Shown here: piece after piece, positions 1 to 64,000 of the stretch
Layout of the letters: every line of letters starts with the position of its first letter
How positions within the stretch are numbered: position 1 is the stretch's first letter
Source: Diplonema japonicum
Taxonomy: Eukaryota > Protista > Euglenozoa: Diplonemea
NCBI GenBank assembly: GCA_964019335.1
Contig: OZ025650.1
Span: 1 to 64,000, forward strand
Direction: 5' to 3'
DNA: 64,000 bases
Program-made: the position numbers and the translations under genes
Notes under the pieces: generated by a model
The model's database searches: none
What the model was told of the DNA's origin: nothing
What the model saw: only the letters and a program-made list of their open reading frames with translations

Positions 1-2649
1 ATCCATACCCAGGATGTCGATAGCCTTGTTGCAGTGGTGCACTTCCAAGATGCTAGATGATCCTGTCGAAGTGCTCAAGATCCCCATCGGGGTTTCTGTT
101 TTAAAGTGGAACGAGTTGTTCAACCCCATGTGGTCTACATCGTGCACGAGGGCCGTGATCAACAGAACATAGCATTCCACCGGTTTGAGCTTCTCACACA
201 TTCTGTTGTGTCGCAAATAGCAGTACACAGTGTGGCATGTGTCAGCTGCGTGGAAGAAATTGTGGTAATGCACCATCCTGTAATTTAACCGCACCACTAC
301 CAAGAACCTGAGTAGTTTCTCCTCATTCACGCCTAGATCCCTGAAGCATCCTACGTCCTTGAACAGCTCCATCAGTACCAGGATCACCTTGTCGGGGTTC
401 CCTGTCCTCACGTCGTGCATGTTGAACTCCAAGCTCAAGCAATCTTCTCTTTCTTCTTCGGTGAGGCGCAGTTGTTTGTAAGGTGCCATGTCCTTATCGG
501 TGCATGTGTGGAAGTTCTTTGTCGACTCCGTGCTTGTTGAGCCCTGTGCCTGCAGCAGCATCATTGCGTTGTCGCGTGCTGAGACGGCGAATTGATAGAT
601 TTTGTTGTTGTAAAGAGAGACGCCCACGAACTCCGCGAAGTCAGAGAAGAGCATCTCGTCCTCTTTCGTGAAGACGTCCACTTTGTTGCGCTCGTTGAGC
701 TTGTTCTTCAGCTGGATCACAGCAACGACCTCGTCGTCGTGGTGCACAGGGCAGCACAGCAGGCTGTTTGTTTCGTATCCTGTTTTCTTGTCCGCTTTTT
801 TGTTGTAGCGGGGATCCAGGTTCACGTTCTTGATGTTCTCTGTTCTTCCCGACCTTGCAACAGCACCGATGATGCCCTCACCGATTGCTACGCGTTCTGA
901 CTCTAGCTCCTCGTCCTCCTCGCCGTCTGTGATGCCGAAGAGCTCGTTCTTCTCTTTGTCCACAAGGAACAAGTGGCATTTATCGGAATTCACCATCTCC
1001 TTCGCGCCTTGGATGATGTTTTGTACCACGTTCTCCGAGTCGCGCATGTCGGTGATCGCCAGCCGTCGCACTGAGGACATGATAGCCTGGTTCCTCGAGA
1101 GTGCCTGATGAAGGGTCCTGTGTTGCTTCAAGTTCCTCAATGACACTGCCACGAACACGCTAAAGCTGTTGAACAGCTTGACATCGTCGTCCGTGTAGGG
1201 CACCACCTTGCCACGGTGCTTCTTATTCGTCAGCTGTGCAATCGCCACGATACAGTTTTCATACCGCACAGGACAGCATAGAAGAGACTTTGTCTCGGGG
1301 GACAGCTCCTCCCTGCACCTCTGGAACAGGAAGTGGTCGTGAATGTTTGCAATGTTTAGGGGTTTTCCCTCTATGAGGACATGGTTCGCGATGTCCTTCC
1401 CAGGAGGGCCGGTCAGCTCTCCCTCCTCGTTCACAATGAATAGTGAGCATCCTTCGCTCTTGATCAGGTCCTTGGCAGACTCCATCACTGTGTACACAAG
1501 GTTATCGTTGTCGAAGTCGGCGCTTGAAATGAGCGTGCCAACCTTCAACAGCTCCTTGGCCCTTAGTTCTTGCCGTCTAGCGATGCTGTCCAAGATACCA
1601 CACCTCAGCAGAAGCGACGTTATCATTGCCACAGCTTCCAGGAGCTGGGTATCCCATTCTGCAAAACCTGGACCGCCTCTCTTGTTGACAAGTTGCATGA
1701 CACCAATAGCCTTGGAGTCCCTCAAGATAGGCACCGCCAGTAGATTCCTGACGTCTTCTTGCCTATTCTCGTCGCAGTCTGGCTGCAGCTCGCTGGAGGA
1801 CCTCCGGTAGTTAACTATGCCGCCTGTTAATATAACCATGCTGGCTGCGCGTTGTGGCTCCAAGCTAATATCAATAACGCCGACACCCCCCAGCTCAACA
1901 AGGGTGTCGTCGGCCTCTTCCTTGACCCATATCGTGCAGTCCTCCGAGCCCACGAGCTGTGCTGTCCGTGACTTGATGTAATTATACTTGTACTGCGAAG
2001 AGTCTTGCGGGATCGACGCAAGTTCAATGATTAGCGCGAGAAGCATGTCGTGGATAGCTTTGCTTCGCATCTGTCCCGTGAACAGCAACCTCTTGCACAC
2101 CATCGCAGTTGTGATCGCCTGCTGCTTGCGAATCCTTGGTGACGTCGCAGGACTCCCTGTCGGAGACCCATCTGTAAAACTGTTCTGCATGATTATCTTA
2201 TCTGCTGTGCTTGGGGTCGAGGTCCCTGAAAGGACGGTGGCGTGTATGGTGCCTTGAGGCATCTTCTGCTGAAGCTGGTTGAGTAGTCCTTGTGCTGCGG
2301 AAAGCTCCGAGTCGGTGAGCTTGCCCTCTTTTTGTGATAAAAGCGAACAGGCGTGGTCAAGCGACTCCTTGAGCCTTCCCTCAAGATCGGGGTTCAAGGG
2401 GTTAGGGATCAATGGGCTGAGGGGTCTTAGCTCAGATAGAGATGGAACACCCTGCATGCCCCTTGATGCTTTCAGAGAGGAGACTGCTTTTATATGTACC
2501 TTGCCAGGTGACAAAAGCGGTGTGGGATGAGGGGACACGGCTTTGGGCAGCATCTGCGGGGTACCTTTCAACCTCGCTAAACTCTCTTTCACAGCGCCCA
2601 GCTGGTCCCTGCTCGTCATCGGAGAAGGCGGCATGGACCCAACTACCAT
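1..2649 (-). CDS. Class I cyclic nucleotide phosphodiesterase with tandem GAF domains (PDEB-like); 3' end runs off the window
   Basis: Manual translation; not in the ORF track because there is no stop inside the window. YHNFFHAAD and HDVDHMGLNNSFHFKTETPMGILS...LEVHHC closely resemble the kinetoplastid PDEB catalytic domain. Three GAF-like segments: LLAVP..IGVMQLVNK, LLCCP..AIAQLTNK, LLCCP..AVIQLKNK. ATG at 2649 is in frame. Confidence 0.9.
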   Translation of the reverse strand, partial: MVVGSMPPSPMTSRDQLGAVKESLARLKGTPQMLPKAVSPHPTPLLSPGKVHIKAVSSLKASRGMQGVPSLSELRPLSPLIPNPLNPDLEGRLKESLDHACSLLSQKEGKLTDSELSAAQGLLNQLQQKMPQGTIHATVLSGTSTPSTADKIIMQNSFTDGSPTGSPATSPRIRKQQAITTAMVCKRLLFTGQMRSKAIHDMLLALIIELASIPQDSSQYKYNYIKSRTAQLVGSEDCTIWVKEEADDTLVELGGVGVIDISLEPQRAASMVILTGGIVNYRRSSSELQPDCDENRQEDVRNLLAVPILRDSKAIGVMQLVNKRGGPGFAEWDTQLLEAVAMITSLLLRCGILDSIARRQELRAKELLKVGTLISSADFDNDNLVYTVMESAKDLIKSEGCSLFIVNEEGELTGPPGKDIANHVLIEGKPLNIANIHDHFLFQRCREELSPETKSLLCCPVRYENCIVAIAQLTNKKHRGKVVPYTDDDVKLFNSFSVFVAVSLRNLKQHRTLHQALSRNQAIMSSVRRLAITDMRDSENVVQNIIQGAKEMVNSDKCHLFLVDKEKNELFGITDGEEDEELESERVAIGEGIIGAVARSGRTENIKNVNLDPRYNKKADKKTGYETNSLLCCPVHHDDEVVAVIQLKNKLNERNKVDVFTKEDEMLFSDFAEFVGVSLYNNKIYQFAVSARDNAMMLLQAQGSTSTESTKNFHTCTDKDMAPYKQLRLTEEEREDCLSLEFNMHDVRTGNPDKVILVLMELFKDVGCFRDLGVNEEKLLRFLVVVRLNYRMVHYHNFFHAADTCHTVYCYLRHNRMCEKLKPVECYVLLITALVHDVDHMGLNNSFHFKTETPMGILSTSTGSSSILEVHHCNKAIDILGMD

Positions 2650-2857
2650 ATGGTGCCTAACCCCACCTGGTGATATCAATAAAGACTCTGGTACAGGATG
2701 AGAAACACATAAAATAACAAAAAGAAATTCGATAAAATTCCAGCATGCCGATGCTCACTGTTTATAAAAGAAAGAGAAAACCCACAAAAAAATGGGGTTC
2801 TCTCTTTGGGTCGCTACACTATTTTTACGTTGAGTGCACCAACACCTGTGAGTGTAA

Positions 2858-5548
2858 TCATGTAAAATCCTTGATGTCAATGCCTTCGGTCGCGAGAAGC
2901 AAACGTTGTGTAAGAAGAGAGATAACCAAGGGGAGCAGGGTGATGCATGAAGGAGAAAGGTATGCAGAAAGGGAAGTGACGGCAAGGATGGGGAGGGTAA
3001 GGGGCGTGAAAGGGAGAAAGAGGGTAGGAACAACAACAGATGGTGTCAACCTGCGGGGCTTGCTGCCGTCCTTCACGGCGATCAGCTTGTATATCTCGTC
3101 AGCTACAAGAGACGTGTTAGACGAGCGAACCGAGTCTTCGTCAGACCGCTTCTTCACAACATGCAGGATTGAGTATAAGGCAAAGAGGAGGGTGCTTTCC
3201 TCGGTGATGCCCACCGAGGACAGTCTATTCTTCATGTCCGTCATGATCATGTCTCCAGACCCAAGGACGTTCCTTAGCCTCTCCACCTCTTCACCGTTCA
3301 CCTTCGCCATCATCAGGTTCGCTACGATTCTCAACACCAGCCGTTCCCCCTCCTCGCTGTTCTCCATCTCCTCACCTGACGTCGGTGCATATGCACTCAC
3401 TACCCTTTTGAGCACTGTGAGCCACTGCACTGCAGGCTTCAGCGGTGTGATCTTCTCTGATATATCCATGCTCCGTGCAGCGATTCCGCATTTTATGATG
3501 TACCACGACTCTGAGTGCGAGTCCCCAAAGCATGGACACTTTACTAGTGTAATGTCAACAGATAGCGCTGCCCGTACCCTGCAATCCGCCCCCATTGCCA
3601 CTAGCAACAGGAATGGGCGTATGAGGCCAGCCTTCTTTGCTAGTGTTTTGTAGTTCGACTGTCTTGACAGGTCTTCAATCAGAGTGCGCTGTTCATGTCC
3701 TCTAAAAATGAGATTCTTCGCCTCCGACAGAGACTCCCACGGCAATGAAAACGACGCGGTGAACAGCTGCTCACATTGCGCACAGAGCAGTTGTCCTGCC
3801 GTCATCCCCGCTGAGCACCGCACGCATTTTAATGTCCTTCTACAGCAGCTCTGACATCTGTAACTGTTGCGCATGCGCCCCTTACTCTCGATGTCATGTA
3901 GCGTGTCTTCGAAACACCATGAACACCATCCCTCGACTTCCCACGACTTGAGTGTTGCCTTTATGACCTCTGCGTCAGCAACCCACTGCTGCACCCCCCC
4001 ACTGCAGCGTGCGCAGTGCACATCGTCGAATGAATCCAAGGAGCCCCTGCTCATGCCGTCACTGCACTTCTTGCATTTCAATGTCCGTTTGTCACAGGAC
4101 AGACAACAATACGCGTCCCTCGAAAAGTCATTCGCCTTGCACAGAGTGTGGTTGGTGAGCAGCAAGCACCATGAACACCATCTGAGCAGCTGCTTCGGCC
4201 TACCACCCCAGTGGGGTATCACACCGTTATGCACAGCACAAAAGAGTGCAGTCTCGTGATGATGCTTGTTAGCCATGCTGGTGCAGAACGGATGCAGACA
4301 GGATACACCTATCTTCTTGCACCCTCGACACTGGTAAAGCGACCTCTTGGGGAAGGGCATTAAGAGGACAACAGTATGCTCCTCGTGAAGGTAGCATGAG
4401 GAACACCAACCATACCAATGGGGCTGCTTAGGTTTCTCAAGTTCTACTGGTGCTACCGAGAGGGACATCCCGTGTTGTACTGCGAGCGGGAGCTTCGTGA
4501 GGTGAGTAATACCTTCAGGAGTAATGGACACATCGCGGACATCAAGCGACGTGACCGACTCGCTAAGGCATCCTGACAGCACCTGTACGGCGTTCTCTTC
4601 AAACTTATTCCCACTCAGAGACAGTTCCTTCACACAGCTGTTCCCCCTTATTGCTTGAGATAGGGAAAATAACCCCTCGTTCCCTATCCCGTTGCACGAC
4701 AGGTCGATCGACTGCAACTTGCAACTAGAGCTTCTGAGCAAGTCGGCAAAGTACACTGCCCCCTCGCACTCGAGCATCCCTTTAGAGGAGCCCTTGAAAC
4801 CAAGTGAAGTGACAGAGCTTTGCAGGAGGTTCTCCGTTAGCTTCTTGATAAAATGTTTTCGGGGAATAAAGCTGTTGCCTCCTATGTCCAAGTCGCGGAC
4901 GAATGGTAGTGAGGCGAGCTTTACGAGGGAGGGCTCCGTGAGGGCATTGTCCGTGATGATGAGCGTTTTAAGGGTAGTGTTATGTCGCAGGGCCTCGTGC
5001 AGGGGTGGGATGGAGGAGTCGGTGATTCTGTTCTTCGAGACATCGAGGAGAGTGAGGCTTCCAGCATCCCTGAGGTGGGTAGAGAGTGCTAGAAGCCCTT
5101 CTGACATTATGATGTTTGCTGCAAGAGAGAGAGAAGTTAGGGAGGGGCAGTGCTGCAGCAGTGCAGCCACGCTGCAGCACCCCGCAGCGTTGAGGCGGTT
5201 TCCCGTCAGGTCAACAGATATCAGCGCTTTAGACAACGTCAACTGGTCACACAAGACACCGCACCATTCGTCTCCTAGCTTCTCGTATCGCAAGCTGACC
5301 ACAGGACTCCGTTGCACACCTTTCCCCAGTATTGTTCCTACTCGTGCCTCACCCCAAGCATCGTGGACCCTCTCCTCCTTTACCCGTCCCGCGCATGCTG
5401 CCGCTTCTTTCCCACATTCCCAATGTCCTGCCCACCCGCACCACCCACACTGCACACCGCCTCCGAAGATGGGCGCCACCCATTTGTCACAGCCATCGCA
5501 CCCTGCTGTGAGATAGCTCACCTTTCCAAAAAGGTGGTCGTTACGCAT
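2858..5548 (-). CDS. Multidomain protein: C1-like zinc finger, RI-type leucine-rich repeats, three Cys-rich WCSxC repeats, hydrophobic C-terminus
   Basis: 896-aa ORF. N-terminal H..CxxC..CxxC..HxxC. LRRs such as LTSLSLAANII and LQSIDLSCNGIGNEG. Repeats begin GWCSSC, RWCSWC and GWCSWC. Confidence 0.8.
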   Translation of the reverse strand: MRNDHLFGKVSYLTAGCDGCDKWVAPIFGGGVQCGWCGWAGHWECGKEAAACAGRVKEERVHDAWGEARVGTILGKGVQRSPVVSLRYEKLGDEWCGVLCDQLTLSKALISVDLTGNRLNAAGCCSVAALLQHCPSLTSLSLAANIIMSEGLLALSTHLRDAGSLTLLDVSKNRITDSSIPPLHEALRHNTTLKTLIITDNALTEPSLVKLASLPFVRDLDIGGNSFIPRKHFIKKLTENLLQSSVTSLGFKGSSKGMLECEGAVYFADLLRSSSCKLQSIDLSCNGIGNEGLFSLSQAIRGNSCVKELSLSGNKFEENAVQVLSGCLSESVTSLDVRDVSITPEGITHLTKLPLAVQHGMSLSVAPVELEKPKQPHWYGWCSSCYLHEEHTVVLLMPFPKRSLYQCRGCKKIGVSCLHPFCTSMANKHHHETALFCAVHNGVIPHWGGRPKQLLRWCSWCLLLTNHTLCKANDFSRDAYCCLSCDKRTLKCKKCSDGMSRGSLDSFDDVHCARCSGGVQQWVADAEVIKATLKSWEVEGWCSWCFEDTLHDIESKGRMRNSYRCQSCCRRTLKCVRCSAGMTAGQLLCAQCEQLFTASFSLPWESLSEAKNLIFRGHEQRTLIEDLSRQSNYKTLAKKAGLIRPFLLLVAMGADCRVRAALSVDITLVKCPCFGDSHSESWYIIKCGIAARSMDISEKITPLKPAVQWLTVLKRVVSAYAPTSGEEMENSEEGERLVLRIVANLMMAKVNGEEVERLRNVLGSGDMIMTDMKNRLSSVGITEESTLLFALYSILHVVKKRSDEDSVRSSNTSLVADEIYKLIAVKDGSKPRRLTPSVVVPTLFLPFTPLTLPILAVTSLSAYLSPSCITLLPLVISLLTQRLLLATEGIDIKDFT

Positions 5549-5624
5549 GTGTATCCTAAGTGCAGTCTGATGGGAATAGTTAGGATTCCAGAATACTCGT
5601 TACACATGTGATGTGCATCATGGT

Positions 5625-7058
5625 CTACTGCTTGCGTAAAAACCTAGAAAGAACCCATCCACCAGCCAGTAGAGCTGCTGTAGCACCCGTGATGCTCCCA
5701 ATCTGTTTAGTTCTAGCCTTTGCGTAGGGTTACATACCATCTTCATACGTTCCTGTTTGTAATAATCACGTTCTTCTTGGATCCATCCTGAGATGGGTTC
5801 ACCTGTTTCCGTGAGCTCTTGAAGGTCCTGTAATAGATGAAGTTGTTGTTGTTATGCGTCATACAGGAAGAGGGCCCAGTTCACCAGCCTCGCAAACGAC
5901 GTTCCAATCAGCCTCCCAGGATGGCACTACCTTATAGGCTAGCTGCTTGAGGGACAGACACGGGTCGTCTTTGAGCAATGTTTGAATGTGTTCCACTCTC
6001 CGCGCGCACTTCGCAGCGGATGCCGTGTCTGGCATGTTGTTGACAGTGAGGTGGCGCGTTAGGAAAGCCTCGATGTCCTCCGGCGACCATGCTGCTACCT
6101 CCTTGAGGAAGGTGTTTGAAAGGGGCTTCAAAGCACCAGGCATGGCCAAGCTGCATGGGTACCAGTATGAGCCGAAGCGGGAGTCGTCCTCCTCAAGGGA
6201 CAAGATGAGCTTGTCCTCTGCCAGGTCGCCAAAGGTCCTCGTGTTGTCAATCGCCATCAACTTAAAGCCGCCGCCATTCAGCTCCTGCACCATAAGATTG
6301 ACAGGGGTACCGTCACGTTGGAGAGTGACGATGTTGAGGAGGATGAGCTTCTCGAGGTACTCTTGCGAAGTGGTTTCGATAAGCTGGATGAAGTCGTAGT
6401 CGGTGGGGGTGGAGGAGAGGAGCAGAGTGTTGCCTTCGTCTGCAAGCTTACCTAGAGGAGTAGAGAGGAATGCAGACTGCAAGTCGCAGAAGCCTTTTTC
6501 GTTTGATAATGCAGACGCGATACCTGTACTCTCCCATGGGTTGCAGGCGATGAAGGCCTCTGCTGAGCAGTGCTCGACAGGGGGCGCAGCACCGCTGTAA
6601 AAATCGAAAAGCTCTCTCTGCAAGACATCCTTGAGGTTGTTCGTGGAAGGGCGCGAGCTGATTTTAAGGTCGACAGCAGTGGTAATGATGGGTGCAACAA
6701 CACCGTCGAGGCCTAGATACTCGGCGAGCTTGTAGTGCACCACCTCCCTGCGGCTTTTATCAGGGTACTGCCCGCGACACTTAACAACCGCCCTGTCACT
6801 GCCTGCTTCGACCACGGCTACCATTGCGCTGTGTTTGTGTGTCTGTATCATTGTGACCTCCCCTTTTTCTATGGGTGTTGCGAGGATCTGACTGATTCTT
6901 TCCTGCTCAACGCCATTCCTCCATGACTTCTTCGCAACCTCCTCCTGCATCTGGAGCAGCACCTTGCTTAGGTCGTCCGCTTCTTCTGGGCTCCATGACC
7001 CTTCTTTCATCCAATTCAAAACCTCCTCACATTTTGCTGTTGCGTCTTGGATCTTCAT
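5625..7058 (-). CDS. Atypical kinase (PI4K type II/gamma-like superfamily) with C-terminal tail anchor; 2 introns (5828-5864, 5703-5737)
   Basis: Motifs AVVK, REVVHYKL, RDGTPVNLMV and AIDN. Removing the 37- and 35-nt GTATG..CAG introns extends the frame to ...MKMIGSITGATAALLAGGWVLSRFLRKQ* (TAG at 5625-5627). Confidence 0.7.
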
Positions 7059-7777
7059 TTTCCCTTCCTTCCTTTCCCTTTCGCTTGAAAAACAGAATGC
7101 TTTCAGAGTTTGCTTTGCTTGGGAAAGCTAAACGATCAAAAAAAAAAAAGGCGAACAAAAACAAATAAAAGGTTATTCTTTTTATCTTTCTGTCCCTCCC
7201 TCTCGTTTAACATTTCACAAAACAATGGTACAGACATGATGAGGGTATAAAAGAAAATCGATGAACCTCGGTGCAGGGGGGGAGGGGGGGGACCGTGCCG
7301 TTCTAATACAACAGTGGAAGGCAACAACAATATCGTGGTAGAAGCGGGGATTCTGCTGCACAAACAACGTTCCTAAGCGAAGTATGAGATTAAAGTGCTG
7401 CGTAAGAGTCATCCCTTCTTTTTTTTTTTCTTCCTCTTCTTCTTTATTCCTAAAAAAGAAAAAAATATATATAAAAAAAACCAGCTTACTTCATTATCAT
7501 TAGCTTCGCCGTGCGTGCTGTAGCATGTGATACAGATCCAGTGGGAAAGCATGTAGCACAGTCTTCTCTCTTTCGAAATTCCTTTTTCTTTTTTTTTTCC
7601 GAAAAAAAACGTTTTATCTTGTAAGACTCTCACTTTCTCCAAGAACACTAAGAGCAATATAAAAAAAAAAAGAAGAAGAAGCAAACGTGGGCGGAGGAGG
7701 TACACCTGCCTGCTGGCAAAAAGAAAAAGGGGGGGGGAAGAAAAAAATAAAATAAAATAAAAAATAACCAAACACTC

Positions 7778-8951
7778 CTATTCTTCAATCTCCTTTTCGA
7801 AAACGGCTCTCATCTCATTGACATGCTCGTTGACAGCATCCTGTGTGCGCTGTTTTCTTTTTCATTTCCCTGTCATACCTGAAGCTCCTGTAAATCGATG
7901 ACGTCGTTCGGCACGAGAGTCGCATCACTGGACCTACCCTCTGACATGAAGGGGTGGTTCAGAGAGTCTGCTGCAGTGGGGCGCTTCCAAGCATCCACCG
8001 AAAGGAGAGACAATACAAGGTTCTTGCCCTCCGCGCTTACCGATGCCCATTTGTCTTCAAACTTAGGAGGGAAGATGACTTTCTTCCACAACTCAGGATC
8101 ACGAGTCCACGGACGGAGAACCTCCTTGGGCCTACCAATGATTGGTGGGAAGCCACCGATAAGAAGGAAGTAAAATACCACACCACAAGCCCACAAATCG
8201 AGCTGCTTCACACTCTCCTTCGTCATCAAAATCTTTTGAATATCGTCAGCAGCCATGTCCAACCCAGCGATGGTACCGCTGACAATCTCAGGTGCCATGT
8301 ATGAGGAGCTTCCGAAAGGCGTGCACTGGTTGTTAATAACCTTTGCAATGCCGAAATCAGTCAGCTTCACATTATATGTGGCCCTGTCAATGAGAAGGTT
8401 CTCCGGTTTAATGTCTCTGTGAACAATGTCGTGGCTGTGCAGGTACGCCACCACCTCAAGAAGCGACTTCATGATTGAGATCACGTGTTGTTTGTGTATC
8501 CACATGTTATCCTTTCGCAGACCTCGGAGGAACTCCCACAGGTCGCAGTCCATCATTTCGTATACGTAGTACACGCTTTTCTCTGTTTTGATAATTTCGT
8601 ACAAGTGGACAATATTCGGGTGGTTTACCCTCCTCGTGATCTCGATCTCCTGAGCAAGCCACGCAGTCTTTATCCCAGTGTCGGCGTTCGCCTTGTGCAT
8701 TACCTTAATCGCCCTTATCTCTTCCTTTTCGTCTTTTGTCCACGCCTCGTACACCTTTGCAAAAGAGCCCTCGCACACCTGTCTCCCCATCTTGTACCTT
8801 TCCTCCACTGGACATTCGTAAATAGGCTTCTTCTCGTGTCCCACATCGCCATACCCTGTGTGTTGTGTTTATTTTGTTGTTGCATACGTTGCTTTGCTTC
8901 CATTTCCGCCTTAGCTTTGCTCGCCTCTCTGGCTTCTTTCTTGGGTGGCAT
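7778..8951 (-). CDS. CAMK-group Ser/Thr protein kinase; 2 introns (8856-8887, 7841-7878)
   Basis: RAIK, HRDIKPEN, DFG, MAPE and DLWACG motifs. A 32-nt intron joins the MPPKKE exon; a 38-nt intron adds DAVNEHVNEMRAVFEKEIEE*. Confidence 0.9.
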
Positions 8952-9097
8952 TTTTCTTAGTCTCCCCCCTTTTCTATCTCTTTTTCTTTTTTATGGCCCG
9001 ACCCTTGTGTTGCATTAAGTAGAAAAGAATCCACTCAGCATGTGTATGTACACAACAACAAAAAAGAAGAAGAAGCAAATGCAGAGGCTAACCTCAC

Positions 9098-11069
9098 TCA
9101 AGGTGTGTAGAGCCCATTAACAAAGCGCCCTTCGTACTTGGTGCCGTCGAGGTACCTGTGTGCATGTGTGGAGGTGCAGGGCATACGTGTAGACGCCTTG
9201 CCCGTGCATAACGCCGTTGACCATCTCGCCTTCATAGATGTCGGCAATAGTGGGGTTGCCTGCATCGTCAACGGAGCCGTTGGCAAAGGCGAACTTGCCA
9301 TAGCCGTCTAGGCGCTTCCCATCGGCCCACGTCCCTGTGATGCGGTCCCCGTTGGGCAACGAGAGTGTTGCTTGTCCATTCGGCTCGTCCCTCTGCCATG
9401 CACCATTGTACTCCGAGCCGTCCTTGTACAGGCATGTTCCCTTCCCTTCCCTCATCGATCCCTTCCACATCCCTGTGTACACATCCCCGTCCGCGTAATG
9501 CATTGTCCCCTTGCCGTCCAACCTTACGTCGTCGTGCCACACGCCTGTGAACTCATCCCCGTTAGGGTACAGCATCTTCCCTTTCCCGTTCTTCATCCCT
9601 TGGTTCCACAACCCTGTAAACACACCTGCGTCATTCCCGTGTTCGTCCACGTACGAGCATGTCCCTTCCCCGTTGGGATGGTTGTCTGACCACTGTCCTT
9701 TATACACAGTCCCTGTCGCGTACGTTACCACACCCTCCCCCTGCCGCTTCCCTTCGCTCCACTCGCCATCGTAGATATCACCCTCACTGTACTTCATGTA
9801 CCCGTTCCCATGCTGTTTGTTGAACAGCCATTGTCCTTTGTACGTGTCGCCGTTTGCATACTCACACGTACCCTCGCCACACCTTTCGTTGGCTTTGAAC
9901 CATCCCTTGTACTTGTCATTGTTCTCGCAGTGCTTCAGGCCGTGTCCATTCTGCTGGTCGTTCGCCCAATCCCCTTCGTACGTCTCGTTATTGCTATACG
10001 TACAGTGCCCAGATCCGTGGCGCATGTACCGTGTATCGTCCCACGACCCCACGTACACCCACTTGCCTGCTAGCTCGAACCTCCCCGGTTGGGTATCTGT
10101 CAGTACGCGTTCATCTTCTTTCCAGTACCCGTAAAAGATCACGGAGTTCGGCAGCACAAGGATCCCTTGGCCATGTCTTTTCCCATCCGCCCAGTCGCCC
10201 GTATATTTTCTTGCTTGTAGGTCAGTGTAGGTACCTTTACCATTACGTTCGTCATTCACCCAGTCACCGCTGTAGATAGTAGAGTCTGGGAAGGCTGCTG
10301 TTGCTGCCGAGACCATCTTGTCCGCCTCCCATTCTGCTGTCACTGTAACCCCTGATGCGTACTTGAAGGTCCCCTTGCCGCATCTCTTATTGCCCGACCA
10401 CCGTCCTTCGTATGACGTGCCGTCTGCATACGAGCAGGTACCCATCCCTTCTTTTACGTTGTCCCGCCACTCCCCCTCGTACACCATCCCGTTGTCGCGT
10501 GACAGAACGCCTTTCCCGTTCCTCTTGCCCAACCGCCAGTCGCCTTCGTAGTATTTGTCACTCCACTGATACCTCCCGTTGCCGTCCTTCTCTCCCTCCT
10601 TCCACTCGCCAATGTATGCGTCTCCATTGAAGTAGACACACTTTCCTTTCCCATGCCGCTTGTCTAGGAGCCACTCTCCCTCGTACTTGTTCCCTTCGGG
10701 AGTGGTCCACACGGCGGAGTATGTGTCCATTACAGTGTATGAAATGGTGATGAAGCTCACGCCCGACGTGGGTTGGTACACAACTGCAATGTATAGGTTG
10801 TCGCCAGTGAACTGCGGATCGATAGGGAGGATGTTGATGGTCTTTGCGGTGTCGGCACTCTCTGCCCGCCACAATGCATTCACCTCGCTGGGCTCTTTCT
10901 CATGCGACACGTACAGGTACGTCCTCCCGGCCGTGTTATTCTCATGCAGCGTGATCGTGTGCTGCGCTTTCTTGAAGCAGTGAATCACAAAGGTCTTCAC
11001 TGCAGCCCCATATGACACTTTGTGCTGCACCTCCACACTGTCCTGTAGTTCCACAGGTGGGTCATTCAT
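9098..11069 (-). CDS. MORN-repeat protein; 1 intron (9156-9186)
   Basis: About 20 YEGxWxxxKRxGKG repeats. Removing a 31-nt GTATG..CAG intron restores a last repeat, YTYLDGTKYEGRFVNGLYTP*. Confidence 0.92.
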
Positions 11070-11139
11070 CTTGTGTTTTATACAAACACCTTCTCTAGGG
11101 TAAATAATAAGAAACCAGGGTTACCAGAAAGGAAAATCT

Positions 11140-14010
11140 CTAAGCCTTAAACTCTATTACTTTCACCCCTTCGCTGCCCATAATAGCTGCGCCTCCTTCA
11201 AAGTTAAGAAGCTTCACAGGCTTCGAACTGAGGTCAATACTCAGTATAATGCTTGCGTGGGAGCTTGGTTCCGACTTTTTTGCAGTGTCATCAAATGGAT
11301 CGGCGTAGCGCGGCAAGGTGAGGGCCTCAGGTGCTGGGGGGGAATCGTAGAAGCTCAGGAGGTGTGCTTCATGGTGAGTCGCAACAAGGAGTTGTGTGCC
11401 ACATTGCACTCCGCATGTCAGATCGCATGGCATGCAGTGAGAGACAAGTGTGTAGGCCTTTTGTGTCTTCACTAGCACGTCGACACCACTGAGCGCCACA
11501 GCACACATCAACACATCTTGTTTGGGAGAGGCCAGTGCCACGCATGGCCCCGAGGTTGCAGACTCCACTCCATCGGCATCCATGACACCGTGGCCCTTGA
11601 GGTTCGTAGAAACGAAAACCCCATACTTGCTGTGCAGTACCACACCTCCAGCACCTGCTCCTCCAAGGTTTACCACTTTCTTAGGAAGTACCTTAACCAA
11701 AGGCAGAAGCAAGCCACTCCCTCCATCTTCAACCTTCCACACAAGCATGTATGCCGTGCCCTTGCGTGCCACAGTGAGATACAATTGGTCCTCTGCCGTT
11801 GTTAGGGTCAAGGGCACCGCGTTGCTGAAGTCACGCACCGTCAAAGATTGCGAAGGGTGGCACAATGAGTCGTGCAGCATCGTCAGTGTCATGTCGCCGC
11901 CATCATTCTGACAGACAGAGACAAGATACTTCCCAAAGATGTGACCGATGCGTCGACTGTTCCGTATTTCAGGAACTTCAGTAACACGCCATTTAAGCTC
12001 TTCTATTTGACCAGTCCATAGTTGGTGGCCCTGTGGCGTCTGGAGAATCCAAAACACTCCGTTGGGAGTGTGGGTCATGGTTAGAGGGGCAGGTGTAAGG
12101 GGCAAACATCGGGTAGTGTCGCATGTGGTTGTGAGAATATATTGCCCGCACCACACATCTTGTGATGGAAGGGTTCTGATGATAGGTCGTGGGATGGCTT
12201 CCAACTGTAGGATCGTCATGTGACTCATGTCTGTGCGGACAATACACACAGCACCCGACACGCACACCAGATACGCATGGTCTCCGCTAACGGTGATGCT
12301 TCTTGCGGTGCTTGGCAGCGCCTTCGCCTCAGAATTGTTTTGCAGGACCTTCCGTACGTCTTCACCGTCCCATGTACACACCCACACAGCACTATCCCCC
12401 ACAGCTACGGCAGACGCCTCAAGCCCCATGGGGTTGCTCCACGAATTTCTTTCAGCCATGTCCACATAGTGCACCTCCGTCGAAGTGATATATGCCAGTG
12501 CTGCGGTGCTCGCGTCTGCTTTTTGGATTGATATGTCAATCGATTCCATCAATTCCAGTGACTCAGGCCTGTAATAATAAATGCCTCTCGTGTGCACCAC
12601 AACGATGCAGGGCATCTTTTGCCGGTACCCATGCGTTGCTGTCAACACAACAGCTTCCTCAAGTGTCTCATGAGGGATAAAGGTTAGCTTGGAAGTGTGA
12701 AGGAACGTAGCACCCGCCTCATATGCCAGAACGAGATAAGGATGAGCACAGAAGAGGTCTGAGAAGGCAGGAATAGATGCGTGGGTAGAGAGCGAGGGAA
12801 GTAATTGGTATGCTTTACGTGCCCTGTGCACACGTCCGTTCTCGCCCACAGTGTACAGGTCGCTGTTCACGGCGAGTCCGTCTATGCACCGCAGCGTCCC
12901 AGGCAGAACAGAACACCCTTTGCCAGTGTCAGTCACTGTTGCTAAGCCGCACGCTTTGCCCCATATTACCATCAAGCCATCAAGCATCTCCGCGCCCATA
13001 GCTGCACCTACCAGACCCGTGTTCCTAAAGACGGCCTCTGTGCTCAGCGTGAGGTATCGTCGTGGCTTTCTGTCAGCCGTCAGATGGTCGCCGCACCGCA
13101 CGAGCAAAGCACACGCCGTGTTTGTACAGATGGCAAAGCACAGCTTGTCCCCTGGCACCTTGCGCACTGCAGTAGGGGTACCGATGTCAGAATCGACGTC
13201 CATCACGCACTCTAGCCCCCTGCTGCTGTACACCTCGATCTTGGAGGGGCAAACCAGCAGCAGAGCATCTTCTACACCTTCTATGGGCCACTGTGAAGGG
13301 TCAGACGCAGTAGTTAAAGGATGCATCACTGTCGTGCCAGGGGACAGGTTCCGGACAGACCATGCCGCTTCCTCCAACACAGACCCTCGTAATGACATGA
13401 CATGGAGGTGTGTGAGGGGGTACGGGTCCCCGTCCACCAATGGTGACCTGAGCAGCACGCCTATGCACAGCTTTCCTTCGTAATCTCGAGATGGATGTGG
13501 ACATGCTGACACCACCTCACACCCTTTACTTACGCGCCGGGTCGTGGGCAGCATCCTAACGACGCCAGGGGACTCGGGTGCCTCGCGTAATGTGATGAAG
13601 GTAATGTAGTGGTGGAAGGGGAACACTAGAAGCTTCCTGTGTTGTCCAGGGCTGCCCATGACGAAGGGGTCGTACTGTTCCTCAGGTGCTGCTGGTAGCT
13701 TTACGGCACCAACCCTGCATAGCTGTGCCTCTTGCAAAGATGGCTTGTACACCTTTACTTCTCCACTGCTGAATACAACACCTAGATACCACAGTCTCGT
13801 GTCGCATGAAGGCACCGACACAAGCCGCAGTGCACCATCCTCAACACGGTATTCCTTGACGAGTGATAGACCCATCTTAGCCTTCTCGTACATCTCAATA
13901 CATCCGCCAGCCCTCAACACGACGACACTCCTACCAGCATCTCGCAAAAACTGCTCACAAACTACTGACACAGGTCCTTCATTGGTCCCTTCCACCTCTT
14001 TCGCCTCCAT
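11140..14010 (-). CDS. Large beta-rich protein, possibly a divergent DDB1/CPSF160/SF3B3-type beta-propeller
   Basis: 956-aa uninterrupted ORF, beta-strand-rich. Only weak resemblance to DDB1 (e.g. EEAAWSVRNL..TVMHP). The ORF is solid; the family is tentative. Confidence 0.45.
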   Translation of the reverse strand: MEAKEVEGTNEGPVSVVCEQFLRDAGRSVVVLRAGGCIEMYEKAKMGLSLVKEYRVEDGALRLVSVPSCDTRLWYLGVVFSSGEVKVYKPSLQEAQLCRVGAVKLPAAPEEQYDPFVMGSPGQHRKLLVFPFHHYITFITLREAPESPGVVRMLPTTRRVSKGCEVVSACPHPSRDYEGKLCIGVLLRSPLVDGDPYPLTHLHVMSLRGSVLEEAAWSVRNLSPGTTVMHPLTTASDPSQWPIEGVEDALLLVCPSKIEVYSSRGLECVMDVDSDIGTPTAVRKVPGDKLCFAICTNTACALLVRCGDHLTADRKPRRYLTLSTEAVFRNTGLVGAAMGAEMLDGLMVIWGKACGLATVTDTGKGCSVLPGTLRCIDGLAVNSDLYTVGENGRVHRARKAYQLLPSLSTHASIPAFSDLFCAHPYLVLAYEAGATFLHTSKLTFIPHETLEEAVVLTATHGYRQKMPCIVVVHTRGIYYYRPESLELMESIDISIQKADASTAALAYITSTEVHYVDMAERNSWSNPMGLEASAVAVGDSAVWVCTWDGEDVRKVLQNNSEAKALPSTARSITVSGDHAYLVCVSGAVCIVRTDMSHMTILQLEAIPRPIIRTLPSQDVWCGQYILTTTCDTTRCLPLTPAPLTMTHTPNGVFWILQTPQGHQLWTGQIEELKWRVTEVPEIRNSRRIGHIFGKYLVSVCQNDGGDMTLTMLHDSLCHPSQSLTVRDFSNAVPLTLTTAEDQLYLTVARKGTAYMLVWKVEDGGSGLLLPLVKVLPKKVVNLGGAGAGGVVLHSKYGVFVSTNLKGHGVMDADGVESATSGPCVALASPKQDVLMCAVALSGVDVLVKTQKAYTLVSHCMPCDLTCGVQCGTQLLVATHHEAHLLSFYDSPPAPEALTLPRYADPFDDTAKKSEPSSHASIILSIDLSSKPVKLLNFEGGAAIMGSEGVKVIEFKA

Positions 14011-14087
14011 CTCCTGACGGTTCTTTAAGTAAGTGCTTTCACTTGTTTTTTATGCACTAAATAAATACAAAGATAGAAAGGGATGCC

Positions 14088-14906
14088 TCACTCAACACCT
14101 GAGAAATCGTTTCTCGTGTTGCGCTTCTGGATCACTTTGAGATATCCCTGGTAACTTGATTTCGTATCGATTGCCTGATTGTCGAGCGTCTTCACAGATT
14201 GCATCTTCTCCAGAAAGTCATCGAGACTAGAGGGGATCCGCAAATCACAAAGAAGAGAACTAAGATAGTCGACGGGGAGGGTGGGTCGGTAGGACTGGAG
14301 AAGTGATCCGTAAGAAGATTCTAGGAAACTGGGGGTAAAAAGGCGTAGAAGCTTTCTGGAAAGGATGGGGGAGGAGGGGAACAGAGCGATGAGGGAAGAG
14401 AGACTCTTTGTTGTCACCGCACGCAGCACAGAGAGGGCATGGCGGAGAGAGGGGTGCTTCAGCGTCTTGCGAGAACATGTAACCAGCTCAGCATCAATAT
14501 CGAAAACTGTCCCTGTGAAGGCCAAGAGAATGATTCTACAAGCGATTATATCAGGGGACCTTCCATGCCCAGGCAGTCCCTTAAGCTTCGCAAGGCACAC
14601 CTTCAGCCCAGCTACGTCGCCATCCTCAACACACATCATGAAATGCAGCGCGTAGCATAGTGCCGCGAACCTGCCCCCCAACCCTTGCACTACCAAATCT
14701 TGCCTGATACTGCGCATCTGCCCCCAGCAGAATCGTCTCCTCTTCTCTCCTTCCAGATTCCTTCGTTTCATTATAACGTGTCTCAATGACTTCATCAACA
14801 TTTTCCGCGGCCTAACCTGCGCCATCTTCGGCAATGACGCTGGCCGGAAGTACTCTTTCTCGAGGCTCTTGCTCGTTCCTTTTTCTTTGATATCTTTTTT
14901 TTTCAT
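14088..14906 (-). CDS. SAC3/GANP/THP3 (LENG8-like) PCI-domain protein
   Basis: LEKEYFR...VRP..L..SL...QMRSIRQDLVVQG is the THP3/LENG8 signature; C-terminal SYRPTLPVDYL. Confidence 0.85.
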   Translation of the reverse strand: MKKKDIKEKGTSKSLEKEYFRPASLPKMAQVRPRKMLMKSLRHVIMKRRNLEGEKRRRFCWGQMRSIRQDLVVQGLGGRFAALCYALHFMMCVEDGDVAGLKVCLAKLKGLPGHGRSPDIIACRIILLAFTGTVFDIDAELVTCSRKTLKHPSLRHALSVLRAVTTKSLSSLIALFPSSPILSRKLLRLFTPSFLESSYGSLLQSYRPTLPVDYLSSLLCDLRIPSSLDDFLEKMQSVKTLDNQAIDTKSSYQGYLKVIQKRNTRNDFSGVE

Positions 14907-15105
14907 TGCTTATGATGATCCCCGGCGTTTCTGCAATAGTATTTTCAAAGCTACACAAGGAAACATTCAAAAAAAAAAGCCACCACACGCCCCCGTCCCC
15001 TTCTCTTGTGTAATAAAGTTAAACCTGTTAAACCCCCCCCCCCCCCCCCCCCCCCTCTCAGTACGATAGCCACCACCTAAAGAAACCCTTGAACCTGCAA
15101 CAAGG

Positions 15106-16218
15106 CTAGTGCTTCCGATGATCAGCGAGGATGTCCCTCGCCAGCATCTTGCAGACGAGGTCGTGGGCCTTTTCTATGAAGAAGTGTCCACCTTCGAAGA
15201 TGCGGAGCTGGGCGGGCTTGGGGTGCGTGGAAGAGAGCCGCCCCCAATTGGCGAGTGAGGACTTCGTGATCTCCCGTTCGCCTTGCCCTCCGTAGCCGTA
15301 GAACACAGTGTCGAGGAGCACCTGTCTGCCACTCTCGAGATCCGCAAGCCACCTGGAAGCATCGTCCTCGTCTTGCTCAGAGAGCTTCGAGTCAGCCCTG
15401 TACAGGGGGATCATCATCTTCATTAAGTCAGGCGATTGGAGCAAAGCGTCAGGCAGACCTCCCACCGACGTGAGCTGGTCGATGATGCCCTTATCGGTAA
15501 GCCTGTCGAGGATGGGGTCGGTGCAAGGAACGAACTTCGGGTTCTGCGAGCACATCACCATCTTGTCCGGCCATGTGCTGTGGTTCTCCTTCAGGTAGCA
15601 CGCTAGCTCCGTCGACAGGTAGCACCCCATCGAGTAACCTAGGAACGCGTAGTCAGGTGCACCCTTAATGGCCGGTAAGATGGCCTCGCTGCACTCTTTC
15701 ACAAAAGTGGGAAGGTGGTCGATGGGTGCCTGGCCCATACGGCGACCGTGGCCTGGGTACTGCACAGCGACCACCTCGATCTGTGGAGGCATAAGGGACT
15801 GCACGTCTTTCACAAAGTCAGCGCTGCCTCCGAGATAGGGAAAGCAGAAAAGACGGATAACAGCTTTAGGTCGGTCACCAAAGGTGAGGATCCACGGGTT
15901 TTTAACGATCTTTTGCATGGTCCGTGAGCCAGGCATGCGTTTTACCTTCTCAAGTTGTGGTGTGGGAATAGCTTGTCTTTCAGCTGCCTTCTTGCGCTGC
16001 TGCACTTTGCTTCTGTACACGTCCCACTCTTCCATTTCCCTTCTCACACTCGCAGGCCTCATGTCTTTCCATAATTTCTCAATCTGCGCTAAGCACTCCT
16101 CATGGCCCATCCCCTTTCCAACAACCCTCCACCCATCCGGTACCTTTCCTCCGTCAAGAGCCTCGCAGTACTGTTCCTCTTCGTTCACTAATATGCAATA
16201 CTTATCCTCATACGGCAT
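15106..16218 (-). CDS. MbtH-like domain fused to a type II (GrsT-like) thioesterase
   Basis: N-terminal LVNEEEQY...VPDGWRVV...EECLAQIEKLWKDMRPASVR matches MbtH. C-terminal LFCFPYLGGSA, VQYPGHGRR, GYSMG, LYRAD and FEGGHFF match TEII. Start may be 16218 or 16248. Confidence 0.9.
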   Translation of the reverse strand: MPYEDKYCILVNEEEQYCEALDGGKVPDGWRVVGKGMGHEECLAQIEKLWKDMRPASVRREMEEWDVYRSKVQQRKKAAERQAIPTPQLEKVKRMPGSRTMQKIVKNPWILTFGDRPKAVIRLFCFPYLGGSADFVKDVQSLMPPQIEVVAVQYPGHGRRMGQAPIDHLPTFVKECSEAILPAIKGAPDYAFLGYSMGCYLSTELACYLKENHSTWPDKMVMCSQNPKFVPCTDPILDRLTDKGIIDQLTSVGGLPDALLQSPDLMKMMIPLYRADSKLSEQDEDDASRWLADLESGRQVLLDTVFYGYGGQGEREITKSSLANWGRLSSTHPKPAQLRIFEGGHFFIEKAHDLVCKMLARDILADHRKH

Positions 16219-16654
16219 ATGTGTGGGTGTAAGAAAGACTGTAAACATCCGTGTTGGGTGGTTACCAATAAGTTAAAAATAAGAGAGAGAGGGAAAATCA
16301 TAAAGATGAGGTAGGAAGTAAAGGAGAAAAAAAAAGGAGGCAATAAAAAAAAGGGATGGAAGATGAAGGAAGGTACTTTAAGAAATAAATAAAACCCCCC
16401 CCCGCGAACCAAAAAAAAAACGAATCAACCCCCCCCCGCAATCCTTTCAGTTCCTTTTCTTGTAAGTTGCACGAAAGAAAAAGAAGCATGAAAAAAAACC
16501 AATTATTTGAGAAGAAAAAAATGCTTTTCTTCAGCCAACCCCCCCCCGGAAACCGTTAGGTAAAAAGAGAAAAAAATCGGTGCACACCGAAAGGGAAAAA
16601 AATAACCAACCCCCCCCAGAAGTGAACCCCTGTCAGTTTTCACCGAATCACTGC

Positions 16655-17974
16655 CTAGTAACGGTAGTGAGCGGGCTTGAAGGGACCCTCCACGGAGACA
16701 CCGATGTACTCAGCCTGCTTGGCGTTAAGCTTGGTGAGCTTGGCACCAAGCTTGTTAAGGTGCGCGGCGGCAACCTTCTCGTCGAGCTCCTTGGGGAGGA
16801 GGAAGACCTCAGTCTGGATACCCTTGGGGTACTTGTCGTTGTCCTTGTTGGTCCAAAGGTCGATCTGCGCAAGCACCTGGTTGGAGAAGGAGTTCGACAT
16901 CACGAACGAAGGGTGGCCGGTGGCGCAACCAAGGTTCACAAGCCTGCCCTCAGCAAGAAGGATGATGTGCCTGCCGCTGGGCATGGTGTACCTGTCCACC
17001 TGGGGCTTCACCTCGATCTTCTCCTTGCAGTTCTCGTTCAACCAGGCGACCTGGATCTCAGTGTCGAAGTGCCCGATGTTGCACACGATGGCGTCGTTCA
17101 TCATCTTGGGGAAGTGCTCCTTGGTGATGATGTCGTCGTTGCCGGTGGTCGTCACGAAGATGTGGCACTCCTCAACAACGTCCTCCATGAGCACCACCTG
17201 GTACCCCTCCATGAGCGCCTGCAGGGCGTTGATGGGGTCGATCTCGGTCACCATGACACGCGCACCGAAGTTGCGGAGGGCGGCGGCGCACCCCTTACCA
17301 ACGTCACCGTACCCCGCAACGACGCAGGTCTTACCGGCGATCATGACGTCAGTGGCACGCTTGATCCCGTCGACAAGGGACTCACGGCAGCCGTACAGGT
17401 TGTCGAACTTGGACTTGGTGACGGAGTCGTTCACGTTGATACCAGGGAAGGGGAGGGTCTTGTTCTTGCACCTCTTGAAGAGGGCCTTCACACCGGTGGT
17501 GGTCTCCTCGGAGACACCCACGATGCCCTTCACAAGGTCGTTGTCGAAGCCCTTGGAGAGCACAAGGTTGGTCAGGTCACCACCGTCGTCAAGGAGGATG
17601 TTGGGGTACCCGTTGCCGGAGAAGCCCTTGATGGTCTGCTCCACGCACCAGTTGTACTCGTCCTCGGTCTCACCCTTCCATGCGAAGGTGGGGATCCCGG
17701 CCTTGGCCATGGCGGCGGCGGCGTGGTCCTGGGTGGAGAAGATGTTGCACGACGACCACCTCACCTCAGCACCGAGGGCCTTGAGGGTCTCCATGAGCAC
17801 GGCAGTCTGGATGGTCATGTGGAGGCACCCAGCCACCTTGGCACCAGCAAGGGGCTTCTTCTCACCGTACTCCTCACGGAGCTCCATGAGACCAGGCATC
17901 TCGTTCTCAGCAAGCTCGATCTCCTTGCGCCCGAACTCAGCGAGCGAGATGTCCTTAACCTTGTAGTCAGTCAT
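16655..17974 (-). CDS. AHCY: S-adenosylhomocysteine hydrolase
   Basis: [43 protein letters not shown] and [13 protein letters not shown]. The [10 protein letters not shown] segment resembles the trypanosomatid enzyme. Strong codon bias. Confidence 0.98.
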
Positions 17975-18853
17975 TTTGATGTTTTTTGTTTTGTTGATAA
18001 TAACCTGAAGGAGTTAAAACCGTGTTTGACAGCACAAGCAAAAAGAAGCTATTCACGGCACAATATAAAAAAAAGAAGAAAGGGAGAGTCGAGAAGGAGG
18101 CGAAAGGAAGTACCCAGAAGAAAAGGAGGGGCCGAAACAAAAACGAGCGCACAGACACTATATTTCCATTCTTATTTTAACGTCCTTCCCCCGTTCCCCT
18201 TGTTTTCTCCTCCCCCAGTTTTCTTGTCCCATCTTTCTCTCCCTTCCGAATCGAAGAAAGGGGCGTGTGGCGGGGGAAGGGAAAAAACAAAAACAAAATC
18301 AAAAAACAATAGACATATATTGGACAGCGCACTCATTTCTTCTCTCCAGCGGGACTATCAAAAAAAAAAAAAGAAGAAGAATCGAATATTTCTGTACAGA
18401 GTATTTTTCTTCTTTTTGAAGAGAAGCCGTAAAATATTCTTCTTTTTCTTCTTTTCTTTTTTCTTTTTTGAATTGGATCACAAGAATAGATATCTTTTTC
18501 TCTTTTCCGACGCTTCATCCTCTTGCTTCTTGTTTTCGAGAACAAAATTACAGCTATAAAGTGATGTCAAAGTACCAGCCGTTTAAAAAAAAAAATGATT
18601 GACAATGCACAAGGGTGTCGACATTGTTTCGTAGAAACCTCCCTCTAAACGTTTAGTCTTGTCACTAATTGACTACAGCGGCTTTTGAAGAAAAATAAAT
18701 TGAATTTTATTAATACAAAGAGCCCTTTTTTTTCCCCTTCTTTTTTTTAAATCTCTTTTTTTTCCCCCCGTTCAGTCAAAAAAAAAAACACGAGATGAAA
18801 AAAAAACCTCCACAAAACGTTGAACAAAAAAATTGGGGGGGGGGGGAATACAA

Positions 18854-20056
18854 TCAGTTCGTGCAGAATGAGCTTACCCATTCCACCCCGGAGGACCCAG
18901 GGGTGTCTTTTTGGCAGTTCCCTGACACCTGATATTGAGGAATGTTCAGTCCTGTGCAATCATTGCTGAGGATGAAGGTGTTGTACGTCATTCCAAAATT
19001 CGTGCAGTTGTTGATGTACAAGGAACCGCCGCCTGCAGATTGGAGGCAAGTGTTTTGTGGGAAAGTATACGGGGTGCAAGACCCGCAAGTGGAGTTTGTA
19101 CAGATTTTTTGAGTGAATGACCCAGACGGCGGTGGCGACGGTGTTGGGGGCGGTGTACCACCGACAATAGACGTAGCAGGCCAGTCTGCAATCAAACACA
19201 GATTATCTCCCCTCAATATTCGTATATATCCACCCTCCCCCCACCCAACTCCCCACGAATTCTTCACAATCCACGCGTTCTTCGTAAAACCAACCACCAA
19301 TGCTGAATGGTTCTCCTCCACGCCTACGCATTCTACCAAAACGCCAGAAATGTAATTCTGCCAAGTTGTGGCATCAACACCAACTGATAAAGGCCCGTTC
19401 TGTGATATCCATTGTGCCATGGAATCTTCATAAGGTTGGGTTGAAGAGTACCCTGAGATCAATGCTCCAGGGCGTAGCCCTGAAAGGTCACATGAAGTTT
19501 CTTGGCCTATGTAAGGGAAGGAATTCTCTGTGCCGATAACACCTCCATGGGTCTCGAGAAGCCATTTCCATGTGGCAATGGTATCACCACCGCTGCATGT
19601 TCCTGTTGAACATGACACCAGCTCCTGTTCAGACAAGGAAGTGAGGTTTTTGCCGGACAGGAACCATTGTCCTTCAATGCTGCCTGTTGCTGCAAAGGCG
19701 TAAGATGCCAAGCAGCCTTCTTGGTTTTTCACGCGGGTTACGGCACCATAGGCTCGCCAGTCGATCGGTTGTGGAGGCTGGGTGTTTGTAGGTGCTTGTT
19801 TTAATGAGGTGCGTTCTCTCTTCCCCCTCCCCTTTGATAGGTATTGTGTTCTGAACTCGTCTCTTGTCAAATCGGACAGCAAGCCCCCCAAGCTCCCCTT
19901 TTCCTTTATCATTCGCAAATTAGTCTCCCATATGCCCCTTCGCTTCTCGTCTTCTGCGTCGCTGCTATACTGTTTATGATACTTTGCTTTGTACCCCTCC
20001 CAGTCGGTCGCCCCCACCATGCTGACCAACAATGCTAGCGTTGTTGTTAATTTCAT
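18854..20056 (-). CDS. Secreted papain-family (C1A) cathepsin L/cruzipain-like protein with catalytic Cys->Ser (silicatein-type motif) and a Cys-rich C-terminal extension
   Basis: Signal peptide, I29-like propeptide, DWRAYGAVTRVKNQ, QEGCLASYAF in place of QGxCGSCWAF, LSEQELVSC, NHSALVVG, WIVKNSWG. A poly-Pro hinge precedes FTQKIC..C..C...C. Confidence 0.92.
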   Translation of the reverse strand: MKLTTTLALLVSMVGATDWEGYKAKYHKQYSSDAEDEKRRGIWETNLRMIKEKGSLGGLLSDLTRDEFRTQYLSKGRGKRERTSLKQAPTNTQPPQPIDWRAYGAVTRVKNQEGCLASYAFAATGSIEGQWFLSGKNLTSLSEQELVSCSTGTCSGGDTIATWKWLLETHGGVIGTENSFPYIGQETSCDLSGLRPGALISGYSSTQPYEDSMAQWISQNGPLSVGVDATTWQNYISGVLVECVGVEENHSALVVGFTKNAWIVKNSWGVGWGEGGYIRILRGDNLCLIADWPATSIVGGTPPPTPSPPPSGSFTQKICTNSTCGSCTPYTFPQNTCLQSAGGGSLYINNCTNFGMTYNTFILSNDCTGLNIPQYQVSGNCQKDTPGSSGVEWVSSFCTN

Positions 20057-20855
20057 TTTTTTTTCTTTTTTTTTTCTCTTTTATCTTGTTCGTTATTTCT
20101 TTTTTTTATATTTTTTATATAATTTTCTTTCTTTTCTTGAATGGGTCCTCCCTTTCCCAACCTTTGGTTTTTTTTTCTTCTTTTTTTCTTTTTAAAATGT
20201 TGCTAATTTGAAAAAAAAAATGAAAATGTGAGGCTGGCGCGGGGGTGGAAAAAAAAACCTTGAAACAGAAGGTGAAAAAGGGGGAAACTAAAAAAGGTGA
20301 AAAAAAGGAGGGGGGGCCGTATGTGGATAAAAGAAAAAAATGAAAAAAAAAAAAGATGTCTTTGAGGGACCTGCAGTATGTGACAGGATCGCCCAATATA
20401 AAAAGAGAAATGGAACGAGGAATGTAGCTTTTTCTTTTTGAAAATAAAAGGGAGGGTATAACTTTTCTTTTCCGTCTTTTTTCTTTTTCTGTTTTACTTT
20501 TTTCTTGCCTGAAACCCTTATCGAGACCATGCTGCCGAACTTAAAACCTTCCCTTCAAAAGGCGCTTGGTCATTGAAAAAAAAACATTCTTCTCCAAATC
20601 GAATGAGGGAAAAAAGAAAAAAAAAATCCATTTTTTTCGTCGCTTTCCTTTTTTTTTTAACTCTTTTTTCAAAACCTTTTTCTTTTTTTTCTAAATTACC
20701 ATTTCAAAGAAAAAAACTTTTTCCTCACAGTGACAAAGTTCCATTTCTATCGGGGGGTTGGGTGACAAAAAGAAAATTGATGTGGGGGGAGTGAAAAAAA
20801 AAAAAACACTAAAAAAAAAAAAAAAAAAAAAAAATATATATGATCAAAAAAATTC

Positions 20856-21955
20856 TTATTCAAATTCAGCAACCTTACCAGGGGACTCAAAGTAGTCAGA
20901 GTCGAAGTGGTGGAGACGGACGAAACCATCTTCACCACCGGAGGCGAAGCCGAGACCGTTGGGCTCGCTGGCAAGGGCGTTGACAGGACCGAAATGACCA
21001 GCGATGGTTCCGAGTTCGTCACCGAAGACCTTGTGCATAAATTTGATATCGAATTTGTTCTGGTGGGAAGCGACGTTGGTGATAGACTGCGCGTCAAGAC
21101 CACCACCAAGCACAACGTGGCTCATCACAGAGTTGTTGGTGATGAAGGCGTCGTTTACCGGGAACTCGTTCTGGTAGGTCTTGATGATCGAAACATCTCT
21201 CGCGTCCAGCAGCTTCGCGGTCTTGTCCCATCCTGCCGTCACCATAGTGCAGTAGTCCGAGTCCCACGAGATCCTCCTTGCCTCGTACCCTTCGTGGGGC
21301 AAGCTGAAGCACTTCTCCTTCCCTGTCTCCACGTCCAGTACTGCCACAGACCCGTCCTCACTGCAGAAGTAGATGCTGTCGTTACCCGGGCCCCAAATCG
21401 CCATGTTCACCTTCTCAGGGGTCGTGAACTTCATGAACGGGTTGTACTCGCACTTGTTTTCTGCGATATCCCCCATTTCAGGGATGTGGAAGATGTTGAT
21501 AGCTGGGGTCTTACCCATGGACTGAAGGGGTTTTTATTATTATTGTTATTATTATTTTCTTTTTTTGTTGCAATACCTTGTCGGTCACGGTTGCGAGCAT
21601 CCTGTCACCGTGGGCCCACGACACGCACCTCGAGGGTGTTGGGTGCTTTAGGAGCGCCAGCTGTTCGCCGGTCTCCACGTTCCATATTCTTGTCGACTGG
21701 TCAGCCCCTGCAGTCGCCAGAAGCGTGCTCGCAGCGTTCACGTCACACCCCCACACAGCACCCGTGTGGCCCTCGTACGTTCCCAGCCTCTCTCCAGTCT
21801 CTGCGTTCCACACCGTCGGGTTTGTGTCCTTCGCCGTCGAGAACAGCAAATCACCCTCCTTGTTATACTTAACCTGTGCAGTGTGGGATTATTGTGTTGC
21901 CGCCCCATACCATCGTTACGGCACGAGTGTGCCCATGAAGTGCCAAAGGTCTCAT
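20856..21955 (-). CDS. EIF3I: Eukaryotic translation initiation factor 3 subunit I (WD40); 2 introns (21874-21910, 21522-21576)
   Basis: The spliced product begins [31 protein letters not shown] and ends GHFGPVNALA...SGGEDGFVRLHHFD. Confidence 0.95.
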
Positions 21956-22093
21956 TTTATTTAATTTATTCCCCTGATCACCTTTTTGGGGGTGTTTTCT
22001 TTTCTTTTTTTCTTTTTATATTTTTCTCCCATTGACGGACAGCATCGGAAGGTATAAATAAGAATCTGATAACTGTTAATAACTCGCTCCTCC

Positions 22094-23262
22094 TTAGATG
22101 TCATAGACCTTGCCGTCAATTTCGATGTTCCTCTTCGGCGGTCGTGTCTCCCTCCTGTGCTGGTAGAACTCACGTTTGATCTCTCGGACCTGTTGTTGTG
22201 TGTTGCTTCGTCTTTCTTGTCGTTCCATACCAACTCCAAAGCCTGGGGTTTGTACTCTTCAAATGATATTTTGCTCTCGCCAAACGACGAAGCCAAACTG
22301 GACAAGCTTAGCTTCAAGGTGTGGAAGGGTTCAAGAACCTCGCCTTCCAAGGCGATGTCGATGCCGTCGAGTAGGCTCGTCACCTGGTCTGTGAAAGCAC
22401 CGACAGGGTCTTCTTCTTCTTCTTCCTCTTCTTCATCCTCTTCCGTTTCTTCTTCCTCCTCTTCAATCTCATACAGTGGAGTAGATGCCGCCAGCAGGGC
22501 CAAGACTGCTGCGAGACATGCAGCCTCCTGTTCGTTGACATCAGGGGTCATCTCCGAGTAGACACCTTTAATGCCCGAGAGCATCTTAGCAGTCTCAGGA
22601 TCCTCCAGCATCATGGCAGCAATATCGTTGTCAGTGATGTCCCAGTCCTCTTCATCTTCATCACTTTCATCTAGCACCGGATCGAGGATGGTCCCGTCAG
22701 GCATTGGCTGGTTCCGCATCCCACAGCACTCTCCCTCCCACCTCTGCTGGATCGGCAGGTCTTTTACATGATAAGCTGAGCAGTTCTTATTCAAACAGAA
22801 GTTGTACAGCCCCCTCCTGTGTGTGTACCTCGCGTTTCCTTCTAGCATGTCCGGATCGTCTAACACGCTCCTCCGTTGTGGCTTCACCTCCACCTCGTCG
22901 TCTGAGCTGTCCCACCTGTCATGGATCCCTGTGTGTGGCAAACCCCCCTTTTCTCCCCACTCTCTCTCCGCAGCCTGGATCTCTTCCTCGGTCAGCTCCT
23001 TTGTCGTGATGAATTCTTCTTTTTCTTGCTGCACTTCAACCAGTCCTGCATCCTCCAACCGCTTCCGCTGCAGCCACTTCGGGTCGCTCCTCATGAAGTG
23101 TGGTGTCACGAGGATGTCCTCTGCGTCGGTGCTGTCAAGCTTCACCTCCTGTCCATATCGCGTGACCTTGCGACGCTTCACGTTAGTGTCGTCAGCGACG
23201 TCTGCGTCCTCACCCTTTGCGGTGGGTTTGAAGAGGTCATCGATGCTGTGCCCACCGAACAT
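22094..23262 (-). CDS. Acidic hypothetical protein; 1 intron (22190-22230)
   Basis: Long ORF with Glu/Asp tracts. Removing a 41-nt GTATG..CAG intron gives the C-terminus VREIKREFYQHRRETRPPKRNIEIDGKVYDI* instead of read-through into low-complexity spacer. Confidence 0.7.
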
Positions 23263-23324
23263 GTGTGTCCACCTCTGTGTTGCTATGGATGGTGGTGCTG
23301 GGGAAAAAAAAAGAAACTTCTTAT

Positions 23325-23861
23325 CTAATGAATCACTTTCCGGTCTATCCAGTCAAAGACCTCGTTGACGCCTGTGCCTGTCACCCCGCTGGCGCTGACG
23401 AGTGTGACGTCGAACTCGTCTGCGAGGTCTGCCATGCCGAGAGAGGTCAGCAAGGTCTCCTCCGCCATGCGAGAGGGCGCGTCTTGCTTGCTGATCACAA
23501 CGAGGAAAGGGACTCCTTTTGCTTTTAGTTTTTCATTACTTAACAGATTGTACAGCTCCACAACACTGGTCGGGAGCTCAGCAGGTTGCGTGGGATCCAC
23601 CACGAACAGCACGCCACTGAGGTCATTGTTCTCTATCTGCCTGTGCGCCAGGCTCAGCATTGACCCGCCGACCTCGATCACTTTCAACGACACGTTGCCC
23701 ACGGACAGGTTGTTCGTGATGTCCACCCCCACCGTTGAGTACAGCTTCCGCATCTCCCTTCCGGGCACTACCATTCCTTTGCAATACGCCTTCAGCTGCT
23801 CCATCAACGTGCTCACACCAGACCCGAGGCCCCCCAACACCAACAACGTCGGGCCGCTCAT
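23325..23861 (-). CDS. ARF-like small GTPase, ARL16-like, with degenerate P-loop
   Basis: GGLGSGVST (G1), STVG (G2), EVGG (G3 with Glu, as in ARL16), VLFVVD, SKQD (G4), SGVTGTGV. Confidence 0.75.
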   Translation of the reverse strand: MSGPTLLVLGGLGSGVSTLMEQLKAYCKGMVVPGREMRKLYSTVGVDITNNLSVGNVSLKVIEVGGSMLSLAHRQIENNDLSGVLFVVDPTQPAELPTSVVELYNLLSNEKLKAKGVPFLVVISKQDAPSRMAEETLLTSLGMADLADEFDVTLVSASGVTGTGVNEVFDWIDRKVIH

Positions 23862-24018
23862 TTCACCCCCTGTGTCTGTCGAACCGGTGAGTGCAGTGAA
23901 CAGTGAATAACAAAACTATCCTTACGCTAGACAAAGGTCGGGTCGGGTCGGTTTTTTATTACGATCCTGAGACACTGACGCTTAAATAAAAATAGAAGAG
24001 CCCCTTTTCATAACAACT

Positions 24019-25233
24019 CTATTGCGACCCGTAAAGGGCTTTGCAAGTCTCATCCAGTGCAGCAACGACCATGTCGGTTTCCTCGTCGGTGATAGTGAGG
24101 GGGGGCATCACACGCAAGGTGGTGCCCTCTATACCGCAAGGCGCAAAGAAGATGATGGAGTGCTTTTGCAACATGTGCGACGTGAACTCAGTGGCGGCCT
24201 CCTTGGACGGCATGTCAAAGGCGACCATCATGCCGGTGGCACGAGGGTTCAGGAGACTGGGGTACTTTTCGATGGCTGCCAAAAACCTCTCTGCTTGGCG
24301 GTTGGCGTTGGCGAGGAAAGCAGGGTCCTCCATGATGTCAAGAACAGCGTTAGCAGCGGCGGCGGCGACAGGGTTCCCGCCGTATGTCCCGCCATGCATG
24401 GAGGGCTCGAGGGAGTCCATCACCTTCTTGGAAGCAGCGAATCCTGCAAACGGCATGCCACCTGCAACACCCTTGCCGAAGACGACAACGTCGGGTGCAG
24501 CGTTAGGGTAGTACTCGAACCCGAACATCTTGCCGCATCGCCCGAAGCCTGATTGGATCTCGTCGGCAACAAGGAGCGCACCGGAATCTTCGCAGCGTGC
24601 CTTCAAGTGCTCCATCCATTCGACAGGCATCTTGTGGAAGCCGCCTTCCCCTTGGATAGGCTCAATGAGCACGCCTGCAACAGAGTCCCATGCCATGTTG
24701 CCCCGCGATTTCAGATCAAGGCTTTTTATACAGCTTTCAACATCTTCAGGTAACGTTGGTCTTTCGCAGTGGTGGATGTTAGGCTGCGCTGGGAAACATG
24801 GAGAAGTGTATTTACTCCCGCTGGATGTCAAGGTCATGGCGGTAGCGGTTCTTCCGTGGAAGGCGGAGTTCATGGCAAGGATGTTCATACGACGGGTGTG
24901 CGCGCGGATTAGCTTCGATGCTCCTTCGATGGCCTCTGCTCCTGAGTTGCAGAAGAAGAACGTGTCAATGCCGGCAGGCATGTGCTTCTCGAGTCTTTTA
25001 CAGTAGTTCACAAGGGTCTCGCTGTAGTGGCAGTTCACCTGGCAGTGGATGAACTCTTCGGCTTGCTTTTGAATGGCCTTCACGATGTGGGGGTGGCAGT
25101 GCCCTGTGTTCACGACGGCGATGCCGGAAGTGAGATCCAAGTACTTCTTCCCCTCAGTGTCATACACAAAGCAGCCTTTCGCTGACTTCATCGTCAGGTT
25201 TGTCACCCTCCCCCAACAGCGTGCTAATGACAT
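24019..25233 (-). CDS. Class III PLP-dependent aminotransferase (GabT/ArgD-like)
   Basis: YLDLTSGIAVVNTGHCHP, NSGAEA, FHGRT, EPIQGEGG, DEIQSGFGRCG, GKGVAGGMP (PLP Lys) and HGGTYGGNP. Confidence 0.93.
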   Translation of the reverse strand: MSLARCWGRVTNLTMKSAKGCFVYDTEGKKYLDLTSGIAVVNTGHCHPHIVKAIQKQAEEFIHCQVNCHYSETLVNYCKRLEKHMPAGIDTFFFCNSGAEAIEGASKLIRAHTRRMNILAMNSAFHGRTATAMTLTSSGSKYTSPCFPAQPNIHHCERPTLPEDVESCIKSLDLKSRGNMAWDSVAGVLIEPIQGEGGFHKMPVEWMEHLKARCEDSGALLVADEIQSGFGRCGKMFGFEYYPNAAPDVVVFGKGVAGGMPFAGFAASKKVMDSLEPSMHGGTYGGNPVAAAAANAVLDIMEDPAFLANANRQAERFLAAIEKYPSLLNPRATGMMVAFDMPSKEAATEFTSHMLQKHSIIFFAPCGIEGTTLRVMPPLTITDEETDMVVAALDETCKALYGSQ

Positions 25234-26265
25234 TTCTTTTGTTGTTTTTTTTTCCTCTTTTTTCTCTGTTGGTGGGTCTTTCTTTTAAGGAAGATGGTTC
25301 GTAATTTAAAAAAGAAAATCAATAAATGACGAAACTCATCTATTGAGCAAAAAAAAAAAAAAAAAAAAAAGGAAGAGAGAAAAAAAAAAAAGGAACATTA
25401 ATAATTCGTAAAGTAAAGAGAAAAAAAAAAGAAATAAAGAAATAATTATATTGGAACTCAACATTCTTTTTGTTCCCCCCCCTTTTCTTTCGCTTGGTTC
25501 TTTCTTAATTACTTTTTTGTTTCGCTTTGATTCGAACAAAAAAAAGGATGCAAAGAGCCAGAAAAGAAGAGAAAACAACACGAAGAAAAAAAAAAGATCC
25601 CCTTTTTTGTAAAACTTTTCAGAATAAAAAGTAAACAAGGTACTACTTGCTCTTATCTTGGTTTTCCTTTTTTTTTTTGTTTTCTCTTCTTCTCTTTTCT
25701 TGAAAAAGAAACACCCCTTTTTTCGATGTATTTTTCTTCTTTTTCTTGTTCCGTGTCCAATGTCTGAGAAAGAAAGAGATGAAAGAAAGAGAAGAGAAAG
25801 GACACAACCGTCGGCCTCTGTAATTAAAAAAAAAAAAAAAAGAGATAAATAGGAAAAAAAGGCAAGCACCATGCAGTAGATAGAACGACACGTTTCTATT
25901 TCGGAAAAAAAGAAATTGGAGAAGCGGGGCTAGCATTGGGTGAAGCACTTCAAAAACTTTTATTAACTCCTCAACCCTCCCCGTAGGCCAGTACTTGTTA
26001 ATAATATAAAAGATAGACAAGTCAGAGACTCTCGAAAAAAAAAAAACCCCCCCCAAGACCACGTGATTCATGTATTCGTGGGCAAACTTATCTAAGTACA
26101 AAGGAAAGAAAATTAAAAATGAATATATTTTCTCCCCCTCCCCCAAGGGTAATAGTAGTGGCCTGTCCTTTCAAAAAGATGTGTGGGTGGGTACTGCTTG
26201 CTCGGTAACATTAAAAGATAAATTCCCGAAGAACACAACTAAAAAAAATAAAGATTCCTTCAAAG

Positions 26266-26304
<39 letters not shown>

Positions 26305-26428
26305 TTCGTTCCCGTGGAGGGACACCAGACAGGGGGTGGTGACAAAAAAAAAAAAAAACACACACCAACCAATTAAGGATAGCTTTTTCTTTCTTTTCTT
26401 TTCCTTTCTTTTCTTCTGGTTTCTTTTT

Positions 26429-29400
26429 CTAAAGCGCAGGCTCGTCGTACTCAAAATCTTGCATTTCCTGCTCCGGCTGCCCTTGTCTACCCTGAACATG
26501 CCCTTGACCACCCTGTTCACCCTGAGCATGCCCTGGTTGCATATGCTGTGGCTGCACAAATGCAGGTTGCTGATAAGGCTCTGTTACAGGTGGGGCATCT
26601 TCTTCACTGTCCCTCTGAGCACGCTCGGAAATACGGATGAAGACTTGTTCTAAAGAAGTCTCATTGATGCTGTACTCTGTTATTCCTATGTGTCTGTTGG
26701 TCTCGATAGTCCTGAAGACGGAGGCTAGCGATGCGGTGATGGGGAGCTTGTAGGTCAGCCTGAGGTTCGTGGCCTCCTCCAGCATGGAGTCGGGGTACGT
26801 TGTCACCATGAAGGATCTGACAGCTGCGTCTGCTGCAGGGTCACGCACCCTCAGTTCCAGCTCGTACGCATCACCGAATTTCGATTTCAATTGCTGCAGT
26901 GACCCAATGCACTGCAGCCGTCCGTCCACCATGATCGTGACTCGGTGCTGCAGATGCGACAGCCCCTCCACCTCCTCCAAGTGGTGCGTCGTCAGCACCA
27001 CGCACCTGTCCTTGCAAGCATCCTCCAACGCCCTCCACAACCCCCTCCTGGCCACAGGGTCCATCCCGGCGCTCGGCTCATCTAGGAAGATCACCGGGGG
27101 CCCTCCTATCAAGGCGATCGCCACTGACAATTTCCTCTTGTTCCCCCCCGACAGCGACTTTGCCTTCTTCTTCCTATGGTCCTGAAGGTCAAGCGAGTGG
27201 ATTAACGTTTCAATACTCTCCTTAGCATGCTCCGTTGGGACGCCCCGCAGCCTGCAGTACAGCCACAGATGCTCGTCGGGTGTCAGGTGGTCGAGCAGCG
27301 CATCGAACTGCGGGCAGAAGCCCAGACTCTTCCGCACGTTTTCCAGCTCCGTTGCGATGTCGTAGCCCCTGCCTGTCTCTGGGTTGTGCCCAATCAGCGC
27401 AGTGCCTGATGTGGGCGGAAACTCCCCTGAGAGCACGGACAAGGTAGTTGTCTTCCCTGCCCCGTTGGTGCCCAGAAAGGCGAAGAGCTCTCCTTTTTTG
27501 ACTCCAAACGACAGGTCGTGAACAGCGACCTTCGTGGGCCATGCCTTGCGCAGGTGCTGCACGGTGATGAGGTCACCGTCTCTGCCAGCTTCCACTTCTT
27601 GTCTTTCTTGCATCACAGCACTGTCCTCAACGGCCTCCTGCGCTCCCTGGTTCTGGCGTTGCTCTTTGGTGAAGCGCAGCTTTGCGCGGTACGTAGGCCA
27701 CATTTCGAGAAGGTACGTGATGAGCATGCACAGTGGGATCGAGAGGGCCATGAAGGTGAGGTCGCGACCAACAACCTTCCAGGAGAGGGGTGCGGACTTG
27801 TCGGAGCCCGTCACCTTGAGGAGTGTGAGTGAAGACAGCTGGATGAGACCTTCGCCGAGGCAGAAGGAAGGGACGATACGGTAGAAGTACTGCAGAACAA
27901 AGTTGATGTCGTGGGTGGACTCGATGAGGTCCATGATGAAGGAGGTCACAACGAGGATGAAACCGGTGATGAAGTTGGCGATCGACACAACGCTCTGCGC
28001 CGTGGTGTGTGTGGTGAAGAGGAAGGACACAGCATAGCTGTTGATGACGCTGGAGATGCCGTACATCAAGAACAGCAGGATAGTAGCGGTGGCCGTCTCA
28101 AAGTCTCCAATGAACTCCTTTCTACCGTCGATCGCGAAGAGCAACAACACAATAACCCTAGAGTGAATAGGTATGGGTGAATAGGATTACATACAACGTG
28201 ACTGAGTAGGCGCATATGTCAAAAGCAAATGACGAAAGCCAATACGACGTTACCTTCACACCTGACACCAGCTGCACGTGCTTCGCCTGTGGAATGGCGT
28301 AATGTCTATTAATGACTTATTATTCATACCTTGCTCTCTCTCTCCTTCACAATGAATGAAACGTAGTTGGAGGGCAATAGCGTAAACGGGAGGAGGATTA
28401 CCAGGGATGTTATTAGCACCTGATATGACTTGATAAGGTCCTGAAGGTAGTCAGAGAACGGAAGGGGGTGGTTCCTCGCTTTGACATAGGCAGCATCACC
28501 ACTCTTCTGTCGCAGGATGGCGTTGTGGTACATGTTCAGCGCTGCAGGCATGGAGGCAACCCATGTTGCGTTCGTAAGCAGTGTTGTTGTCTCGTAAGGT
28601 ATGTCCTGCCGTGGTTGTGCATCGAGCGTTGGAAAGGTGTCGCCCCCCGCCATCGCCACCACACGGTCCTCGCTGTGCCCGAAATAATTGTCAAGCAGCC
28701 ATTCTGACAGATGGGCCGAGTTCACGCTCACATTGTCCATCGTGTACTGCTCTGAAGGGAAGGCGCAAACCCCGCTCCCCAAGCACCCCCTGAACAGCTC
28801 GGACCCGTCATCCGCAATCGGCATTTTGAACGGCGTCCCGAACTGCTCCACTCCGAGTTCGATAGAAGGGAACTCCGGCAGCGGTATCCTCCCCATCAGC
28901 AACGCAATGCCAATAAAGAACACGGGCAGACCGAACTGGAAGCACAACGTCCTTTTGTCCCTCTTCGCCGAATGCGCCCTCTTCAGCACTAGAGCTTTGA
29001 ACTGTGACACAGCCAAGTCCGTCCCCGTCACAGGCTCTGATTCCGGGTCCGTGATGCTATACAGCTTGAAATTCTCGTTTCCTTTGCCTACGATATTGCG
29101 GTCAGTGGGGACATGCGCGTCTCCCAGGGCGATTTTCATGAAAACCTCTTCAAGTGTCGTGACGCCCACACCGTAGCTCTCGACCTTGATCTCGCTTTTA
29201 TTTGTGTCGATGTTTTCGAACAGGTTGGGGAAGAACTGCTGGGCCCTACAGGTTGTGAGCACCCCCTCCAGGTGCCGCCTGTCCTCCGGATCGACGGTGA
29301 CGTTCGTGATGAATGTGGCGACGAGCTCGGCACGCTCCTCAACCTGAGAAACAAGCAGCTTGCTCTTCATATCAGTGGACAGCTCTGTCTGGTCCACCAC

Positions 29401-32109
29401 CTCGTCGGTGATAGGCATGTATGAGGGGAGCTGCATTTTGAGTTCGTTCCCGCTGCTTGACAGAAACCTTGCGTTCGGAACGTGAGACCTGACAAGCTGC
29501 TCCACCTTCTCCACATTGCACCCTGCCTGCATGGCGAGGGACAAGTTGTACCCGACACCAAGCTTCTGCTTCAAGAAGAACGGCGACCCTCTGGAGTGCA
29601 AGCGCCCGTTCTCCATGATCATGACAGAATCACCCAGCAAGTCAGCCTCGTCCATGTAGTGTGTGGTCAGCACGATGCAGCGTTCCCTTAGGATCTCTGG
29701 CCTGCGAAGAAGGTGCCACATGGCACGTCTGGACTCCACATCCATCCCGGCCGTGGGTTCGTCGAGGAACACCAGCCTCGGACCGCCAATGAGAGCGATG
29801 GCCACAGAAAGCTTCCTCTTCTGTCCACCGGATAGCGTGCATGAATGCGCATCTTTCTTGCTCCCCAAGTTGATAAGATCAAGCATCTGGTCTACCAAAA
29901 CCTTCAACTTGTCCGTTGGAACGCCCTTAAGCCCGCCGAAGAACATCAGATGCTCCCTGCAAGTGAGATCTGCCCACAAGATATTGTGCTGCGGGCAGAG
30001 CCCAAGATCCTCACGGATCACATCCATGTCGCACAGGATGGACTTGCCCCAGATGCGGCAGTCGCCAGTGTCAGGTTCCAGCATGCCTGTTAGCATGTTA
30101 ATCAGAGTCGTCTTTCCAGCGCCATTGTGCCCCAAAATGCACTGGATCTGCCCTTCATAGAATGACAGTGAGTTGTCAGGAAGCCCCATCCCCAGGTGGT
30201 TCACGGCAGGCACAGGCTTGTTTGGGAATTTCTTTGTAATATCCGTAATGCGGATACGCTCGTGCTGCTGCATCCTCGACGCTGTTTCTTCGTCGTAGCT
30301 CTCGACCACAGGGGGATCAGGGGGCACGTCGCCTACGGAGGAACGCACCACGGGCGTGCTGGACCAGTAAGACCGTTGGAAGAGGAAGAGAGGGTGCCTT
30401 TTGACACCCCATTCAGAGGGCAGCACGTTGTCTAGGTACCAGGCTAGGACGAGGTACAGCAAGGTATCGAAGAGCATCATGAAGATGCAGAGAGCAAAGG
30501 AGTAGCTATCGGAGGTAAACTGGCTCAATCCAGCACCGATGCCCGCGCCTTCATAGTCGCACAGGAGCGAGGCACCATACCCAAAGGCAGAAGGCGACAG
30601 GAGCGAGAGCCATGTTTTGGACGCAACGGAGATCTCATCGTTGATGACGGAGCGGGGGATGGTGGTGAGCATCATGATGAGCGGCGACACAAGGGATGCA
30701 ATGCGCGCCTTCGAGAAGAAGACTGAGATGAGAAGTGAGAGAGCGATGATGGATTCTGAGAAGGACCAGAACAGCAGGAACACCACGAGCGGTGACGAGT
30801 TCTGGAACATGTTCTTCCTGGTGATGCCCACGATAAACAGTGACGACAGTGACTGCAAGATGGTGTAGGTGAGGAACCACGAGGCGTAGAAAGATGGCCG
30901 CGAGAGGCCCATGATAAGCATCCCCTCCCGCTGGCGCTCTTCTTTTTCTAACACAACGGAGCTGACAAGCTTCGACACTGGGTAGATGTACGCAAAGGAT
31001 AAAAACAAAGGCAGAATCTGCTTGGCCCGCATGTAAAACTCGGATTCCTTGTACTGTGCAGTGGGCATGGGGCAGGTCACAACAGGAGTGACGTAAGTTT
31101 CGTTGAGGAGTGCACTTGTGAGGATGGATTGGAGGGTAGTGAATCCCGACAATTGGTATTTCTGGAAAGGTTTCTCACCGAGGCCCTGGGCGAAGCGTTG
31201 ATGGGGACGGCGTGTGCTTGGTGTGGAGGAGTAGTTCATACGTATGGTGAAGTCGTACTGGTTGGCGTCGTCATCCGCTTGAGTGAGTGCGATGACGGCC
31301 CATGTCGTTTCAGCACCGTCACCTTGGGCGTAGCGAACGGCACGGTGCTCATCGGGCCATACACCGTGGCATGTTGTGTCTGTCAGGGTGTCGGCTATAC
31401 TTGCGTTGTACACAGTGTCGAAGAGCATTGTGTGTGAACGCATGTAGCTGATCACATTCTGCACTGCCGAGCACGGGACTGCATCAGAACGTGAGAACTC
31501 GAGGTTCCCAGAGTGCTCCAACGACGCGACGTCAAACTTTTGAGCGAAGCTGTAGTCCACACTCTTCTGCAACACCACCATGCTGTCAAAATTAGTCACA
31601 TCAACCGGGGCCGTTAGATTTATACTCGGAGGAGATGAACCTAGCTTCAGTCTGACCTGCGCCTGCCACTTTTCCCCGGGAGGCGGACGGATATCAGCTA
31701 AAACAGGCCCCGAGGAGCATTCTGTAAAGCCTACCGGATTGTTTGCATGGGGTGGGAGGCCGGAGACGCATGCGATCTTGTCCTTTACGAAAGATGTAGT
31801 GTTGACTAAAGGGTTGTTCATATAGTCTCCAGGGGGTCTTGTGTACAGGTTGGCTGCGAGGTACCCAGAGACAACCATCAAGACAAAAAGCGGGGGGAGG
31901 AACACCTCGCAGCAGCACCCGCACGGCTTTCTCCGCTTCAGTTTCATGTTCTTGTCGATTGTCAGCTTCAAGTGACTCAACGTCCTGTGCTTCTGCTCAT
32001 ATCTCCGTAAATCTATGCTCCCCGCCGCTGCCGTCTGCTTAGTACGGGTGTCATTTTCGTCAAAGTCTGCGAGGAGCATACCAAGCTCCTCATCGTGATT
32101 GTTGCTCAT
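26429..32109 (-). CDS. ABCA-subfamily full ABC transporter; 2 introns (28287-28329, 28158-28194)
   Basis: Two NBDs (GHNGAGKTT/LSGGQKRKL/LDEPT and GTNGAGKTT/LSGGNKRKL/LDEPS). The 43- and 37-nt introns join the two track ORFs through KERESK|AKHVQLVSGV...YW...D, the ABCA consensus. Confidence 0.95.
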
Positions 32110-32500
32110 CTTCTACCCTCTTCTTCTATCTTTTTTTTTTCTTCGCCCGATATCTCTTCTCCACCCTTTCCCTTTGTATTGGTGTGCACACGATTTGGAA
32201 GCAGAAAAGAAAAGGGGGGGAAAGGTGGGAAATAAAACTCTCAAGGTTCAAGTATGAGTATGTAGAAGAACTCATTAAAACCGAAGCAATATAATGGATA
32301 GGGCGGAAGGAAAAAAAAGAAAGTACAAGAAATATAGGAAAAGCAACTACACCACCTAAATGACAGGAACACAAAAATGAAGAAAAAAGGGGGTATACAT
32401 CTCTCTCAAAATAATAATTAAAAACCTTTAAAAACAAAATAATTAGACTTTTGCCGCGACTTCGAAGTGCAGCCATGAGTCTTTCTCATTTTCCCCTTTT

Positions 32501-33448
32501 TCAAAATTCGATGATTCCAATGTCGGCAGGGCAGTTCATCCTTGCATTGCTGTGTGACCCCAGGCCGCGCGACACGATAAGAGTAATATTCGGAGCAAGC
32601 TGGTGGAGACCTTCTGCGAACCGCCAGTTTTTCACCGTGAATGCGAGCCTGAAGGGGGTCCATCTCAGCGATGTGTACGTAAAATTCAGCGCAGAGAAAA
32701 ACTCATGGATGTAAGACAAGTATGGGATACCATTCGAGTTACAGATCTGCCCGCCGTGGGTGTGACCAGAAAGGAGCAAGGTACGCGGGAGAGACAATCC
32801 TTTCTCATGTTCAAGTTCTTGCAACCACCCGACTATCCGAGGCGCGGTGTCAGGGTTGTGGGTTAGAATGAGGATCTTCTCGAAACCTGAGTAATCTTGA
32901 AGCTCGTTGCGAAGTGCGTTCCTGGCTGTTTTCCAACCAGGCGACACCTGATCTTCCAAACCGATGACCTTCACCCCACGCCCTGCTGTGGCACCCTCAT
33001 TGAGCAGAACGTTTACACCTGCATCGGATAAGTTCTTGGAAATCACCTTTCGCCCATTGACATCCTTGTAGTCATGGTTCCCCAAGGAAGCATACACCCC
33101 ATGTGAGCTAGCGTATTTCAGCGAAGACAGGTATTTTTCGGCAAGCTCCTTTGACGGAGCTGGATCATCGTTGATGTAGTCCCCAGTGGCACATATTATA
33201 TCTAACTGGCTTGTCTTCAGCTCCTCCAACGCCTTGTGCAGAACTACATCAGGCAGCGTTCCCTTAACCTTGTCGTAATGGAAATCACTAATATGTCCGA
33301 TCCTCAGTACCCTTTGCCCATCGATGTTGAGGTCGTGGTGCCTCACCTGGAACTCTGTTGTCCCTTTGTACAGAAACAACTGAAGCGTCTTCAAGCCGAT
33401 GGACGCGATGGCTACGACGACACACAAGCTGGTCAACCAATATATCAT
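32501..33448 (-). CDS. Calcineurin-like metallophosphoesterase, YkuE/YaeI type, with N-terminal membrane anchor
   Basis: SDFH, TGDY, LGNHD, THNPD, LSGHTHGGQ and SRGLG motifs. Confidence 0.9.
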   Translation of the reverse strand: MIYWLTSLCVVVAIASIGLKTLQLFLYKGTTEFQVRHHDLNIDGQRVLRIGHISDFHYDKVKGTLPDVVLHKALEELKTSQLDIICATGDYINDDPAPSKELAEKYLSSLKYASSHGVYASLGNHDYKDVNGRKVISKNLSDAGVNVLLNEGATAGRGVKVIGLEDQVSPGWKTARNALRNELQDYSGFEKILILTHNPDTAPRIVGWLQELEHEKGLSLPRTLLLSGHTHGGQICNSNGIPYLSYIHEFFSALNFTYTSLRWTPFRLAFTVKNWRFAEGLHQLAPNITLIVSRGLGSHSNARMNCPADIGIIEF

Positions 33449-33496
33449 TTTATTTTTTCGTTTTTTCTTTTTTGCAAGGATCTTTGGTCCCTTTTA

Positions 33497-33812
33497 CTGT
33501 AAAGTGAAAAATGCCGGAAGAGAAAACCGGAGTGACAACTCCCGGAAGCGAAAAAAGCGGATATTTCGACACCCCCAGTTGCCCGCTCACCCCTGAGACT
33601 GGAACAAACGTTACGGGGTTCCGTGGGCAGTTTCTTCTGCTCCCCATGTCCCTTCTGTTTGCACCTATGACCATGGATTGTTGCGTTCAAGCACATGACG
33701 GAAAGAAGAAATCGTGGAACACGGCGGGGAGCTCCATTCAATGTGAAGTGGGCTAAAAGACAAAGGGAGAGCATGCAAAAAAACCTCTCTTCCGGATTTT
33801 TTCGTTTTACAG
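33497..33812. mobile_element. MITE-like non-autonomous DNA transposon, 316 bp, 27-bp imperfect TIRs, flanked by TA
   Basis: Left end TA|CTGTAAAGTGAAAAATGCCGGAAGAGA; right end reverse-complemented TA|CTGTAAAACGAAAAAATCCGGAAGAGA (23/27). GC-richer interior with no convincing ORF. Confidence 0.65.
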
Positions 33813-35110
33813 TATTTATTTATAGGTATCGTTTTTTTCTCATTTCAAGACAAGAGGTGAGAAACAAATCAAATCGAAAAAAAAAAAGAAACAAACACTA
33901 ACTACTGTGCAAGCTTACTGATCTATTCTTTTTCCAGTTTGTTGTTCACGCCAAAATAACAGGAATAACACAAGGGGGGGGGGGGGGGGTGAAAGGGAGG
34001 AGAAGGGGGGAGGACATTGGGCAAAAAGAGATCACTAATTGATGGGGGGGGAGAAGTAAGTATTAGCAACAACCCACCAAGAAAAATAAAATAAAAAAAA
34101 GGGGCGAAAAAATAAATATTGCGTAAAAAAAAAAAAAAAAAAAGCATGAAAGTTTTCTTTCTATTTCAGGGAGACTTTCTCTTTCTTTATTCCCCCCCCC
34201 CCCCCAACAAACAAAGGGGGGAGGTGAAGTGAAATATATAAAAAAAGCCAGGAGAAAAAACAGAGGAAAAAAAAAAAGAAACAGATATAGGGTCTGTAAA
34301 GAGGCAGAAGAAGAAGAATGAGAGAGGTAACACGGAGGGAATAAAAGACGGGGGATGATAAGAGAGGGATTTTGGCCGCCTCTTTGTTTGTTTTCCCCTT
34401 GTTCTTTTGGTCTTGAAAAGTCCACTCTTCGGCCCTGTAATGTAACACAGCTGTGCTTGCTAAAATAACTTTAAAAAAAGGGGGGGGGGCAAAAAGGAAG
34501 AATAGATATTCTGCGAATTGCTGTACTTAGCTAGATACGGGCCTATCCTCCAGTGTTCACATAAAAGTGAAGATATTTTTCTTTTCTTTTTCTTATCTTC
34601 GCCTTTGCTGTGATATGATACATCTGAACATTAAACACAAACGAGAGAAAAAAAAGGGGGGTGAACAAACAGCTCTATTTTCCCATTGTGTCACTTTTTT
34701 TTCTTTCTTTCTTTCTCTTTTAAAAAAAAACGAAAAATAAAAATATGGCCAGACCTAAAACAAATCCTCGATGGGGTATTTTCTCTCTTTTTTTCTCTCT
34801 TTCCTTCTCTCGCACACTTTGCCCCCCCCCCCCCCCCCCCCCCTCCCATTCGCAGCAAAACAAAAAGACTTGCTTTCAAGTCAACTATGCTTTCTTCATG
34901 AAAGATCGACAAAAGGCGGTTCTTTTTTTTTTTAATCTTCCTCTGAGCAGAGCTGCAACCTACTAGTACTTCTTTTCTTTTTTCTTTTTTTCTTCCTCTG
35001 TCGGCAGCTCACAGGAAGGTAATAGGGGCACAACAAAGGGGGGAGAGAAGAAGACGAGGGAGTGAGAAAGAAAAGGGGGTGTTTTCGCAAAGGACCCATC
35101 CACACAAAAG

Positions 35111-35187
35111 AACTCATAGTACAGGACAAGCCCCCCCCCCCCCCCCCCCCCGCTGGAGGGCTGCCTTATGGACGGGAGGATTCTCTC
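35111..35187. repeat. Dispersed ~60-bp repeat, copy 1 (copy 2 at 45157-45215)
   Basis: AACTCAwAGTACAGGACAAG-C(n)-GCTrGAGGGCyGCCyyATGG shared by both copies. Confidence 0.75.
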
Positions 35188-35616
35188 AAAGAACCAACCC
35201 GACCACCTTCGTGGTTGGTCTCTATCTCTTCTTTGATGCTCTCCTTTTATTTTAAAGACATGCTTTTCACCCCCCTTTATTTTTCTTTTGTTAAAAATCG
35301 AGCAAGCCTCATAAAACAAAGCAGCTTCGTAGGGGGGGTGGGGGGGGGCTTTTTTTCATTTATTTTGTTGGTCCTTTCTTTTCTTCTCCCTTTTCTTATT
35401 CTTCTCTTTTTCTCCCTTTTTTTTTTCCAGCTCAAATAAAAATATCCTTTTTTAACATAAAAGAAAAGGTCAGGGAAAAAAAAAAAGAATTGCACGGCGT
35501 AGAAGGAAAAAAAAAAAAGAGGCGGTGTTTTAAGGGCAAAAAAAAAAAGACCCCCAAAGAGAAAACACGAAGGGTAAAGAGAGAAACAATATCTTTCCTT
35601 TTTTTTTTGTTTTGTT

Positions 35617-36194
35617 TTAATTTGCGTGCTGTATCCGCTCAGCGACCCAATCCAGCCCATCGGACAGGCCTTCCCCGGTCAGAGCACAACACGACTGAAC
35701 GTGCCATTCGTGTTGCGTGATTTTATGGAGAGAGAGCCTGTTCGCGATTTCTTCTTGACTGAGCGCACCAGCAACGTCCTATGGATTTTTTTTTTTTTTT
35801 TTTTTCAAACCTGTTTGTTGGCATAGATGAGCAGCCGCGACCCCTTCAAATCTTGATGTTCGATAACATGGAAAAGTTCCTCCTTCACAACTGGCAATCG
35901 TTCTGTGTCTGATGAGTCCACCACCATGATGATAGCCTGCGTGTCGATGTAGTAAAGCCCCCAATCAGGCCGGAGCGACTCCTGCCCGCCCAGATCCCAA
36001 CACACTAAATTGATATTCTTGTGCGAAATTTCCTCAACGTTGCTCCCAATAGTAGGCTGTGTCACAACCACCTCCCCCAGGTGCAAGGAGTACAGAATTG
36101 TCGTCTTCCCCGCATTATTCAATCCTATTATCACTATTTTATAGTCCTTATTACCAAATAGCTTCGTCCACACCTTGCTCATTATGAGGCCCAT
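35617..36194 (-). CDS. ARL5: ARF-like GTPase ARL5; 1 intron (35779-35810)
   Basis: MGLIMSK myristoylation start, GLNNAGKTT, PTIGSNVEE and WDLGGQESLR. The NKQ|D motif is joined across a 32-nt GT..AG intron to a CCALTGEGL exon. Confidence 0.93.
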
Positions 36195-36362
36195 TTCCCC
36201 CCCCCCCCGCTCCTTTTTTTTGCTTAGCTGAAAAAGAAAGTAAGAAAGAAGAAGAAGAAAAAAAAAAGGAAGACACAACAATTGTTTTAAAACTTTCTTT
36301 TTTTTTGATTGTTCTATTTTTCTTGTTTTCTTTTTCCCCGTTTTGTTGTTTTTGTTCTTATC

Positions 36363-39300
36363 TCACAAAGAGACCCTTCGCTCCACAAAGCGGCACTTCT
36401 TCTTTTTATCGTCATTCTCTCCTAACACCTTCAGCTCTGTATCTGCACCAAGAACAGGGTCGGCACAACTGGGCCGGGTTGCATTGATTGTCATTCGGCA
36501 CTTCAGCATTGAGTCCGATGGCATGGCTGCTTCGTGTCCGGCCCGCTCAGGAAGGAAGGTGATGGATTTCCTCTTTAAGGAGGTATTTCTGAAGGGATTC
36601 TCTCTAGACCGTCGAGGAGCCGTGAAGGGGTAGTGCTCTCGAACTACAAGGTACACCTTGCGGCCGATAACAGTAAGTGCACCGAGTTTAAAAACACATA
36701 TCAACACAGAGAGGACCCAGTGGGACGAGGTGTCATACTGAAGAGCCAGCTGCGATGAGACCACAGAGAAGAGGAGGAGCAGACATTCATGTTGGTTGAC
36801 CGAACTCACCCAAGGCTTGTAGAAAGCTGTGGCGAAGAGAAGGGTGAGCGAAGCGAGGTTGATCATAACTAGCTGGCCTCTGACGCCACTCCCGAACACG
36901 ATGATTAGTTGAATGACAAGCCTTCTAACCAGCAAGACAACCCACCACCACCAGTACCCCGCCTTGAACCCCCCTGTTATAAACGATGTCACAACCGTCC
37001 CGCCACTCTCTAGGTACTTCTTGCAACACAGCACCCCCGCCACCGTCCCCACACCGACGTACAGCACAAGCCCCGCGATAGCCAGATCGCGGTAGTTTCC
37101 CCCGCATTGCATCATGGTGTCGCTTTTCAACCTGCTCACCTTGTAGAACGGGTCATCTTGCAGAATGAAGTCCGTGCAAGCCAGGAGGTTAAAGCACCCC
37201 ATCAGCATCGGGTGAACCTGCACAAACCACACCATGAATCCTGTGATCGGCAGTAGCTTCTTAAAAGGAACATCAGCGATGCTGGAAAATCGCGCGTCCC
37301 CTTGTTCCCCAAGAGACTTCGGGGGCGCTGCTTGGTTGTTGTACCGGTACCATACAGCAAGTCTCGCAGCAGCGGCAAGTATGACCGCCCACACGGGGAG
37401 CAGCATGTAGTATACAACACCTACGTGGAGCTCTTCACCTGGGGACTGGGTTCTCCTTATCAAGCAGGATGATATAGGAACGTCTGTGATGTCACCTGTT
37501 GATATCCGGTACTCCCATAAGTACATGTTACGCAGCCACCCGGTGTGCAGTGGGAGGTAGCCGAGTAGGCCATCGCACTGGAGGTACAATCCCGAGCTAA
37601 AGAGGATGCCATGCAGTGGGTTAATCTGTGTGCTGCCTCCTGTGGACAATGGTGTCGATAGGAAGACGACCCACCCAACGTGCACAACGAACATCACTAG
37701 CAGAAGAAGCAGAAACGCTAAAACGACGGCCGTGATCGGGATGCACTTCACGCACCCGGTCCCATCATCCACCCACCCGTCCTCGCATGACCCGCATATG
37801 GGTCCCATGGAACCTTCCTTGCACCGGCTGCCTTCTTCACAGCCGCCTTGCCCACATTTGTAATACACGCTTGAGTTTTCCGACTGCCAGTAACCGTTTT
37901 TAGACACGACTATATTGGTTCCATTACATACACCACCTACAGGACACCCGTCGCACCCAGACTGGTTGTTCATTTTGCTGCCGTAAGGGCAGTCCATTAC
38001 AAGCATCTCATCGGACAGGGCGTACTGCAGGAGGCGGGACGGCGACGACACGTTGAAAGTGTACCTGACACCGTTCAAAGCGGCAGTGAGGTCGTACGAG
38101 GTCTTGGGTATTGTGAGGGCCACAGTCTCGCGGTCTATCAATGCCTCACCTACTGAATTGAGCGTTGCGTACTGCGCTGCGATAGTGCCGTTGTACGACA
38201 TGAGCAGCGAGCCCAGCACGTCGACCACTCCGACAACAGGCTCGTCACTCCTCGACACAGCACCTCCCACACCGGGGACCAGGCGTCCTGTGCCGCGTTC
38301 GATCATCGGGTATGGCTGCGTCAGAAATATAAAAGCATATGGATCTCCAGCTGTGATCAACAGTGTCGCCAATGCACCTTCAAGTCCCACAGACGCGATT
38401 GCAATAGACGCATTGGCAGCGCGTGCCTCCTCTATCACCAGGCCATCGAACACACCCCTGCCATTCACCATGGTAGTGGTCAGCTCTCCAGTGAACGCCT
38501 TGTACTTCGGGCGCGACTGTAGGTTCCTGTCATCATCTGCAATGTCCGTGTAGTACCACAGCAAGCTTGCTGACAAAACTCTTGTGGTGTTGTCATACTC
38601 CAGTAACCTGTTGCCAGCCACGTCCACCGAGTACACCTCTATCGTCGGTACCGTGAGAGCAGGCACCTTGCTTTTTACAACATTTTCCATAATGACTGCC
38701 TCAAGTCCTGCTGCGTCCCCCACAAATTGAACAGAAACCCCAGGCATAACGTAGCCCTGCCCATCGAGGGTCATTGTGAGTGACGTCCCTGAGCTTGGCG
38801 TCATGGGAGGCGGCATGCAACCGATATGCGTGTTATTAATGTACCTTGCAGTAACCACGTGCTTGGCAGGGTCAAAACGGCACTTCAGGTCGGGTGACGG
38901 GAGGAAACCCCGTCCCCTGATCGCCACCTCCACAGGCGCAGCCAACGAGGACAGGAACGGGACAGCATCCATGAGGTACGGAGAGGCTTGCGGGGTAAAG
39001 TGGACGTCGCAAGATGAGATGTAGGGCGGCACAGCCCCCACTGGGTCGAACAGCGAAACATCAATGGTGTCTTTATTGCAACCCAAGCTGGTAACAGGCG
39101 GGGTAGTGCATGCTAGCTCGTGTTTTGATATCACAGTTCCTGGCACTGAAACACCCCCAAAGTAACAACTTGTACCTGTCTCGCTATCGGCAACAATCTT
39201 GTACCCAAACCCAGGCAGTGTGACACTTGTACCTCCGCTGCTGTAGAAGGTGGATGGCACGGCTAGCAGCGCACAGAACGCTGACAGCACCTTGAGGCTT

Positions 39301-42300
39301 GTCAACGGTGTCTGCGGCAAGACGTACAGTAACCGACGAGTGACATCCACGGCCAGCGCTCCAACCCCTGTAATAACCAGCTCTGTGGATGAGAAAACCT
39401 TGTCAGCAGCTATTCTGGACAAGCTGCATGTCCTGCTCCCACATGTCGTGCTATACACCGCTTCCGTCATGGGGTCGTACGCGAGCTGCGACGGTGTGCC
39501 TCCACGTGATGTGTCCACGAGCGTCGTCTCATATATACTACATACAGCGTTCGTGCATGTGTGCTTAACCTCTCCTACGGCTGTCCCTCCAGGAGGTGTG
39601 AATCCCAGTGATATGAATAACGTGTTTTTGCTGCCCACTGCCGAGGCAAGGGCAACGACGCTGGGTGCCCCTGAGATCCACTGCAAGCGGCCAGTAAGGC
39701 TGACCTGCTGCGAAGCATTGGCAGTGAATCCTTCACACGCCCACCCCGGCGCTGCCGCTATCAGTCCACATACATAGTATAGTCTCCCGCCCACGTTGGC
39801 AACAGCGGTTGGAATTGTGATATTGCTGCGGAACGTAAGCGCTCCTTGTGACACACCCCAGGTATCCACCCACACAACACTCACCATGCTCGAAGCAGAT
39901 ACCACAACTAAGGGCCCATCCTCATGCCACGTGGCATCCACAACCCTCGAGGAGTCTGTCATCTCGTGCACGAAGCAGACTTCTGTCGACAGCGCCGTGC
40001 AGAGAGGCGTTCCCGACCTCCCATCCCAATCAGATGCATCGGTGGGCGGCGCAGACACTCTTAGGAGCCTCGGTTGGCTGTACAACTGGCAGATGTCAGA
40101 GAGCAAGAATACTTTCCCATTGTGTTCCCACCCTTTGACAACGGGGCAGGCATCTAGTGTCACGCTACCGCCGAATACTTGCGAAGCAAGGTCGAACAAC
40201 ACAGGCGGGTCTCCCCCCACCCAGGCCAGCTTGTTAACAGAATCTTCGAACAGCAGCGTTGACAGGCTAGACTGGACGACAGTAGACTCAGAGGTGTTGT
40301 GCAGGGTCATGGGGATGTTCCGTGTTGTGCACGAAGGCAGCCCTGTCCAACCCTCAGCGCAGTATTGACATAAGTCACCGGAAAAGTATCCTTTTCCAGG
40401 CTCGTTGTAGCAAGTGCACTCACCTGTTACGCGATCACAGCTGCCTCTCTCATCGCACCGACAGGGCTGATCGCAGTCTGACCCCCAGACTTGATCTGAG
40501 CAAGCAGAACACTGAGGCCCCTGATGCCTGTCGTCACAAATACAGGCACCAGTCTGATCGTCGCATACAGCACTGCCGAAAGGAAACTGAAGAGCGCAGA
40601 TGTCATGTGTGCACTGTCTGGAGCAGTCCTCTCCAAACCAATCAGGTAAACAAACACAGGTACTCTTCAGCCTGTCGCTGCCCCACAAGCACGTACCCTT
40701 CCCGTTGCAAGCACTTCCCGTGACGAGCCCAGGGCACGCATGATCACAATCCGGACCACTCCACATCGCAATGCACTTGCACTGCTGAGCCACAGCAACA
40801 CCATGAGCGCATGGTTCCGTGCAGTTGTCGCCATGCCATCCACTTTCGCACTCCCTACAAGTCACACCCCTGAAGCCTGGAAAGCACACACAATCACCAG
40901 AATCATCACAGGAACCCCTACCCTCGATACAGCCACAAAATAGATTGCAAGAATCGCCGCCCCACGCCGCCTCGCAGACACACACTGCGGAACTGTTGCA
41001 TACGCCTCTCCCACTACAGATGCCTCGTGTTGTCTTCGGACACACGCCACTGCAGTCTGCTCCGACGTACCCGCTGTCGCATGTGCACGTTGCGTTTGTT
41101 GTTTCACACAACCCATTCCCACTGCACGGCAACAAGTTCGTGGAGGGGCACTTTTTGCTGCACTCGGGACCGCCCCAGTCGCCCCGTGGCTCGCACCTGC
41201 ACGAGCCGTCACCTGTGCGTCCGTCATTGCACAACCCGTGCCCTGCGCAGATGATTGACGAATACCCAGGACACTCGCCTGTACAGTTAGCATTATAAAC
41301 ACCAGGATAGGGACACCTCGTTGGGCAAATGTCGTTTTCGCAAGCCGCACCACATCCGCTGTTGCAGTAACATTTCCCATCTAAACATTCGCCTCTGTTG
41401 TTGCAGACATCACCGTTTGCCACAGGACATGCCTTACTGCAGTACAACCCTGACAGACCCGCAGCACATTGACTGCAGTCGTCTCCATCCCAATTGCTGT
41501 TGCACGTGCAAGTGAAGTTTGAGGCTGGCCCACCGCAACTGCCATGCCCACTGCACACAGCATCACGTAGCCCAAGCGGGCACGACAACGAACATGGCGC
41601 TGCAGAGTCGTCGTACCATCCAGAGTTGCAAGTACACGATGCCATTGCGTTGCAGGTACCGTGGCCGCCGCAGAAGGGGCTACCTCTGCACCTTCTTGAA
41701 CAATCTATACCACCGTAGCCATCCTCGCACGTTGAACAATCTGGTAACGCCCATCCTATCTCACACGCACACGGGGGGTCAAGTGCCACACAAACACCGT
41801 TACCATTGCAGTTACATGGTAGCTCGCAAGCGGTACCCCCCCAAGCTGGATCGCAGCTGCACGTCCCATTATTCGTATTACAGGCGCCATGCCCCGAGCA
41901 GGTTCCTCCCCCAGGACACTCTCCACTGCAGTCATCGCCCCAATGCTGAGAGTCGCATGAGTCGCAAAGCGGTGGGGCCCAACCATCGTTGCATTTGCAC
42001 AGACCGTTGCCCGCTCTGTCGCTGTCGCACTCCCCGTGGTCACTGCAGACGACACCTGTTCCTGCAGGGCACACACCCCTGCAATCAGTACCGTACCTAT
42101 TTGTGCTGCACGCTGAACACGAAGGCAACGCCCATCCGTCGCTGCACGTACAGGAACCGTCGCCACTAATGCCCTCCGCACACCAACCGTGACCGCTGCA
42201 TTTATGACAAGCCCCCCCTGAGCAGGGTACATTGCACTCAGCCGTAGCATAACCAGATGCGCAGATATCGCAATACTTGGCAGCCCAGAAGCCAGTCACT

Positions 42301-43169
42301 GCAGAAGAATAACAGATGCATCCCTGCGTGGTGCAGTCGCCGTGCCCATTGCAAGGTATGACTGCTGGGATGGTAGCGTAGAATGAAGAGTTTGAAGCAG
42401 TGAAGCCTTCGACACAAGCATCGGACTGCGTCTGCTGCCAAGTGCATTCGGTTGTCGAGAAAGTGAAATACTTGCACCCAGGGGTTTGTGAGCACTGCTG
42501 GGCGCACTCATCGATGAGCGGGGTAGAGACTAGGGGGACATCGAAACTCCCGCACGTCATATTCGCTTGGATGATGCGGTAGATGGTGGTGTCCTCGCCG
42601 CAGTCATAAGGTAACACACCACACTGGATTTGAGTGGACGGCCAACTACCGTTGATGCATGTAAAGGTTTCAGCATCGCACACGGAAGGGTCGGATTGGC
42701 ACACTGAGCCGTGTGCTGCTGGGAGGCCGCATGAAGGGAAAGCTTGTGAAGCGTTAGGACCGGAGGCAGCGGGAAGTGCCCTGCAGGAAGCACCTGTTGG
42801 GGAACCAAAAGCAGCGGCAAGTGTGGCAGCATCACAATACGTACAGTACACCTGCCCCTTGTTGGAGGGCACTACAGTAGTGTCAACACAGTCCGTGCAT
42901 TCAAGAACGCACTTGTTGTATGTGTTTACAGGACACCGGATCTCCATTGTGTCGCATCGATTGCACACCACAGCACAGTCGCCCCACTCAGGGCACTGCA
43001 CGACCTTCCCAGTACACTCCGTGCCTGTACACACAACCTCACAGTCGACATCGTCTTTGCAAGTAATCACTGGCCCGCAGGGGTCTCCTGCCGAGCATGT
43101 GCATGCCGTCTTCCCCGTAACGTCGACGCACGCTGTAAGGAACAACGACCCCAGCACACAGAGGAGCAT
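36363..43169 (-). CDS. Large cell-surface protein: EGF/laminin-EGF repeats, IPT/TIG-like domains, multi-pass C-terminal membrane region
   Basis: 2268 aa. Signal peptide, many CSGHGxC...CxC..GW.G..C repeats, GGTSVTLPGFG and VAIRGRGF TIG-like motifs, several hydrophobic helices at the C-terminus. Confidence 0.85.
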   Translation of the reverse strand: MLLCVLGSLFLTACVDVTGKTACTCSAGDPCGPVITCKDDVDCEVVCTGTECTGKVVQCPEWGDCAVVCNRCDTMEIRCPVNTYNKCVLECTDCVDTTVVPSNKGQVYCTYCDAATLAAAFGSPTGASCRALPAASGPNASQAFPSCGLPAAHGSVCQSDPSVCDAETFTCINGSWPSTQIQCGVLPYDCGEDTTIYRIIQANMTCGSFDVPLVSTPLIDECAQQCSQTPGCKYFTFSTTECTWQQTQSDACVEGFTASNSSFYATIPAVIPCNGHGDCTTQGCICYSSAVTGFWAAKYCDICASGYATAECNVPCSGGACHKCSGHGWCAEGISGDGSCTCSDGWALPSCSACSTNRYGTDCRGVCPAGTGVVCSDHGECDSDRAGNGLCKCNDGWAPPLCDSCDSQHWGDDCSGECPGGGTCSGHGACNTNNGTCSCDPAWGGTACELPCNCNGNGVCVALDPPCACEIGWALPDCSTCEDGYGGIDCSRRCRGSPFCGGHGTCNAMASCTCNSGWYDDSAAPCSLSCPLGLRDAVCSGHGSCGGPASNFTCTCNSNWDGDDCSQCAAGLSGLYCSKACPVANGDVCNNRGECLDGKCYCNSGCGAACENDICPTRCPYPGVYNANCTGECPGYSSIICAGHGLCNDGRTGDGSCRCEPRGDWGGPECSKKCPSTNLLPCSGNGLCETTNATCTCDSGYVGADCSGVCPKTTRGICSGRGVCNSSAVCVCEAAWGGDSCNLFCGCIEGRGSCDDSGDCVCFPGFRGVTCRECESGWHGDNCTEPCAHGVAVAQQCKCIAMWSGPDCDHACPGLVTGSACNGKGTCLWGSDRLKSTCVCLPDWFGEDCSRQCTHDICALQFPFGSAVCDDQTGACICDDRHQGPQCSACSDQVWGSDCDQPCRCDERGSCDRVTGECTCYNEPGKGYFSGDLCQYCAEGWTGLPSCTTRNIPMTLHNTSESTVVQSSLSTLLFEDSVNKLAWVGGDPPVLFDLASQVFGGSVTLDACPVVKGWEHNGKVFLLSDICQLYSQPRLLRVSAPPTDASDWDGRSGTPLCTALSTEVCFVHEMTDSSRVVDATWHEDGPLVVVSASSMVSVVWVDTWGVSQGALTFRSNITIPTAVANVGGRLYYVCGLIAAAPGWACEGFTANASQQVSLTGRLQWISGAPSVVALASAVGSKNTLFISLGFTPPGGTAVGEVKHTCTNAVCSIYETTLVDTSRGGTPSQLAYDPMTEAVYSTTCGSRTCSLSRIAADKVFSSTELVITGVGALAVDVTRRLLYVLPQTPLTSLKVLSAFCALLAVPSTFYSSGGTSVTLPGFGYKIVADSETGTSCYFGGVSVPGTVISKHELACTTPPVTSLGCNKDTIDVSLFDPVGAVPPYISSCDVHFTPQASPYLMDAVPFLSSLAAPVEVAIRGRGFLPSPDLKCRFDPAKHVVTARYINNTHIGCMPPPMTPSSGTSLTMTLDGQGYVMPGVSVQFVGDAAGLEAVIMENVVKSKVPALTVPTIEVYSVDVAGNRLLEYDNTTRVLSASLLWYYTDIADDDRNLQSRPKYKAFTGELTTTMVNGRGVFDGLVIEEARAANASIAIASVGLEGALATLLITAGDPYAFIFLTQPYPMIERGTGRLVPGVGGAVSRSDEPVVGVVDVLGSLLMSYNGTIAAQYATLNSVGEALIDRETVALTIPKTSYDLTAALNGVRYTFNVSSPSRLLQYALSDEMLVMDCPYGSKMNNQSGCDGCPVGGVCNGTNIVVSKNGYWQSENSSVYYKCGQGGCEEGSRCKEGSMGPICGSCEDGWVDDGTGCVKCIPITAVVLAFLLLLLVMFVVHVGWVVFLSTPLSTGGSTQINPLHGILFSSGLYLQCDGLLGYLPLHTGWLRNMYLWEYRISTGDITDVPISSCLIRRTQSPGEELHVGVVYYMLLPVWAVILAAAARLAVWYRYNNQAAPPKSLGEQGDARFSSIADVPFKKLLPITGFMVWFVQVHPMLMGCFNLLACTDFILQDDPFYKVSRLKSDTMMQCGGNYRDLAIAGLVLYVGVGTVAGVLCCKKYLESGGTVVTSFITGGFKAGYWWWWVVLLVRRLVIQLIIVFGSGVRGQLVMINLASLTLLFATAFYKPWVSSVNQHECLLLLFSVVSSQLALQYDTSSHWVLSVLICVFKLGALTVIGRKVYLVVREHYPFTAPRRSRENPFRNTSLKRKSITFLPERAGHEAAMPSDSMLKCRMTINATRPSCADPVLGADTELKVLGENDDKKKKCRFVERRVSL

Positions 43170-43376
43170 TTCATTGACACGGCCTCTGGAAACAAGATGT
43201 TAATAAAAGCCAAACTAAAATTCGAATAAAGTAGCCGAAAGACCAAGTATCAAGACGAGACAAGACATACGAATTGGGGGAAAGGGAAAGGAAGGAGGGG
43301 GATGACCCTAGCAGCGAATCTTCTGCGTTACAATGTAAAAGGCAATCTTGTGGTGAGCTTTAATCAGTTTGAAGGA

Positions 43377-44684
43377 TCAGATCTCTCCGACGAGTTGCGT
43401 GGCAATAACACCACGCCCAGCAGGATCCTTTACAAACCACAAGGAGTCAGTGAGAGTAGGGGTGTCAACAGTGTGCCAAGACCACTGTGCGTGGGTGCTG
43501 TTGTGCACATATAGCTTGCCCCACCCATGGCGGTTTTTCCTAAAGGCAGACCACTCGGGCTGTGGGTTCATCCAGACATCAGTGCCAGCAGGGTACACAC
43601 CCCTGTTCCCGCCGTCGCCAATGTTCAGTTCCGTCATGGCACCAGGCGTGACCACATTGTTGTAGACAGGCTTGATCCGCTCATAAGTGTGCACATGTCC
43701 GCAGAATAGAATGTCCACCTTGGCCTCGTGCAGCAGCGGCTCCATCGCCAGTTTCATTTGCCACTCCTCAGTTTCATTGTGGTGGTGATGATTGCTGTTG
43801 TACCACGGGGAGTGCAAACCTACGAACAGCCAAGGCGTCACAGCCCTGTCCACCCTGTTGAGCTCCTCCACTAGCCAGTTGTACTGATCGCTCCCTTTGT
43901 TGAAAGGCATATAGCTGTTCAAGGAGATCATGTGCACACCCCCAGTACGCATCGCCCACCAGTACGAACCGCCCATCCAGGTCGACCCGCCTGCGGGTGG
44001 TTTCATTCTTGAGGAGTATGCAATGTATGACTGACCGACGAGGGGCATGGGGTTGTCTTCCTGCTCGTGGTTGCCAGGGAGGACCATCAAAGGAACGCGT
44101 GAGGCGAGCTTCTCGACCATGCGGCCCCAAGAGTCCCAACGTTCGGGCTTGCAGCCGATTTCAGGGTATTTGCAATGCTCAAGTCCCTTCTGCGCGTCGG
44201 CGTAGCAGAGGTCACCGATCAGCCATGTGAGATGGATACCGCCCGGCTGCCCTATGGTGGCGGCCATATCGTCGATGGTGATGGAGGAGTTCACTGTCTG
44301 GCCAAGGTCTCCCACCATGCCAAGGACGACAGGCACATCTTTCCCAAGACACGGAGGGGTGGTGGTGCTGAATGGCAGGGACCAGGCATCAGGACCGCCT
44401 ACTTGGTAGGTGTACTGTGTGTTGCATTTTATGCCCCACACAGCTGCATGAAAAATCAAAGGACTAGTGTACACGGGGTCGGTGCCGTACCTGGACTGGT
44501 ACTGGTACCTCTGGACCTGTGCTGTAGTCACCCTTTGAACACCTTCCAACTTAACCTGGTTGTTCTTCAATGTGCTGTCATCAGCATCCAACCACGACAC
44601 CCAAAAACTCTCTGCATTGTTAAATGCTATGTGCACCTGCTCGGGCATCGCCAGGGCGCCTGCCGCAAGGACAAGGAGCAACAT
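43377..44684 (-). CDS. Secreted purple acid phosphatase
   Basis: PEQVHI, GDLG, GDLCYAD, GNHE, HSPWY and GHVHTYER metal-ligand motifs; signal peptide. Confidence 0.95.
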   Translation of the reverse strand: MLLLVLAAGALAMPEQVHIAFNNAESFWVSWLDADDSTLKNNQVKLEGVQRVTTAQVQRYQYQSRYGTDPVYTSPLIFHAAVWGIKCNTQYTYQVGGPDAWSLPFSTTTPPCLGKDVPVVLGMVGDLGQTVNSSITIDDMAATIGQPGGIHLTWLIGDLCYADAQKGLEHCKYPEIGCKPERWDSWGRMVEKLASRVPLMVLPGNHEQEDNPMPLVGQSYIAYSSRMKPPAGGSTWMGGSYWWAMRTGGVHMISLNSYMPFNKGSDQYNWLVEELNRVDRAVTPWLFVGLHSPWYNSNHHHHNETEEWQMKLAMEPLLHEAKVDILFCGHVHTYERIKPVYNNVVTPGAMTELNIGDGGNRGVYPAGTDVWMNPQPEWSAFRKNRHGWGKLYVHNSTHAQWSWHTVDTPTLTDSLWFVKDPAGRGVIATQLVGEI

Positions 44685-45156
44685 ATGTCAGTTTCCCCTG
44701 GTGCCTTGGTGAATTTAGCAATTTTTCAAAACATAAAGAAGAAGCTTCAAGAACAATCGCAGACACCCGGGGGAAAAAAAAAATCAACCTGAGAAATATA
44801 CCTGGCAGAGTGTTACAGAGGGCTTACTTCGAGACAGAAAAGCGGAAAGCGACGGGAAAAAAAAACGGAGCAAAGGATAAACGCAATGAAGTGTATAATA
44901 AAGGAGGAGCAGCAAGCAGAAAAAAAAGGGGGGGGGAAAGGAGGATATTGTCGCAAAGAAAGTTGCGTTCACTACCTTTCTTTTAAATTATTTTACCCTT
45001 TTTTTGGTTTCTTAGTAAAAAAAGAAGAAATTGGTACAAAAAAAAAATGATAGCAAAAAGAAAACATCATCTTTCAGAATATGAAAAACAGCTTTTTACC
45101 ACCACCACACCCCTTTTTATCTCCCTCAGCTAGCTGGTGCCTTCATCGGCATAGTA

Positions 45157-45215
45157 AACTCAAAGTACAGGACAAGCCCCCCGCTAGAGGGCCGCCCCAT
45201 GGGAGGGGGTCTATC
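45157..45215. repeat. Dispersed ~60-bp repeat, copy 2
   Basis: Matches 35111-35187 apart from C-tract length (6 vs about 21) and a few substitutions. Confidence 0.75.
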
Positions 45216-45739
45216 TGTTAATACTCCCCTTCTAGTAAAACTATCCCACTTAAGACAGCCTCTAATAAACAATTCTGGTGTTTGAACGAATGGTTTTATA
45301 CAATCAAATTATTATCAATTTTCACTACGATGGAACACCAACGAGGTGCTGGCAACTAACTACCCACTAGGAATATTAACTTTTCTCTTAGGGGGTAACA
45401 TAAGGGCAAACATTCAGGAGTTACAATAATAACGGGGGGGGGGGGGGGGGGAGGGGGGAGAAATATCAACAAGAATATCGGGGCGTGGTTTCCTTTTTCT
45501 TTTTTTTCTCTGCGACCTTCATTTTCATATTTCCTCCTAGTGAGCGAGAGTGGGGGAAGGGGGTATGAGGTGTTTTGATGGAACGGATTTATTCAAAAAA
45601 AATCTAGTAAAAGAAGAGTGAAAAAAAGACTCCCACACATTACACAAACTGACGTTGCGGGGGGTACAGTAAAAAACGAACAATAAATAGGAAAGATTCA
45701 GAAGTTTCTTTTTTTCTTTTTTTTTTTTTTTTTTTTTTT

Positions 45740-47275
45740 TCAAGAAGCGAAAAAAAGCCTGGTTTTTGTAGCTGTCTCTGCTGCTTCCTTGGAACCCATT
45801 GTCCCAAGGCGGTCGATGAGCGAGGCGAAGAACCCAGGGAGGGATGTGTTGGCGATGGCAGTGGGGTTAAAAACAAGGACGCCCCCTTTTGGGAGTGCGT
45901 GGTAGAGGAGGAGGGACTTGCATGTCTTCGTCATGTCCGCTTTATTGCTACGGGTTGTCCGTTCAAGAAGGATCCCCTTGTCGATGGTGTAGCCGTTGGT
46001 GAGGTGGGTCAGTCCTTGCAGCTGGTAGTCAGGTATCAGGCTGCACTTAAACTGAACTGTCATTGAAAACAACATAGGAATGATGCTCTTTGTGATGCGG
46101 AAGGTGTCGAGGTCGCCGTGTTTCATGCAGTCGTTCCACACTTTCGTCCCTTGCGGCTGGCATGCTTTCTGGTACCGCACGCTGCTCACTACGGCAGGCG
46201 ACAAGGCTTTCACCGATACATTCGGCAACACGTACACAGCCCTCGTCAGAAAGAAGGTATGCTGTCTGAGCTCCTCTGGATCATCCATGTCAACCTCCGG
46301 GCAGTAGTTCCCCAAAGACGACATGTTGATGAACGACGACAGCAGGCGGTGTTCCTCCGCCGGCAGCTTCAAGCCTGTCTTGCACGAGAATGCAAACACC
46401 GCAGAGCCTTCACTCAGGCCGTCCAATTCCCCATCCAACTCCCACCCGGTCCCCACAACACCACCAGCAGCGCTGTACGGTGTTAATTCAGTTGCAAAGC
46501 CCTGCGGCAGCCTGCGCCCCAGACACCGTTCGGGAGACGCGACAGTCGACTGCTCCGACAAGCACGACGCCATCCTTGGGCCCGAGGACACCAGGCTTTC
46601 TACGGGCAACACGTTTTCATTGACAGACGTCAAAGAGTTCCTTGTGTTGCTGTACTCTGACCCCTCGGACGACTCCGAGCACTCAGAGCACTCCGAATCG
46701 ACAAGAGACTCCATCGCCACCTCAATGGAGTACCTGTCGTCCACTGGGCGCGAGTTCAACCGGATCCTCCGTGAGGGAGGCTGCCGCACGTAATGTGTCG
46801 TGGTGGGCGGTGTGAGCAGAGTCGCGGAAGTATCAATAGAAGCATAGCGGGGCTTCTTCCTTCCCACGGCAGAGGTTGCAAAGCCGATGGCAATCAGGCC
46901 ATGCGTGGCTGGGATGAAGACGGGAACGAAAATATCAGTGAAGTCACCTCGATGTGCGAGCGCGACAGCCGTCACCATTGTGTGGTACAGTGCCACACCA
47001 TAGCACAGCATCTCGTTGCTCCTCCGTGATGTAGTAGTGAGGCTGTCACGCATCATCAGCGCAGCACACCCACCGCATATCACGGCACATCCCAGCCACC
47101 GCATCACAACCACAACGGCAGCACCCCCATGGCTGCCTAGCACGCCAAATATCCAGTCGGGCCGCCCCATCATCATGACGATGCCAATGCAGATCTCCAG
47201 CCACCCATGCGCAGTCATCATGGTACACACATCAATGTCAAAGACACGCCTCAGGAGGACGTCTGCAGCCCGCAT
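45740..47275 (-). CDS. Hypothetical protein with four N-terminal TM helices, Ser-rich linker and globular C-terminal domain
   Basis: 511-aa ORF in cluster orientation; hydropathy judged by eye. Confidence 0.7.
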   Translation of the reverse strand: MRAADVLLRRVFDIDVCTMMTAHGWLEICIGIVMMMGRPDWIFGVLGSHGGAAVVVVMRWLGCAVICGGCAALMMRDSLTTTSRRSNEMLCYGVALYHTMVTAVALAHRGDFTDIFVPVFIPATHGLIAIGFATSAVGRKKPRYASIDTSATLLTPPTTTHYVRQPPSRRIRLNSRPVDDRYSIEVAMESLVDSECSECSESSEGSEYSNTRNSLTSVNENVLPVESLVSSGPRMASCLSEQSTVASPERCLGRRLPQGFATELTPYSAAGGVVGTGWELDGELDGLSEGSAVFAFSCKTGLKLPAEEHRLLSSFINMSSLGNYCPEVDMDDPEELRQHTFFLTRAVYVLPNVSVKALSPAVVSSVRYQKACQPQGTKVWNDCMKHGDLDTFRITKSIIPMLFSMTVQFKCSLIPDYQLQGLTHLTNGYTIDKGILLERTTRSNKADMTKTCKSLLLYHALPKGGVLVFNPTAIANTSLPGFFASLIDRLGTMGSKEAAETATKTRLFFAS

Positions 47276-47356
47276 GTTCCCTGTGGTAAGGTAGTGTGTG
47301 TCAGTGTGATCTTTAATATAACAGAATGTGGTACAATGGTTACAATGCCTGCGCTG

Positions 47357-49402
47357 TCACGAAGAAGGGAAGTCCGGAAAGTCGGGTTCAAAATCAGCAT
47401 CATCATCAGCAAAGATGTTGGGGTCCAGATGTGAGTGGTCGAGAGAAGGGTCGAGGTCCAGGGCAGCACCCAGGGCGTCGTGAGGAGGGCCAAGGCGCTG
47501 CTTCTCTGCAGCAAGTAACCTTTTTTCTTCTTCCAACTCCAACTCCGTGCGCAACTTAAGTTCTTCAGCTTGCTTGAGCTCTTCTTCCTCCGCAGCCTTC
47601 AGCGCTTCTGCCATCCGCTGCCCTCTCTCCTCTCTGTCTTGCTGTTCCCTAAGCTCTTCTGCCCTCTTCACTTCCTGAGCAAATCGCCTCTCTTCCGCTA
47701 AACGCATCTCTTCCGCCGCTTTCATAACCTCGATCTCTCTGAGTTCTTTTTCTCTTTGTTCCTTTTCAGCTCGGATCTTTTCCTCCCTTAGAGCTGCTAG
47801 CTGGGCTTTCCGTTCTTCCTCTATTCTCTTTTCTTCTGCTGCTTTTTCTTTCTTTGCTTGTTCAGCTTGTAATGCTGCCTCCTCTTCTGCCCGTGCCCTC
47901 TCAACTTCGTCCTTCTGCTGCTGCTTGATTTTCCGGATCTCATCTGTATCAGCATCAGGCCTTTCTGCAAGCATCGCTTGCAAGCGCGACACTTCTTCTT
48001 TTAACTTCTGTTCGTTTGTCCTGACGAGCACATTGTGGTGATTTGCAGCGTTCATCTCACATGACAGTGCCTCGTTGCGCAACCACAAGGGTATCCCAGA
48101 GTCGATGTGCAGCCGCACGGTGTCAGCGTCCACCGACTTCCACGACTTCCCATGGTCGGTGCTCACTAGCTCCACGTCCTTGCAGTCATCATTCCACGAC
48201 AGTGTGATGAACATGTGTGGTGTGGCCTGCCTGCGTGCGAACACGTAAGTCCCGTGCCCAACATCGCTACTATGCTTCCCGTCCTCCTTCAGCACAAGCT
48301 GTGTAGTCTCGATGCTGCTGTGTTCCATGGCATAGACAGCAAGCGCCGCGTCCTCCATCCTGTTCACAATGTCCACCAGGTGGGTGTTCTTCTCAGTTAG
48401 TTCTGTAACCTCTGCAGCGTGTGTACTACTGATGCTTAAATCTCGTATGAGTGCAGACGCCTTAAACACGTTGGCGCTCCTGCGCCCTACTTCAACGATC
48501 TCTCGCATGTTCCACAACTGCATCTCCCACATCTCTCGGTGAGTGGAGACCATGAATTCTGCCATCATCGCTGCAGGTGAGACATTGTTCCACTCCCAAT
48601 CACGGCTGACAGGGTCCAGCACGGCACCAATGCCCTGCCTCACCCTCCCAAGCTCTGAGTGTAACAAGGTCAAGTTTTGTGCTGTGGTCTTCGGGGGTGT
48701 CGTGTCTGTACGCATCGTTCCAGGTCGCCTGGGCGGCGACACGTACCTCATCGACGTGGCACCAGGGGTTGTCGCCTGCGTGAGGTGTAGCTCCCTAGCG
48801 GCCACACTGGGTGGGGGGATGGCGGTCACGGAGCGGTGTCCACTGCTCTGCCGTATTTTGTTCTTGTTGAGGGAATCACTAATGTGCGACTCCATCTGGC
48901 CAAGGTGCTTCGAGAGGGACTTCACGAGGGGGCTAACGTCAGAGGCGGTGGCCTTCTGAAGGTAGTCGAAGGACGAGACACTGGCGGGCGAGGTGTGCAC
49001 TGGAACGGGGAGAGCTGGGGATGGCGTTGTGTTGATACTACGTCTGATGCCGTTGCAGTTTCGTATGCCTTTCGGGGACGCCTGGTAAGAATGGGCAGGG
49101 CTACCCGTGCGGTGCGAAGGGCTGTAGGAAGTGACAGACTCGTGACCCATACGCACGCGGGGTGACGGTGTACGCGGGGGAAGCGTGTCCTGGCGGAGTC
49201 CAGCCTTTGGACGTGATGCAGGTGACCCCTTCCTAGGGACAGCTGGCCTCTGACCAGCTTCACGGCTAGCCTGTTGTGCTATAATGCGGGAAAGACAACA
49301 TACCTTCCTTGCAATCTCGCTGTACCTCGCAGACAAACACGCGGTGGCGATGTTCATTTGTATCTGCGAGTTGATCCGCTTTGACCGATCATCGTCGCCC
49401 AT
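47357..49402 (-). CDS. Hypothetical protein: Ser/Pro-rich N-terminus, E/K/R-rich coiled coil, acidic tail
   Basis: 681-aa ORF; composition. Confidence 0.75.
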   Translation of the reverse strand: MGDDDRSKRINSQIQMNIATACLSARYSEIARKVCCLSRIIAQQASREAGQRPAVPRKGSPASRPKAGLRQDTLPPRTPSPRVRMGHESVTSYSPSHRTGSPAHSYQASPKGIRNCNGIRRSINTTPSPALPVPVHTSPASVSSFDYLQKATASDVSPLVKSLSKHLGQMESHISDSLNKNKIRQSSGHRSVTAIPPPSVAARELHLTQATTPGATSMRYVSPPRRPGTMRTDTTPPKTTAQNLTLLHSELGRVRQGIGAVLDPVSRDWEWNNVSPAAMMAEFMVSTHREMWEMQLWNMREIVEVGRRSANVFKASALIRDLSISSTHAAEVTELTEKNTHLVDIVNRMEDAALAVYAMEHSSIETTQLVLKEDGKHSSDVGHGTYVFARRQATPHMFITLSWNDDCKDVELVSTDHGKSWKSVDADTVRLHIDSGIPLWLRNEALSCEMNAANHHNVLVRTNEQKLKEEVSRLQAMLAERPDADTDEIRKIKQQQKDEVERARAEEEAALQAEQAKKEKAAEEKRIEEERKAQLAALREEKIRAEKEQREKELREIEVMKAAEEMRLAEERRFAQEVKRAEELREQQDREERGQRMAEALKAAEEEELKQAEELKLRTELELEEEKRLLAAEKQRLGPPHDALGAALDLDPSLDHSHLDPNIFADDDADFEPDFPDFPSS

Positions 49403-50268
49403 ATTTTAAGTAGGGAGGTGGATGGGGAGGGGAGGGGTGGTGCCCTTTGTTGTTGGGTATGACAAAAATAATTTTAAAAAAACGGGGGGAAAGAAGAAAA
49501 AAAAGAAGACGTAAAAAAACAAGGAAACTAAACTGATTCTTTTAAGAACAACAAAGAACACACAAGGAATTGGCCCCAACGCCCCGCTGCTTGCGCAGGG
49601 GTGAATCTTGCACACAACTCATCTCACCTGTGCCTGCTTCCCTCTTTATTTCTCCGAGTTTGACAAGGACACCTTTCAAATGAAGATCGCGTCTGCCGTT
49701 CCCTTCTTGGGGCGGGGTTAACTACTAATGCTTGGGAACTGGGCGATAAGGCCCATGAGGAGTAGCAACCCTTTTGGTTCCTTTTCTTTTTTTTTTCCTT
49801 TCTCTCTTTTTCTTTTTTCAAAACCGCAAAAGCCCATATTCCTTTGAGGAAAAATACAGCTTCAAATATATATAAGAAATCCGAAACGCAATCTTGTATC
49901 AAATTCTCTCTTTCTTCTTTTTCGTTCTGGGTTTTCCCTCTTTTTTTCTTTCCTCCTTTCTCCTCTTCTTACTATCCTTTTTTTACCCGTGTATTCTAAA
50001 TAAGTATAAAAGAATTAATTCTGTCGAAACTTTTATTTCTTTCATAAAAAAAGAAATAAAAGGCGATGTCACATGCAAACTCCGCGTTAGAGCCGCAGGC
50101 CCCTAGAAGAAAGGGAGGGGGTATGGTCAGTACTACGAAATTCTCAGTTTCGGTTTAATCTCACGGCTCCAGGTGCTGACCTCATCAGGCGAAAGGCACC
50201 CTTCAACGGTTTCTACTACGTCGCGAGAGTACTGTTCCTGACCAATAAAAAAAATAACTGAACGTCGT

Positions 50269-50300
<32 letters not shown>

Positions 50301-50320
50301 TAAGCACCCTCTCCCCTTAC

Positions 50321-51160
50321 TCACTCAACACCGCCGTCGTTCACCAAAGGGGTAGTGTCATCAGCACAGGAAGACGAGTCTGACGTGTCAAGTATTACCC
50401 TTTCAGTGATGGGGGATCTGCATATGGGGCACGTCGCAAAACGACGGGAGCACATAGCGCAGCAAGTAGAGTGCAGACAAGGCCTGAATGCAATATTACA
50501 CGGTTCGACCATACATATGGAACAGTGCTTCCCATTAGGGGTACCAGCCAGGAAGAGACGTGACGTGTCAGGATGGCCTATAGGGAAGGAGGTGAAAGTT
50601 TCGTCAACATTGCTGGGTGTCTCGCTGCCGTAACTCTGCGTAGCGACATGAGCACCCACAGGGACCGCATATTGGGGAACATCTGCTCCGGACCGAGGCC
50701 ACAAGCTACCTACAACAACAGCAATCCATATCAACATGAAGGTGCATGGGATGGAGACTGACGCTACAGCCGACATCGGCACCCCGACCACCCATGCTAT
50801 CTCGTTGGTCACAGGGCTGTACCAACACTGTTTGATCGAACCCACAGTGGAACTTCTTGTGAAATCTTTGATGCACGACGATGTGCACTCGCTGCATATT
50901 GTAGATTCCGTTACGTTGGGTGTGTTCGGAAATGGGACCCCGCTCTGCTTCTGTACCTCTACCGTGTACGTCACGTAGCAAGCGCTTCCGGTTCCGCCCC
51001 CGTCGTTGCCGTGGGTGATGGCCGTGAACTCGCACCAAGCTTCTTGATACCCGTCATATTTCCGCTTAGCTGGCCAAAACAGTGCAAAGAACGCTACCAG
51101 AACCCACAACACCAACAACACCCCTGAGTAAAATATCTGCCTGTGTCCTGTCAAAGCCAT
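50321..51160 (-). CDS. Two-TM membrane protein with C-terminal C3HC4 RING finger (putative E3 ligase)
   Basis: CSICMVEPCNIAFRPCLHSTCCAMCSRRFATCPICRSPI; two hydrophobic segments flank a Cys-containing loop. Confidence 0.85.
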   Translation of the reverse strand: MALTGHRQIFYSGVLLVLWVLVAFFALFWPAKRKYDGYQEAWCEFTAITHGNDGGGTGSACYVTYTVEVQKQSGVPFPNTPNVTESTICSECTSSCIKDFTRSSTVGSIKQCWYSPVTNEIAWVVGVPMSAVASVSIPCTFMLIWIAVVVGSLWPRSGADVPQYAVPVGAHVATQSYGSETPSNVDETFTSFPIGHPDTSRLFLAGTPNGKHCSICMVEPCNIAFRPCLHSTCCAMCSRRFATCPICRSPITERVILDTSDSSSCADDTTPLVNDGGVE

Positions 51161-51832
51161 TGGGCTTTCATGTGTTTATTTCTTTTTTTTTTCCTTCCTC
51201 TTTCCTTGTGTTGTAGGGGAGAGAAAAAAAAAAGAGTAGAACAAAAAAAATGGGGAGAGAGAAGGGGAGGGGGGAAACAGTAACCACAAAAAAAAAAAGG
51301 AAAGGACAAAACAACATGTCGCACGGTGGTGAGGGTTAGGCCTTTCTTTTTTACTTTCTTTTTCCTATTCCTTCACTACAATGATACCTAATCATTTGCC
51401 CCCCCCCCCCCCCCCCCCCGTTCAGGCCTTACCTCCCTCCCCCACCCCTTTCTCTTTTCTCTTCTTTGTGCTTCTCTGCTACTCCGCCTGGACATAACGC
51501 ATTTCTTTAAAAACATGTTTTGTTTCCTTTTTCGTCTCCCCCCCTAGCCAAGACACAGGCGGGGGCAACTCAACGGGAAAGCATGGAGCTTGACTTCACT
51601 ATAGTCAGCACGGGGAATGGGAAAACACTATTTTCTTTTTCTTCTTCATTACCCCCCCCCCCCCCCCCCCCCGAGAGAAAGTAGCAAATAACAAAAAAAA
51701 AGAGAACGAAAATTGTATAACACTTTTTTTTCCTTTCTTTTCTTTCCATTCCTTTCCTCTTCTTTTCTCTCCTTCGTTTATTTATTTGCAAACAAAATTC
51801 TGCTTCCTCTCTTTTCTTTTGTTATTCCGTCC

Positions 51833-52970
51833 TCATTGTTGCCTCCTCCTTCGTCTCGGGACTGGGGCCTCCTCGTCTTGATTCCTTCTGCGGGGAGCAG
51901 GTTCCTCTGCCTGTTCCTCTTGGATCCGTTTGCGTCTGCGCCTTGCTGCAACGCGTTCATCGTCTTGGCGTTGTTGTTCTTCCTGTGCTTCTTGCTGCAG
52001 CCTCTGCCGCCTTCTCCTCCTCATCTGCCTTTGCTGCTCTTCTGTTATTTGCGCTTTTTGTTCCTCTTCGGCTCTTCTCGCACGGATCTCCTCAGCATGC
52101 TCCTCTCTTATGCGACGCTCTGTTGCAAGACGGCGCCTGCGGATCTGCCCAGGGCGTTCCTTTCTCTGAATATATATATATATATTTCTTTAACATTGTA
52201 CATACCTCATTGTTGACGTAGTCATCCTCATCCTCTGGGTCCGACGATTCGTAAGAAGAGTAAATAGCATCGCGGCCCTTGTCGTCCAGCCTTGAGATGG
52301 ACTTGACCAGCTCCCTGGTGCGGCCAGTGGGTTGGAAGTCGCCTTCATGTCTCTCACCGATACCAATGGCGTCGGCAGCTAGCTGATCAGACCTCTTGAT
52401 CTCACGAAGCCTGGATGCCTGCTCTTCGGTTTCCTGCTTCCTTTTTTTCAGGATCTCGGAAAGACGTTTGTTTTCCTGCCTGAAGACACGGATTTTAAGC
52501 CTTAAGCTGGTTCTGTTTGCGTCTTTTTCATCACGGATGTGGTCGATGATGTGCTGCATCTCGTCTATTTCCTTTTGGATGGTACGCCTGGCGGCCACCC
52601 AGTTGTCTTGGGTTTCAGAGTGCTGCAGGTCAGCAAGAGCGTCACGCTTGTCGAAACATGCCTGCCTTTCTTGATCGGCAATATCTCTGTTGGATTCTAG
52701 CCTGAACAGGGAGGCATGGATGTTCTCGTTATCGCCTCTGAGGAAGTCAGATGTGGTGGTGTCGTCGTTTCTCTCCATCTTGCTGTTGCATGCAGAGATC
52801 CTCTCCTTAAGGTTATTCACCACATCTAACAGGTTGTTGTGGACTACCATGTCCTTTGCTTGCTGGCTGGCGCCGCCCAGCGTGTACGCCAAGCACCCCA
52901 GCAAAAACATCCCCACGCACCCCATCGACACAACTATTTTTATTTTTTTAGATTCATAGGAGCTCGACAT
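51833..52970 (-). CDS. Type II membrane coiled-coil protein with R/Q/E-rich tail; 1 intron (52166-52205)
   Basis: N-terminal TM followed by coiled coil. A 40-nt GTATG..CAG intron joins it to the 51833-52024 ORF. Confidence 0.75.
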
Positions 52971-54171
52971 GTTTTCTTTTTTCTTCTCGTTATCCTGCTG
53001 TTCCCGTACGCCCCTTCCCTTTCCCCCTCCCTACCCTTTTTCTTTTCCTTGTATGGTTTGGTCTTTAAACTGCACCCGGGATTCAGGCTATCGATGTGCA
53101 CTTTCCACTTTTGAAAAAAAAAAAATCACTATGATAGGAAACGAAGTGGTTAGCAACGGCCCACAAAAATTCTGCTGAGGATTACGGTGAGAACAGAAGT
53201 TACTCTGAAAATGCTTTTTTTTTTCTTCTTCTTTTTTTTTTTAGAACTGTGGCATTACCGCAAAAACCCGGCTTCATTGTAAATAGAAGAAAATAAATAG
53301 AAAAAAAAAGATGAATGATTTTTTTTTTTTCGTTCCTTTTTTCTTTTCAAAAAAAAAATAAAGGAGAAAACAAAATAAAATACAAAAAAAGAGGGGGGGG
53401 GAAGAAGAAAAACTGCTACGCTCGGTAGTGGACTGTGCACATTTCTTTTCTTCTTCCTTTTTTCTTTTCTTTTCCCGCGCTGAAATCACAAGTAGCAAAA
53501 TGGGAGGATAAGGGGATAAGGAGAGAAAACAAGGGCAGGGGAAGAGGAGAGGAATGTAAAACCATGGCTTTTATTCCGTGCAGCAAAATGAAATAAAAGA
53601 AAATGATGGGTTCCAGTCTAAATCGAGAGAACGGAAGAAGAAAAAGAAAAGAAAAGAAAAACGCGACCTTTCAACGCCAGGTGGCACCATCGGCTCCTTG
53701 GGGGGATGCTATAGTAGTCAACTGACTTATTGGAGTGGGCTTCTAACCTGTGCGGCGCCACCGGTACAAACGGAAAAAGTACTAATTTAATAAGAGATAA
53801 AAGAGGCCGTGTGTTGGTGGCTCAATCTAGAGGACTTTCACTTCCCCCCTTTAAAGTCTTTTTGACCGAATAGCCCTCTTAGTATCCATAAGAAGCATTC
53901 ATTTTTGGTTTATTTAAAACATCAAAAACGAAAGAAAAAGGAGACTATATGTTGGGCAGTTCAAAAAAACAAAACAAAAAAAGGAAGCAGACAAAAAAAA
54001 AAAATGAATCTGGAGGAAAGAAAGAAAAAAAAAAAAAAAAAGAAGGAAAAAGAATCTCGTCGGTAGGGGAGGGGACAACAACGACAGTAACACACGCATA
54101 CTGTAGGCCGGAGATTTCTTTTTTTTTTTTTTTTTTTTTTTTTTTCTTTTTTCCCCCTCCTATCTTGATCT

Positions 54172-54859
54172 CTACTCTTCTTTGAGTTCGGGTTCCGCCT
54201 TTTTGAATGGCGTCGTCAAAAGGACCCAAAGTGCTTGCAAGATCAGAAACACGAACGAGTAGATCTTCTGAAAGAAGGAGAGGGAGGGGTCAGTCAACGA
54301 CGAGATAGCTGAGCCGGCCTTCTCATAAGAGGAAGGGGAGTAGTTGTTGAGCTGTTCCTTGGCGGTGGTGAGGGTGGGCGCCACGTGGGTCTTCGAGAGG
54401 TCAGCGACGGTGCTCTGCACGTCGTCCTTCCACTTGAGGAGCTTTGAGGTTACCTTTTCGTTGTGAGTCCCGAACTTTTGGCTTGCAGATGTGAACTGTT
54501 CACGGGATTTGTTTAGCACGGTCTCCACCCACTCCTTCTGCTCAGGAGTGGTTGATTCCTCATAGTAGGTTTTCGCCTTGATTAGCAGCTCTCTCAGCAC
54601 AGCCTCACATTTCGTGATCAGTTCCTGCACCCTCCCCTTCGCTGTCGTCAATGCCACCTTCGATTCCTCAAACTTTTCTCCGCCCTCCTTGCGCGCCTGC
54701 TCCACCAGCTCCGACAGTCTCACCAGCATGCCCTCAAGTTGCTGTTTTTTTCTTCTTCTTTTTTTCTCCTTTATAAAATTTACATACCACCTGAATCTCC
54801 ACAAGTGCTTTCTTGGCACTCTCCCCACCCTCTTGATACGACTTCTGAAGAGTATCCAT
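54172..54859 (-). CDS. Helical membrane-anchored family, paralog A; 1 intron (54742-54787)
   Basis: Spliced start MDTLQKSYQEGGESAKKALVEIQV|QLEG; amphipathic helices; C-terminal hydrophobic segment KIYSFVFLILQALWVLLTTPF. Confidence 0.8.
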
Positions 54860-55357
54860 TTTTATTTTTTGTTGTGTATAAAGAGATCTTCTTCATGTAA
54901 GAAAATTGTCTTCTTTGGTTTATAGTGAGGGAAATAACAAGAAAGTGAGTGTAGTTTTGATTGTCATCAAGTGTAAAAAGAAAGGGGGAATTAAAACGCG
55001 CTTTCGGCCGTGCGTACGCTGTTTCAAGTGAAAGGGTAATGGTCAAGCTTCTTATTCTTTTTACTTTTTTTCTTTTGAAACTTTTCGGAAAAGAAAAAAA
55101 AGAAATTCGAGCAAAAGAAACGTGACGTCTCTTACTTAGCTGCTTCAAAAGAAAAAGGGTGATGAGCTATTTATCTTTTTTGACCTCAGGGGTGGTGGTC
55201 ACCGTATTAAATTCTTCTTCGCCAGTAACTGTATTATAAAATAGAATTTGGGGGATGAATAAATAATTATGGGGCCACAGTAAGGGGTTGCTGCCTTCAT
55301 TGTCGAAACAAGCGGCAAATGTTAATGTTGGGCCACTTTCTTTTCATAGATTCTTAA

Positions 55358-56017
55358 TTAATGCAAAACAGGCAAACCAAGCCTCCCCGTGTTGCGCACA
55401 GTAGTGACAAAAAGGAGGCACAAGGCCTGTAAAATAAAGGTTACAAAGGTGATAATACGCTGGGGGTAGGAGAGGGAGGAGTCGAAAAGAGCTATGAATG
55501 CTGAATCAGCCTTCTCATAAGAGGAAGGGGAGTAGTGGTTGAGCTGCTCCTTGGCGGTGCAGAGCTGTTCCTTGGCGGTGGTGAGGGTGGGCTCCACGTG
55601 GGTCTTCGAGAGGTCTGCAACGGTGCTCTGCACAGTTGTAGTCCATTTTGCGAGCATCACAGCCACCTCGTCCGCCTTCTTCGCAACCTGGCCGGCGGTG
55701 TGCTTCCCGTTCTTCCCGAGGTCGCCTGTCGCCTCCCTCAGCCGCTCTGCTACCTTCTCAACAGTGTCGCGAAGGTTCTCCACGTGCTTCCGGACCTGCG
55801 ACCTCTTCTCCTCCGGGATGTGGTTCTCGTAGTACATCTTCACCTTCTCCTGCAGCTCACCGAGCACAGCCTCGACCTGTGACATCAGATCTTGTACTCT
55901 GCCCCCCGCAGTCGTGAGGGGCGACAGCCTCCCAGCGTACTTCCCTTCTCCTTCCTTGTGCAGCTGCTCAACCAGGACGGCTAACATCCCCAACGAAGGT
56001 GCGAAATCGTGCTGCAT
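55358..56017 (-). CDS. Helical membrane-anchored family, paralog B (5' end uncertain)
   Basis: 219-aa ORF; 55443-55888 reads identical to 61125-61570. Confidence 0.7.
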   Translation of the reverse strand: MQHDFAPSLGMLAVLVEQLHKEGEGKYAGRLSPLTTAGGRVQDLMSQVEAVLGELQEKVKMYYENHIPEEKRSQVRKHVENLRDTVEKVAERLREATGDLGKNGKHTAGQVAKKADEVAVMLAKWTTTVQSTVADLSKTHVEPTLTTAKEQLCTAKEQLNHYSPSSYEKADSAFIALFDSSLSYPQRIITFVTFILQALCLLFVTTVRNTGRLGLPVLH

Positions 56018-57152
56018 GTGGATTGATGATTGCTGAGGTGAGATGCTAGCTGCGGTACAGTAATAGTTGGAAGGGGGGGAAAAAAAATAGAGGGGCGAAA
56101 AGAAAAAAAAAAAGAATTAATAAAAAGAAACGATAAAAAATCCCCTCCCGCTTCTTCGACACCCGGTCCGAGCCTGTGGTTGTGGGTGGTTTTCTATAAA
56201 AAAAAATTATCCCCCCTTTTTTATTTAAAAATTTAGAATCAATAATATAAAAGAAAAGAAAAAAAACGAAAAAAAAAATAAGGTCAAACATTAAAAAAAA
56301 AAAGAAAGAATGAGAAACCTTTTGAATAGCAGGCCTCCCCCCTGTTCTTCGTTACCTAAAAGAAAGCATGCTAACAGAGGTTTTCTCGAAAAAAGAAAAT
56401 GGAAAAATAATTACAACACTCCTTCTTGCGTGTGCCTCGGTAGTGATGAAAGATGAAAGGAAGAGAAATAAATGGAAGAAAAAAAAAAGAAGATTTTAGC
56501 AGAGGAGAAATCAAGAATGGCCGTCTCTTTATTTGTGACTCATTTAGAGGAGCAGGGATAGCGATCGTTCTTATTCTTTTTCCCTCCATAATTTCCCATC
56601 CCTCAAATAAGGCAGTTCTTACACAGCATCTTCTTTATCCTCCCCCGCATATAAAAAAAAATAAAAGGGCGAGCGGGAAGTGGGGAAGGAAGAATAAAAA
56701 AGAGGGGGGGTAAACTTAGTTTGTTATTTATTTCTTCATTCATTTCTTTCGCCCCCCCCCCCCCTTCCCCTCTTTTTTCTCTCTTTTTGAGCGGGTTTTT
56801 TCGTTTTTTTTTCCTCTTTTTTTTTTTTTTCTGTTTTCTTGCTTTCATTTTTTTTTTCTTTTTCTTCTAGACTTTGTCTTTTGGCTTCGATCTGCGGAGC
56901 TTTGAGACACAAAAAACAAAAAAAAAAAAAATAATAACCAACCATGACGGAGAAAATGATAGCGTGCCTTGTCTCCTCTATTCGTCGAAGAATGGTACCT
57001 GTAGAAAAAGCAACAAACCCTTAGAGAAAAAGAAAAGAATCATAAGTAATCACCACATATTTATGGGAGGGGGATTAAGCCGTTCCTAGGTAATTCAGGA
57101 AGGATACCCCCCTCCTCCCCCCTTCCCTGTCCTCATTTCTTTTCGTTCTTTT

Positions 57153-57194
<42 letters not shown>

Positions 57195-57246
57195 ACTATT
57201 TAAGGGTGCCTGCAGTATGTGGCAGGGCGCCCTGCACAAGTATCGT

Positions 57247-57520
57247 CTACTTGATTACAGGGGGCGCGCCTCGGCCTAGTTGTAGCTTCTTCTGCGTTCC
57301 GCGTCGTGTCCTTAATGCGTGCGGTGTGCAACTCAACCCCAGCCATGGTGCCCCTGGTAACCAAGATTCTGAGCCCGTGCAGTTTGCTGCCTGTTCGTCA
57401 CCCTGAGCATCTGCGATACGTTCTTCCACTCGGGCGCTACCGACGAGGAGGTCAACAGCGAACAACACATCTGATGTGCTTCTTTATATTTCCATATTTC
57501 TGTGTTATCCCCACCACCAA
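57247..57520 (-). repeat. ~245-nt GC-rich dispersed element, copy 1 (no intact SL)
   Basis: Aligns to 59590-59841 with 14 substitutions, two 3-nt indels, one 1-nt indel and a 15-nt insertion (manual count). Confidence 0.9.
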
Positions 57521-59589
57521 AAAAAAATAGCATTCACAGCTCCCCCCCCACTCTTCTTGAAAGAAATTCAGGGGGCAAAAAAAAATATGAAAATTGTGCT
57601 TTATGCTCAGCAGTGCCCTGATCTGTTGGAAGGGAGGTGTTTTTTTTTCTTTTTTTCTTTAAACTTGTAATGATCAGATATTTAAAAATTCAGAGGGAGG
57701 GGGATGGGACGTACTCACCTTTCCTTGCAGGGGGGGGGGGGGGGATCCCCCCCCCTCCCCCCCAACTAGCTTCTGTTCTTGTCAAGAAGAAAAAAAGGAG
57801 GGGGGGGGGAAAAAAAGAAACCCCAAAAAGATCCCGGTGTTGGTGAGCTGCAGAACCAAACAAAAAGAGTGTGTGAAGAAAAAACCAGACTTTCTTTTCC
57901 CTTTTTCGGTGTGCTTGTTGGTGCCCACCAATTTCTTTTTTTTTTTCTTTCTGGAGCAAAATATCAAGAAAGGGAAGATTTCAAATCACCTGTGCTGCGG
58001 TCCTTGCGCAAGTAACAAAAAAAAAAAAAAAGATTACGGGAATCACAATCAAACCAGTGGATCAGCTCAAAGGCGGTTGCTTGAACACCACAAGCCTCCC
58101 TCCTCGGTGGCCAGTAGTACCGATTTCTTGTGAATTCAGCATAAAAAAACCACCCCTTTTCTTTCGAAAAAAAAAAAAAAGAATCTTCCCACCAGAAGGG
58201 TCACAGGGAAATGCCGCTTTTCTTTCCTCTTTTTTCTTTTTTCTTTTTTTTTTTTAAACTCTTCATAACCGTGTTCTTTTGGCTGCACAAAAGAAAAAAA
58301 AATGTAACCTTTTCTTTTAAAAACCTCATTTCTCTCCCCAGTTTCACAGGGAAATTTCGAAAATCCAAAAAGCTAGTTTGGACAAAATAAAAATGCACCA
58401 AAAGAAATGTTCTCTTGGTCGATTGTCTCCTCTCCTTTTTTTTTGCACAGCCATTCGATATGAAGCGTGGGGGAAAAAAAAATGAAAAAGAACAGGAAAA
58501 GAAAAGGACACAAGAGAATGTAAAGAATAAGGAGGAAGGAGGAAGGGGAGAAAACAAAACTAAAAAAAGGGGGGGGGGGCAGACAAGGACTAAAAGTTAT
58601 TTTTCTTTTCTTTTTTTTTTTTTTAAACAGGCGCCCGTCCAACGCAACACATGACAACAACAATACACGAGAAAGAAAACCGTCGTGTGTTTTTTTTTTT
58701 TTTTAAATGGTGTCTTTTCTTGTTATGCTGCTCAAGGAACGCGTCTTGATTTTCTTTTCCTTTGCCTGCAGAAAAAAAGGGAAGGGAGGCTATTAAATGA
58801 ATAGCGCAAAAAAAAAAAAAAAAAGGCGTGCTTCATGATTAAGTAGATAACCCCCCACGTAGGGAGGGGAGCTGCGCCGTATGGACACCCTTCGCAGCTA
58901 AAAAATATTAATCCCCCCCTTTTTTTTGAAAAAAATCTGAAAAAAAAAAAAAAAAAAAAAAACACAAAACGCGCAACACAAAATGAAGAAATGAAAAATA
59001 CAAAAAAAAGCAAGCAAAAAAAAAAAATAATAATAAGAGGAACCGGAAACGTGTTGCCATATATATAACGGTTCACGAAACACCTGCAAGAGGATTCTAA
59101 CCCACAACACTATCAAGACGTTCCCTTTTCTTTTTTTTTTTTTTTTTTTGTTTAGACAAGTCATAGACTTGTTTTTACAAAACCCCCCTCCCAATACCGA
59201 AAAATTGTAAAATTCAGGTCATTTCTCCGTTATTTGAGTTATTGAGATAGTAAACAAAGCACTCTCAAGGATCTCAGGGCTCGGGGATAACGGAGGGCTG
59301 AGACTATATAGAAAATTACAAAAAAGAATGAGCGGAGAAATATAATAAAAAAAAAGAAAAAAAAAAGACAGAGAGGAGATACCACTAAATATTGAGAATT
59401 CATACCATATTCTTTTAACAAGCCTTCTTTTTTTTTTTATATTTTCATTTTCTTATAACCCAGAAAAGAAATGCTATCAATTCTACGCAATATCGTGTAG
59501 TAGAGGAGGAAGAACAAAAAAAAAGTTATAAAATGGGGCTTTGATTGCAACACTAGGTGGCGTTAAGCGTGCAATGAAGCACGAACTAC

Positions 59590-59838
59590 CTACTTGATTA
59601 CAGGGGGCGCTCCTCGGCCGAGCAGTAGCTTCTTCTGCGTTCCGCGTCGTGTCCTTAATGCGTGCGGTGTGCTCAACCCTAGCCGGGGCGTCCCGGGTAA
59701 CCAAGATTCTGCGCTCGTGCAGTTTGCTGCCTGTTCGTCACCCTGAGCATCTGCGTTACGTTCTTCCACTCGGGCGCTACCGAGGAGGTCAACAGCGAAC
59801 AACACATCTGATGTACTTCTTATATTTCCATCCACCAC
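59590..59838 (-). repeat. ~245-nt GC-rich dispersed element, copy 2, directly 3' of an SL exon
   Basis: Homologous to 57247-57520; begins GTGGTGGATGGAAATATAAG immediately after the SL 3' end. Confidence 0.9.
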
Positions 59839-59876
59839 CAATAAAGTACAGAAACTGTAGCTTTAGAATCGTTGGT
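59839..59876 (-). other. Diplonemid-type spliced-leader (mini-exon) sequence, 38 nt, isolated genomic copy
   Basis: The minus strand reads ACCAACGATTCTAAAGCTACAGTTTCTGTACTTTATTG. The 3' part CAGTTTCTGTACTTTATTG is the conserved kinetoplastid/diplonemid SL end; the 5' part matches the recalled Diplonema SL AACCAACGATTTAAAAGCTA at all but 2 positions, with nt 1 missing. Confidence 0.9.
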
Positions 59877-60242
59877 ATAAAATAAAATGAGAGAAATACG
59901 AGGGCAGTTATGACAAAAAAAAAATGAGGAGCTAATTTTTTTCTTTTTTTTTTCTTTTCTTTGTTTCAATTATAACATTTTGTATTTCTTTTTTTTTTTT
60001 CTTCTTTTTTTTCTTTCAAGTTATTTTTTTTCTTGTTCGTTTTCTTTTCTTTTTTTTTTTTTGTAAATGTGCCCGGGAAAAATAAAGGAAAGGGAACAAG
60101 GGGTGGATGGTGGGGAAAAAATCGTCCATTCGTGCCGTGGGTTCTGCGAGAGAACATATTTCTGAAGCTACCAATGACCTTCCATTTTTTTCCCCCCCAG
60201 AGGGAGAGAGGAAGAGGGGAGAGGAGAGGCATGTTGAAAGGC

Positions 60243-60285
<43 letters not shown>

Positions 60286-60499
60286 CCTTTCGCATATACG
60301 CCAACGGCAGGGCAGCGCACCAATCAACATGCTATTAAAAAAATAAAATTAAGGGGGGCCGATAAAATATCCAAAAACACAAGCAGTTCACAGGGTAGTA
60401 AATGTGGGCCGCTTCTTTCATAGATTTTAAAGGCCCTTGACCCTAGACACACACCACACGCAACATGACAAATAAAGAAGAAAGAAAAAGGTAAGAAAC

Positions 60500-61775
60500 T
60501 TAGTTCCTGTTTTGCTGCTTCCTGTGTGACCTCTTGGTGTGAGTAGGCTTCACTGGTGCGGAAGTGATGTCTGACAACACATTCGTCGCCTTCTTGACGT
60601 TCTCCTTGTTGAGGTCGATGGAGCCGTTGATGGGCTCGGGGGTCTCCCTTGCAGGGCTGGGTGTCACAGGCTCAGGGGTCTCCTTGATGGGACTCGGCAT
60701 AGGCAGCTCTGTAACAGGCTCAGGGGTAGCCTCAACAACAGGTTCGGGGGTGGCCTCAACAGGCTCGGGAGTAGCAACAACAGGCTCAGGGGTAGCCTCA
60801 ACAACAGGCTCAGGGGTGGCTTCAACAGGCTCGGGGGTGGCCTCAACAACAGGCTTAGGGGTAGCCTCTGCGGGTTCGGGAGCAGCAACAACAGGCTCAG
60901 GGGTGGCCTCAACAACATGCTCAGGAGCAGCAAGAGGTTCAGGAGTAGCCTCAACAGCAGGCTCAGCTTTAACAGGTGTGGGAGTGACAGGAGCTTCAGC
61001 CTTGGGGGAAGGAGCGGCAGCTTCCGGAGTGGCAGGAGTCGTTTTCACGGCACTGCTCTTCTCCGCCTTCTTTCCTTCCCAGACAGCAGTGAACAGGACG
61101 TAGAGGGCCTCAATAAAGAGAGCGACAAAGGTGATAATACGCTGGGGGTAGGAGAGGGAGGAGTCGAAAAGAGCTATGAATGCTGAATCAGCCTTCTCAT
61201 AAGAGGAAGGGGAGTAGTGGTTGAGCTGCTCCTTGGCGGTGCAGAGCTGTTCCTTGGCGGTGGTGAGGGTGGGCTCCACGTGGGTCTTCGAGAGGTCTGC
61301 AACGGTGCTCTGCACAGTTGTAGTCCATTTTGCGAGCATCACAGCCACCTCGTCCGCCTTCTTCGCAACCTGGCCGGCGGTGTGCTTCCCGTTCTTCCCG
61401 AGGTCGCCTGTCGCCTCCCTCAGCCGCTCTGCTACCTTCTCAACAGTGTCGCGAAGGTTCTCCACGTGCTTCCGGACCTGCGACCTCTTCTCCTCCGGGA
61501 TGTGGTTCTCGTAGTACATCTTCACCTTCTCCTGCAGCTCACCGAGCACAGCCTCGACCTGTGACATCAGTTCCCCCTTCGCCGTGGTGATCGTCGTCAT
61601 GGCCCCCGTGTACTTCTCCTGTCCTTCCTTGTGCACCTCCTTTGCGAACTCCGTGATCTTCTTCGCAAAAGCGTCGATATCCTGTTGTGTTGTGGTGTGT
61701 TGCTGAATGTGTACTGCATACCGCCAGAATCTGCTCAGTAGCTTTGTGCGCCTTCTCAGTCATCGCGGTTTGCAT
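60500..61775 (-). CDS. Helical membrane-anchored family, paralog C, with Pro/Glu/Thr repeat tail; 1 intron (61682-61721)
   Basis: Spliced start MQTAMTEKAHKATEQILA|DIDAF, with the intron at an equivalent position to paralog A. The hydrophobic segment is followed by (V)VEATPEP repeats. Confidence 0.85.
60630..60960 (-). repeat. Coding minisatellite of 21/24-bp units encoding (V)VEATPEP
   Basis: About ten near-tandem ggctc(a/g)ggggt(a/g)gcctcaacaac units on the + strand. Confidence 0.9.
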
Positions 61776-62333
61776 CGTAAGAGTGATAGCGTTTAATAGT
61801 AATGGCCTGGTGGTGGTGGTGCACACTGTTGTCACAATGGAAAAAGGAATCTATGTTATTGGTAAGAAGTTAAAACAAAACGGGCAGGCTAGCAGTGGTC
61901 CGGAAACGGGACTAAAAGAGCGGTTGTGCAAGGGATCCCCTACAAAACAAAGTGAATCAAGGGGGGGAGGGGGGGGATTGAATGCCTCTGGAAAATATCA
62001 GCCAGCTTCCTTGAAGGCACAACCGAACAGGCGATTCTTTTTTTCTTTTCTCATAGTAAAGATACTGGTTTTCTTTTCTTTGTGAAGAGGAGTTGAAAGA
62101 GAAGAGAGAGAGACAAGACAAGGAATATACGCTCGCGAAAAAAAAAAGCAATAAAAAAACAAAAAAAAATAAAAAGAGAAAAGATTCGAACAGAGTTACT
62201 AAAGTCTGTTCTTTATGACCACATACAAAATAATAATAATAAAGAATGCCGCAAACTTATTTGGTTTCTACCTAATAAAGTAAACCGGGTTTTTTCTTTT
62301 TTCTTTTTTTTTTTGGAGGACAAAGAAAAAGTT

Positions 62334-63026
62334 TCATTCAGTTTTTTTCGGGTCCTTCTCCTTCTTGCTTTTCCAAAAAGGGGAAATGAGGAGGAGGAAA
62401 AAGGCCTGTATGACATAAAGGAATGCGATTATAATGCGTTGTGTGACGGGCTTCTGCTGGTCCTGAAGGGAACCAAGTGCTGAACCGAGTTTTGTGGAAG
62501 TATTCGGGGCGATGTTGTCGAGGCTGCCCTTCAGGGCGGTTTTTGCCTCGCGAAGCTGAGGCACGGTTTCAATGGCGGAGTTGATGTTGCCAATGTAATG
62601 GCAGAGGGATTCCTGCATTTCCTCAGATCTCTCTGCCATCCACGTACCCATTTCCTCAAGGTGTGCATCGGCAAAGATCTTAGCCGCATTCTCCTTGACC
62701 TCCGCTACAACCTTCTCAACTTCCTTTCTTTTCTTTTCTCCCACATTCCCCACGTACTGTTCTTTCGCTCTAATCATAATCTCTCCACTCAGCCTTTGGT
62801 ATTCCTTCATCAGTTCTGCCACTCTGCCGTTCTCCTGCATTATCACCTCAGGCGATGTGTCCTGCCCACCCTCTCGCATGTCCTCGACCAACCTCCCCAT
62901 CTCAGCTGCAACTTGCCTCAACCCCTCCTTTGCCCCTTCCATCTCTGTCTCAAACGTGTCCTTCATGAACTGATTCGTCGCATTCTTTGCCGTTTCCTTC
63001 ACGAGCTGCACGGAGGCTTGCTGCAT
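62334..63026 (-). CDS. Helical membrane-anchored family, paralog D (most diverged, intronless)
   Basis: Same layout as paralogs A-C; ends QRIIIAFLYVIQAFFLLLISPFWK, compared with QRIITFVTFILQALCLLF. Confidence 0.8.
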   Translation of the reverse strand: MQQASVQLVKETAKNATNQFMKDTFETEMEGAKEGLRQVAAEMGRLVEDMREGGQDTSPEVIMQENGRVAELMKEYQRLSGEIMIRAKEQYVGNVGEKKRKEVEKVVAEVKENAAKIFADAHLEEMGTWMAERSEEMQESLCHYIGNINSAIETVPQLREAKTALKGSLDNIAPNTSTKLGSALGSLQDQQKPVTQRIIIAFLYVIQAFFLLLISPFWKSKKEKDPKKTE

Positions 63027-63115
63027 CTTTTTTCTTTTTTAAATCTCTTTTTTAATTTTTTATGGAACGAATACTTTTTCTGTCAATTCAATAAACCCAC
63101 TCTTTTGACCTGACT

Positions 63116-64000
63116 TCACACCTTCTCAAAGGAGCTGAAGTCCACCCCACCTGGGATCTTCCTCGACCGCGATGCAATGGCATCCTGTACCCTCTTGTCG
63201 CGCTCCTGGTTGTTGAGGTCCTGATTGTTGCGATTAAACTCCTTCCTGCGCTGCGCCTGCAGATTGTACGGCTCGATCCTATCGCGGCTGGTGGTACGGA
63301 CCTGCGGGGAATCGGGGGTGAGGGTCACGGGGTCCACCTTACCGGTGTGCAGGTGGTCCCTTTTTCCCTTGACCTGTCGGAGGGTCGGGCGGGAACCTTT
63401 TTTGAATTGCCTTTCTGCCGCCTGTTTGAAGTCCATCAGCACTTCGTACGAAGGGTGCCCGCAGGATAGCGCGTAAGCATCGGCCTTCTCCTTGGACCCC
63501 AGCCCTATGGCGTGTGCCTTCTCGCACTGCAGCACATCGTGGTACACCGACCCGCAGATGGGGCAATTCGTTTCGGGGTCAACGCCACGCCGCCTTCTGG
63601 AGCACGCTGCTTGTTCGTGTTCAGTGCTGCTGCAGATCACGCAGTACTGTTCTATGCCCGCCAGCTGCTGCATCGACTTGTTGAATTTCGTTTGCGTTGA
63701 GTCGGAGTTGAGCTCCGGGCACACATCCACCGTGTGCGACTCTGACAAGCAGTGCAGGCACGAACGCTGCTGCTTCTCATGCAGCCTTGTCTTCGCTTCG
63801 CGCTTCTGCACGCTATGCACACGGTGTGCGCCCGTCACCACCACCCTGCTGAGATAGTCAATACTCCTGTCCACAAGACCCCCCTCCAAGTAGGTTGTGA
63901 AACTAGGAGGCCTGGGTGCTGAGACCATAATGTAACTCCACTCCAGACCCTTCTTGTCTTCGTCGGACCCGTAGCACAAATCCCAGTTGGCCTTAACAGC
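63116..64000 (-). CDS. Protein with three CCHC zinc knuckles; 5' end outside the window
   Basis: CLHCLSESHTVDVC, CVICSSTEHEQAAC and CPICGSVYHDVLQC (CX2CX4HX4C); frame open to the window edge. Confidence 0.8.
   Translation of the reverse strand, partial: AVKANWDLCYGSDEDKKGLEWSYIMVSAPRPPSFTTYLEGGLVDRSIDYLSRVVVTGAHRVHSVQKREAKTRLHEKQQRSCLHCLSESHTVDVCPELNSDSTQTKFNKSMQQLAGIEQYCVICSSTEHEQAACSRRRRGVDPETNCPICGSVYHDVLQCEKAHAIGLGSKEKADAYALSCGHPSYEVLMDFKQAAERQFKKGSRPTLRQVKGKRDHLHTGKVDPVTLTPDSPQVRTTSRDRIEPYNLQAQRRKEFNRNNQDLNNQERDKRVQDAIASRSRKIPGGVDFSSFEKV

Follow-up and report, generated by a model that had tools for sequence, protein, structure and literature searches.

A trans-spliced MbtH-thioesterase II fusion gene in Diplonema japonicum and its relatives in other euglenozoans

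Diplonema japonicum encodes a protein in which an MbtH-like domain is joined to a type II thioesterase (TEII), and this fusion is a real, host-encoded, trans-spliced euglenozoan gene. It lies in a stretch of 64,000 nucleotides (contig OZ025650.1, positions 1 to 64,000), referred to here as the window, and its features are collected in Table 1. A previous sequence-only reading had described one MbtH-thioesterase II open reading frame at this place, and both domains of the translated frame were indeed found above their Pfam cut-offs. As to function, we give somewhat better than even credence to a self-docking editor, which would sit on an NRPS-type enzyme with its gene elsewhere in the genome and clear that enzyme's carrier arm of acyl or aminoacyl groups by hydrolysis.

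Table 1. Features of the fusion gene and its nearest neighbours, in window coordinates
Feature	Position	Strand	Basis and remarks
MbtH-TEII fusion CDS (P0001)	15106..16218	-	Open frame, 370 aa, by translation
MbtH-like domain, residues 5-62	16033..16206	-	PF03621; W30 and W50 kept; Ala20 at the S-x-W tryptophan
CEAL motif, residues 18-21, replacing SxWP	16156..16167	-	Sequence; CQAR is the like change in Flectonema
Linker, residues 63-100	15919..16032	-	Predicted charged helix 63-76, then low-confidence stretch
Type II thioesterase domain, residues about 105-365	15124..15906	-	PF00975; likeness to RifR, RedJ and BorB
Ser196, predicted nucleophile, GYSMG	15631..15633	-	Invariant in 9/9 family rows
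Glu314, predicted triad acid	15277..15279	-	Glu in 9/9 family rows
His345, predicted catalytic base, GGHFF	15184..15186	-	Invariant in 9/9 family rows
AG trans-splice acceptor	16239..16240	-	Spliced leader joined here in X6, X7 and X12
Pyrimidine-rich tract, approximate bounds	16270..16358	-	Upstream of the acceptor; read from sequence
S-adenosylhomocysteine hydrolase (SAHH), upstream neighbour	16655..17974	-	Pfam; context only
SAC3/GANP (THP3-like) protein, downstream neighbour	14088..14906	-	PF03399; context only

The N-terminus scored as MbtH, as had been proposed, with a Pfam match (PF03621) at residues 5-47 of 42.2 bits (E 5e-11) against a cut-off of 27. The best PDB sequence match for residues 1-66 was PA2412 (E 9e-13; about 42% over 59 residues), and the predicted domain was superposed on the PA2412 structure 2PST with an rmsd of 1.0 Å over 59 columns and a TM of 0.90 by target, while another structural comparison gave Z 10.0 and rmsd 1.5 for 61 aligned residues. 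With PA2412 as the reference, the predicted fold was that of an MbtH-like protein (MLP), a small β-sheet packed by a helix. The VPxGW and WxDMRPxS motifs, said to be retained, were found as VPDGW (26-30) and WKDMRPAS (50-57). In the AlphaFold model, built from 8 sequences with a mean pLDDT of 63, the two domains were joined by the helix 63-76 and the stretch 79-100, the latter having a pLDDT under 50. Other searches added little: the NCBIfam scan of the fusion protein gave nothing above a cut-off, the ESM Atlas led from the whole protein to bacterial TEII clusters and from residues 1-100 to nothing usable, and the homolog search with residues 1-66, which returned one candidate and no matches, missed known relatives too and was hence uninformative.

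The thioesterase domain was matched by Pfam (PF00975) at residues 122-360 with 95.5 bits against a cut-off of 26.4. Among solved structures it was matched by sequence to RifR (E 4.5e-23), RedJ, BorB, and human thioesterase 2; when its model was compared by structure, RifR again ranked first (VIA-align: Z 13.0, rmsd 3.4, 181 aligned), and RedJ and ClbQ were among the closest solved structures. The complete TEII with its GYSMG nucleophile and GGHFF histidine thus stands as first read, S196 and H345 being conserved throughout the family. The triad acid sets the family apart, since the column holding its Glu contained Asp in 154 of 156 other TE domains. The 370-residue protein had no carrier or synthetase domain and its transcript spanned the fusion gene alone. 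With the PF00975 match, the predicted Ser-acid-His triad and the separation from a synthetase, the domain is classed as a TEII.

Relatives of the whole protein were found in other euglenozoans. The homolog search gave 11 matches among 1925 candidates, and 7 of these were full or near-full at 47-65% identity. Named fusion homologs came from Flectonema neradi, Namystynia karyoxenos, and Sulcionema specki, which are diplonemids, and from Papus ankaliazontas, an early kinetoplastid; the claim of a fusion in a eukaryote is thereby extended to orthologs in four named euglenozoans. No match named as Paradiplonema papillatum, Euglena, Bodo, or a trypanosomatid was among the 11, and these groups may or may not be represented in the protein set searched. 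Within the diplonemids the TE domains were 68-73% identical, against 56-58% to the kinetoplastid-side copies and about 21-30% to other TEs, and the segment QNPK..CTDP was nearly invariant in the family.

The most unusual part of the MbtH domain is the sequence QY-CEAL (C18-L21) in place of the usual QY-SxWP, equivalent to the substitutions S18C and W20A. The reported replacement of SxWP is present, but it is lineage-specific: S-x-W was kept in five of the seven family members with an intact N-terminus and lost only in the window copy (CEA) and in Flectonema (CQA). Among bacterial MbtH loci from GTDB, S-x-W was kept in 77 of 80, a Pseudomonas-rich set taken from about 9400 loci. The three-tryptophan signature of MLPs is accordingly incomplete in the window copy, where W30 and W50 are joined by Ala20, and complete in most orthologs. 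In the available text of PMC10510592, the MLP pocket consists of two tryptophans, and mutation of both abolishes activation by PacJ. In the window lineage, docking is probably weaker or differently tuned now that one of the pocket tryptophans is gone.

Despite this loss, the MbtH part is still conserved. Between the window copy and Flectonema the MbtH part was 64% and the TE 71% identical, but the linker 28%, and over all relatives the MbtH part was 40-64% identical and the linker 8-34%. N12, W30, W50, and DMRP were invariant in the family MbtH domains. Among 10 strain differences in the fusion gene, a small number, 9 were at third positions and silent when taken singly, and one codon with two strain changes altered its residue; only 2 changes, again few, fell in the MbtH part, and both were silent. 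These comparisons support the view that the MbtH part is not evolving neutrally.

The interaction with an adenylation domain was modelled with E. coli EntF (440-960) as a stand-in partner. Residues 1-66, co-folded with it without an alignment, reached 0.85, whereas the best of three controls was 0.00; the runs agreed in 100% of contacts, and the pLDDT of the partner was at least 84. For comparison, 51 of 78 solved pairs come up to this mark, as do 2 of 108 mismatched ones. In the predicted complex, EntF residue 826 touches L10, N12, C18, and W30. Complexes of EntF with MLPs have been solved (5JA1/5JA2, in the available text of PMC10510592), so the co-fold speaks for likeness and for an interface left unbroken by the substitution rather than for binding by the window copy.

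Candidates for the partner were sought in the window and in published tables. As stated in the sequence-only reading, no NRPS lies in the window: no adenylation, condensation, carrier, or PPTase gene was found among the scanned ORFs of the 64 kb. Three orthogroups are annotated as NRPS in the part of the PMC10161547 supplement that was covered (OG0012259, OG0024071, and OG0026566), where the Lys2-type OG0000166 is also placed among the diplonemid expansions. OG0012259, with two members in Sulcionema, one in Rhynchopus, two in Hemistasia, one in PhM-4, and none in the others according to the same material, was the NRPS orthogroup with hosts overlapping those of the fusion. Since no orthogroup named for MbtH or thioesterase has its profile, this orthogroup may in fact consist of the fusion proteins, labelled after their best match; moreover, bacterial-looking entries in the covered part of the PMC10161547 table mean that its NRPS rows could stem from contamination. 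For the Paradiplonema proteome, the covered part of the PMC12697944 supplement lists Lys2, PKS-like proteins, and a 'tyrocidine synthase 3', and hybrid NRPS-PKS products, the euglenatides, are described for Euglena in the available text of PMC11703798 and PMC13683363. Adenylation and carrier enzymes are therefore expected in the group.

In the self-docking editor that we favour, the MbtH domain would clamp the adenylation core of the NRPS-type enzyme, the roughly 40-residue linker would give the TEII access to the carrier arm, and the TEII would strip wrong acyl or aminoacyl groups, with the editing of mis-primed carriers as its main job. Because eukaryotic genomes scatter pathway genes, such a fusion would hold helper and editor at 1:1 and aim the editor at the right enzyme. 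Precedents for an MLP guiding a fused enzyme are LtxB (MbtH-P450) and ObiF1, in the available text of PMC10510592. The missing S-x-W tryptophan of the window copy and the lack of an NRPS in the window count against the docking model.

Two other readings of function, both unlikely, have to be weighed against the self-docking editor. In the first, the docking is the same and the TE, instead of proofreading in general, performs one dedicated release or transfer step, for example on a product or on a modified amino acid or acyl chain bound to the carrier. The high conservation of the TE, with its QNPK..CTDP segment and family Glu, suggests one fixed substrate, but it also fits recognition of a conserved carrier domain. 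RedJ and ClbQ, close in structure to the TE, have dedicated release or transfer roles, whereas RifR, its top match by sequence and by VIA-align, is a type II thioesterase with an editing role. In the second, to which we attach a similarly low probability, the MbtH part of the window lineage would have given up binding to adenylation domains and would persist as an appendage with a structural or regulatory role, and the TE would serve FAS, PKS, or an acyl-CoA pool in the manner of animal thioesterase 2. Such a loss of docking would account for the equivalents of S18C and W20A in the window copy and Flectonema, and it would suit the close match to human thioesterase 2, the stand-alone sister TEs without MbtH described below, the FAS I candidates reported for diplonemids in the available text of PMC7052976, and the Paradiplonema PKS-like proteins. 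It is opposed by the excess of MbtH over linker identity to Flectonema, the invariance of N12, W30, W50, and DMRP, the silence of both MbtH strain differences, the full motif in five of seven relatives, and the single-sequence co-fold that reached the mark with EntF, with the reservation that a like complex is already solved.

The gene and its transcript were examined in contigs of several sequencing runs. Contigs of runs X6, X7, and X11 ran through the CDS with no gap; there is thus no intron in it, in agreement with the sequence-only reading. Upstream of the start, loose contig ends from two studies (X6 and X7 in one, X12 in the other) stopped at 16239 or just short of it, and the extra letters on these ends, once reverse-complemented, gave the euglenozoan spliced leader at its 3' end, as compared with the table in the available text of PMC3795323. 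These runs carry no RNA label on record, so the transcript evidence is the leader sequence itself, which was joined at the AG in both studies, as expected for the SL-capped mRNA proposed as a check. The gene-derived 5' UTR is 20 bases long (16219-16238), and the in-frame ATG at 16248, being upstream of the trans-splice site, lies outside the mRNA, which leaves 16218 as the start. One 222-base piece of the gene in the metatranscriptome run X13 was left out.

The surroundings of the gene were also of eukaryotic type. The flanking genes, named previously as THP3-like and SAHH, were assigned by Pfam to SAC3/GANP and SAHH on the same strand, and all long Pfam-bearing genes of the window were on the minus strand and of eukaryotic type. 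The GC3 of the fusion gene was 0.68, within the range of 0.53-0.86 of its neighbours. Linkage to the neighbours was borne out on the SAHH side, where a contig of run X1 (15066-16724) joined the fusion gene to the 3' end of SAHH with no differences, although X1 may itself be the source of the window. On the SAC3 side, the contigs of X1 and X4 both broke at a poly-C run (about 15021-15065), so that this link is seen in the window alone. Bacterial contamination, mis-assembly, or an artefact joining two bacterial genes, which might be suggested by the almost exclusively bacterial relatives of both domains and by the frequency of mbtH-TEII pairs in bacteria, is refuted by the trans-spliced contigs of two studies and the orthologs in four named euglenozoans with a tree that tracks the hosts, together with the gap-free coverage, the SAHH link, and the GC3, and we consider it vanishingly improbable; the sequence-only reading had called contamination unlikely.

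Several observations were made on other genes of the window. The contig depth of SAHH was several-fold above its flanks in X1 and X4, and its contigs differed from the window copy at fixed sites and carried other flanking sequences at 17975/17978 and 16652, so SAHH is probably multi-copy. Two consecutive ORFs, 28324-32109 and 26429-28066, make up an ABCA-type transporter (26429-32109), and the break between them suggests an intron or a frameshift. The papain-family cysteine protease at 18854-20056 has an I29 propeptide and is extended by DUF3586, and several minus-strand ORFs with apolipoprotein-like helical matches below Pfam cut-offs at 54172-63928 are perhaps a tandem gene family.

In phylogenetic trees the family held together in both domains. 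The nine family rows of the TE domain formed one group in an IQ-TREE analysis (99/99), in which the six diplonemid-side rows grouped at 99/100 and the window copy with Flectonema and P0006 at 98/98, for 34 rows hand-chosen from 165 and with a bootstrap that was not fully settled; FastTree with all 165 TE rows gave the nine-row group a support of 0.999. In the MbtH-domain tree of 65 columns, the seven family domains grouped at 99/98 with a long-branch outsider, P0024, inside. The branching order of the TE clade agrees with the host tree. From these trees we infer a single fusion before the split of diplonemids and kinetoplastids, followed by vertical descent; both domains would be of bacterial origin, and no donor lineage was resolved in either the MbtH or the TE tree. 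P0014 and P0015, both stand-alone and devoid of MbtH, were the nearest relatives of the TE clade (100/100); P0014 belongs to a eukaryote collection, and in P0015 the catalytic Ser and His are missing (GYGMG). Since these relatives have no MbtH, the TE may not have come in the operon of the MbtH. In two metagenome homologs of the kinetoplastid side (L002:1435-2572 and L003:1238-2710), the next gene on the same strand encoded a beta-lactamase-family protein (PF00144). Some beta-lactamase-fold proteins act as NRPS cyclases; the neighbourhood may be chance.

Bacterial genomes offer the two parts as a gene pair. At the GTDB loci described above (80 of about 9400, Pseudomonas-rich), a TEII was the next gene downstream of mbtH in 14 of 80, the next upstream in 1, and fused in none; 3 loci were too short to judge, and 14 of 80 does not stand for bacteria at large. 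A plasmid search gave 16 records with one place covering at least 80% of the fusion protein, and the three NRPS clusters opened, from Nostoc NIES-3756, Janthinobacterium lividum, and Methylomagnum ishizawai, all had mbtH followed by a separate TE gene. The order of the domains in the fusion is thus that of a gene pair common in bacterial operons.

The architecture is not restricted to eukaryotes. In a profile search over 1.84 billion representatives, with fetched proteins checked by the MbtH profile, at least two other fusions were found among the best 150 of 15,570 profile matches, 28 of which were scanned with Pfam: P0025 (MbtH-TEII) and P0024 (TEII-MbtH). P0024 and P0025 are likely independent fusions, because their TE domains fall outside the euglenozoan clade. 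P0024, in which the order is reversed, lies on an NCBI contig of 5 kb; its MbtH reads QYGLA and has no S-x-W tryptophan either, which may be a case of convergent loss in fused MLPs. Of longer MbtH-bearing proteins there were 4254 matches, and almost all of the best 120 carried two MbtH domains in tandem; in the tandem set P0172-P0288 (120-260 aa), two profile matches were present in 119 of the 119 counted, and one protein, P0263, had a phage tail-collar domain too. An MbtH motif in L007 was rejected as a false pattern match inside a PKS tail.

A wider proposal can also be made, which we hold only tentatively, at somewhat less than an even chance. The family would be a native eukaryotic MbtH family: an ancestor shared by diplonemids and kinetoplastids would have acquired a bacterial MLP-dependent pathway and fused both accessories into a self-targeting editor, several lineages would still run the pathway to an undescribed conserved nonribosomal metabolite, and the tryptophan loss would be matched in the partner adenylation domain. 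The fusion would then be a marker for that metabolite. Conserved and expressed in diplonemids and in an early kinetoplastid, such an MLP would bring MLP-dependent chemistry to eukaryotes and would point to a small-molecule pathway not yet described in very abundant marine protists. The fusion is also its own bait: a pull-down with its MbtH part is expected to bring the synthetase along. The fusion further offers a natural test of whether an MLP can be the address tag of a trans-acting enzyme, as proposed for LtxB, and, because close orthologs exist with and without it, of the weight of the first pocket tryptophan.

MLPs are generally regarded as bacterial, and fungal NRPS systems seem to be wholly without them according to the available text of PMC8788816. 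The literature searched, mostly non-subscription, yielded neither a eukaryotic MbtH nor a stand-alone MbtH-TEII protein, and the term 'MbtH' did not occur in the covered supplement text of the diplonemid papers or in the main text of one preprint. With PA2412 of the pyoverdine pathway (2PST; with EntF in 5JA2), the MbtH part of the fusion has sequence, predicted fold, and the VPxGW and WxDMRP motifs in common, and the co-fold, with the reservation given above, places it on an adenylation domain. Unlike such MLPs, the fusion is eukaryotic, trans-spliced, and joined to an enzyme, and it lacks a surrounding NRPS cluster and, in the window copy, the S-x-W tryptophan.

The TE part shares the alpha/beta-hydrolase fold, GxSxG and GGHF motifs, and separation from the synthetase with RifR (3FLA/3FLB), RedJ, BorB, ClbQ, YbtT, and human thioesterase 2 (4XJV); it differs from these TEIIs in having its own MbtH, Glu instead of Asp as the triad acid, and GYSMG instead of the commoner GHSMG, and the fusion TEs form a long-branch clade of their own. 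LtxB (MbtH-P450, lyngbyatoxin), SlgN1 (MLP-A), and ObiF1 (C-A-PCP-TE-MLP) likewise have an MLP tethered through a linker to a further domain, and LtxB has been proposed to bring a trans-acting enzyme to the adenylation domain, according to the available text of PMC10510592. No stand-alone MLP-TEII protein appears in the fusion section of that paper, where those three proteins are all bacterial and the TE of ObiF1 is type I and inside the synthetase. The bacterial mbtH-TEII pairs, such as those of Nostoc, Janthinobacterium, and Methylomagnum, bring together both functions, mostly in the order seen in the fusion, but as separate genes in all 14 adjacent GTDB cases and the three plasmids. The euglenozoan fusion is thus made of known parts in an undescribed combination and in an unexpected host group.
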